Below are positions 1 to 64,000 of a stretch of DNA of 64,000 bases, one piece after another. A program made the translations under genes and the position numbers. Each line of letters starts with the position of its first letter. Position 1 is the first letter of the stretch. Below the pieces are notes generated by a model that saw only the letters and a list, made by a program, of their open reading frames with translations, made no database searches and had not been told where the DNA came from. Source of the stretch: Macrostomum lignano (taxonomy: Eukaryota); the NCBI GenBank assembly GCA_002269645.1, contig NIVC01001379.1, positions 186,001 through 250,000 of the forward strand, given 5' to 3'.

Positions 1-722
1 CGTATAATAAATCCGCAGGTATTTGTTGTAAACCGAGTCTGCGCGATAAGACCGCGTGCCAGCCGACGGTGCTTATGATTTCATTAATAATCCCAAAATC
101 CCCCATTTCCCGAGCTGCACAACAGACTGTTGGGCAATTGGGCACGATTTGAGAGATTATAGCCAAATTTAGCTGATAATATTACAAAACTACTACTGCT
201 GGCGATTATAATAAAATGCTAATTAGATAGTTGCGTCATACAAGGTTACGTAACAAGTGGCCAATGCATCGGCCATAGTGTTTGTCACAAGCATATTTAT
301 TGAATTAGTTCACATTGCTAACTAACGGCCCTGCAACGCCCGTATTTTTAGAATATGCAATCAGGTGTACAGGTGTGGGAAATTGTACAACAATAGGCAA
401 AATAATTAATATCCCTATGCATAAAAGTATTGTAAAGCAGGAATAAACTAATCGTATAGATACTAGAACCATCAAATAGATTATACGATATGTAGCGTAA
501 ACAAATTTCTACACTACCAACCTTCTAGAGCAAATTACTTGCAATTATTGAACCCATTAACACTATAGTATGCCATAATATCGTCTACCGATATGTAGTG
601 TAAACAACTTTCTGCACTACTAGCCTTCTATTGACATAAAGTTGACTACCGATATGTAGCGAATATTGATTTCTACACGACTTTCAATGAAAAAGTGCAG
701 AATGGAGAAGCAGACTACTCAC

Positions 723-1277
723 TGCGCCAGGCCTCAACATTAGCGGGCTTGTGCCTGCTCAGCTCCAGAGCCTTGTCAATAACCCGATTGGCTGCCAGCA
801 CGTTGGCCCTGGCAGAATAGGGCGCGAGAAGTCGAACACGTTGGTGCCAGTCTCGTCTTTCAACACTCGATAGGCTTTGCGCAGGATGCCTTTCCATTCG
901 TTTGACAGCTCGCCGCTAGCTGAAGAGTCCGCGCCGCCGCCTGCGCCACCAGCTCCGCGGCCACCGCTGAAGCTGGCCTGCTGATGCTGCTGCTGCTGGT
1001 ACAGCTGCTGGGACTGCGAGTGCTGATCGAAAATCAAATCGGCTTCCATCAGTACGCAATCGTCGTCGGAATCGATAATCTCGGGCTTAATTAAAGTTGA
1101 TGAAGCGGCTGCCGCAGTCGGACCGGTTGTTGCCAAGGCGCTATCTAGCAGCTTTTTACTACTGCTACTATTGCTACTGCTATTACCAACGTTGCCAATA
1201 GTGACAGCTGCCGAGCCCACAGAGGTTCCGGGCAGGTGAGAAGCGACTGACATTGACTGAGTAACCGGCGGTGGACA
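723..1277 (-). CDS. paralogue B coding exon 2 (frameshifted)
   Basis: Joins ORFs 759..1310 and 715..897; canonical splice sites; the 3' donor has the same position and phase as in paralogue A. Confidence 0.75.
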
Positions 1278-2501
1278 CTGGGAATGTAATAGTAGGATCA
1301 TTTTGTGCACAATGAACTCATTGATAGGTAATGTAAGTCACGTCGTAATACACCCCTTAAAGTAATATTCTAAGAAAATCAATTTAAACTTGCAATCTAT
1401 TTTTAGAATGAGTCAGATCTAATTTTAGAATGAGTCATGTGCAAACGGAAATGACTCAGAACCCTATAGAGGACCAGCGTTTATTTGATCAAGGAACCGG
1501 ATTTCAGCAGCTGTCTGCTTAACCCCATATATGGTAGTGCTCAAATATGCATGACCGCTTAATCAAACATGTGACGTAAGAAATTATCCGATCTCTAACC
1601 AGTTTTTGCCCAAAATTTTGCTATAAATTCAAGTGAAAATCCGAATCAAAAATTTTTTGACTCGGAGCGGGCTCAAAGAATACTTCGAAGAAACAAAGAA
1701 GGCCAATATTTGAGGGATGAAATCCTGTCCTATTGATAAGCACTTACCATATTTAGTTCTTTGTTGCTAGCGTTAATAAGTTGATTAATTGAGTTCACGA
1801 GAGCCACATTTGAGAAAGGCCCCTTGTTTCTTAGGATATATTCCTAGAGGATTTATTGTTTTGATTTGAGCTATCCGTTACGTTTCAGACGTAACGAAGA
1901 AGACGCCCTTCAGGAGAACCTAAAATTACAGAAACCCAGAGAATACAATTGTTCATTTGGGCGCACGTTCTACTAGTGTTAATTCCGAGCTCAAGAACAC
2001 CGTCAAGACTTCTTATTTGCTCTCGCTTTTGATTGACCCACCCACAGATAGAGTCAAGGACTTCCGGTGGTAACAATCCCGGAGATATTTGATTTTGCAT
2101 ATACCTAGGCACTTGTTTCCCAGTGTCTAGAAGTGGGAGTTTTCGAGTGACTGATCACCACTCTTAAACTCTTCAGTAATAATTATTTAAGGGCAGCCAC
2201 TCACCAGCGCGTGCTCATCTGCCACATTAGCTAGCCGCTGCACAGTGGGATCCAGCACCTCCAACAGGTGGCCGTGCAGTTGGGCCACAATTTTGAAAGC
2301 CACTAACAGGTCCCGCACAGCCATGTTATCAATCAGCATTGTGGCGCTGGATATTGTGCACTCGAACATTGTCAGCGGGGAGAAGCTGCCGCCTCCGCCT
2401 CCGCCTCCGCCTCCGCCTCCGCCGCCGCTGCCGCCGCCACCGCCACCGCCAAGCGGCTGATGGTGCCCGGCGGCGAAGGGAGGAATGCCAACTGTTGCCA
2501 T
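723..2501 (-). CDS. C14orf93/DUF4616-like protein, paralogue B (5' part; 3' exons lie left of the window; 1-nt frameshift at ~820-822)
   Basis: Exon1 2501-2205 (ATG; donor CTG|GTGAGT, phase 0). Exon2 1277-723 (acceptor TTCCCAG|TGT; donor CGCA|GTGAGT). Aligns by eye with paralogue A: FSPLTMFECTISSATMLIDNM vs FSPIALFECTISNAQMLIESM; LSNEWKGILRKAYRVLK..VFDFSR(P)YSARAN vs LSDRWKQLLRRSYRSIK..LFDFTKSYSAPVN. The frame changes within a CCC run. Family assignment is inferred via paralogue A. Confidence 0.75.
2205..2501 (-). CDS. paralogue B coding exon 1 (poly-Gly plus shared N-terminal domain)
   Basis: ORF 2187..2501 up to the GTGAGT donor; homologous to paralogue A exon 1. Confidence 0.8.
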
Positions 2502-2640
2502 GGTAAGTGTTCGAATTGCAGGTTCCGAGTTCAGGTAAGAACAGGTGAGAGAGATTGAGACAAATTAACGAACTGGCAGTAATTGGCAAAGGTTAATTTA
2601 AGCAGATAACAAACAGATACGCGAATTGTACTACTTGTAG

Positions 2641-3063
2641 TATAGTATTTGTCATGCTATCTCAGCCTAGAGACATCCAAACTCAGCCAGTCCCATTCCG
2701 CAATGCGTTTTTTTGGCTCGAGCTAGTCGACTTTTACCATAGACATGCTTCTTAAGGCCATGCTATCTCAGCCTGGGACATGCAATCTCAGCCAATATAG
2801 ATTTCAATTGCAAACAGATCTCAATGCTATCATTTCTATAACGTGACATGAAATGGCAACAAACAGCAATGAATGAACGCAGCAAGAAAATTCAGTAAGG
2901 GTACGCAACAACGCTGAGATTGCATGTCCCAGGCTGAGATAGCATGGCCTTAAGAAGCATGTCTATGGTAAAACTTGACTGGCTTACGTAAAAAATCGCA
3001 CTGTCGAGATGGGCTGGCTGAGTTTGGATGTCTCTAGGCTGAGATAGCATGACAAATACTATA
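2641..3063. mobile_element. MITE with ~150-bp terminal inverted repeats and TA flanks
   Basis: tatagtatttgtcatgctatctcagcctagagacatccaaactcagcc (2641) is the reverse complement of ggctgagtttggatgtctctaggctgagatagcatgacaaatactata (ends 3063); non-coding; TA at both ends fits a Tc1/mariner-type TSD. Confidence 0.8.
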
Positions 3064-3524
3064 GCAAAACTAGCCAGGTGTGATATTTAATTTCATATCA
3101 ATACCAACAGATAAAAAATTTTAGAAGAACTTGACAAATCAATTGACTCCCATATAATTTCACAGCACTGCAGGTTGTGTGTATTACTTTTGCAAACAAT
3201 TTTAACAATAGCCATTTATATGAGCACGAGTAACCGGAAACACAAGCAAGCGCAGGCCACGAGCAGAGAAATGCATCAAATTTTCAGTGTTCGGTTCAAC
3301 ACTAACGTAACAAATGATTAGTGAGGGCAAATTAATATATATAAATACAATATATATATAAGGCTACAATATATATATATATAAGACTAACGTTTGCAAA
3401 CGAAATTGCTCCACAAGAAATACTGAAAGCTTTCTATTTAAATTCAAAGATGGTGCGATGAAGGAGGAAAAAAGCTGACAGAAGATGAGAGTAGGGAGAG
3501 ACAAGTCAATTAAGAGGGGGAGAT

Positions 3525-3950
3525 AAGTGAGGAGACAGGTGAGAGGGAGGCAGGTGAGAGGTAGGCAGGTGAGGGGGAGGCAGATGAAGGGGAGGTTGGT
3601 GAGAGGGGAGGCAGGTAAGAGGGAAAGGGAGCAGGTGAGAGGGAGGCAGGTGAGAGGGAGGCAGGTGAGAGGAAGGCAGGTGAGAGGGAGGCAGGTGAGG
3701 GGAGGCAGGTGAGGGGGGCAGGTGAGGGGGGGCAGGTCAGGGGGAGGTTGGTGAGAGGGGAGGCAGGTGAGGAGGAAGCAGGTCAGGGGGAGGCAGGTGA
3801 GGGGGAGGCAGGTGAGGGGAGGCAGGTGAGGGGAGGCAGGTGAGGGGGAGGCAGGTCAGGGGAGGTTGATGAGAGGGGAGGCAGGTGAGGAGGAGGCAGG
3901 TCAGGGGAGGCAGGTGAGGGGGAGGCAGGTGAGGGTGAGGCAGGTATAGG
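3525..3950. repeat. purine-rich ~15-bp minisatellite (GAGGCAGGTGAGRGG)n
   Basis: Tandem units visible; explains ORFs 3527..3712 and 3737..4117. Confidence 0.9.
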
Positions 3951-4140
3951 AGGGAAGAAAACGAGGTATGAAAGGGAGAGAGGATACCGCGATAGACTAG
4001 AATGGAGATGTAGAACATAGAGTAAAAAGTAAAACGGAGAGATAAGGGAAAAGAGAGGGAGATAGTGGACGGATCGGAGAGGAAGTGGAGAGAGCAGAGA
4101 TGTGAGCTAACCCCCAATATTGACTCGGGCAGCTCAGTTT

Positions 4141-4563
4141 CTAGAAGCGGAACCCAGACGCAGGATTATCAGCAGTGTCAGTCGCAGTCCTGTTGGCTGT
4201 AGTTGCGGCATCGCCCCAGCCAACCACAGCCCAGGCCTGCGGACTGTCGGGCGTCGGTCGCTGACTAATCCAGGCTGGGTGTCGCCGAACTCGCTCGAGC
4301 TCGCGCCGCTCTCTAGGATTAGCGATGACCTCGGCAAAGTGCCGATCGAGCATGGCTTTCAACCTGGCTGCCTCGGCCGACTCCCAGGACAGCCGTTTCA
4401 CCCGCAGCACCGTGGAGCTGCTGTCGCCTTCATCGGCGGGCACCTCGTCATCCGAGCTGGTGTACTGAAGATCGAGTAGGGCGCGCAACCGGGCCGTGTC
4501 AACGGGGCTGAGGGCGCCGTGAGCCTGCAGATTGTCGTAGCTGCGCTGCCGCTGGCTCAGCTT
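4141..4563 (-). CDS. paralogue A exon 4 (terminal)
   Basis: Acceptor CAACCGCAG|AAG; part of ORF 4141..4653; TAG stop. Confidence 0.85.
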   Translation of the reverse strand, partial: KLSQRQRSYDNLQAHGALSPVDTARLRALLDLQYTSSDDEVPADEGDSSSTVLRVKRLSWESAEAARLKAMLDRHFAEVIANPRERRELERVRRHPAWISQRPTPDSPQAWAVVGWGDAATTANRTATDTADNPASGFRF

Positions 4564-7500
4564 CTGCGGTTGGGAGGGGGTCACAGCTGCCTTGGCTACT
4601 GTAGCGGGGGGGGTGTCACAGCTGCCTTGGCTACTGTAGCGGGGGGGTGTCACAGCTGCCTTGGCTAATGTAGCGGGAGGTCACAGCTGCCTTGGCTACT
4701 GTAACGGGGGGGTCACAGCTGTCTTGGCTACTGTAGCGGGGGGTGTCACAGCTGCCTTGGCTACTGTAGCGGGGGGGGTCACAGCTGCCTTGGCTACTGT
4801 AGCGGGGGGGGTCACAGCTGCCTTGGCTACTGTAGCGGGGGGGGGGGTCACAGCTGTCTTGGCTACTGTAGCGGGGGGTCACAGCTGCCTTGGCTACTGT
4901 AGCGGGGGGAGGTCACAGCTGTCTTGGCTACTGTAGCGGGGGTCACAGCTGACTTGGCTACTGTAGCGAGGGGGGTCACAGCTGACTTGGCTACTGTAGC
5001 GAGGGGGGTCCCAGCTGACTTGGCTACTGTAGCGGGGGGGGTCACAGCTGCCTCACCTTGGCAGCTCGGGATGCCCAGCCGTGCCTGGGCTGGTGCTGTC
5101 GGCGATAATTTCTACGAAGAATGTCTTTGAACCAGTAGCGCATGAATGTCTCCACAAGGATGGAGTCTGCAAATAAAATCAGACAGACAAGCGGTTGTCC
5201 TGGAGTCCGGAATTAAAGTAAAAATTACAAATATGGCTTCTGAGTCTAGATATCGATGGTCTTTGGTTTATGTGGTAGCGCTAAACAGTGCGGCTTGGAA
5301 AGGCTGCCCTCACTCTAATGGTCAATCAATGAGCCTCTACTACCCTCACGATTCACCAATGAGCCTCTACTACCCTCACGATTCACCAATGAGCCTCTAC
5401 TACCCTCACGATTCACCAATGAGCCTCTACTACCCTCACGATTCACCAATGAGCCTCTACTACCCTCACGATTCACCAATGAGCCTCTACTACCCTCACG
5501 ATTCACCAATGAGCCTCTACTACCCTCACGATTCACCAATGAGCCTCTACTACCCCATTATTCACCAATGAGCTTCTAGTGGCATCACGATTCACCAATA
5601 GCCTCTATTACCCTCACGATTCACCAATGAGCCTCTACCATCCCTAAGATTCACCAATGAGCCTGTCTACCACCCCAATATTCACCAATGAGCCTGTCTA
5701 CCACCCCAATATTCACCAATGAGCCTGTCTACCACCCCACTATTCACCAATGAGCCTGTCTACTATCCCACTTTTCACCAATGGGCATCTCTACTACCCT
5801 CACGATTCACCAATGAGCCTCTACTACCCTCACGATTCACCAATGAGCCTCTACTACCCTCACGATTCACCAATGAGCCTCTACTACCCCATTATTCACC
5901 AATGAGCTTCTAGTGGCATCACGATTCACCAATAGCCTCTATTACCCTCACGATTCACCAATGAGCCTCTACCATCCCTAAGATTCACCAATGAGCCTGT
6001 CTACCACCCCAATATTCACCAATGAGCCTGTCTACCACCCCACTATTCACCAATGAGCCTGTCTACTATCCCACTTTTCACCAATGGGCATCTCTACTAC
6101 CCTCCCGATTCGCCAATGAGCCTGTTTACCACCCCACGATTCACTAATAATTGACTACTACCTCCACGGCCTAGCAATAAGTTACTACTTTGGCTAGGAT
6201 ACTACTTAATCTATGGCTGTAATAATGAAACAAACATGACGCTCACTTTTCCACGACTCAACATCGGGCGGCGGTTGGCTAGTCATTGACACGGCCTGGT
6301 TGATAATGGCCTGGGCCGCCTTCAAATTCACTGGGGCAGAGTATCTGCGGGTGCAGTTAGCGATCTAGCGCTGCTATTACATATAAAAAGGATGCTAGCC
6401 TAGTGGTTAAAGCGTCGGACTCTCGACTTGAAGGTCGAGGGTTCGATTCCCGATCCCAATGGAACGATTTGTGTCCTTGACACCCAGCTATAAAAAATGG
6501 GTGCCAGAAAAAGCTGGGGAAATTGAGGGTGTGTGTGGCGACCCCCCCCCCCCCAGTCATACATGCGCAACTGCTGGCCGACCTGGCCACCGTAAATTGT
6601 GGTGGACCAGGGGTAAGTCGCAAAAATGCCCACCCCAAAGAATACAGACGTAGTACTAATTAGATGACGAGGCATTTAGCCCTTACAAGAGAGTCATAGT
6701 TACTCCTGCCGTTTACCCAAAATTGCGTTAATGTTGCTCTAGGGTTTCTTTCACAGGTAGGTCACATTTTTGGTCAAAAAGTAAGTCGCATGGCCAGTGT
6801 AAATCAGGGGGGTTGCGCATGTATGCCCCCAGTCCTTAGACTGAACAGCTGTACGCAGCCTTCAGTCCAATTCAGTCAATAGCTGCGGCTGAGCTGTCGG
6901 TTGCACACCTGGCCCAATAAGGCCGGGTGTAAATCAATTAATTAATTAAAAATCATGATGTACAACCTAAACTAAAACTGAATAATTGGGTTCTGAACTT
7001 TTACAGACATGAGACACTTGGAATTCAATATTTCAGTGCCGACAATGGCATCCACATCGAACTCAGTCCAAATTCAGTGCCATGCCTCATGCCTCCAGTA
7101 CGCCACAGAAAACACCCCCTGGCATTTTAACTCACGATTTAGTGAAGTCAAACAGCTCTCCGCATTGCTCTTTGATAGACCGATAGGAGCGGCGCAGCAG
7201 CTGCTTCCACCTGTCGGACAGGGCGCCACCGCCGCCAGTGGCTGATGAAGCGGCACCACCGGAAGCGCCGGCGCCAGACACGGAAGCTGTGGAGCTGGAG
7301 CCGCCTGCTCCAGTTGACAGCAGCAGCTGACTGTGGTTGCCCAGGCCAAGGGTGTTGGACTCTGACGCTTCATCCGACCACAGCATCCCGGCCGTGCCGC
7401 TGGCTCCGAATTCCTCCTGACTGGCTTCGCAGTCTGGCACCTCGTCGTCGTCGCCGCCGTTATCTTCAGCCGCTGCAGCACCGGCTTCTTCTTCCTTGAT

Positions 7501-7845
7501 GCCAATCGATAGTATTGATTTTTGCAGGCTATGACTTTCAGACTGTTGGTTATTTAACTGGGACTCGGACTGCTTCGGGGGCTTCTGCTGCTCATCTCGC
7601 CGACCGTTGCTGCTGCCATTGTTATAGAGTTCGGCAATCTGCACCAGCCTCCCAGCCGACGGCTCCATCACTTCAACTAGGCGGCCCTGCAGTTGGCAGA
7701 CAATCTTCTGCGCTAGTATGAGATCAACCAGCTCCATCGATTCTATTAGCATCTGGGCGTTGCTGATTGTGCATTCGAATAGGGCTATTGGCGAGAAGAC
7801 ACTATTCGAGCCTGGTGAGGTGGCAGGTAGACAGGCTGTGGCCAT
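4141..7845 (-). CDS. C14orf93/RTFC (DUF4616)-like protein, paralogue A, 4 exons, 446 aa
   Basis: Exons 7845-7136, 6344-6247, 5166-5057, 4563-4141; all GT-AG with matching phases (710+98+110+423=1341 nt). C-terminal half reads FDFTKSYSAPVN...ETFMRYWFKDILRRNYRRQ...KKLSQRQR...LQYTSSDDE...LRVKRLSWES..ARLKAMLD...ISQRPTPDSPQAWAV, which follows my recollection of the C14orf93-family motif order (F-x-x-S-x-S..N, YF..R.Y, SD/EE, W-R/E-S..LD, SxRxP). Gene structure is solid; family identity needs an HMM check. Confidence 0.8.
4577..5050. repeat. ~28-30-bp minisatellite filling intron 3 of paralogue A
   Basis: Unit tcacagctgccttggctactgtagcggggg, about 16 copies; the intron is 4564-5056. Confidence 0.9.
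5057..5166 (-). CDS. paralogue A exon 3 (NSILVETFMRYWFKDILRRNYRRQHQPRHGWASRAAK)
   Basis: Acceptor TTTGCAG, donor AAG|GTGAGG; phases match both neighbours. Confidence 0.8.
5322..6145. repeat. 30-bp minisatellite with a higher-order block duplication (intron 2 of paralogue A)
   Basis: Unit tcaccaatgagcctctactaccctcacgat; the variant block at ~5550-5790 recurs at ~5890-6100. Confidence 0.9.
6247..6344 (-). CDS. paralogue A exon 2 (SYSAPVNLKAAQAIINQAVSMTSQPPPDVESWK)
   Basis: Acceptor CCCGCAG, donor A|GTGAGC; homologous to the end of paralogue B exon 2. Confidence 0.85.
6385..6715 (+). mobile_element. tRNA-derived SINE (MetaSINE-like central motif)
   Basis: A-box TAGCCTAGTGG, B-box GGTTCGATTCC, then gtccttgacacccagctataaaaaatgggtgccag, which resembles the MetaSINE core as I recall it; the anticodon stem pairs poorly, so not called a tRNA gene. 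Confidence 0.55.
7136..7845 (-). CDS. paralogue A exon 1
   Basis: ORF 7132..7845; donor TC|GTGAGT. Confidence 0.85.
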
Positions 7846-9419
7846 TGTGATTAGGATTGTCAGCTGTCAGTCAGGCTTGTTGCTTGAAAGGAATGAGTAA
7901 ATTTGACCACACAGATATGAAGTCAAAAACAAGAGCCCAAATGATCTGTACTAAAATAAGGCTGAAATGACAATTACACAAAATAAATTAAAATCATTTG
8001 AGTGGTGCAACTTCAATTTATGCTATATATGTATATGTATGCACTGTAAACCAAAACTTTTATCACAAAATGACTTTGTATACATCCCTATTGCAGGTTT
8101 GCAGTCAAAGATCTAACTGCACTAGATAGTTCCTGAAGTGTGCTAGACAAGGCCAGTCCTCTTTCTTTGCTTATGTACTATTTGCTAGATGCTTAGGCTT
8201 AAGCCTTAGTATTATAGCATATAGTAGCATACCAAGCATCATTTTAATCTATACTAGAGAGCTATCAAATAGGGATATTATAATTTGTTTTATTCCTTGT
8301 TAAAACAAATATTTTTTGATAGATGGGTACTCCACTTTCCTTATTTCAATAGAAAAACATTATAAGATAATTAGACAAATAAATTAATATGATAAATTGA
8401 AAATAAGACTTAGTAATGATATACATACTCTATACTTTATATTTTAAATGAAAGTTGCTGTTTTTGGAAAAAAAATTATCTATATCACTGTCAATGCCAT
8501 ATCTAAAATTTTTCAAGCCTTGCCTAATTTAAAGCAAAAGTCTTAATGACCAAAATAATAATCTATTATCTACCTATTATTTATAGACACATAAAAAACT
8601 AACATTAATACTATGTTTGGATTAATACTATCTTTGATATGTTGGCAAAGTAATGTTTTGATAAAGTATTGTAACATTTTAGCAAATTCAAAAATGGCAT
8701 ACTATAACATATATAGAAGAACAACTGCTTAACTACAATATTTGTGTTACCCTTCCCTTAGAATTGAAGACTTGCAGCAGACAAAATAAGTAATGCAGAT
8801 TCAAAGTAATACATTGCACTAAATTTTCTAGCTTAAAGTGCACAAATTTAAATGCAGACAAATGGTTAACCTGGCAGTGTGGCTATCTATTTTTGAAAAC
8901 TACCTTAACATCAAAAATAGCAAATAAGAAACAGCTTTACTTTACAAATAAAAAAGAATATTAAAAATAACAAAGAAGTAAAATTAACAAATAGATAACA
9001 AGCCTAAACTGCATTTTAACAAAATGAAAAAATAAAGTTATGATTTTAACAGTCTTAATTGCCACTAGGTAGTAAAAATTCTTTTATTGCAAGTTCAAAA
9101 ATTATTAAAATATGTAATCTGAATTAAAATATCATTGAAATAAGTCTTTAAAAATGATTTTGCCAAAACATTACAATACAATAGGCCTTACTTTGCCAAA
9201 ACATTATTTTGCCAAAATGTTGTGTAGCCATATGATACACTTTTTGCTATCAAGTCTATCTATTAGATTTGTCCTAAAAAGGATTATATTTAATTTAATA
9301 CAATTAAGGCACTATAAATTAATAAAGATTGGTAACAAAAAGAATTAGGTTAGGGCCTAGGTTAGGAAATTTATATTATAAAAGTAGAATAGAATATAGC
9401 AACCATAGTCTATAGATAA

Positions 9420-10709
9420 TTGGGACTTCTTGAACTTTAGGTCTACGTAAAATATTTCCGATTTTCCAATTTTTCTAAAATTTTTGCCAGAGTCTTAGAG
9501 GCTGTTCAAAATGATAATAAAGCAAAGAAAATTGCAAAAAAATTACTGTCAGAGTAAACAGGAGCTCAATTTGTTAATCCCCAATGTAATTTATGATAAT
9601 TTGATGCAAGTAGTTTTGGAAAATTGTATGTTTGAAAATCTAACTTTTTTTAGAATCATGGCTCTCAAAGGTAAATATTGTCTAAAATTTTGATGAATTC
9701 ATTGTAAAAAAACATTTAGGAGGTTAGATTTTTAACTCCAAAAAAGGAGTGTCTATTCTAATTTATCTTTACTCAGTTTGTTATAGTGCACCGAGAGTGC
9801 TATATCAAATTAGTGCTTTTAAAAAATGCTGACTCACAGTTTGCCACTGCCCTCCTCGCCTCCTACTTTTGATTTGCTATTGTTCTCTTATGGTTGTGAC
9901 TAGCTGTACATTCTTTAAATGTTTACCTAGACTTAAATTTCTACTAATCTGCATTGTCTTCTCTATTCTGAAAGGTAATTATAGCTGCTGATGCTGATAT
10001 CAATTACTTTGATAAGATTATAATTTTTCTCAATGGAGGTGTTTGATAACTTGCTGAAAGTTTTCATTTAAGCTTTATTACATTTCTACTCTGGAACCCT
10101 CAGTCTCCAAATTTACCTACCTAATCTACAATAGACCCCCATGCCTCTATTGAAGTTTAGGTAGGTAAAATCAATCCCGATGAAGATTCTCCCTACCCTA
10201 AACCCCATTTCCCATGTCCTAATGGTTGGTGGTTATTGGCCCATCCCCCCCTCATTAGACCCCCCTTAGGTTTAGAATTTACCTACCTAATCTTCAATAG
10301 ATCCCCATGCCTCTATTGAAGTTTAGGTAGGTAAAATCAATCTCCATGAAGATTTTCCCCACCCTAAAACCCCCCATTCCCCATGTCCCAGTGGTTGGTA
10401 GTTATCGGCCCATCCCCCTTGTTAGACCCCCCCCTTTATTAGACCCCTCCTTGGGTTTAGAATTTACCTACCTAATCTTCAATAGATCCCCATGCCTCTA
10501 TTGAAGTTTAAGTAGATAAAATCAGTTCCCATGAAGATTCTCCCCACCCTAAAACCCCCCATTCCCCATGTCCCGGTGGTTGGCTTTAAGCTACAAAAAA
10601 ATTAAGCTCAAATTTGAAATTAGCACTATAAAAAACCCCTATAGAGACAAAATTAAGATCCCGTCAAAATTGCAACTATTTTATCTATCTAAAGTTCAAG
10701 AAGTCCCAA
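9420..10709. mobile_element. non-autonomous DNA transposon, 21-bp TIRs, TAA TSD (PIF/Harbinger- or Zator-like)
   Basis: TAA|ttgggacttcttgaactttag ... ctaaagttcaagaagtcccaa|TAA; no ORF. Confidence 0.7.
10110..10585. repeat. three tandem ~166-185-bp units, each containing a long hairpin
   Basis: Unit starts at ~10110, 10276, 10461; tttacctacctaatcttcaatag...ctattgaagtttaggtaggtaaa is self-complementary. Confidence 0.8.
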
Positions 10710-11496
10710 TAATTTCACTCTTACAAAAAGCCATAAGTACTTAATAATATTATTGTATTATTAGATAAGCTAATATATATAGTCAATTAGATAATTAAAT
10801 ATTAACAAAATTATATTAAAATTAAAAAAAGGTAAATAAATGAATATTAAAAAAATAACTAATAAAGTTTAAATCTGTATAATAATGCTATTACTTAATA
10901 TTTATAATTTAATTAGACAATAATAATATTACTAGCTTTGAAAAATAGTATATAAGATAGTAAAATAGAATTAGATATAAATACAAGAAAATTGATTAGC
11001 AATTAAGACTTTTAATAAATATTAAGAATGCTATCTTATATATAAATGTTTATTATTAGTAGTATGACTAGTTTGATTTTTTCTAATTCTACCTAATAAT
11101 CAAAGTAATAATCTAAGTAACAATTCTAAGCTAGGTGGCCTAGGCCTAGTCTGAGCTATTCAATTGTCCAAATAGTGTTTTTAGCTTAGTTTAGTACTTT
11201 AGTAGCATATTGCCTATATAAAATTGTTCATCATATCTTATCCAACTTCTAGGTCTATGACTATGGTTATTGCAAGGGGGCCATAGCCCAGTGGTAGGCC
11301 TAGTGCAGCTGCTCTGGTGTGCCAGCAACCTAGGCTCAATTCCAAGTGCAATCACATTAATTTGGGGCTGAATTGGAATCTTGGCTTAGCTCTACTTATG
11401 TAATTAACGGCCTTGAGAGCCAACCCCCCAAGGCGCAGTGAAATGTACATGCCTAACGATAATATAAAGTTAGGGCTGCTGTATACTCCTATGTGA

Positions 11497-11867
11497 GGGG
11501 GGCCGAAGCCCAGCGGTAGCGCAGCTGCTCTGGTGTGCCGCGACCCAGGCTTGATTCTAAGTGCAGTCACATTAATTTGGGGCTGGATTGGAATCTTGGC
11601 TTGGCTTGCTTGTGCAATTAACGGCCTTGAGAGCCAACCCCCCAAGGCGCAGTGAAGTTTACATGCCTAACAATTGATAAAGTTAGGGCCGCTGTACACT
11701 CCTGTGTGAGTGTGTGCCTGCGTATGTATCCACGCGCTTGTATGCCTGCTCAGGGCCCAGGGGAGTTGGCAGAATGGGCAGTAATGCCTCTCGCTGGTTG
11801 TGTGCCAATGATGCTTAAATTGCGCCAGGGTGCACATAACCCCCTGCCTCTAATAAAAAAAATAAAA
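11497..11867 (+). mobile_element. full-length SINE (family 1) inserted into another copy
   Basis: GGGGG start, A/B-box-like head, AATAAA plus A tail; flanked by tactcct(a/g)tgtga (13-bp TSD, 1 mismatch). Confidence 0.85.
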
Positions 11868-11889
11868 TACTCCTGTGTGAGTGTGTACC

Positions 11890-12762
11890 TAGAGCTCGAA
11901 CGGGAGCAGAATTTTCGGGATCGGGCGGGATCGGGATTGAAAATAATTTCGGGATCGGGATTCGGGATTAGTATTCGGGATTTGGGAATCCGGGATCTGG
12001 GAATATATTACTTACTAACTAATGAATCAAGGATTCAAGGATAGTTTTATCTGACTATCTATGCTATTCAGCCTTGATGGTTGATCTAATAGCTCTAGCC
12101 TAATGCCCTAATAGTCAATACTAATTGTCAATTCTTGATCCAGACCCTTTTTGCAAAGTATAGCTAACTTTCGAGCGCCTAAATAAAAAGGAATCAAGAG
12201 CCATTGTAGACTTTTTCTGAAAATAAGAGTTACAAGGTGGCTAAAAATCGCACGTAAGGCGACTGTTCTGCATTAATGTAATATTGAATTGCGTTAGTTA
12301 TACTGCTTTTTTCTTGTAAAATTCTGTTTCTGGAATCGCTTCATGAAAAACGTATTAAACATTCGCCGACACTTATTCAGACACTTCTACAGACACTTTA
12401 GTTTCTGTCGTACGAATCGTAGGAACAAGCATTAAATTTGTTTATTCCTAACAAACTATCATTACTCGTTAGTTCGTTATTTACGAGTACAACTCTTTAC
12501 AAATCTGTTACTAAGTAAAAATCTGCTGCTTTATTTGGTGAATTCAAGGTCAGACTTTCAACATATTTATAGTTGCTGTTACAAAAATTAGCTTAGTATT
12601 GATTACTGCTCTTGATTGTTGAAAGCATCATCTTCATTATTAATCTATTGTGCTCCCGAATCCCGAGTTCTCTAAGCCTTCGGGATCCCGATCCCGAATT
12701 CCCGAAAAATCTTCGGGATCCCGAGAATTCGAGATCGGGATCGGGATCCCGTTCGAGCTCTA
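11890..12762. mobile_element. non-autonomous TIR element (hAT-like termini) with CGGGAT subterminal repeats
   Basis: tagagctcgaacggga ... tcccgttcgagctcta (16-bp TIR); many cgggat/atcccg motifs at both ends; TSD degenerate (gtgtacc on both sides with an offset). Confidence 0.7.
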
Positions 12763-14234
12763 TCAGTGTACCTGCGTACATATCTGCGCACTTGTATGCC
12801 TGCTTAGGGGAGTCGGTAGAATGGGCAGTAATGCCTCTTGCTGGTTGTGTGCCTATGTTACTTAAAGTGCGCCAGGGTGCACACAACCCCCTGCCTCTAA
12901 TAAATAATGGTTATTGCCATAAAATGCTAGACCTATGTTAACTATAGTACAAAAGCCAAATGTGTATAGTATAGGCCTATAAAAGAATATGGCAATCTTG
13001 TAGTTTGTTCTGCATGCCATAGCCATAGGGCTCAATTAATTGTAATTAGGCTATTTTTAACGTTGAATTTGAACAAAAGACTATCATCATATTAGAATAA
13101 TTAGATTAACTTGAAAACTTAATGAAAATCACTTCTTAGGGTGCATTGCATGTGCATGGTAGTATAGACTATAGTATGGTATGTCGACGTCCAATCCAAT
13201 AGACTATTTAAGAGCCTCTTTGAAGAGTTTATTTGGCGCAGTTTTGATTTGCCTTACTTATTTATTTACCCTCTTTAAAGTTTCTAAAGTTACTAATTTA
13301 ACATTAAGTCATTAAACCCTTTGATTGAAACATTAAAAAATTCAATACTCGTAAAAAGTAAGACCCTGAATAAAAATTAATTGACTTGCCTCTATTTGAA
13401 TATTACAAGACATAGTGAAACGTTAGAACAAAGTTTATCATTTTAAATTTATTACACTTGCATGATGAACTTGACGAAAGTGCAAACGGACAAAAAATAT
13501 TTCAACTTTAATTAATATAACAATTTATACTTCTTTTGCTTTGCTCCTAACTGTATTGTCTGACTCAACTCCGACATAGGCGACAACAATTCTAGAGCCA
13601 GAATCATCCCAGAAAAAAGCAGTACCAGGCGCAGCGGAGCCGAGAGGCAGGGTGGGATAATCTTGACTGTGACAGCTTCACACGACCCCCAATGTCCCCA
13701 AGCTTTCCCCGCCTGTTACATACATATGATCCCAATAATTTATCATTTCTCTCCACTGTGCCCCACCCTAATTTTTGTCCAATCACAACGCGGCTGGCGG
13801 TTGACGTCATTGGGGGGGGGGCGGTTGGATACGGAGGTCCAAAGGATAGGTCTTCAGCCCTCAACCCATCCCTCTAGAGCTATTAGGAGCCTGTTTTGAA
13901 TTGAGTCTGATCGGAAAATTTTTTACCTCCTTTATCCTTTACACTTTGCTTGCTGTTCTCTGCGCTTCGTTCGGTCCCTTGTGTCGTTGTTTTCTCTCGA
14001 GACTCAATTCACCTTCCCTGAGAAACTCAGCACCCGAATAACCGCGGGCAACTCTCAATTCCCACCTTTTCTCTGGGTGTGCTTTCACAAGTTTGAAATT
14101 TCGCAAGATCAAAATTTCTAGCAAAGATACTTCTTAAGCTCGAAAATTTCACAATTTCGAAATCTCACAACATCTAAAACTCATTTTTAGCCTGGTCTCC
14201 TCCCCCCATTGCTCACTATTTCCAAGCTAATATT

Positions 14235-14810
14235 CTGTCAACCTATTCCGCTTTAATAATACATGTAAACCGAACTGTTAAGGCCAATAGGAGGGCTAGC
14301 ATACAATTCAGGGCATAGCTATGTACATGCATGTATTCAACTCGTTCTGTTGACTTATTTATCATGAGTTGTGGTATGAAGTGAGTAGCTAGTGAGTGCG
14401 CGTGTCGCAGAGCATGGACTAGAAGCTGAGGATCAGAGTGGAAGATCACAGAGTAGGAACCGAATTTAACCAAATGATCATACTCGTAGCAGTAACAATA
14501 CTTCTAAAAATAAGTCTCGTAGGATGTGCACCATGAGAGAGCTCTGGGACCTGCACTTCCGGCCATCCCATATGCCGTATCAAACTTATCTACCCTGGGA
14601 TCCTGGGGCTTAGGTGCTGGGAATCGTAGTCTAAAACCGCTCACCAGCTAAAAGATCCCCCTATGCAAAAGTCCTCGTTTCCAGCAAAAAACTGGACTGT
14701 CCTTGTATGCCTACAGTCCCTTAATCGGCCATTTCAAGTAGTTGGGGTCAAGAACATTAGTCTGCTCCAGACCGGGAGTGTACTTCTACACAGTGACTGC
14801 ATGGTGGATC
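14235..14810 (-). repeat. unclassified dispersed repeat (second copy at 35230-35697 plus 42733-42890)
   Basis: The reverse complement matches the 35-kb copy, e.g. tttggttaaattcggtt...tcttccactctgatcctcagcttctagtccatgc.ctgcgacacgcgcact. Confidence 0.8.
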
Positions 14811-16304
14811 GATTCTAATTTTACAGAATTTGTGCAGTAGAACCGATCATGCTCCGTTCTAACATGCAACACTGAAACTACAACCTCTGCGTTATGCGAA
14901 AAGCAAATTATGGACGAAAAGTACAGTAACCAGTACCAAGGACCACTGTATATAATGTTATGTAATGGTCCTTGACCAGTACACGTGTATGTTAAAAATA
15001 TTCTGGAATCCGAATTGACAAAGATAGGTATTATGTACAGTACATTTTGGTGTGTTTATAGACTATAATATGGAGATACATTTTTCGCTAGTCCTGCACT
15101 GACTGATTTATTAGTTCATAACTTCATTCTCATACTACTCACAATTTAGTCACAACGGTTCAGCTACATGTACATTAAGTGTAGTGTACATGTATGTATG
15201 GTATAGACAAACAAGCAATATTGAGTAACCTAAGAAGAGCTGTAAAGCGTCCGTAAAGCAATACTGCACGCACAGGAGCGTATTAGGAAAAAACGTCACC
15301 TTTCGAAGACAGATACTGAATTGCAACAGAGCGAAAAGCCCGGGATTATGTGTTAGGGGTAGAATTAAAACGCAAAAATTTGCAGAAAAAAAACAAAAAA
15401 ATTGGTCAGATTGTTTGGAAACGAACGCGGAAGGTGAATCTGCTGTATGCACACATGGGGCGATGGCTATAAATAACAGTACAGTCAAAGCACAGGTTTT
15501 TCCGCGAATTGCGGTGGAATTGAATTCACGGGATGCGTTTTGATTTCTCCAGAGCCGAAAAACCGCGAGGACTTATTATGCAAAAATTGTGATGAAGAAA
15601 CGTGATTATTAATTTTATGAGTAGTCCTTGCGAATACAAAATATCGGTGGGCAATTATCTGGATTGAAAAATTGCTTAAAGCATCAGAAGTCAAAGCAAC
15701 TAATATATCTAAAATTCGGGTATTTTTAGTTAGAAACTAATTCGAGGCATAATTTGCTGCCTCTGTTATACGATTCGAGAATTCCGCCAGCCACCGTAAT
15801 TTTAAATTGGCGCCAAATTTAGATCATTGCATTTTTAATCAAACGTTTTTTTACATGTAATATTCGTTTCGAGTATTAAACTTCAAATTTTAGCGCCAAT
15901 TTTAAAACTAAGCAAAATGTAGTGCAGATTATTGCTTGGGAGAAGAATGGCAAAAAGCAAGTTCAGAAAAAATGATAATAGTAATACGAATGGTTATTAA
16001 AACTGCATAAAGCTGCAATAAATAATTATAAACTCGCTATAAAAATTTGTTGGGCGAGGAAGCTCTTAAAAAGGAGCAAAAGCCAAAACTACTGACTGGC
16101 AGGTACGGTGTAGCATATCATGCATTCAGATGTAATAAAATTCATTAGTTATTCAAAACTTAAACAAATAATCTTCCACCTGGCATACATTACTAAAAAT
16201 TAACAGTAATAAATTGCGAGACACGATCCAATGAGAATTGATGATGTCGGAGAAAACATTTTACTTGTCAATGAAATTTAAAACATGAAGGTCAAGGACT
16301 GTCT

Positions 16305-16700
16305 AACAGCTAGATACCTTATCTAACAGATCCCTTATCTAACAGATCCCTTATCTAACACATTCCTTATCTAACAGATCCCTTATCTAACAGATCCCTT
16401 ATCTAACAGGGCCCTTATCTAACAGATCCCTCATCTAACAGATCCCTTATCTAACAAGTCTCCTATCTAACAGATCCCTTATCTAACAGATCCTTTATCT
16501 AACAGATCCCTTATCTAACAGATCCCTTATCTAACAGATCCCTTATCTAACAGATCCTTTATCTAACAGATCCCTTATCTAACAGTGCCCTTATCTAACA
16601 GATTCCTTATCTAACAGATCCCTTATCAAACAGATCCCTTATCTAACAGGTCCTTATCTAACAGGTCCCCTTTATAACACGTCCCCTATCTAACAGGTAG
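16305..16700. repeat. 16-bp minisatellite (agatcccttatctaac)n
   Basis: Tandem units visible. Confidence 0.9.
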
Positions 16701-16957
16701 CATTTAAAATTCGGTTTGAAAATCAAACAAAATACTTGGACAAAATACTTTGATTTCACAGACGTAAAGAATTAAATACATTGTCTTAACAACCGGGGGA
16801 GAAAATGACAAACGAAAATAATGAGTGGTGCACTGAAAAATAGCATTGGTGCATCGGCAGCGAATCGGGTTATCGGAAACAATGACCTTTGTACATACTT
16901 TTGTAAACTGAACACGTATTTGCTGTGTTCTAAATTATCATATCCTACTCAAACTAG

Positions 16958-17103
16958 AAATCCAGCGGAATTAAATTCCCCCCTAATGCGAGACTAGCAA
17001 TCCAGTGGAATTAAATTCCCCCCTAATGCGAGACTAGAAATCCAGTGGAATTAAATTCCCCCCTAATGAGAGACTAGCAATCCAGTGGAATTAAATATCC
17101 CCA
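16958..17103. repeat. 40-bp tandem repeat, 3-4 copies, downstream of the LicD stop codon
   Basis: gactag(a/c)aatccagtggaattaaattccccctaatgcga repeated. Confidence 0.85.
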
Positions 17104-17170
17104 TCACCAGGGTGTCAGACCAGCAATCAGCATGCTGAAGTACAATCGCACTTTTGCCCGTCATTATCTC

Positions 17171-17404
17171 TTACGCTCGCCCGGTGCACGCTGGCGGCCG
17201 GAAGGAGAACTCTCTGAGCACTTTTTCGCCGACTTTGAGCACCTCGGTGACGCGGTCGGCTGTGCTGGTCGCGGTGTACACGAAGGGAAACCGGCTGGCC
17301 AGCCGTGAGCACAGAAGGCTTCTCTGGCGCCAGTGCGGCAGCGGCACCTCCATCACGTGGGAGAAGCCGCGCGATTGACACAGGGTCCAGTTGAAGCCGG
17401 GGTC
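17171..17404 (-). CDS. LicD-family gene exon 3 (terminal)
   Basis: Acceptor GGCTTAG|GAC; DPGFNWTLCQSRGFSHVMEVP...TGRA*. Confidence 0.85.
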   Translation of the reverse strand, partial: DPGFNWTLCQSRGFSHVMEVPLPHWRQRSLLCSRLASRFPFVYTATSTADRVTEVLKVGEKVLREFSFRPPACTGRA

Positions 17405-19922
17405 CTAAGCCGGGGGAGCGATAAAACAGAGTGCTTGCTTAAATTTATTTGTCTTTTGCGATTAAGCTACTGCAAGTAAAAATTTGCGTTTTATAAACTT
17501 TACTGTTCGACTCTGTTAATTAAATTTAGAAAAGAATTTGGCACACATATAATGCGTTTTCATTTGAAGCGTATGAAAATTGAATCAATACTACTGTTTG
17601 GAACATTTTTGTTCGAAATGTATTGCGGATGGGGAAATCTCAAGGCTAACAGGGGGAATTGCTGAGATGTCAAGGCTAACAGGGGGAATTGCTGAGATGT
17701 CAAGGCTAACAGGGGGAATTGCTGAGATGTCAAGGCTAACAGGGGGAATTGCTGAGATGTCAAGGCTAACAGGGGGAATTGCTGAGATTTCGATGTATTC
17801 CATTCTTTGTTGGCTCCCCAAAGGGAGGGGCTGCTGATTGCTAGTTAATCCCCCCCAGTCAAGTCGCCATCCTCAACCCCCCCCCCCAAGAGTCAAACCG
17901 CCACCCCAACCACCCAAGAGTCAAACCGCTACCCCCAACCACCCAAGAGTCAAACCGCTACCCCCAACCACCCAAGAGTCAAACCGCTACCCCCAACCAC
18001 CCAAGAGTAAAACCGCCACCCCCAACCACCCAAGAGTCAAACCGCCACCCCCAACCACCCAAGAGTCAAACCGCTACCCCAATCACCCAAAAGTCAAACC
18101 GCCACCCCCAACCACCCAAGAGTCAAACCGCCACCCCCAACCACCCAAGAGTCAAACCGCACCCCCCTTCGAACCCCCAAGATCCAGTCGCACCCCCCTC
18201 GAACCCCCAAGATCCAGTCGCCCCCCCTCCTCGAACCCCCAAGATCCAGTCGCCGCCCCCCCTCGAACCCCCAAGATCCAGTCGCCGCCCCCCCTCGAAC
18301 CCCCAAGATCCAGTCGCCGCCCCCCCTCGAACCCCCAAGATCCAGTCGCACCCTTAACCTCCCAAAAGTCAAGCCGCACATTCAAATTCCCCCAACCCTC
18401 GAAAAAGCCAAAGGCGCCATCATCTGAACCATCATCAAAATCACCTGAAACTCGGCGCGCATGAAGTCACCGGGCGCGCAGGGCGCCGGAAGCATCATGC
18501 CCTCGTAGGGGCGCAGCTGCAGTGGGAACAGGTCCTTCCGTCGGAAGTAGATGTCACCGTAGTAGGCGTGCCGCAGGTGGCTGGCGTTGTGGCCCTGCAC
18601 GAAGAAGATGTCAACGTAAGGCCAGCGGAATTTGCTCCACGGCTGCAGCAGGAAGGCGTCGGAGTCGGCCCGGAAGAACTTCCACTTACCCAGCGCCGCC
18701 CACTCCATGAAGCGGTACAGACGGTACTCGGGCTCCAGCTGTTTCAGGGCCGCCTCCATCTGCTGGCGCTGCTCGACAAGCACCATCACGTCTGCGGAGT
18801 GAGTGAGCGAATGGTTTATGATTCTTTTTTAAGATACCCGTGTCTTAAGATCCCATGCAGAATCAGCCCCTTACAGATTAGCTTCATGTTCCTACACCCA
18901 ATATCTATGAATATAATTCCAAATGTCATATTTGGGATCTCAGAATCCCCATTTTGAAATTCTTTCTCCCAGATGCCAGGTCCAAGTTTACAGTTTCTGC
19001 TTCAACAGCTCCCCAATCCGAATTCAGAGCTCCCCAATCCGAAATCCCAGCTCCCCAATCCGAAATCAGAGCTCCCCAATCCGAAATCCCAGCTCCCCAA
19101 TTAGAAATCAGAGCTCCCCAATCCGAAATCCCAGCTCCCCTATCCGAAATCCCAGCTCCCCTATCCGAAATCCCAGCTTCCCAATCCGAAATCCCAGCTC
19201 ACCAATCCGAAATCCCAGCTCCCCTATCCGAAATCCCAGCTCCCCTATCCGAAATCCCAGCTCCCCAATCTGAAATCCCAGCTCCCCAATCCGAAATCCC
19301 AGCTCCCCAATCCGAAATCCCAGCTCCCCAATCCGAAATCCCAGCTCCCCAATCCGAAATCCCAGCTCCCCAATCCGAAATCCCAGCTCCCCAATCCGAA
19401 ATCCCAGCTCCCCAATCCGAAATCCCAGCTCCCCAATCTGAAATCCCAGCTCCCCAATCAAAGTTTCAAGCTCCGAGACTTCCGATTCCAGATCCTGAAT
19501 TTTATCCCACCAATCCAGCGTCTTCAGAGCAACTCACCAACGTCGTCATCCCACGGGATGCGTCCGTGATGCCGCAGGCTGCCCAGCAGGGTGCCGGAGC
19601 ACAGGAAGAAGGTCACGTTGGCGTTTTTCATCGCGTCAGCAAAGACGCGCAACACAGAGCGCATCTGCACGGCCTGCTGCTCGGTGACGGGGCTGTAGAA
19701 ATAGTCCTCGGTCTTGAGGTGGCCGGACTGGCTGAGCTGCATGATGAGCACGTAGGTGTTCACCAACAACACAAAGATGTTGATGGAGACGATGGAACGG
19801 GTTGAGATGAAGCGGCCGGTGCGCATCTGGGCGAATCGCTTGAACCAGAGGCGGGCTGCCGTTCGGGCCTCGGCTGCTGAGTCTGCGGCTGCGGCTGCTC
19901 CTGCGACCTCCGGGTCCTTCAT
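17171..19922 (-). CDS. LicD/fukutin-family nucleotidyltransferase-fold protein, type II membrane, 3 coding exons, 321 aa
   Basis: Exons 19922-19538, 18791-18445, 17404-17171 (385+347+234=966 nt; GT-AG, phases 1 and 0). TM segment SIVSINIFVLLVNTYVLIM; family motif SGTLLGSLRHHGRIPWDDDVD spans the splice; WPYVDIFF; FPLQLRPYEG; C-terminal C..RGFSH...C..L...FPFV. Confidence 0.9.
17630..17844 (+). mobile_element. Helitron 3' end carrying a 30-bp minisatellite (5' end not found)
   Basis: Five or so units of caaggctaacagggggaattgctgagatgt (17640-17790), then hairpin CTCCC-CAAA-GGGAG and GATTGCTAG|T, the same last 9 nt as the Helitron ending at 60152; the unit is related to the 62600-63730 array. Confidence 0.65.
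17885..18365. repeat. two adjacent C-rich ~28-29-bp minisatellites in LicD intron 2
   Basis: ccccaaccacccaagagtcaaaccgc(t/c)a, then ccctcgaacccccaagatccagtcg. Confidence 0.9.
18445..18791 (-). CDS. LicD-family gene exon 2
   Basis: Acceptor CCGCAG|AC, donor CAG|GTGATT. Confidence 0.9.
19010..19460. repeat. 21-bp minisatellite in LicD intron 1
   Basis: (ccagctccccaatccgaaatc)n. Confidence 0.9.
19538..19922 (-). CDS. LicD-family gene exon 1
   Basis: ORF 19524..19922; donor G|GTGAGT. Confidence 0.85.
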
Positions 19923-20039
19923 CTTAGGGAAGCATGCGCGCTGCGCGGGTTTACAGAGGAGAGGTCGAATCAGGTGATGTACGGAATGTCAAACATGTCA
20001 TTAGCATTACAATTGCAACACATAGTAGGATGCAGCAGC

Positions 20040-21065
20040 TGCTCTGAAGCTGCTCTGAAGGTACACTGAAGCTGCTCTGAAGGTCTCTGAAGGAACTCTG
20101 AAGCTGCTCTGAAGGTCTCTGAAGGTACTCTGAAGCTGCTCTCTGATGGTACTCCAAAGCAACTTCAAAGCTACTCCAAAGCTACTCTGAAGCTGCTCTG
20201 AAGGTCTCTGAAGGTACTCTGAAGCTGCTCTCTGATGGTACTCCAAAGCTACTCCAAAGCTACTCCAAAGATACTCCAAAGCTACTCCAAAGCTACTCCA
20301 AAGCTACTCCAAAGATACTCCAAAGCTACTCTGAAGCTACTCCAAAGCTACTCTGAAGCTACTCCAAAGCTACTCTAAAGCTACTCCAAAGCAACTCCAA
20401 AGATACTTCAAAGCTACTCCAAAGCTACTCCAAAGATACTCCAAAGCTACTCCAAAGCTACTCCAAAGCTACTTCAAAGCTACTCTGACTACTCTAAAGC
20501 TGCTCTGAAGCTACTCTGAAGGTACTCCTGAAGCTATTCTGACGCTACTCTGACGCTGCCCTGAATGTACTCTGAAGCTACTCTGAAGCTACTCTGAAGC
20601 TGCCCTGAAGGTACTCTGAAGCTTCTGAAGCTACTCTCAAGCTACTCTCAAGCTACTCTGAAGCTACTCCAAAGATACTCCAAAGCTAGCCCAAAGCTAC
20701 TCCAAAGATACTCCAAAGCTACTCCAAAGCTACTCCAAAGCTACTCTGAAGCTACTCCAAAGCTACTCCAAAGCTACTCTAAAGCTACTCCAAAGCAACT
20801 CCAAAGCTACTCTAAAGCTACTCCAAAGCAACTCCAAAGATACTTCAAAGCTACTCCAAAGCTACTTCAAAGCTACTCTGAAGCTACTCCAAAGCTACTC
20901 CAAAGCTACTCTGAAGCTACTCTAAAGCTGCTCTAAAGCTGCTCTAAAGCTGCTCTGAAGCTACTCTGAAGCTACTCTGAAGCTACTCTGAAGCTGCCCT
21001 GAAGGTACTCTGAAGCTTCTGAAGCTACTCTGAAGCTACTCTGAAGCTGTTCCGAAGCTACTCTG
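20040..21065. repeat. 11-bp minisatellite upstream of the LicD start
   Basis: (ctactccaaag / ctactctgaag)n. Confidence 0.9.
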
Positions 21066-21694
21066 TAGCGACCATTCCGCACTGAGTCTTTCTGATCTGG
21101 CTGCTAGCTAAGTACAGGCACTAGCAAATCAATCATTTTCGCAAACCTCAATTGAGTTAACTCTGCAACTCTTGTCTAGCCTAACGCTGAATACAGTGTG
21201 CCGCTATAACAACAGTCTGCACAGAACTACTGGAAAAATTTCCAATCAACCATCAATCATTCTGCTCCTATACGATGCAACCAAAAAAACTGCCGCATAC
21301 AGAAACGCGGATTTACAATGCATATCCGATCGTGGTAAAGTTCTGCCTTCAGGGTATACAGCACTGCGGTTAGATGAGCAGAGAGTTTCTGTGATTAGAT
21401 TTAGACATTGTTTGCTATAAATGTCGTACTTGCGTGTCTAGACCTTGCGCCGCAAACATCATTAATAGCTTATTTACGACGTAGTTAATTTAAAAATTGG
21501 TACAAGTGGTTAAGCCCTCGTATAGCTCGTATATAAGTAACTTGGGGGGTTGGGTTTAGCGACAGAGTCGCTGTTTTAAGCTGACATCAGTCAAGAAAGC
21601 TCAAATACCAACATCTCTCTACGCCCGCACCCTACCCTTTAGCACTGCTCAGCCTCTCTAACCCACACAAGTGGCAGAAGTTTGCTCACTCCAT

Positions 21695-22004
21695 GGGGGG
21701 ACGTGGCCTGGCGCGGCGCTCTGATGCGCCAGCGGCCCAGGCTCGATTCCAAGTGCAGTCACATTAATTTGGGGCTAAATTGGAATCTTGGCTTGGCTCT
21801 GCTCGTGCAATTAACGCCATTGATGGCCAACCCCCAAGGCACAGTGAAGTGTACATGCCTAACGATAAACAAAGTTAGGGCCGCTGTACACTCCTGTGTG
21901 CTTGTATGCCTGCTCAGGGGAGTCGGCGGAATTGGCAGCAATGCCTCTCGCCGGTTGTGGTGACAATGTCGCTTAAAGTGCGCCATGGTGCACACAGCCT
22001 CTAA
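21695..22004 (+). mobile_element. SINE family 1 copy (diverged, internal deletions)
   Basis: Shares aagtgcagtcacattaatttggggct...gccaacccccaaggcacagtgaag with the other copies. Confidence 0.85.
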
Positions 22005-23094
22005 CTGCAGACTCCGTGCTTACAGATTACTCAAGTTTGACAATTGGTATCACGAAGTCTTGAAACACAAGTTGAGTTGAGTTCACTCAGGCTTGCGCCC
22101 CTGACAAGGCGCCGACTGCGCGTGGCTGCACCAACCGGGGAAAAAGTTTTTTGTTCAATCAGCCGAACAGAAGCGGAGATTTCCTCAACTGAAGGGGAAT
22201 TTGAACAGCTGGCGCACTTGACCCAATCTGATTTGCCAATGTCCGCTAGCTCTGACCACGGAGCTAAGTGCATGCGGAATCAGCTCAAGTCGAGTCGCTC
22301 TACCGACTCTATAACCATACGCATGCAGCCTGTAGCAATGGCCAGCCTAGTGCGCCAAATCCAATCGATCTTCTGAAACAATTCCGGGGAAGACTGGATT
22401 TGGGATCAGCTTGAGATCGAGTGGCCTTCTCTCTTTTGTTTCTTCCCTTCAGACTTTTTTAATCTGAATGTCTTCGCATGCCAGATTTGCTCAAATTTCG
22501 TCTTTCGTCTGGGGGGGGGTTAATCCGTGCACGCAAGCACAGCACTTGCTTTGGTTGAAGAGGGGGAGGGGGTGACGATATGCTCGCTTCCGGTAGAGCA
22601 CCCCTTGCTCCTGTCTGAAATGCACTTTTCCAAACTTGTATTCCCTTTCTATGAATGAATCAGTATGCAGTTTTCTGCTGAATTTTCCGAGAAAGAAAGA
22701 GAAAGAACAAGCTCGAAGAGAAATAGCTTGTCCCAGAAAAAAGCTTTGCGTTGGAGATCTTATAGTTTGGCTTTGTAAGAAAAAATTACTTACTGAATAG
22801 ATTCTTGGCAACTGTTTCACTGTAAAAAGCCCTATTCAAACAATTGCGCTATTCAATGCCACAGCTGTCTTGACAACACGGTTGGCCCCGCGGGAGACAA
22901 GCGCGCTATAGTGCTCAACTCAATGCCCCGAACGAGTCTCAACGAGTCGAGTACGACAGAAATCTGTCCATTTGTGGAATAAAATGGGTTAAATGGGCCA
23001 ACGTGGGGTAATTTCGGTCGAATGGTCAGGAGGCAGAATAACAAAATTATCCAGGCTTATAGGCTCGAAACTGCTATGGAGAAGCCGGAGTAGA

Positions 23095-23985
23095 AGAAGA
23101 GTGAGGGAGAAGGAGAGGGAGATGGAAAGGGAGAGGGAGAGGGAGAAGGAGAGGGAGAGGGAGAAGGAGAGGGAGAAGGAGAAGGAGAAGGAGAAGAAGA
23201 GGGAGAAGGAGAGAAGGAGAGGGAGAAGAAGAGGGAGAAAGGGAGGGAGGAGAGGGAGAAGGGGAGGGAGAAGGAGAGGGAGAAGGGGAGGGAGAAGGGG
23301 AGGGAGAAGGAGAGGGAGAAGGAGAGGGAGGAGAGGGAGAAGAAGAGGGAGAAGGAGAGGGAGAAGGAGAGGGAGAAGGAGAGGGAGAAGGAGAAGGAGA
23401 GGGAGAAGGAGGGGGAGGAGGGGAGGGAGGAGAGGGAGAAGGAGAGGGAGGAGAGGGAGAAGAAGAGGGAGAAAAAGAGGGAGAAGAAGAGGGAGGAGGG
23501 GAGGAGAAGGAGAAGAAGGAGAATGAGAGGAGGAAGGAGAGGGAGAAAGGGATGGAGGAGAGGGAGGAGACGGAGGAGAGGGAGAAGAAGATGGAGAGGG
23601 AGGAGAGGGAGAAGATGGAGAGGGAGGAGAGGGAGAGGATGGAGAGGATGGAGAGGGAGGAGAGGGAGAGGATGGAGAGGATGGAGAGGGAGGAGAGGGA
23701 GAAGATGGAGAGGGAGGAGAGTGAGAAGATGGAGAGGGAGGAGAGGGAGAAGATGGAGAGGGAGGAAAGGGAGAAGAAGATGGAGAGGGAGGAGAGGGAG
23801 AAGAAGATGGAGAGGGAGGAGAGGGAGAAGAAGAGGGAGAAGAAGAGGGAGGAGGGGAGGAGAAGGAGAAGAAGGAGAATGAGAGGAGGAAGGAGAGGGA
23901 GAAAGGGATGGAGGAGAGGGAGGAGACGGAGGAGAGGGAGAAGGTGGAGAGGGAGGAGAGGGAGATGAGTCCAGGAGAAGGGAGC
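23095..23985. repeat. GA-rich low-complexity tract
   Basis: (GAGGGAGAAG)-type units with a duplicated block (~23500-23590 and ~23860-23950). Confidence 0.9.
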
Positions 23986-24764
23986 TGGGAGGGTTCAAAC
24001 GATATTAGAGGCGACAAAGCGGCAAGTAGTGGAAAGCTGAGCTGAGAACATGACCCTGTGTATTTATTTAAGCTAAGTCCATATAAGCCGCGGCATTAGA
24101 TGGATAACAGAGGAACTCAACTCACCCAAGATATACACTCGTTATACTAATAAATTAGTATGCACGTCCTCGACAATATATATATGCACATATAATTCAA
24201 ATACGAGCTACCTATAGATCCGGACTAGCAATCTTGTGCCCTTGTTCACTACTCACTGACTGACTGTATAAACTTGAACTAAACTTATCAAATCTGCCGT
24301 CTTATCTTATAAAATAAAATGACTGCACACTGCAGTGTGTAACATGCAATATACACGCGCCCCAGCACGCCGCTGAACTGTTTAGCATTGACTCAGGGGG
24401 GGGGGGGCGCCTTCTCCCCCTCCATGGACTGCAGTAACTACATACAGCATAGTCCCAGTCAGCCACTGACACACTAGCATTCCCACTCTCTCTCTGCCAT
24501 CCCGCAGCCCCGCCAGTGTGCTGCACTTGTAATTATATCACCGCACACTGCACAACTGCCTTCCACCAGCCGTGTGTACGCTCGGTTCGACCGAACTGAG
24601 TGAGCCGCGAGGTTCGCTCGAACTTTGCATGCAGTTCGGCGGGGCAAGATAGCAAAATTGCAATCGCGAGTGTGAGGACACTTTGCTAGGCAGCCCCGCT
24701 TTTGGCAATGGGGGAATGGAATGGCGAGTTTCCAGGGGGGAATCCTTCGCACTTAATGTGATCC

Positions 24765-26040
24765 CTCCCTCCTGCCCCGTCTGTCCGTCTCTCCGCGTCT
24801 GTCCGTTTCTTCCCGTCTGTTCCTGTCTCTCCCCGTCTGTCCGTCTCTCCCCGTCTGTTTCTGTCTCTCCCCGTCTGTTCCTGTCTCTCCCCGTCTGTTC
24901 CTGTCTCTCCCCGTCTGTTCCTGTCTCTCCCCGTCTGTTCCTGTCTCTCCCCGTCTGTTCCTGTCTCTCCCCGTCTGTCCCTGTCTCTCCCCGCCTGTTC
25001 CTGTCTCTCCGCGTCTGTCCGTTTCTTCCCGTCTGTTCCTGTCTCTCCCCGCCTGTTCCTGTCTCTCCCCATCTGTTCCTGTCTCTCCGCGTCTGTCCGT
25101 TTCTTCCCGTCTGTTCCTGTCTCTCCCCATCTGTTCCTGTCTCTCCGCGTCTGTCCGTTTCTCTCTCCAACTGTTCCTGTCTCTCCCAGTCTGTTCCTGT
25201 CTCTCCCCGTCTGTCCCTGTCTCCCCGTCTGTCCGTTTCTTCTCGTCTGTTCCTATCACTCCCCGTCTGTTCCTGTCTCTCCCTGTCTGTCCGTTTCTTC
25301 CCGTCTGTTCCTGTCTCTTCCCGTCTGTTCCTGTCTCTCCCCGTCTGTCCGTCTCTCCCCGTCTGTTCCTGTCTCTCTCCATCTGTTCCTGTCTCTCCCC
25401 GTCTGTTCCTGTCTCTCCCCGGCTGTTCCTGTCTCTCCCCATCTGTTCCTGTCTCTCCCAGTCTGTCCCTGTCTCTCCCCGTCTGTCCCTGTCTCTCCCA
25501 GTCTGTTCCTGTCTCTCCCCGTCTGTTCCTGTCTCTCCCCGTCTGTTCCTGTCTCTCCCCGTCTGTCCCTGTCTCTCCCCGTCTGTTCCTGTCTCTCCCC
25601 GTCTGTTCCTGTCTCTCCCCGTCTGTTCCTGTCTCTCCCCGTCTGTTCCTGTCTCTCCCCGTCTGTTCCTGTCTCTCCCCGTCTGTCCTGTCTCTCCCCG
25701 TCTGTTCCTGTCTCTCCCCGTCTGTTCCTGTCTCTCCCCGTCTGTTCCTGTCTCTCCCCGTCTGTTCCTGTCTCTCCCCGTCTGTCCCTGTCTCTCCCCG
25801 TCTGTTCCTGTCTCTCCCCGTCTGTTCCTGTCTCTCCCCGTCTGTCCCTGTCTCTCCCCGTCTGTCCCTGTCTCTCCCCGTCTGTCCCTGTCTCTCCCCG
25901 TCTGTCCCTGTCTGTTCTTGTCTGTCCCTCTCTGTCCCTGTCTCCCCTTATCCCTCTTATCCCTCTCTGTCTCTCCCTATCTGAGTCTGTCTGACTCTGA
26001 CTGTCTCCCTGTCTGTCCCATTCCCCGTCTCTTCACGTCT
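24765..26040. repeat. 20-bp CT-rich minisatellite
   Basis: (ccccgtctgttcctgtctct)n; explains the 433-aa ORF 24683..25984. Confidence 0.9.
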
Positions 26041-26899
26041 GTGTCCTATAGTCCCAGGAACATAGGTAAGTTGTTTTCTATGATTTTTAAAAAACGTCTT
26101 GAGCTCTCACTGTTACCGAATAGCAAAAACAAAAGAGTAAAGACTTGATGCTTTTCCAACTATACGCTCGTAGAACCCTCAGACAACTATTTAGCTACAA
26201 GTGTAAGGCTCGTATGTCTCAAGGAACAGTGCAGGCACACTAAAATGCCTGTGATCTCAGTCGCTGTCCCTCTCTGGAACACGCCCGGCGCGGATTTGGC
26301 TTACCAGAAAATGTATCCAGAAGCTGCATGTTGCAGGGGCTGCTAATCTTATAGAAAAAACGACTTATTTAGTCAATAAATTCTTGCTGTGTTTTTCTCT
26401 TCGAAAAATACTATATTATATATTCGAGAAATGAAAGCACTTTTCTATATTAATATCCAGGCGAATTATGGGATAACAAAGCGGGCTCAACCTCAAATGG
26501 CAGTGGCTGTTGGACTGCTTAAGGGGAGAAGGCAAGGAGCCAAGGAGGGATGCCCTGGTTTTGAGGGATCCTGTGGGGGATTTTTATAAAGTCTGCGAGT
26601 GGGAAATCGGGAAAAATACAGAGAGAGTGGAGATGGCGGTGGGGGGAGAGGGGGAACTTCTTGCACAGGGGAGTGGGGAATGAGCGAAGGGATGAAAGCG
26701 AGCGGTGGGTAGGGGTGGGGGCACACGCACGGGCTGGGTGGCCATTGGAGGGGGCACGAAGGGGGGGGGCGGTTCCCCTGCGCACTGCCGGGCACACAGG
26801 GGTGCGAGCCTCTCGGACAGGCGCACGGAGGGGGCAGGGAAATGAGAAAGAAGGGCGAGACGAGGCGAGAGAGCAGCCGAAAAGGAGAGAGAAAAGGAT

Positions 26900-29800
26900 G
26901 AAACTGGGCGATGACGCAGTGATGGAATTCGCTGCATGACTCTCTGACGGGGGCACCCGGTTCAGTCGATTTTGATAATCGAGAATGATTGCCTGAGCTT
27001 GAGCGATTCGAGATCTTGCGGCATCTTTTGGTGATGTCTGGGATAGGATCTGGGATTTATTGGAATAGCTGGACCGTGGGAACATGTGCATTTCTGGGAT
27101 ATCGGGATCTGGGATATCGGGATCTGGGATATCGGGATCTGGGATATCGGGATCTGGGATATCGGGATCTGGGATATCGGGATCTGGGATATCGGGATCT
27201 GGGATATCGGGATCTGGGATATCGTGATCTGGGATATCGGGATCTGGGATATCGGGATCTGGGATATCGGGATCTGGGATATCGGGATCTGGGATATCGG
27301 GATCTGGGATATCGGGATCTGGGATATCGGGATCTGGGATATCGGGATCTGGGATATCGGGATCTGGGATATCGGGATCTGGGATTGTGGATATATTACG
27401 AAGTATCTTTACTATCTACCTGTATTTTTCATCCCTATAAAGCCTATACAATGCTGTAGTTTAGAAAATTTGATCAACAAAACGAAAATAAACAAATACG
27501 AGTGCACTTTTTCGAGGGATTCGTGAGGAAGGGAGGGGGTAGAAAATTTCTGGTTGCCGGGGGCTGCTCAGCTCTCCCCACAACCGGGAGTGAATTGAAG
27601 CGTGCAAGGCCCGAAGACGCCAACGTTAATGAGCACCTACTGCTCGAGTGTGAACAGGAATGAGCGAGTGCTCGCAATGCTGACTGACCAATGCTTAATT
27701 AAGGTGGGTGAAAAGGGTTGTACCTTGCACGGCTTGCATGGTCATTGCAGGATTGCATTGCTCGATTCTGCGTCAGAAAATGCGGTCGCAGTCACAGCTT
27801 GTGAAACAGTAGTCACGTCTCACCCTTTCCAAAACATTTCATCATGACTACTAGGAGCTACGTTCTCTCCTTTCTTGGCGCCGCACTTCCCACAAACTTA
27901 GCGCCTCAATTTCCTCCAACTTGGCGCCTCACTTTCCTCCAACTTGGCGCCTCACTTTCCTCCGACTTGGCGCCTCACTTTCCATAAATTTGCGAATCAC
28001 TTTCTCCATAAATTGGCGCCTCACTTTCCACCAACTTGGCGCCTCACTTTCCTCCAACTTGGCGCCTCACTTTCCTCCAACTTGTCGCCTCACTTTCCTC
28101 CAACTCAGCGCCTTACTTTCCTCCAACTCAGCGCCTCACTTTCCTCCAATTCGGCGCCTCACTTTCCTTCAACTTGGCGCCTCGCTTTTCTCCAACTTAG
28201 CGCCTCACTTTTCTCAAACTCAGCGCCTCACTTTCCTCCAACTCGGCGCCTCACTTTCCTCCAACTCGGCACCTCACTTTCCCTCCAACTTAGCGCCTCA
28301 CTTTTCTCAAACTCAGCGCCTCACTTTTCTCAAACTCAGCGCCTCACTGTCCCAAAACTTGGCGCCTTGCTTTCTCATAACTTGGCGCCTTACTGTCCCA
28401 TAACTTGGCGCCTCACTGTCCCATAACTTGGCGCCTCACTTTCCTAAAACTTGGCGCCCCGCTTTCTCATAACTTGGCGCCTCACTTTCCCATAACTTGG
28501 CGCCTTACTGTCCCATAACTTGGCGCCTCACTGTCCCATAACTTGGCGCCTTACTGTCCCATAACTTGGCGCCTCACTGTCCCATAACTTGGCGCCTTAC
28601 TGTCCCATAACTTGGCGCCCCGCTTTCTCATAACTTGGCGCCTTACTGTCCCATAACTTGGCGCCTCACTTTCCTAAAACTTGGCGCCCCGCTTTCTCAT
28701 AACTTGGCGCCTCACTTTCCCATAACTTGGCGCCTTACTGTCCCACAACTTGGCGCCTCACTGTCCCATAACTTGGCGCCTCACTGTCCCATAACTTGGC
28801 GTCTCACTGTCCCATAACTTGGCGCCTTACTGTCCCATAACTTGGCGCCTCACTTTCCTAAAACTTGGCGCCCCGCTTTCTCATAACTTGGCGCCTCACT
28901 GTCCCATAACTTGGCGCCTTACTGTCCCATAACTTGGCGCCTCACTGTCCCATAACTTGGCGCCTCACTGTCCCATAACTTGGCGCCTCACTTTCCTAAA
29001 ACTTGGCGCCCCGCTTTCTCATAACTTGGCGCCTCACTTTCCTAAAACTTGGCGCCTTACTGTCCCATAACTTGGCGCCTCACTGTCCCATAACTTGGCG
29101 CCTTACTGTCCCATAACTTGGCGCCTTACTGTCCCATAACTTGGCGCCTCACTTTCCTAAAACTTGGCGCCCCGCTTTCTCATAACTTGGCGCCTCACTT
29201 TCCCATAACTTGGCGCCTTACTGTCCCATAACTTGGCGCCTTACTGTCCCATAACTTGGCGCCTCACTTTCCTAAAACTTGGCGCCCCGCTTTCTCATAA
29301 CTTGGCGCCTCACTTTCCCATAACTTGGCGCCTTACTGTCCCATAACTTGGCGCCTCACTGTCCCATAACTTGGCGCCTTACTGTCCCATAACTTGGCGT
29401 CTCACTGTCCCATAACTTGGCGCCTTACTGTCCCATAACTTGGCGCCTCACTTTCCTAAAACTTGGCGCCCCGCTTTCTCATAACTTGGCGCCTCACTGT
29501 CCCATAACTTGGCGCCTTACTGTCCTATAACTTGGCGCCTCACTGTCCCATAACTTGGCGCCTCACTGTCCCATAACTTGGCGCCTCACTGTCCCATAAC
29601 TTGGCGCCTCACCTATTAGAAACTTGGCAACTGTCTTCATTAGCGTTTTAACTCTGCTTTAATAAATCTCGGCAGCAGAGAAAGCAGATAAAACCGCAAT
29701 GGTCTACGCGGATCCACTTAACAGATCGGCATGAAAAGAAAAAAATCCAAGTAAAAACTGTCGCATGCAGGCGCAGTATTCAGCTACAGCTATAGTGCTC

Positions 29801-32800
29801 AATGTGCGCAATTTACCCACTAAACTGTATATATTATTCTCAACAGCCCGAGTCAATGAAGACCCTGTGCGTCACTTGACCAAAAATTAGAACAGGGCGG
29901 CAACGAGTAGTAAAGATCTTCGGGAATTTCCTTTAACGCTCACCGCGGAGCTTACCTGTTTATTGCTACCCGTAATTTTAATTTTAGTCAACATCTATGA
30001 ATAATCAGTTGGTACCGCGTGCTGAGGAATCAGTGAGGCGCAGCAATAGATATTCCAAGGAGTTGATCTCTCTTGCGAATAAACAAAGGTACAACTAAAG
30101 TGTCCAAGGCCAAAAGTAAAGTGCTAGCCTGCACGAGAGAAAGAGAGAGTGACAGTGACTGACAGACAGAGACAGAGACAGAGACAGAGACAGACAGAGG
30201 CGGTTTACAGAGATAGACAGACAGAGACAGTTTACAGGGGTAGACAGACAGACAGACGGAGAGAGTTGCAGCTGAGAGAGCTGAAACAGATGGAGCGCAT
30301 AGGGAGCTAACGAGGTAAATTAGAGAATAAAAAATTCCTAAAAATATTTTTACAATCCTAAATAAAACTTAAAAACTTTGCAAAACCCTAAAAATTGGGT
30401 GCACGACAATTGACTGCCACAATTTGACTGCCACAATTTGACTGCGGTCAATTTGACTGCCGAGAAATTTGACTGCCGACAAAATGACTGCGGACAATTT
30501 GACTGCCGAGCAATTTGACTGCCGACAAAATGACTGCCAACAATTTGACTGCGGTCAATTTGACTGCCGAGAAATTTGACTGCCGACAAAATGACTGCGG
30601 ACAATTTGACTGCCGAGAAATTTGACTGCCGACAAAATGACTGCGGACAAAATGACTGCCAACAATTTGACTGCGGTCAATTTGACTGCGGACAATTTGA
30701 CTGCCGAGCAATTTGACTGCCGACAAAATGACTGCGGACAAAATGACTGCCAACAATTTGACTGCCAACAATTTGACTGCCAACAAAATGACTGCCGACA
30801 AAATGACTGCCAACAATTTGACTGCGGTCAATTTGACTGCGGACAATTTGACTGCCGAGCAATTTGACTGCCGACAAAATGACTGCGGACAAAATGACTG
30901 CCAACAATTTGACTGCCAACAATTTGACTGCCAACAATTTGACTGCCAACAAAATGACTGCCGACAAAATGACTGCCAACAATTTGACTGCCAACAATTT
31001 GACTGCCAACAATTTGACTGCCAACTGCTGCCGACAAAATGACTGCCAACAATTTGACTGCCGACAATATGACTGCGGCAATTTGACTGCCGACAATATG
31101 ACTGCGGCAATTTGACTGCCAACAAAATGACTGCCGACAAAATGACTGCCAACAATTTGACTGCCGACAAAATGACTGCGGCAATTTGACTGCCGAAATT
31201 TGACTGCCGACAATATGACTGCGGCAATTTGACTGCCAGCAAAAAGACTGCGGCAATTTGACTGCCGAGCAATTTGACTGCCAGCAAAATGACTGCGGCA
31301 ATTTGACTGCCGACAAAATGACTGCCGAGCAATTTGACTGCCAGCGAAATGACTGCCGGAAAAATGATGCTCCCAAAGTTTAGCACTCTGTTTTTAAGTC
31401 TATGCATGTAGTGAAATATTGTATTTACGAGCTAGAATGATGCAGAACAGAACACATAACCTTTATACAAGCTGTAACGGCTGTTGAAACCCTCGGATTT
31501 TGAACAGTGGGAAATGGGAATTCTAATCTTAGGAACTATTTTGCATATATTCTAAAATCTGAGTTTAAACTCAAGCAAAAACTTTTATTATTAGTTAGGA
31601 ATTAGGATAGAGTTAAACATAACATAGATTACATTCGTGGAAAATAAGGATTGGAGGCAAACTATTGATATTGTTGGCTGGGGTGCGGCGCAGAATGTCA
31701 GAAAAACTCTGGCCTCTACCTCTGCCTCTCGATCCCTATGTCCCTTGCATCCTTTGAACCTTCTATCTTTCTTCTGTTTTCTCACTTCTCTCTCGTCTCT
31801 GCTCTCTCATCTCCCCTCTCTTATCTGTCATCGACTCATCTTACTCTTATACTCGCATGTTCTCTCACCTCTCTCCTGTGTACTCTTCTCTTCCCCTCTT
31901 TCCTTTCTCCTTTCTTCCCTTTTCTTTTCTTCTCTTCTATACTCTCTCCCTCTCTTGTCTTCTCTCATCTCTCATCTCTCCTTTCATCTCTCTCATTTCT
32001 ACTCTCTCATTGAGTCTCATCTCTCCTTTCATCTCCACTATCTCATCTCTACAATCTCACCTTTCCCCTGTCTTCTTTCTCAACTTCTCTCTCATCTCTC
32101 TCTCCTCTTTTGCATAACGAGAATGCGCCTAGCAAGCTTTTCAATTTCATTCGTCAATATAAAGCTGTGCACAACTAGGCTAAGCTTTTGGTTTTGGTGT
32201 TTGGGGTTGCCAACTTGGGGGTTTGGAGTCAAAAAATGAAAGTAGAGGGTGATCAGTGGAGCCCACAAGTTTAGGTGGCGAGCAAACTCATAAAACTCCA
32301 TTGTGAGAGAGAGAGGGGGGGTTTAAAGTGGCGAACATTGAGGGACTGGGGGAGAGAGGAGGAGGGGTGGCCTCTTGTTTTCTATATTAATTTTATGGGC
32401 TTATTATCGATTTACATGCATGTATATAGATATAGATTCACTAATTGTGACTTGGCATATCTGGTATGCCCTAGCATTGCCTACTAGTCTAGACTCTACT
32501 ATTAAGGTGATGATTTCCACATTTAAAGGTTCTTTCTTTCTCCTATGTCATATTAATCTCATATATTGGATGGAATCTTCCAGATTTAAAAGCAATACCA
32601 TAGACTCGTACTATACAATCTATTAGTAGCCTAATAGACTAATATTTAGTATATTTGGATTAATCAGTCAAAAGCTAAAGTTAATGGTAAGCTAGCTCTA
32701 TAAAGAGCACTCTGCTCAACAAACCACAGCTATGTATAGATGATCCGTTTGAACATTCGTCATAACACATGCATGTATTGCTGAAAGGCAAATGTAGCTT

Positions 32801-34520
32801 GCATCATTACTCGTAAAGAACGAATTTTTAGTCCTGCGTAAATATGATCAATACATATATAAAGAGGATGTACGTGTAGTATTTGAGGCAGTCATATTGC
32901 TCGGCAGTCATTTTGTTGGCAGTCATTTTGTCGGCAGTCTAATTGTTGGCAGTCATTTTGTCGGCAGTCAAATTGCCACAGTCATTTTATCGGCAGTCAA
33001 ATTGCTCGGCAGTCAAATTGCCGCAGTCTTTTTGCTGGCAGTCAAATTGCCGCAGTCATATTGTCGGCAGTCAAATTGCCGCAGTCATATTGTCGGCAGT
33101 CAAATTGTTGACAGTCATTTTGTCGGCAGTCATTTTGTTGGCAGTCAAATTGTTGGCAGTCATTTTGTCGGCAGTCATTTTGTTGGCAGTCAAATTGTCG
33201 GCAGTCAAATTGTTGGCAGTCATTTTGTCCGCAGTCATTTTGTCGGCAGTCAAATTGCTCGGCAGTCAAATTGTCCGCAGTCAAATTGTGGCAGTCAAAT
33301 TGTGGCAGTCAAATTGCCGCAGTCATATTGTCGGCAGTCAAATTGTTGGCAGTCATTTTGTCGGCAGTCATTTTGTTGGCAGTCAAATTGTTGGCAGTCA
33401 TTTTGTCCGCAGTCATTTTGTCGTCAGTCAAATTTCTCGGCAGTCAAATTGTCCGCAGTCAAATTGTGGCAGTCAAATTGTGGCAGTCAAATTGTTGGCA
33501 GTCAAATTGTTGGCAGTCAAATTGTCCGCAGTCAAATTGTCCGCAGTCAAATTGTGGCAGTCAATTGTCGTAGACCCCTAAAAATTACAACCCGAACACC
33601 CCAAGGGGTTACTGCTTTTGATAGAAGGCGGACCCAATGTTCATCTTCTGATATCTTGCCTAATAGTTCTGCTGCAACTTCCAACCCATACTCGTGCACT
33701 CGTGTACTGTCAGTCTGTCACCCTTTTGTTGACAAAATCGTAAAAATAGAGATTCTACAAAGTTTGAATAGAGCCAGCCGCCGTAAGCTGTTTCTAGACG
33801 AAAAAAGCCCACTTTCAGCTTTAAAATAGGCTCGTATAATAACAAGCGAGTCACATGAAAATACGATAATAAAAAAATATGCCCGTGTTTTTCTGCACAG
33901 TTTTGTTATTCTGCATCTTTTCTATAAAATGCCTGTTATGCCATTCGGGGTCACGTCTAGTTCTAGTCAGGACCACAGGGCTTGGGTGAGACACTAGGTG
34001 CTCGTTTATAATCGAGTTTTGACGAGTAGTTACGGCATAAACAGCACTCAAGATTTGATAAGGACGGGAACCGCGGATTGAAAGTTTGAGAGTAATATTT
34101 ACCACGATTTTCTTTCCCAGAAAACGCAGGAAATCAAAACTTTCAAAAAGTGTTTTTTCCACGTGAGTTTGAAGATTAAGAAAGAAGCTCCACAGCTTTT
34201 TGATTTTGCTCATTGCACTGTATTTGTGCAGTTTAAATAATAACGGGCTAGGAGAAGACTCGGTACCCGGTACTCAGTCACTCACCTGCGCTGCAACTGC
34301 AATGCTGGGAATCCGCTGAATAAAAAGATCTCAATAGAAGTAATATATTATAATTTTAAGCGTATTTATTAGTACGTTAAAACTGATTCAATTTGAATAA
34401 AAAAACGCAAGCGAAGTCCAATATAAATAAATAGCGACTTTATCTGGCCGCGGAGTCCAACTGAAGATTGTAATTGGCTGCCGTAACTGCTGCAATAGGC
34501 CTCTGTAGCTATGTACACAC
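26900..34520 (-). CDS. candidate unidentified multi-exon gene (small exons)
   Basis: Possible exons: ~34.52-34.44 kb (ECVHSYRGLLQQLRQPITIFSWTPRPDK); 34315-34286 (TTATTCAG|RIPSIAVAAQ|GTGAGT); 33714-33600 (TDSTRVHEYGLEVAAELLGKISEDEHWVRLLSKAVTPW); ~30.07-30.02 kb (EINSLEYLLLRLTDSSAR); ~27.77-27.58 kb; ~27.04-26.96 kb (TSPKDAARSRIAQAQAIILDYQNRLNR). The first four are phase-compatible, but some splice sites are weak and no family is recognised. Confidence 0.3.
27095..27385. repeat. near-perfect 15-bp minisatellite (gggatatcgggatct)n
   Basis: About 19 units, with one visible substitution at ~27225. Confidence 0.95.
27895..29612. repeat. 23-bp minisatellite with a variant gradient and higher-order blocks
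   Basis: aacttggcgcctcactttcctcc changes to aacttggcgcctcactgtcccat after ~28350. Confidence 0.9.
30397..33577. mobile_element. Mutator/Foldback-type element with minisatellite arms, 9-bp TSD
   Basis: CTAAAAATT|gggtgcacgacaattgactgccac ... gtggcagtcaattgtcgtagaccc|CTAAAAATT; arms 30404-31365 (aatttgactgccgac)n and 32885-33570 (inverted); non-coding CT-rich centre. Confidence 0.9.
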
Positions 34521-35229
34521 TCTGCTGAATGTGCATGCTTTTCTAGCCCAGATAATATTACTGGCGATTTTCGCGCCCCTGGCTTTGGCAATATTAATTT
34601 CACCGAACAAAACACGAAGTGAATAACTCACGAGCTATAATAAGAAAATCGCGCGCGTCGGCTCTTATGCGCTATCTTAGCACACCCCCCCCCCCACCAA
34701 ACTAAATTGCCTCTGCGCAAGAGTGAGGGTGGCGGGCGGTGTGCGGAATGACTCGAATGAGTGAGTGTACACTTTTTTAAAATTCAACCGCGGGTCAACG
34801 CAAAACGCGGCCACTAGCCAATGTGTTATTAAAGTAAGGGTTAGCAAATACCACTTTGGGAATGGAAAACCTTGTAGCTAAACTAAAATTGAGATCAAAC
34901 AATCGCGACCGCCACTAAAAGCCTTGGCTGATTTGTTTAAAATTATTTTAATCAATAGTTTTAAATATGCACGCGCTATGTAATCTGGGAGAGTCGTATT
35001 TAAAAATGCGCTAAATTGCCCATTTGCACCAATGTACAGCTGGCGCCCCCTCTGTACCTGTGCAAACCAATCGGCTCTGGCGCTGAAAGGTACAACCACT
35101 AGGCCTCGTCCCTTAGACTCTTTCCGCCTCTGGATGGTGCGGTAGCTGACGTTGCGACCAAGATCCCATTACCTATAGACTCCGGGCCCGGGTTGTTTGA
35201 AGGTACACGCCAGAGGTGCGGCCGCCACC

Positions 35230-35697
35230 AGTCACCTGTGCAAGAGTATACACCCGGTAAAATCTCCCACTAACGAGACGGAACTCCCGGTCTGCAACAG
35301 TTCTTGACCCCACCTGTAACCTGTACTAGAAAGGGCCGATTAATGGGCTCTATGCGAGGCTTACAAGGACAGTCCAGTCAGTGCTGGAAACGATTCGACT
35401 TTTGCATGGGGGATCTTTGAGCTGGTGAGCAGTTTTAGACTACGATTCCCTCCTAAGCCCCGGGATTCCAAGTGTGGATAATAGATAACGCCATATTAAT
35501 ATCTTTCCTCCTAGATGGGTTCGATGCAGCAGGAGATGGGGAAGTGCAGGTCTCTGAGCTCAGAGCTGCACATCCTATGGGGACTTATTTAGAAGTATTG
35601 TTATACTGCTATGATCATTTGGTTAAATTCGGTTCATACTCGGTGATCTTCCACTCTGATCCTCAGCTTCTAGTCCATGCACTGCGACACGCGCACT
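35230..35697 (+). repeat. unclassified dispersed repeat, 5' part (continues at 42733-42890 after the insertion)
   Basis: Homologous to 14235-14810 on the opposite strand. Confidence 0.75.
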
Positions 35698-38600
35698 ACT
35701 ACGTATCGCGCCAAATCTGCAGGGTTTTCAGATGTTTTGACGCAAAAAACGCAAATTATACTACTATCTGAAAATGAAGTAAGTAGTATACAAAAACGCT
35801 ATCCTAAGCGTGATATGGCAATATGTAGTCGTAATAATCCATGTGCTCATATATGTACATTAATTCCATGTACATTAATCCCTAAATATCTCAAATTGGA
35901 TATGTACATTAATCCCATGTACATTAATCCCTATCTATCTCAAATTGGATATGTACATTAATTCCATGTACATTAATCCCTATCTCAAATGTCCATGTCT
36001 ATCCCCAATTCTATATGTACACTCACATTAATCTACAGTGTCATCCCCAGACGGCCCGCGCGCGCACCAAAATTACAACTCGAAACCCTACTACATGTAC
36101 AATCTCATCCAAATGAGTCAACATTCAAGTTTTACAAACCACGTTATATACATATTCCTATTTATATGTCAATTATTCAAAACCTACATGTAGCTGATTA
36201 CACTACTACCTTTAGTAGAGTTACAAATCAAGATTCTATTGAAAAAGACTGTATTCATATAGTTTTCACATTGGAAAAGCGTATATTTTCATTTCAATAA
36301 TTGAAAAAGAGAGCAAAAACAGTAAGGAGACAACAGCAAGTTGAGACTTAATTATAGCCTGTACTACCAAACCCTCCTGCACCGCGAATTGAGCGGCTGC
36401 TGGAAGCAACCTCCTCATCGCCATTCCCTCTAGTATATCCTCACCCCTCGAAGCCCCTATACTGAATGTTGAATCACCCTTTAACTCGGACCATAGTCAA
36501 ATTCAACCCTGTTCGAAAACAGCCACCACCCCTCCAGTTTACCAGACACAGCGCGAGCTATAATTTTAACACTCGCCCCTGCTCTCTGTCTGTCCCCCCC
36601 TTCTAAATGCCAAGGAATTTCGACCCTCTCTCCATTTTCAGTGTACAGACAGATCTTTCCTCAGCACAGACCATATATTAAACTTCAAAACCCCTCTCTT
36701 CTCCGATTACGTCATCCATGCCGCCCCAGTTAGCAAGAAACCAACTTTTAATGCACACATCAACCCCCGCGAGCAAATCCGAGTCCGCCAACCTCTACCT
36801 GCATTGACAAACCCCAGCTGCATTTGTAAATGTACACAGCCTATGAATCAGTGTCTCCACCGCATGCAATTCTGATTTACTTGATTCTAAACTTTGTAAA
36901 TTGTATAAGTCACCCTTGCGTTATACTAGAAGTAGTGAAGTCCACATATTTAAATACGTGAGGCTATTCAATTCTGCCTCTCCGCATCCCCTACCTTCTC
37001 ACTTCAAGCTTTCAGACTTGGTCTTTGAGACGGTCGGTTTAATCTGTTAGAAGCAGGAATGAATCATGCACTGACCTCTCCATACAAAGTAAAGTTGGAA
37101 TTTCAGACAAGAAATTTGGTTATTTTAAAAGCTAAATGACTAGAAAAGCACATTTTTTTCATTAAAATGCAGCTTTTACAGTTTTTTTACGATTTTAACC
37201 TTAAAATGCAGACTTTGTTGATCAAAATCAGTAGTTTCATCACTAGAAACCATACTTTCAACAGCTAATTTGTCCAAATGTCGCTTTCAACTTGACCTTA
37301 GACTGCTTTTAAGCAGGAATGAACCCCACACAAACATCCACAAGCCAGCCCAAAATCATCCAAAGACATGGCTATTGAAGCCTAAATTGCTAGAAATGCG
37401 CATTTTTTTCATAAGAAAATACAAATTTTCACAGTTTTTATGCATTTTTTACGTTAAAATGCAGACTTTATTGATCAAAATCAGTAGTTTCATCACTAGA
37501 AACCATACTTTCAGCAACTAATTTGTCCAAATATCGCTTTCAACTTGACCTTAGACAGCTTTTAAGCAGGAATAAACCCCCACGAACATACACAAGCTAG
37601 CCCAAAATCATCCAAAGACGGCTGTTGAAGACTAAATTGCTAGAAATGAGCATTTTTTCATAAGAAAACACAAATTTTCACAGTTTTTACGCATTTTTTT
37701 CGTTAAAATGCAGACTTTATTGATCAAAATCAGTAATTCATCACTAAAAACCACAATTTTAACACAAAATTATCACAAATGCTACTTCTGGAACTCTGAG
37801 ACAGCTTTGAGCAGGAATTATAATCGCACACGGATTACCCGAGCCAGTCCAATATTCCACTGAAGCCAGGGTTTTTTAAAGCTGAATTGTTAGAATTGCT
37901 CATTCTTTCGTTTAATAAATGACAATTTTCACAGTTTTATTATTTTCTAACGTTAAAATGCGAAATGTATTGGTCAAACTTAGTAGTTTCATCCCAAAAA
38001 GCCATAATTTCAACCGCTAATTTGTCCAAATGCTGATTTCAAAGTTGGCAAGAGACAGCTTTCGAGCAGGAATGAGTCACACACTGATCTCCATATGCAC
38101 ACCCGGCCCAAGTTGGAATTCCACCCAAGACATTTTCATTGAAAGCTAAATTACTAGAAATTGCACATTTTCGTTTTTAAAAGGTCAATTTTCACAGTTT
38201 TTACTCTTTTTAACGTTAAAATGCTGACTTTATTGAACAAAATTAATCACTTCATCAGCAGAAACCATAATTTTTACAACTTAATGCTGTTTCATCATTC
38301 AAATGTATGTATTTTGTACGTGTAATACCCCTCAAGAAGTCAGGGAAGGGATTATTCTTGAATATTGGGTTAAAACGTACAGTTTGCTATAAACCTAGCT
38401 ATAATAATTTTAACATATACAGTAGGCGAAGCGGCCCGTTGATTTCGATTGACATTTAAACTGTCCCTCCCAGACCTCTCTCTCTCTCTCCTTCTGCACC
38501 CACCGAGAAAAGTGACTCATGCGGCAATCAGTTTGACAGGTTTAGTATATTACTGAATTGGCAAAACAGCCAACACACAATGTTCATTAGACTCGTCTTC

Positions 38601-41600
38601 ACAGCACAGACCCATGTAGAACAGAACTGAGAGAATGAGGCTGCGTGACCACCCACCCCATTATCCTGTCTTTCCGTTGCATGGCAGCACGTAATTAAAT
38701 GTGTCAAGTGTACAATTGATTCAATCGATTACTCGTTTATACGCAAAGCATCGAGAGAGTTTTTAATTGCATCCAAACTTTCTGACTAATGCATTCGTGT
38801 GTTCCAAAGAAGGAGACACTGATTCATAGGGTGTGTACATTGACAAATGCAATTACAGCACGCAGGGTAGGGTTGGCTTTGGTGGACGCGCGGATTTGCT
38901 TGGTTCGCATTGTTCATATATGCGCATCGAAATTTTTTTCTTGCTAACTGCTTCTATGGGGATGTATAGATGGCGTAATCAGAGATAGGGCTTTGGTTGG
39001 GGGAGGCTGGGTCCGTGCTGTGAAAAGATCTGCTTGCTTCGTCAAAATGTACATTGGGATTGAGAGAGAGGCCGGTCGAATTTCGTTGACAACTAGAAAT
39101 GGAAAGGTTTGGTCAGAGAATAGGGGTGTATGTGTGTTTTGGCTTTATTCAAAATGGTCTGTGCTGCGAAGACGAGTCCATTGACCATTGGGTGTTTACT
39201 GTTTTGCCAATTCAGTATACTGAACCTGTTAAACTGATTGCCTCATGAGTCACTTTTCTGGGGTATGTGTAGGAGAGAGAGGCCTGAGAGAGACAAGGGC
39301 TCGATTTGGGTGGGTCTCTGGCCCCATTCGTATTGGCTAATTTGGCGAATTGGCAAATCTACTTGCATGGGTTAAATTATTGAATATGGTCAGAGTTGAA
39401 GAATTTGGAGGATGAATCAAGATGTAAAGTTGGCAAAAACAACACTGATTCACCACATCTAAAAGATGACTGCTAGGAGCTTCGGAAATAAGACTACTGT
39501 ACACAGCAGCATCAACAAAAGGTATTAAATTGTCAATCAAAATCGACCCGTAGATGTGCTATTTTGCATGGTTCACAGTGTTCATATGTGCATCGAAAAA
39601 TTTTGTTTCTTGCTAACTGCTTCTATGGGGGAGGTGGATGACGTAATCAAGATAGGGTTTTGGTTGGAGGAGGCTCAATATATGAGTCTGTGCTGTGAAA
39701 ATATCTGTTTGTACACTGAAACTGGAGAGGGAGGGTCGGAATTCCTTGACAGTTAGAAATGGTAAGGTCAGAGAGACAGGGACGAGTGGTTCTGTTCTAC
39801 ATGGGTCTGTGCTGTGAAGACGAGTCTAATGAACATTGTGTGTTGGCTGTTTTGCCAATTCAGTAATATACTAAACCTGTCAAACTGATTGCCGCATGAG
39901 TCACTTTTCTCGGTGGGTGCAGAAGGAGAGAGAGAGAGAGGTCTGGGAGGGACAGTTTAAATGTCAATCGAAATCAACGGGCCGCTTCGCCTACTGTATA
40001 TGTTAAAATTATTATAGCTAGGTTTATAGCAAACTGTACGTTTTAACCCAATATTCAAGAATAATCCCTTCCCTGACTTCTTGAGGGGTATTACACGTAC
40101 AAAATACATACATTTGAATGATGAAACAGCATTAAGTTGTAAAAATTATGGTTTCTGCTGATGAAGTGATTAATTTTGTTCAATAAAGTCAGCATTTTAA
40201 CGTTAAAAAGAGTAAAAACTGTGAAAATTGACCTTTTAAAAACGAAAATGTGCAATTTCTAGTAATTTAGCTTTCAATGAAAATGTCTTGGGTGGAATTC
40301 CAACTTGGGCCGGGGTGTGCATATGGAGATCAGTGTGTGACTCATTCCTGCTCGAAAGCTGTCTCTTGCCAACTTTGAAATCAGCATTTGGACAAATTAG
40401 CGGTTGAAATTATGGCTTTTTGGGATGAAACTACTAAGTTTGACCAATACATTTCGCATTTTAACGTTAGAAAATAATAAAACTGTGAAAATTGTCATTT
40501 ATTAAACGAAAGAATGAGCAATTCTAACAATTCAGCTTTAAAAAACCCTGGCTTCAGTGGAATATTGGACTGGCTCGGGTAATCCGTGTGCGATTATAAT
40601 TCCTGCTCAAAGCTGTCTCAGAGTTCCAGAAGTAGCATTTGTGATAATTTTGTGTTAAAATTGTGGTTTTTAGTGATGAATTACTGATTTTGATCAATAA
40701 AGTCTGCATTTTAACGAAAAAAATGCGTAAAAACTGTGAAAATTTGTGTTTTCTTATGAAAAAATGCTCATTTCTAGCAATTTAGTCTTCAACAGCCGTC
40801 TTTGGATGATTTTGGGCTAGCTTGTGTATGTTCGTGGGGGTTTATTCCTGCTTAAAAGCTGTCTAAGGTCAAGTTGAAAGCGATATTTGGACAAATTAGT
40901 TGCTGAAAGTATGGTTTCTAGTGATGAAACTACTGATTTTGATCAATAAAGTCTGCATTTTAACGTAAAAAATGCATAAAAACTGTGAAAATTTGTATTT
41001 TCTTATGAAAAAAATGCGCATTTCTAGCAATTTAGGCTTCAATAGCCATGTCTTTGGATGATTTTGGGCTGGCTTGTGGATGTTTGTGTGGGGTTCATTC
41101 CTGCTTAAAAGCAGTCTAAGGTCAAGTTGAAAGCGACATTTGGACAAATTAGCTGTTGAAAGTATGGTTTCTAGTGATGAAACTACTGATTTTGATCAAC
41201 AAAGTCTGCATTTTAAGGTTAAAATCGTAAAAAAACTGTAAAAGCTGCATTTTAATGAAAAAAATGTGCTTTTCTAGTCATTTAGCTTTTAAAATAACCA
41301 AATTTCTTGTCTGAAATTCCAACTTTACTTTGTATGGAGAGGTCAGTGCATGATTCATTCCTGCTTCTAACAGATTAAACCGACCGTCTCAAAGACCAAG
41401 TCTGAAAGCTTGAAGTGAGAAGGTAGGGGATGCGGAGAGGCAGAATTGAATAGCCTCACGTATTTAAATATGTGGACTTCACTACTTCTAGTATAACGCA
41501 AGGGTGACTTATACAATTTACAAAGTTTAGAATCAAGTAAATCAGAATTGCATGCGGTGGAGACACTGATTCATAGGCTGTGTACATTTACAAATGCAGC

Positions 41601-42732
41601 TGGGGTTTGTCAATGCAGGTAGAGGTTGGCGGACTCGGATTTGCTCGCGGGGGTTGATGTGTGCATTAAAAGTTGGTTTCTTGCTAACTGGGGCGGCATG
41701 GATGACGTAATCGGAGAAGAGAGGGGTTTTGAAGTTTAATATATGGTCTGTGCTGAGGAAAGATCTGTCTGTACACTGAAAATGGAGAGAGGGTCGAAAT
41801 TCCTTGGCATTTAGAAGGGGGGGACAGAGAGAACAGGGGCGAGTGTTAAAATTTAGCTCGATTTGTTATGGGGTCTGCGCTGTGTCTGGTAAACATCGGA
41901 GGGGTGGCTGTTTTCGAACAGGGTTGAATTTGACTATGGTCCGAGTTAAAGGGTGATTCAACATTCAGTATAGGGGCTTCGAGGGGTGAGGATATACTAG
42001 AGGGAATGGCGATGAGGAGGTTGCTTCCAGCAGCCGCTCAATTCGCGGTGCAGGAGGGTTTGGTAGTACAGGCTATAATTAAGTCTCAACTTGCTGTTGT
42101 CTCCTTACTGTTTTTGCTCTCTTTTTCAATTATTGAAATGAAAATATACGCTTTTCCAATGTGAAAACTATATGAATACAGTCTTTTTCAATAGAATCTT
42201 GATTTGTAACTCTACTAAAGGTAGTAGTGTAATCAGCTACATGTAGGTTTTGAATAATTGACATATAAATAGGAATATGTATATAACGTGGTTTGTAAAA
42301 CTTGAATGTTGACTCATTTGGATGAGATTGTACATGTAGTAGGGTTTCGAGTTGTAATTTTGGTGCGCGCGCGGGCCGTCTGGGGATGACACTGTAGATT
42401 AATGTGAGTGTACATATAGAATTGGGGATAGACATGGACATTTGAGATAGGGATTAATGTACATGGAATTAATGTACATATCCAATTTGAGATAGATAGG
42501 GATTAATGTACATGGGATTAATGTACATATCCAATTTGAGATATTTAGGGATTAATGTACATGGAATTAATGTACATATATGAGCACATGGATTATTACG
42601 ACTACATATTGCCATATCACGCTTAGGATAGCGTTTTTGTATACTACTTACTTCATTTTCAGATAGTAGTATAATTTGCGTTTTTTGCGTCTAAACATCT
42701 GAAAACCCTGCAGATTTGGCGCGATACGTAGT
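35698..42732. mobile_element. 7.0-kb non-coding giant-TIR (foldback) element with 6-bp TSD
   Basis: Arms 35698-38627 and 39789-42732 are near-identical inverted copies (identical ORFs 35989..36300/42130..42441 and 37270..37521/40896..41147). Termini ACTACGTATCGCGCC...GGCGCGATACGTAGT; CGCACT directly on both sides. The empty site is preserved in the 14.4-kb paralogous repeat. Confidence 0.9.
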
Positions 42733-43214
42733 CGCACTCACTACTCACATTTCATGTCACGTCTCATATTAAATAAATAAACAGACAGAAACAAACGAGT
42801 TGAATTATAGCTAATGCTCTGAAATACTGGCCCTAAACCTGGCCTTAACCTCTCGGTTAATTATTAAAACGGAATTAGTAAGTTAAGATTGATAAACTAG
42901 GAGATGCAGATGATCAAGGGGGACCGGGGCTGACTATACCCAACGCCAGCCCAGCGCAACAGATAAAGAAATACCTTACAGACGCGACCGACGGGCAGGG
43001 CTGCTTGGCGCGGTGGTCGTCGGTAGTCACGGCGGGCGGTTGCAGTCACGGACGATTAGTCCAGACGAGGCGCGTCGGGAGGTTAAAGCCAAGGGAAGTT
43101 ACAGCTCAGCACGGTGGTTACAGCTCAGCGCCGAAAAGGGTGAAGGGGCTCCAAACGGTTTTTGCAGCTCCAAAGGGTCCGTACAGAAGGGGAAGAGGAA
43201 GGAAGCGGGAAGAG

Positions 43215-43575
43215 GGAAATGCTTGCCCCTTTGAGCTCAAAACAGCTCCCATGGAACGGTAGGCAGTCCAGGCAAGCCCGGCACGCAGAGCACGACGGTC
43301 TTCTGCGTGTTGACCACCAGGCCGACGCTCGCCACAACGCTTAACAGCCGGTCCAGCTGGCGCTATGCTCCCTCGACGGTCAAGAACAGCAGGGCGAGAT
43401 CGTCGGCGTAGCCATGCAAGCACGCTGAGACGCCTCTTCGGTTGGCGTCGACCCACGCGTCGCTACAGCAGGAAGCCGTCGTCTTTAGAAGGGAGATCAT
43501 CACCCAGTCAAGCACCAGAACGAACAGGAACGGCGCAGGCGTGACGACCTGCTGGATCCCGTTTGCCGCTGCAGG
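43215..43575 (-). mobile_element. degenerate non-LTR retrotransposon (RTE-like) reverse transcriptase fragment
   Basis: Translates, with frameshifts and a stop, as GIQQVVTPAPFLFVLVLDWVM...YADDLALL...RQLDRLLSVVASVGLVVNTQKTVVL, then RAGLAWTAYRSM. Confidence 0.85.
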
Positions 43576-46123
43576 TAGACAGCCGCCTGCTCAGACAGCA
43601 CAAAATTTTATATAAAATGAGAAAATTTAGGCAGCCGCAACTTACTATACAGTATTCACTGTTAATAATACCCTCGAACTATACGATATACGCACTGAAC
43701 TATATACGCAAGTAACAATTGATGTAAGAACTCAAAACACAAATTAAAACAATAAAAATCCTGCCTTACATGCGTGCCTCAAAAGCATCAATCGAATTAT
43801 CATATTTTGAATACACCATGTATACGAGCTACTTCGATAGATTACGAGCTGGTATAAAATTGTATCTAGAGCACAAAATATATTCTGTGATCTAGAGCCC
43901 GATGAAACAGTGTTCGATGCCAAAAAAGCAACATAAAATTGACGCAAAACGAAGCAAAAATAATAGATCGACTTATCGAGTCAGTCGAATTAATTAGTAA
44001 AATTTTAAATAGACATACTTTTCAGAAAAAATAACTAGCTATAACAAACGCATAGATTGACAAGTGCTTGACTAAAGTGAAGAGAAACAAAAAAATTGGA
44101 CAAATTATGGCTGTCCAACTTTCGGGAATTTTTTCTCCTTCGGAGCAAATGACTGCATGCATTGTTCACCCCGGACGAAAAGTCAATGCGAATTGATTGT
44201 AACACATGGCGAGTATACATGTACGATTGACTAACTTGAATTAGCTGCGGGGGCTCCGTGCCTCCGGAAACAGCAAGGAGGCGTTGCCGCCCATTTCGCT
44301 AACCCCTGGTGACCACGGGCAGCTGGTGCTGCGGTGTAGCGCAGGGAGTTCCGGTGGTGCCGGTGTCTGCAGCGCGGTCCCCCTCCGGAGAGTCCAGGAG
44401 GTGGATTGTCGCTCGCCCGGTAGCCCTTAGGTAGCGGACGAGCTGGCAGAGATTCTCGGGCCTGAAAACGTCGGAGAGGTCCGGGTTTGGGCCGTGGTAG
44501 GTGAGCCTGACCTGAGTAAAGGCGGGCATTCACAGATAAAGTGCTCCGCATTCTCGACACCGGAGAGGCAGAATGGGCAATCCTCGCTGCGCATTTTTCC
44601 CTGGAGGTGACGATGCCTGGCAAAACAGCCATGACCCGAGAGGGCCATGGTCACCGCCCTGATGTCCCTGCGGTTGAGTCCAAGCAGGGCCCTGCGCAGG
44701 GCGGAGGAAGCTAGACAGGGGGCAGCCGCGCGCCCCAGTGAAAAAAATGATATGGATTCCATGTGGATTTTTCATATGAAATCCATATGTGCATTTGTCT
44801 CCGTCCATCCATGTGGAATCAAGATATGGATTCCACATGGAAGATCCATATGGAAGTAATTATGTATTTCACATAGAATCCACATTGTCATTGAATAAGC
44901 AGCCATTATACTGGTTGCCATAATAAATTGTTGCATCCTAAATCTCAAAATAATACCAGATCTCAAAATTTCATACGAACCCCAGATCTCAATACCATAT
45001 AAAAGAAACTGAAACACAGATAAAACACTAGCTATAGCCAAAAATATTTCTGCACAAAAATTCAAAATTCAAAATTCAATATTCAAAAACGATGTAAGGT
45101 GTATTTATGTACAGTAGTGAGTCACTGGCACACAAAGAATAAACACACTGATGTAAATATTGATATCTTTAGAGTTGCACTGCGCATATGATATAATATA
45201 TAATTTGAAATTGACATTGTCAATAGCATTAATTAACAATAATATAATGCATCAGAATTAGAACAGTCAGAAACATGCTGCTGCCAATTGCCAGAATGCT
45301 GCTTCTTCAGGTCAGGTGAGCAACCTTAGAAAAGAAAGGGGTTAAATTACAGAATTTTATAACAGATTGATGACAGATTTTGTAATAGATTTTGATAGAT
45401 TTTGATGACAGAAAAAAATAAGTTTATAACTAAAACTTACCATTGCTTCACAAAAGGTAGCATTTGAGATATTAAATTCAAATTCCAAGTAGCTTTGCAA
45501 GCTTCTTCAAATGCAAGACCAAGGTGACATCCAAGTTTGAGGATGGGTCATGTAATGTTAGGCTGAAATGAAATAGAAAAATAATTGTTGCCAATTAAGA
45601 TTGATAAATAATATTTATATAATTCATAAAACTAATTTAATGATGAATACTTATAAAATAAAATAAAGTTTATTTTAAAATTAACTAGGCCTAAGTCCTA
45701 GGTTTATTTTTTAAGCGCAAAGTGTGCATATGCACCCTAAATTTAAAAATTGCACCTTGAAAATTGAAATTAAAAAGTTGATGATACAGTTTAGGTGTGA
45801 TCTCATTACCTATTTTTCTGTTGAAGCCTTTTTTGCACTGCCTTTATATAAGAAAAAAGAGAAACTGCATTTTAAGCCTTAAAATTATAAAACCCTAAAA
45901 GTGAGCATAGGGTATGATTTTGCACCTTGTCTCTAGCAAAAAAGAAAACCCTACCCAAGTCAATCAATAAAATTAAATTAATAAAATTAAAATAATAAGT
46001 ACAAAAAATTAATATATGTTTCTATAAATTTAATTTTTTATTTTAAAATTGATTTTAGACTATAAAGTATTTAGGCAAAGCAATGCATGTTTTTTTATAT
46101 TTGCGGGCCTATTATGATTAAAA

Positions 46124-46483
46124 GGGGGGCTGTAGCCAAGCGGTAGCACAGCTGCTCTGGTGTGCCAGCGACCTAGGCTCGATTCTAAGTGCAGTCACAT
46201 TAATTTGGGGCTGAATTGGAATCTTGGCTTGGCTCTCTGCTTGTGCAATTAATGGCCTTGAGAGCCAACCCCCAAGGCACAGTGAAGTATACATGCCTAA
46301 CAATAAATAAAGTTAGGGCCACTGTACACTCCTATGTAAATGTGCCTGCATACGTATCCGCACGCTTGTGTGCCTGCTCAAGGGAGTTAATGGAATGGGC
46401 AGCAATGCCTCTCGCCAGTTGTATGCCTATGTCGCTTAACGTGTGCCAGGGTGCACACAACCCCCTGCCTCTAATAAAAAAAA
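46124..46483 (+). mobile_element. full-length SINE family 1
   Basis: A-box TAGCCAAGCGG, B-box GGCTCGATTC, AATAAA/A tail, TSD ta(t/g)tatgattaaa. Confidence 0.85.
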
Positions 46484-47037
46484 TAGTATGATTAAACATT
46501 AGGCCTAATCTTAAAAGCTATGCCCTATAGCTATTAAATTCTAGACTTGGCCTAAATCAGATCAAATTTACAATAATCATTATTTATTTATAATAGCAAC
46601 CTTAGGGATCTGCTAGGCTAGCTATGCCAAAAGCAGGTTGCAAGTGTAATTGCAAAGAATTATTTATAATGATTAATAATATTGTTTTTAAAAATGCAAC
46701 AAGTCTAAAAGACGCTAACAGGCTTTTTTGAAGAAAATCATAAATGAATAGAGTTTTAACAGATTAACTAGATTGACTAGTCACAATTCACAAAGTCAAG
46801 CTAGTCTTAACCTTAATTAAAATAGAAGGACCTAAATTGATAGTTATAGGCCTAGGCCTAGCTTAAAATAGGCCTAATAAGCATACATAAATAGATAAGA
46901 CTAATAGGTAGGACTAAGAGGAAATTATGAACTTCTAAAGGACTATTTAAGTTTAAAAAATGAGTAGCCAATCTATGGACATGGCCATGGGATTCCTAGA
47001 AATTGGATAAGCCTAAATAAATTTATCATGGATGGAT

Positions 47038-47735
47038 CAAGGACGACTTAAGTAGAAGGACGGGAAACCTCGTTTCTTAGAAAAGTTTTGAAGGCACTTT
47101 TTCCCGTAAAAATACACTACGGAGATAGGAAGTTTTCATTTTTTCAGCACAAAAATTGTTATTGCGTTTGATAGGAGGCAGATCCAGTGTTCATCTTTTG
47201 ATATGTTCTGCCTTTTTTATTGCTCTATCGATATTTATAAAGCTTTTCGTTCAGAAAATTAGGATTCTATGTTAATTTTTTATTCTACGTATATTTCCTG
47301 TATCTAAAAATCACAAAAATGCATGACACAGCTCCAATATTTGGTTTTATGAGCCTATTTTATCATCTCTGTTACAAATATTTGCTACACAGTCGGGTAA
47401 GAATGATAAAAAAGACTCATGAAGCCAAAGAGCCGAGCCGTGGCATTCTAATGTATTTCAAGCACAAGACACGCGAAAATATACGTAGAATAAAAAATTA
47501 ACATAGAATCCCAATTTTCTGAACGAAAAGCTTTATAAATATCGATAGAGCAATAAAAAAGGCACAACATATCAAAAGATGAACACTGGATCCGCCTCCC
47601 ATCAAACGCAATAACAATTCTTGTGCTGAAAAAATGAAAACTTCCTATCTCCGTAGTGTATTTTTACGGGAAAAAGTGCCTTCAAAACTTTTCTAAGAAA
47701 CGAGGTTTCCCGTCCTTCTACTTAAGTCGTCCTTG
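47038..47735. mobile_element. MITE with ~260-bp TIRs and 8-bp TSD (P-element- or hAT-like)
   Basis: GGATGGAT|caaggacgacttaagtagaaggacggg ... cccgtccttctacttaagtcgtccttg|GGATGGAT. Confidence 0.9.
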
Positions 47736-49775
47736 GGATGGATTTTACCAAAAGTATTAGGCCTATCTATGATGAAATACTGATTTATCTAATTTCTAAT
47801 CCCATGGAGGCCATGGCCTTATAAGTTATTGCCTATAGGCTACGTCTACTAAAATTTTTAAGGTGCTTAAATAGCCATAAACAAGGCAATTTATCTTTCA
47901 AGGCCTTGAACCAAGACATTGACGAATATAAAATAAAATAAATTTAATTTTAAAAAGCACGAAACGTTTTTTATTGTTCACTTCTATTTTGTCTATTTTA
48001 ACAAACAGTATCTTATTTTCTGATTATAATTTAGCTTTAAGATATTAATTTTTACTTAAAAGCATATAAATATAATAATTAATTATATTAATTTCATAAA
48101 AACGTCTTAATGTGGTGTATCACAGTTTTTTTATCGAAGTGGATTCCATGTTGAATCAATATACGCTTATTTCTCATGAATTCCTTGTAAAATCCACATC
48201 AACATTAGGACAGTAAAAATTAAAAAATAGTGCATAAAAAATACTTTGCATACCATTATGTCATCTTTAAGTCATTAATTTGCAAAAATTAAAGAAACAT
48301 TTAAATTCCACATGGCCACGTGGAACCCACGTGGAATCCATGAATCATTTTTCACTGGGGCGGGATTGCCGGCAGTCGAGGGCGTTAGCCCACCTCTCCC
48401 TGTGCTTAGAAGCCACCGTTACTCACTGGTTGATCCGAGTGGTGACAACGGCGATGGGGGTGGGGGCCACGGGCAGGGGACCAGTAAAAGAACCGGTCGA
48501 GCCAGCCTTGGCCAGGCGATCGGCCATGCAGCTCGTTGCCGGGGTGGCCCGTATACATGTACGATATATATATGGCTTGCAAAAGCCAATTGATAATGTA
48601 TTTAATAGGTAGGATATTTAAAGAAAAACAACATGTAAATGGTGACACGTACATGTACATGTTGCAAATGAGGAATTCAATATGTATTGTTCATACTCGT
48701 ACATATGTACATTACAGTATTACACAGTTGCATGGTCCTGGTTTTGGAGTTGATCTAATTTTCAAGTCCACCTTGTAGAAGAAGAAGAAGCCATCCGCAT
48801 ATGAAGAATTCGCAGATGAATAATTAGACCACCCCTGCTATGCTGCACCACACCCTCTCTCTTGTCAAGCGAGTGAACACCTTTTTGTGTTCGATTTCAA
48901 CAAAACTCACATTCTATTTCGGCAAGCTGATCATTTTCATCATTCTATTCACAGCTACCTCAACATTCGAATTCGGCAAGGACCAGTCAATTTCAGTAAT
49001 CACCATTGAATGCAATATCAATAATCACAAGCTATTCAGAGCGCATTTTGGTGATCTTACAATAAAATAATTCATTTTAATTGTACATTGTAATTAAATA
49101 CAATAATTAATTCTTAATTATTATTTAATTGGTGACAGTTTGACTTAACATGATTACATCCCCAGTAGCATTTTGTAACTTTGTTATATTGCTTGTTTGT
49201 TTTAATAGTACAATGTATACAAATTTAAAGTTACACTTTCGTAGAAAATAAGTCTTCGTGTGTTTTTCAATGAACCATGAACGCTTACGCAGGCCTACGG
49301 TTTATGCTACAAATGAAAGTCTAAGACAATAAACAATTAGTGCAAGTACTAGGATTATTAAATACTGACTTATAAAAATGAAACGCGAATTTTTGCAGAA
49401 AAAAGTAGTCTAAAGGATAATATATTAGCTTATTTACCATCTTTTTTAGAGTTTCTCTATTGTTTTCTACTTTCCAAAACCCTTAGGCCTTACTCCAAAC
49501 GACCATAGCATAGTATTCTTTTTACTATGAACTGAAGCATCATTAGTATTCTTTATTTGGTAACTGATGCTGACAATTTGCACCCGTGAACCAAGGACTG
49601 AGTTTATGATTACCAATCAGAATGAATTTTCTCACTTTCATTCCCTGGTTTAAAATAGTCAACTCAAAAGTCAAAGTTAACATTATGATCTGCTTTTCAA
49701 TTTTCATAAAAAACAATAACTGAGCCAAAGTCACTTGTTATAGCTAATGTTATATTAAAGTGATTGCAAAAATCA

Positions 49776-54847
<5,072 letters not shown>

Positions 54848-54884
54848 GTTGTGAATTGGCAGATTCTATTGAGAGTTGCGCTTG

Positions 54885-55505
54885 ACAGTTTATTGACAGT
54901 GTACATGTACATCTAGGTCATTGACAGTGTACATGTACATCTAGGTCATTGGCAGTTTACATGTACATCTAGGTCATTGACAGTGTACATGTACGTGTAG
55001 GTCATTGACAGTGTACATGTACATGTAGGTCGTTGACAGTGTACATGTACGTGTAGGTCATTGACAGTGTACATGTACATATAGGTCATGACAGTGTACA
55101 TGTACATGTAGGTCATTGACAGTTTACATGTACGTGTAGGTCATTGACAGTTTACATGTACATGTAGGTCATGACATTGTACATGTTCATGTAGGTCATT
55201 TACAGTTTACATGTACGTGTAGGTCATTGACAGTTTACATGTACGTGTAGGTCATTGACAGTTTACATGTCAATGTAGGTCATTGACAGTTTACATGTAC
55301 GTGTAGGTCATTTACAGTTTACATGTACGTGTAGGTCATTGACAGTTTACATGTACATGTAGGTCATGACATTGTACATGTTCATGTAGGTCATTTACAG
55401 TTTACATGTCAATGTAGGTCATTGACAGTTTACATGTACGTGTAGGTCATTGACAGTTTACATGTCAATGTAGGTTATTGGCAGTGTAAATATAGGTCAT
55501 TGATG
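54885..55505. repeat. ~28-bp minisatellite in GIT intron 5
   Basis: (tgacagtttacatgtacgtgtaggtcat)n. Confidence 0.9.
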
Positions 55506-56174
55506 ACACTTGCCAGTGCTAGTTCTTTGCAGCGTGGATCCTTCTAAATATACTAAATCCTATATACTAAAAATGAGTTGTCTGTATGTATGTATGTATA
55601 TGGGTATGCGATTGATTTCAGAAAAAACGGCTCAACCGATTTTCTTCAAACTTGCATCATTCGATCAGAAATTTTCCTGGCACAGTACATGCATCTTGGC
55701 TAAGAAATTGCTCAATGTTAAAGGGATTAAATATTCGAAAAACACGCTTTTTTGCAAAGGTCAAGCCAAATTTTCGACTTGAAATGCATTGTAAGAATGC
55801 TAGAGAAAAAACTGACTGACTGAATTTCAATTCTGATAAAGATTGCATCACAACAAGTTGAAAACAGTGCCGAAGAAATGCACACACGACTTGATTGAAA
55901 TTGCGTAACCATATTGCTAACTCGAAGTGAGACTGATACTGGCTGACTGAGAAATTGATTATGTCATAACTTTTTACTCCAATTGACTTGCTGTAAGAAT
56001 TGAATTATAAGGGCCACAATTCATGTTCTCCAATTGAAAAGAGATAGCCCTGATGCGAACAGACTGGAATGCTAATGTAGCGACCTGGGTTCGAATCTTA
56101 GAAGCGCAAAATAATTTTTTTATTAAAACACCTTAAAAACAAAAAAACTGCTAAACATAAAAAAAGCGCAATAG

Positions 56175-59100
56175 AAGAGCCACCATGTCAAACCTAAAGG
56201 AGCCACCATGTCGAACATTAAAGAACCACCATGTCGAACATAAAAGAGCCACCATATCGAACATAAAAGAGTTACCATGTTAAAAATTAAAGAGCCACCA
56301 TGTCGAACATTAAAGAGCCACCATGTCGAACATAGAAGAGCCACCATGTCAAACATTAAAGAGCCACCATTTCAAACCTAAAGGAGCCACCATGTCGAAA
56401 ATTAAAGAGCCACCATGTCGAACATAAAAGAGCCACCATATCAAACATAAAAGAGTTACCATGTCAAACATTAAAGAGCCACCATGTCGAACATTAAAGA
56501 GCAACCATGTCGAACATTCAATAGCCACCATGTCAAACATTAAAGAGCCACATTGTCAAGCATTAAAGACCCACCATTTCAAACCTAAAATAGTTACCAT
56601 GTCAAACATTCAATAGCCACCATGTCAAACATTAAAGAGCCACCATGTCGAACATAAAAGAGCCACCATATTAAACATAAAAGAGTTACCATGTCAAACA
56701 TTAAAGAGCCACCATGTCGAACATTAAAGAGCCACCATGTCAAACATTAAAGAGCCACATTGTCAAGCATTAAAGACCCACCATTTCAAACCTAAAAGAG
56801 CCACCATGTCAAACATTAAAGAGCCACCATGTCGAACATTAAAGAGCCACCTTGTCAAATATTAAAGAGCCACCATTTCAAACCTAAAGAAGCCACCATG
56901 TCGAACATACAAGAGCCACCATGTCGAACATAGAAAAGCCACCATGTCAAACATTAAAGAGCCACCGTTTCAAACCTAAAAGAGCCACCATGTTAAAAAT
57001 TAAAGAGCCACCATGTCAAACATAAAACAGACACCATTAAGAACATTAAAGAGCCACCATGTCAAACCTAAAACAGCCACCATTTCGAAAATTAAGGAGC
57101 CACCATTTCGAAAATTTAAGAGCCGCTATGTTAAACATTAAAGGGCCACCTTGTCAAATATTAAAGAGCCACCATTTCAAACCTAAAGAAGCCACCATGT
57201 CGAACATACAAGAGCCACCATGTCGAACATAAAAGAGCCACCATATCAAACATAAAAGAGTTACCATGTCAAACATTAAAGAGCCACCATGTCAAACATT
57301 AAAGAGCCACCATGTCGAACATAAAAGAGCCACCATATCAAACATAAAAGAGTTACCATGTCAAACATTAAAGAGCCACCATGTCGAACATTAAAGAGCC
57401 ACCATGTCAAACATTAAAGAGCCACATTGTCAAGCATTAAAGACCCACCATTTCAAACCTAAAAGAGCCACCATGTCGAACATTAAAGAGCCACCTTGTC
57501 AAATATTAAAGAGCCACCATTTCAAACCTAAAGAAGCCACCATGTCGAACATACAAGAGCCACCATGTCGAACATAAAAGAGCCACCATATCAAACATAA
57601 AAGAGTTACCATGTTAAAAATTAAAGAGCCACCATGTCGAACATAAAAGAGCAACCATGTCAAACATAAAACAGACACCATTAAGAACATTAAAGAGCCA
57701 CCATGTCGAACATTAAAGAGCCACCATGTCAAATATAAAACAGCCACCATTTCGAAAATTTAAGAGCCGCCATGTTAAACATTAAAGGGCCACCTTGTCA
57801 AATATTAAAGAGCCACCATTTCAAACCTAAAAGAGCGACCCTGTCGAACATACAAGAGCCACAATGTCGAACATAAAAGAGCAGCTATGTAGAACATAAA
57901 AGAGCCACCATGTCAAACATAAAAAAGCCACCATGTCAAACATAAAAGAGCCAACATGAAGAACATTAAAGAGCCACCATGTCGACCATTAAAAGAGCCA
58001 CCATGTCGAACATACAAGAGCCACCATGTCGAACATAGAAAAGCCACCATGTCGAACATAGAAAAGCCACCATGTTAAACATTAAAGAGCCAATATTTCA
58101 AACCTTAAGGAGCCACCATGTCGAACATAAAAGAGTCACCATGTTAAAAATAAAGAGCCACCATGTCGAACATTAAAGAGCCACCATGTCGAACATTAAA
58201 GAGCCACCATGTCAAACATAAAACAGACACCATGTCAAACATTAAAGAGCCACCGGTTCAAACCTAAAAGAGCCACCATGTCGAACATTAAAGAGCCACC
58301 TTGTCAAATATTAAAGAGCCACCATTTCAAACCTAAAGGAGCCACCATGTCGAACATTAAAAAGCCACCATGTCGAACATTAAAAAGCCAACATGTCAAA
58401 CATAAAAGAGCCACCATGTCAAACCTAAAAAAGCCACCATGTCAAACATAGAAGAGCCACCATGTCAAACATAATAGAGCCACCATGTCAAACATTAAAG
58501 AGCCACCATGTCAAACATAGAAGAGCCACTATGTCAAACATAAAAGAGCCACCATGTCGAACATAAAAGAGTCACCATGTTAAAAATTAAAGAGCCACCA
58601 TGTCGAACATTAAAGAGCCACCATGTCGAACATTAAAGAGCCACCATGTCGAACATTAAAGAGCCACCATATCAAACATAAAAGAGTTACCATGTCAAAC
58701 ATTAAAGAGCCACCATGTCGAACATTAAAGAGCCACCATATCAAACATAAAACAGACACCATGTCAAACATTAAAGAGCCACCATGTCGAACATTAAAGA
58801 GCCACCATGTCAAACATAAAACAGCCACCATTTCGAAAATTAAGGAGCCACCATTTCGAAAATTAAAGAGCCGCCATGTTAACCATTAAAGGGCCACCAT
58901 GTCAAACATTAAAGAGCCACCATGTCGAACATTAAAGAGCCACCATGTCAAACATAAAACAGCCACCATTTCGAAAATTAAGGAGCCACCATTTCGAAAA
59001 TTAAAGAGCCGCCATGTTAACCATTAAAGGGCCACCATGTCAAACATTAAAGAGCCACCATGTCGAACATAAAAGAGCCACCATGTCGAACATTAAAGAG

Positions 59101-59370
59101 CCACCATGTCAAACATTAAAGAGCCACCGGTTCAAACCTAAAAGAGCCACCATGTCGAACATTAAAAAGCCACCGTGTCGAACATAAAAAAGTCAACATG
59201 TCAAACATAAAAGAGCCACCATGTCAAACCTAAAAAAGCCACCATGTCAAACATAGAAGAGCCACCATGTCGAACATAAAAGAGCCACTATGTCAAACAT
59301 AAAAGAGCCACCATGTCAAACATAGAAGAGCCACTATGTCAAACATAAAATAGCCACCATGTCAAACATT
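56175..59370. repeat. ~23-bp minisatellite inside H1
   Basis: (aaagagccaccatgtcgaacatt)n with higher-order blocks. Confidence 0.92.
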
Positions 59371-59474
59371 CAAGATATCCAATTTCAAATGTAAAGGTAT
59401 AAAGCGCCATGCCAATTTAAAGGAGCCACTATAAAGCTAAGGAAATTGTCGCTCTAGCTACTTATTGTCTGGTG

Positions 59475-60005
59475 GATGGTTGCTATTTGGGGATGCTATC
59501 TATCTTGGGGATGCTTGCTATTTGGAGGATGCTTGCTTTCTGGGGGATGCTTGCTATCTGGGGAATGCTTGCTATCTGGGGAATGCTTGCTATCTGGGGG
59601 ATGCTTGCTATCTGGGGATGCTTGCTATCTGAGGGATGCTTGCTATCTGAGTGATGCTTGCTATCTGGGGGATGCTTGCTATCTGGGGTATGCTTGCTAT
59701 CTGAGGGATGCTTGCTATCTTGGGGTATGCTTGCTATCTAAGGGATGCTTGCTATCTTGGGGATGCTTGCTATCTGGGGGATGCTTGCTATCTGCGGAAT
59801 GCTTGCTATCTGGGGAATGCTTGCTATCTGGGGGATGTTTGCTATCTGGGGGATGCTTGCTATCTGGGGATGCTTGCTATCTGGGGGATGCTTGCTATCT
59901 GGAGGATGCTTGCTATCTTGGGGATGCTTGCTATCTGGGAAATGCTTGCTATCTGGGAGAATGCTTGCTATCTGGAGGATGCTTGCTATCTGGGGGATGC
60001 TTGTG
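59475..60005. repeat. 17-18-bp minisatellite inside H1
   Basis: (ggggatgcttgctatct)n. Confidence 0.92.
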
Positions 60006-60152
60006 GTCTTGGGAAGATTTCTTATTGCAATTCACTTCATTTGAGCAGTTTGTCTGTTGTCTTTGTGAAGGATTTTTTGGCTGTCTTTTTGTTAATTGTA
60101 GAGAACAGAGATTCTATCCAGATGTCCCCCATCGGGGGGCGAAGATTGCTAG

Positions 60153-61263
60153 TCCTATATACTAAAAATGAGTTGTCTGTGGGTATGCGATAGATTTCAG
60201 AAAAATTGGCTCAACCGATTTTCTTCAAACTTGCACCATTCGATCAGAAATTTTCCTGGGACGGTACATGCATCTTGGCTAAGAAATTGCTCAATGTTAA
60301 AGGGATTAAATATTCGAAAAACATGCTTTTTTGCAAAGGTCAAGCAGCTCTTTCGACCTGAAATGCATTGTAAGAATGCTAGAGAAAAAACTGACTGACT
60401 GAATTCCGATTGTGATAAAGATTGCATCACAACAAGTTGAAAACAGTACCGAAGAAATGCACACACGACTTGATTTAAATTGCGTAACCATATTGCTAAC
60501 TTAAATTGAGACTGATACTGGCTGACTGAGAAATTGATTATGTCATAAATTTTTACTCCAATTGACTTGCTGTAAGAATTGAATTATAAGGGCCACAATT
60601 CATGTTCTCCAATTGAAAAGAGATAGCACTGATGCGAACAGACTGGAATGCTAATGTAGCGACCTGGGTTCGAATCTTAGTAGTGCAAAAAGATTTTTTT
60701 TATTAAAACACCTTAAAAACACAACAAAACTGCTAAACATCAAAGAAGCGCAATGTCAAACATAGAAGAGCCAACATATCGAACATAAAAGAGTTACCAA
60801 GTCAAACATAAAAGAGCTACCATGTCGAACATTAAAGAGCCGCCATGTCAAAACATAAAAGTGCCATCATGTCGAACCTAAAAGAGCCACCATGTCTAAC
60901 ATAAAAGAGCCACCATATCGAACATTAAAGAGCCACCATGTCAAACATTAAAGAGCCATTATGTCAAACCTAAAAGAGCCACCATGTCTAACAGTAAAGA
61001 GCCACCATGTCGAACATTAAAGGGCCACCATGTAGAACATTAAAGAGCCACCATGTCGAACATTAAAGAACCACCATGTCAAACATTAAAGAACCACCAT
61101 GTCGAACATTAAAGAGCCACCATGTCAAAAATAGAAGAGCCACCATGTCAAACATAGAAGAGCCACCATTTCTAACATTAAAGAGCCACTATGTCGAACA
61201 TTAAAGAGCCACCATGTCGAACATTAAAGAGCCACCATGTAAAACATTAAATTGTTCATAGTA
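60153..61263 (+). mobile_element. Helitron H2, head-to-tail with H1, 3'-truncated
   Basis: Starts TCCTATATACTAAAAATGAG immediately after the CTAG of H1; ~600-bp head near-identical to H1; same 23-bp array at 60745-61250. Confidence 0.8.
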
Positions 61264-64000
61264 TCCAATTTACTAAAAATCAAAACTATGTACCTATCTA
61301 TAGGAACCTTTGTTTAACTAGACTTCCAATATACTAAAAATCAAAACTATGTACCTACCTACCTATCTATCTATAGGAACTTTCGTTTAACTTGACTCTA
61401 CATGGTCGGAATTTCGTGGGGTTTTCTGCATTCGATGCGTATTGATGGTGCGCTGGTACACAAAATTTTGCTAAGAAATTGCTTCATTTTTTCGGGCTTA
61501 AATATTCGAAAAACTCGATTTTCTCCCTGTTTTTTAAAGTTCAAACAGTTCTTTCCGATTGAGAAGCAGTCTGACTGCCGATGGAATTGTATTGCATCAT
61601 AGCTCAGTGCCAACTATAGCATTGGTTCTCTACACTCGCGTGGAGAGCTACAAGCGTTGAAAGGTTGCGCAACACCTTTTAGTTATTGAATTGAGGGGCG
61701 GGTATTGTCATTCAATGAGTCCCGGGCATTGGCTTGGTTGTGAATTTCAATGCATCAACTGCAGGCCTCTCACTGTAGCTGGCGCTGAATGTACACCTTA
61801 TGAATTTGACTGCTTTAAAGCAGGAATGTCCAACCGTTGTTTGTGCTTCGAGTTTTTCACTTTCAGAAGAGAGCCTTGTATTGCTGGAAAGAGCTAGAAA
61901 CGCTGAGTTCGAGAATATAATCTGTTTGCTGAGATTTGAAAAATTAAAAGCACAGCATAAAAAAGAAATTTCTATACTTTTTACTCTATATTCTCATTGT
62001 ACGCTCTCTCATATCGCAAACCCCTATTTATCGCAACTCCACAATTCAAGCCAGCGCCATTAGATCTAAATTTAGATTGCGTAACCATATTGTTGACTTT
62101 AATTGTTGACTTTATTAATTGAAACTGATATTGACTGCCTGAGAAATTGATTACGTCGTAACTGGTTCGAGTGATTTCTACTCTATGCTGGGAGTTTTCA
62201 AAGTGTTGAAATATATAAGTGCTACAATTCATGTTATCAAAACGATGAGAGCTAGCCTAGAGGTAAACAGACTGAACTGCTAATGCAGCGACGTGGGTTC
62301 GAATTATTAGAGTGTTGAAGTTTTTTATTAAAAAAATTAATTTCAAGAAAGCTAAAGGAATCTTAAAAATGTCAAGTAAATCAGGTAAAAGAGAAGAAGC
62401 TACGAGCGTTCATGTAGTATAATCAAAAATTTTATTTAACTTTAAATTTTGAAAAGTTTTAAAAAGGACTATTCCAATAGATAAGAAATTAATTATTGTA
62501 ATAGCTGACGAAATTGTTTCACAATCTTGCTGGAGGTACTTTCTATCAGGGGATGCTTGCTATCGGAAGGACGCTTGCTTTTGGGAATGCTTGCTCGGGG
62601 GAGATTGCTAACTGGGGGAATCACTGAGATGTCAAGGCTTGGTGGGGAAATTCCTGAGATGTCAAGCCTTAGAGGGGGGAGGGAATTGCTGAGATGTCAA
62701 GTCTTAGAGGGAGGAGGGACTTGCTGAGATGCCAAGGCTTAGGAGGGACTTGCTGAGATGCCAAGGCTTAAGAGGGACTTGCTGAGATGCCAAGGCTTAA
62801 GAGGGACTTGCTGAGATGCCAAGGCTTAGGAGGGACTTGCTGAGATGCCAAGGCTTGGTGGGGAAATTCCTGAGATGTCAAGTCTTAGGGGGGGGGAATT
62901 GCTGAGATGCCAAGGCTACAAAGGGACTTGCTGAGATGCCAAGGCTTAAGAGGGACTTGCTGAGATGCCAAGGCTTAAGAGGGACTTGCTGAGATGCCAA
63001 GGCTTAGGAGGGACTTGCTGAGATGCCAAGGCTTAAGAGGGACTTGCTGAGATGCCAAGGCTTAAGAGGGACTTGCTGAGATGCCAAGGCTTAGGAGGGA
63101 CTTGCTGAGATGCCAAGGCTTGGTGGGGAAATTCCTGAGATGTCAAGTCTTAGGTGGGGGGGAATTGCTGAGATGTCAAATGCTTAGAGGGACTTGCCGA
63201 GATGTCAAGACGTAAGACGGAATTGCTGAGATTTCAAGGCTTGGGGGGGGAATTACTGAGATGCCAAGGCTTGAGGGCGAATTGCTGAGATGTGAAGGCT
63301 TGGGGGAATTTCCGAGATGTCAATGCTTGGTGGGGAAATTCCTGAGATGTCAAGTCTTAGAAGGGGGAAATCTGTGAGATATCAAGTCTAAGGGGGGAAT
63401 TGCTGAGATGTGAAGGCTTGGGGGAATTTCCGAGATGTCAATGCTTGGTGGGGAAATTCCTGAGATTTCAAGTCTTAGAAGGGGAAATCTGTGAGATATC
63501 AAGTCTAAGGGGGGAATTGCTGAGATGTGAAGGCTTGGGGGAATTTCCGAGATGTCAATGCTTGGTGGGGAAATTCCTGAGATTTCAAGTCTTAGAAGGG
63601 GGAAATCTGTGAGATATCAAGTCTAAGGGGGGAATTGCTGAGATGTGAAGGCTTGGGGGAATTTCTGAGATGTCAAAATCTTAGGGAAGGGAATTGCAGA
63701 GATTTCAAGTCCTGAGGGCGAATTGCTGAGATGTCATGTCTTTGGGGGGAATTCTATGGATTGGGGATTCTTTGAATGAGGGAGGGTGCTTCTAATATAT
63801 ATCTTTGGATAGTGATTCATTGGTGAATTCCTTCGTTGGGGGATTACTATTTCGATGAAGGGTTCTTTGAATGGGGGATTCTTTCTTTCTATAGAGTGAT
63901 CCTTTGAATATGAGATTCTTTGGGGGGGATTCTTTATGAGGGGATTCTTTGGATGGGGAGTATTTCGACGGTGGTTCTTTAGATGAGGGGATTCTTTGGC
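61264..64000 (+). mobile_element. related, diverged Helitron H3 (runs off the window)
   Basis: A|TCCAAT(T/A)TACTAAAAAT start (first ~60 bp duplicated); shared blocks gctaagaaattgct, aaatattcgaaaa, attgcgtaaccatattg, ctgagaaattgatta; tRNA-like segment at 62248-62310; arrays at 62600-63730 and 63740-64000. Confidence 0.7.
62600..63730. repeat. ~29-30-bp minisatellite inside H3
   Basis: (gctgagatgccaaggcttaagagggactt)n and variants. Confidence 0.9.

What the first reader, a model, noticed from the sequence alone, without database searches (positions are those of the whole stretch)
35698..42732. 7-kb non-coding element made almost entirely of ~2.9-kb inverted repeats, with an exact 6-bp TSD and an in-window empty site
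Seen: arms 35698-38627 and 39789-42732 are near-identical inverted copies around a 1.16-kb spacer. The termini are ACTACGTATCGCGCC, and CGCACT flanks both ends. The host repeat has an uninterrupted copy at 14.2-14.8 kb reading GACACG-CGCACT-CACTA with a single CGCACT, so this is a real insertion with a 6-bp duplication. Established: long foldback TIRs normally go with 7-11-bp TSDs (FB, Galileo, MULE), whereas 6-bp TSDs with long TIRs typify Mavericks/Polintons, whose ends usually begin AG. Inference: either a gutted Maverick/Polinton-like derivative with atypical ACT ends or an undescribed giant-foldback family mobilised in trans. Near-identity of the arms implies recent insertion or ongoing arm conversion.
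Basis: partly seen in the sequence, partly recalled or inferred. Interest (0 to 1): 0.8.

Follow-up and report, generated by a model that had tools for sequence, protein, structure and literature searches.

The report
Non-coding foldback transposon, 6-bp duplication
This is a real 7-kb insertion of a gene-less mobile DNA element in an animal genome, built as two almost identical 2.9-kb inverted arms; it resembles the well-known "foldback" transposons, but its 6-bp target duplication points to a different, still unidentified enzyme family.

Summary
The arms are 35698-38627 and 39789-42732 (2930 and 2944 nt, 2 substitutions and 7 small indels). Both ends read ACTACGTATCGCGCC. CGCACT flanks both ends, and a diverged paralogue of the host repeat (site 14395-14400, minus strand) reads straight through one CGCACT. 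It is therefore a real insertion with a 6-bp target-site duplication, not an assembly palindrome.

The element is non-coding. Its longest stop-to-stop frame is 107 aa, against 100±19 in shuffles, and none of 20 segments hit Pfam. Its layout is the classic foldback plan:
- a unique end;
- a subterminal 49-bp array carrying six copies of a 15-nt word per arm;
- five ~250-bp tandem units;
- an inner domain;
- a 1.16-kb middle domain made partly of arm-like modules.

The middle domain runs without a break into the right arm only, so the arms grew by inverted duplication of one end.

The superfamily cannot be assigned from one copy. A 6-bp duplication fits Maverick/Polinton or IS3EU/GingerRoot-type integrases. 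The ends fit IS3EU not at all, and Maverick only loosely. No relative was found in any collection I could search.

A classical foldback with a 9-bp duplication lies 2 kb upstream.

Verdict: a new variant of a known kind, of moderate interest.

The parts
35692..35697 (.). left copy of the 6-bp target-site duplication CGCACT
   Evidence: single copy at the paralogous site
35698..38627 (+). left arm of the inverted repeat (2930 nt)
35698..35712 (+). terminal 15-mer ACTACGTATCGCGCC; its mirror copy is at 42718-42732 (-)
   Evidence: only two matches in the window, 0.02 expected
35851..35985 (+). subterminal 49-bp tandem array (2.8 units) carrying six copies of the 15-nt word ATGTACATTAATCCC (four exact, two with one mismatch), 154-283 nt from the end. 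Candidate protein-binding sites. Mirror array at 42445-42579.
   Evidence: 12 matches in the window, all in the two arms; 0.14 expected
36523..36588 (+). patch holding 7 of the 9 differences between the arms (six indels, one substitution); partner 41829-41907
37125..38281 (+). internal array of five tandem units of about 250 bp (63-95% alike); mirror array at about 40135-41297
38628..39788 (.). middle domain (1161 nt), non-coding; 652 nt of it resemble other parts of the element
38895..39281 (+). module copy M1 in the middle domain, 76% identical to M2
39563..39934 (+). module copy M2. It runs uninterrupted across the middle-domain/right-arm boundary (39788/39789). The mirror boundary on the left (38627/38628) cuts the module.
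   Evidence: (D12-D14, I22-I23)
39789..42732 (-). right arm of the inverted repeat (2944 nt)
42733..42738 (.). right copy of the 6-bp target-site duplication CGCACT
35283..35691 (+). left part of the interspersed host repeat that was interrupted
42739..42900 (+). right part of the interrupted host repeat
   Evidence: z = 15
14200..14779 (-). uninterrupted paralogue of the host repeat, with a single CGCACT at 14395-14400

Best explanation
It is a non-autonomous DNA transposon of foldback architecture, inserted into an older interspersed repeat of an animal genome.

Shown:
- a 7035-bp gene-less segment lies between two copies of a 6-bp target sequence that is single in a paralogous site;
- it has perfect inverted ends;
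- it has a subterminal array of a repeated 15-nt word in each arm;
- it has internal ~250-bp tandem repeats;
- it has a non-coding middle domain.

Inferred:
1. It was integrated by an enzyme supplied in trans by another element. That enzyme is a DDE-type transposase or integrase that cuts the target with a 6-bp stagger, recognises the ACTACG... ends, and probably binds the repeated 15-nt words.
2. The 2.9-kb arms are not an original design. One end, together with its adjoining sequence, was copied in inverted orientation over the other end. This is inferred because the middle domain is continuous with the right arm, while the left arm/middle junction breaks a repeated module.
3. The arms have since been kept alike by recency or by arm-to-arm conversion. 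One 66-bp patch escaped, or was overwritten from another copy.

The duplication length places the enzyme nearest the retroviral-integrase-like group (Maverick/Polinton, IS3EU/GingerRoot). It does not fit the Mutator or P groups that move the known foldbacks. The superfamily itself remains unassigned.
For: Insertion and 6-bp duplication.

Non-coding: longest frame 107 aa against 100±19 in shuffles; 20 segments, no credible Pfam hit; no Rfam match.

Foldback plan (end domain, tandem repeats, inner domain, middle domain). It matches the scheme described for foldback elements in PMC4079207.

Long arms occur specifically in gene-less copies, and arms grow by 'duplicated and inverted' internal sequence. 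Both are documented for Galileo (PMC3573991).

One-sided continuity of the middle domain: (D12-D14).

Clustering of arm differences.

Duplication length as a superfamily clue: PMC4079207, PMC10045372.

Foreign to the rest of the window: no other fragment of the element in 64 kb.
Against: - Only one copy is available, so the 6-bp length rests on a single event. Superfamilies show some spread in duplication length (IS256/MuDR 4-10 bp, PMC10045372).
- No coding partner was found in the window or elsewhere.
- The AC..GT ends match none of the 6-bp families' usual ends that I could read: IS3EU/GingerRoot TA..TA, Ginger2 TGTNR.
- Arms of 2.9 kb are more than twice the longest Galileo arms reported (1.26 kb).
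- Binding of a protein to the 15-nt words is inferred from their position and repetition only.
Confidence: 0.55

Rival explanations
1. It is a gene-less derivative of a Maverick/Polinton-like (virus-like) element. A linear protein-primed replicon lost its interior. One end was copied back in inverted orientation during strand-displacement replication (a snap-back or panhandle-type defective molecule). The product was integrated by the family's retroviral-type integrase supplied in trans, which gave the 6-bp duplication.
For: - The 6-bp duplication is a hallmark of Mavericks (PMC8097293, PMC8969392).
- Long inverted ends are typical: up to 1447 bp in vertebrates (PMC8097293) and about 2 kb in butterflies (bioRxiv 10.1101/2025.02.07.637071).
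- An AC-type end motif exists in Mavericks (PMC8097293).
- The end here, ACTACG, is an imperfect period-3 repeat, loosely like the (AGT)2 or (AC)3 repeats used for jumping-back.
- The one-sided continuity of the middle domain is what a single template switch would leave.
- Near-perfect arms follow directly from such an origin.
Against: - No trace of any Maverick gene in the element or the window.
- 7 kb is far below the 12.7-24.6 kb of intact vertebrate Mavericks (PMC8097293).
- The end repeat is imperfect (ACT/ACG).
- Subterminal arrays of a short word plus internal tandem repeats are the signature of cut-and-paste foldbacks (PMC4079207, PMC3573991).
- I found no described gene-less Maverick of this form in the papers I could read.
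- The terminal and subterminal words are absent from the viral contig collection.
Confidence: 0.25
2. A smaller element with short inverted ends inserted here, and the long arms arose afterwards in place. This could have happened by fold-back repair or by conversion of one side by the other. The 7-kb form would then never have moved as such.
For: The duplication and ends only require that the outermost bases were present at insertion. One arm boundary cuts a module. Arm identity of 99.9% fits a very recent local event.
Against: It needs two events where one suffices. The clustered 66-bp patch of differences suggests exchange with a diverged copy, not a single clean local duplication. Nothing in the flanks shows collateral rearrangement.
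Confidence: 0.12
3. It is an assembly artefact: a chimeric fold-back read, or a hairpin, assembled as a palindrome.
For: Long near-perfect palindromes are a known product of chimeric long reads. No read data could be inspected.
Against: An artefactual palindrome would return into the same flank. Here the two flanks are the two different halves of one host repeat, and they join exactly at a duplicated 6-mer. The centre is a 1.16-kb asymmetric domain, not a turn-around point. The arms also differ by a 17-bp indel and other changes.
Confidence: 0.03
4. It is a host hairpin-RNA locus, a long inverted repeat kept for small-RNA production, and not primarily a mobile element.
For: A transcript across it would form a 2.9-kb double-stranded stem.
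Against: The insertion signature (ends plus duplication plus a read-through paralogue) shows a mobile origin. There is no expression evidence, and the element has no similarity to any gene in the window that it could target.
Confidence: 0.05

Closest known systems
Foldback-type transposons of the Mutator lineage (Drosophila FB, Tetris of D. virilis, Tm1 of root-knot nematodes)
   Same: Gene-less. The arms are built as end domain + tandem repeats + inner domain, around a non-coding middle domain. The tandem repeats are about 220-250 bp (PMC4079207).
   Different: Duplication of 8-10 bp in Tetris against 6 bp here (PMC4079207). The arms here are much longer and nearly perfect. The ends are unrelated to the GGG-type ends of the 9-bp foldback in this window.
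Galileo two-TIR copies (P superfamily, Drosophila)
   Same: The longest arms occur in copies without a transposase gene. The arms are lengthened by internal tandem repeats and by internal sequence that was 'duplicated and inverted'. The repeats are thought to add binding sites (PMC3573991, PMC4079207).
   Different: 7-bp duplication. Arms of at most about 1.26 kb at about 95% identity (PMC3573991), against 2.93 kb at 99.9% here.
Maverick/Polinton virus-like elements
   Same: 6-bp duplication, long inverted ends, and an AC-type end variant is known (PMC8097293).
   Different: Those are 12.7-24.6 kb with 8 core genes. Their end motifs are perfect short tandem repeats, and their ends reach at most 1.4-2 kb. 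Here there are no genes, 7 kb in total, an imperfect ACTACG end and 2.9-kb arms.
IS3EU/GingerRoot DNA transposons
   Same: 6-bp duplication, inverted ends, and non-autonomous members exist (PMC10045372).
   Different: Their ends are TA..TA (occasionally TG..CA). Here they are AC..GT.
The neighbouring foldback in this window (30397-33577)
   Same: Same genome. Inverted arms made of tandem repeats around a middle domain, with an exact flanking duplication.
   Different: 9-bp duplication (CTAAAAATT), GGGT... ends, and arms that are plain 15-bp minisatellite arrays. It belongs to a different family, probably Mutator/FB-type.

Membership tests
Foldback-structured transposons (a structural class, not a superfamily) | Long inverted arms containing internal tandem repeats | tested here: met
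   49-bp and ~250-bp arrays in each 2.9-kb arm
Foldback-structured transposons (a structural class, not a superfamily) | Non-coding middle domain, no transposase gene | tested here: met
Foldback-structured transposons (a structural class, not a superfamily) | Flanking target-site duplication | tested here: met
   (6 bp)
Mutator/FB superfamily | Duplication of about 8-10 bp (PMC4079207) | tested here: not met
   6 bp. The 9 bases on either side do not match.
P superfamily (Galileo) | 7-bp duplication (PMC3573991) | tested here: not met
   6 bp
Maverick/Polinton | 6-bp duplication (PMC8097293) | tested here: met
Maverick/Polinton | Terminal inverted repeats | tested here: met
   but 2.9 kb against 46-1447 bp reported in vertebrates
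Maverick/Polinton | End motif of perfect short tandem repeats: (AGT)2, (AG)3 or (AC)3A (PMC8097293) | tested here: inconclusive
   The end is ACTACG: it starts with AC and has period 3, but the repeat is imperfect.
Maverick/Polinton | Protein-primed polymerase B, retroviral-type integrase, capsid, ATPase and protease genes | tested here: not met
   No frame longer than chance and no Pfam hit. A gene-less derivative would not carry them, so this excludes only an autonomous member.
Maverick/Polinton | Longer copies with the same ends that carry the core genes | not testable with these tools
   The source genome is not in any searchable collection.
IS3EU/GingerRoot | 6-bp duplication (PMC10045372) | tested here: met
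IS3EU/GingerRoot | TA..TA (rarely TG..CA) termini (PMC10045372) | tested here: not met
   AC..GT. Shifting the boundary to a TA destroys the direct repeat.
Dada | No terminal inverted repeats; insertion inside tRNA or snRNA genes (PMC3706591) | tested here: not met
   2.9-kb inverted ends. No tRNA or Rfam family at the target.
Ginger2/TDD | TGTNR ends and an AT-rich RTATAY target (PMC2836005) | tested here: not met
   The ends are ACTAC and the target is CGCACT.

The most novel reading that the evidence does not exclude
The element is a gene-less 'mini-Maverick'. It would be a snap-back defective genome of a protein-primed, virus-like element, consisting only of one end duplicated in inverted orientation, yet still integrated by the family's integrase. 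This would show that Maverick/Polinton-type elements spawn parasitic ends-only derivatives, much as cut-and-paste transposons spawn foldbacks and MITEs.
Probability: 0.2. Interest if true: 0.6.

Novelty: new variant of a known kind. Interest (0 to 1): 0.38.

Why it matters
[quoted passage not shown] So far it has been tied mainly to the Mutator and P superfamilies, which make 7-10-bp duplications.

A clean foldback with a 6-bp duplication and 2.9-kb arms would add a further lineage. That lineage would probably be served by a retroviral-integrase-like enzyme. If the enzyme is the Maverick integrase, it would show that virus-like self-synthesising elements also have ends-only parasites.

Long perfect palindromes are also fragile sites and sources of inversions, so copies of such a family can matter for genome stability and for assembly quality in this species.

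On present evidence it is a well-delimited single example, not a new principle.

Tried and rejected
1. Looking for relatives.
- The terminal 20- and 22-mers and a double 15-nt word were absent from viral, metagenome and prokaryote genome contigs.
- BLAST of arm plus middle domain against phage and plasmid records gave no match.
- An exact look-up of the 103-aa arm frame found nothing on record.
- A full-text search for the end sequences returned only chance primer matches.

2. Identifying the organism.
- A LicD-type exon found no homologue.
- A GIT-like exon found only a 47%-identical flatworm protein.
- The source genome and its close relatives are therefore not in the protein collection. For that reason I ran no further search on an arm-derived frame.

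3. Coding remnants. Twenty stop-free segments of the element gave no credible Pfam hit. Other window frames gave no transposase, integrase or polymerase.

4. Alternative boundaries (CACTA-type ends, TA..TA ends, a 9-bp duplication). All were rejected, because any shift breaks either the inverted ends or the direct repeat.

5. A head-to-head dimer of two complete elements. Rejected: the terminal 15-mer is absent from the inner ends of the arms.

6. The Kapitonov & Jurka 2006 paper is not held. The Maverick end motifs are therefore cited from PMC8097293.
Full report
**Observation**

The window carries a 7035-bp segment (35698-42732) whose outer 2930 and 2944 nt are inverted copies of each other. 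A global alignment of the arms finds 2 substitutions and 7 indel events, 26 nt in all.

The outermost 15 nt, ACTACGTATCGCGCC, occur only at the two ends, even when 2 mismatches are allowed; 0.02 matches are expected by chance. CGCACT directly abuts both ends, at 35692-35697 and 42733-42738. Neither the inverted ends nor the direct repeat can be extended by one base.

**Is it an insertion?**

The sequence left of the element (35283-35697) matches the minus strand of 14395-14779 at 75-87% identity. The sequence right of it (42739-42900) matches the adjoining 14200-14394 with z = 15 against shuffles. In a three-way alignment the 14-kb copy runs straight through one CGCACT, at 14395-14400.

The element therefore split a copy of an interspersed repeat of about 580 bp and duplicated 6 bp of it. 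The comparison site is a paralogue, not an allele. It fixes the boundaries but says nothing about polymorphism.

An assembly palindrome is very unlikely, for three reasons:
- the two flanks are different halves of one repeat;
- the centre is asymmetric;
- the arms differ by, among other things, a 17-bp indel.

**Anatomy**

Each arm has, from the outside in:
- about 150 nt of unique end;
- a 49-bp tandem array of 2.8 units (35851-35985 and 42445-42579), holding six copies of the 15-nt word ATGTACATTAATCCC (four exact, two with one mismatch). All 12 matches in the window lie in these two arrays, against 0.14 expected;
- about 1.1 kb of unique sequence;
- five tandem units of about 250 bp (37125-38281 and mirror);
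- an inner domain.

The 1161-nt middle domain (38628-39788) is not foreign cargo, since 652 nt of it resemble other parts of the element.

A module of about 390 bp occurs twice in direct orientation: M1 at 38895-39281 and M2 at 39563-39934, 76% identical. M2 crosses the middle-domain/right-arm boundary intact. The mirror boundary at 38627/38628 cuts the module. So the right arm plus the middle domain is the original continuous sequence, and the left arm is an inverted copy laid over the other end.

Seven of the nine arm differences fall in 66 bp (36523-36588). This is far from a random scatter. It suggests patchy conversion, or a short tract copied from a diverged relative.

**Coding capacity**

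The longest stop-to-stop frame in arm plus middle domain is 107 aa. Shuffled sequence gives 100±19. Twenty of the longest segments give no credible Pfam hit. There is no Rfam family and no tRNA.

The rest of the window has no transposase, integrase or polymerase frames, and no other fragment of the element. The element is non-autonomous, and its helper is not in view.

**Context**

The window is from an animal:
- a LicD-family exon;
- a GIT-like exon whose best hit is a flatworm protein at 47% identity;
- very dense minisatellites;
- weak reverse-transcriptase debris.

The organism could not be named. Neither its genes nor the element's ends are in any collection I could search.

**Mechanism**

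The layout is the foldback plan as drawn for Drosophila foldbacks: end domain, tandem repeats, inner domain, non-coding middle (PMC4079207).

In Galileo, the longest arms occur in gene-less copies. They arise by expansion of internal tandem repeats and by internal sequence that is duplicated and inverted. The internal repeats are thought to add transposase-binding sites (PMC3573991, PMC4079207). All of this matches what is seen here.

I therefore read the element as a foldback-type non-autonomous transposon. It would be integrated in trans by a DDE-type enzyme that recognises the ACTACG ends and probably the 15-nt words. The binding is an inference.

**What differs**

The duplication length is the difference: 6 bp, against 7 bp in Galileo, 8-10 bp in Tetris, and 9 bp in a second foldback only 2 kb upstream in this window. 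That second element spans 30397-33577, has arms made of a 15-bp minisatellite, and is flanked by CTAAAAATT on both sides.

Families reported to make 6-bp duplications:
- Maverick/Polinton (PMC8097293);
- IS3EU/GingerRoot, with ends TA..TA, not met here (PMC10045372);
- Dada, which has no inverted ends and targets small-RNA genes, neither met here (PMC3706591);
- Ginger2, which targets a 6-bp AT-rich RTATAY sequence and has ends TGTNR, neither met here (PMC2836005).

**Maverick reading**

It remains open. In its favour:
- the duplication length;
- long inverted ends, up to about 2 kb in butterflies (bioRxiv 10.1101/2025.02.07.637071);
- a known AC-type end motif (PMC8097293);
- the one-sided continuity of the middle domain, which is what a single template switch during strand-displacement replication would leave.

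Against it:
- no gene remnant;
- a size of 7 kb, against 12.7-24.6 kb for intact vertebrate Mavericks;
- an imperfect end repeat;
- subterminal word arrays, which are typical of cut-and-paste elements.

I put it at about 0.25, against 0.55 for a cut-and-paste foldback of unassigned superfamily.

**Verdict**

It is a new variant of a known kind: foldback architecture with a 6-bp duplication and unusually long, nearly perfect arms. One copy cannot carry a stronger claim. A census of the source genome would settle the family.

Noticed in passing
window 30397-33577 (duplications at 30388-30396 and 33578-33586): A second, classical foldback-like element. Its inverted arms are arrays of a 15-bp minisatellite (30404-31342 and 32887-33570) around a middle domain of about 1.5 kb. 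The ends read GGGTGCACGAC / GGGTCTACGAC (reverse complement), with an exact 9-bp flanking duplication CTAAAAATT. This is the Mutator/FB-type length.
   Followed up: partly
window 35283-35697 + 42739-42900, and 14200-14779 (-): The interrupted host sequence is itself an interspersed repeat of about 580 bp. Two copies lie in the window, 75-87% identical. Its class is unknown, and no tRNA or Rfam head was found.
   Followed up: partly
window 36523-36588 / 41829-41907: Seven of the nine differences between the arms, including a 17-bp indel, sit in one 66-bp patch. Possible causes are a short conversion tract from a diverged copy, a complex mutation, or a local consensus error.
   Followed up: partly
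window 18385-19988 (-): Exons of a LicD-family (fukutin-like) gene. Pfam LicD scores E = 2.5e-9 on 19527-19988. The neighbouring exon 18385-18828 has no homologue in the large protein collection.
   Followed up: partly
window 54404-54913 (+): An exon resembling the ARF-GAP GIT family, with a poly-glutamine run. The only database hit is a Macrostomum lignano protein with a GIT Spa2-homology domain, at 47% identity.
   Followed up: partly
window 2190-2564 (-) and 7135-7866 (-): Two frames starting with methionine share a conserved N-terminal stretch (…FECTIS..MLI…KIV.QL.G.L.EV..P…). They are probably first exons of two paralogous genes. No Pfam family was found.
   Followed up: no
window 11631-12041, 12603-12938, 46204-46488 (+): Three loci translate to similar peptides (…EWAVMPLAGCVPM…GAHNPLPLI…). 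This is another interspersed repeat family, with no Pfam match.
   Followed up: no
window 43366-43590 (-) and 44430-44771 (-): Degraded retroelement debris next to the insertion. One fragment has a YADD-type motif and a sub-threshold RVT_1 match (E = 0.08). A cysteine-rich frame resembles LINE C-termini; that resemblance is from my own recall and has no Pfam hit.
   Followed up: partly
window 55660-56004 / 60200-60583 (-), with arrays 56171-59369 and 60753-61251: A direct duplication of a block of about 350 bp. Each copy is followed by an array of a related 23-bp unit, the first with 139 units.
   Followed up: no
whole window: Very high minisatellite load: 37 TRF rows at score 100 or above, with units of 11-36 bp and arrays up to 3.2 kb. 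Related units of about 29-30 bp occur at 17640-17788 and 62616-63753.
   Followed up: no
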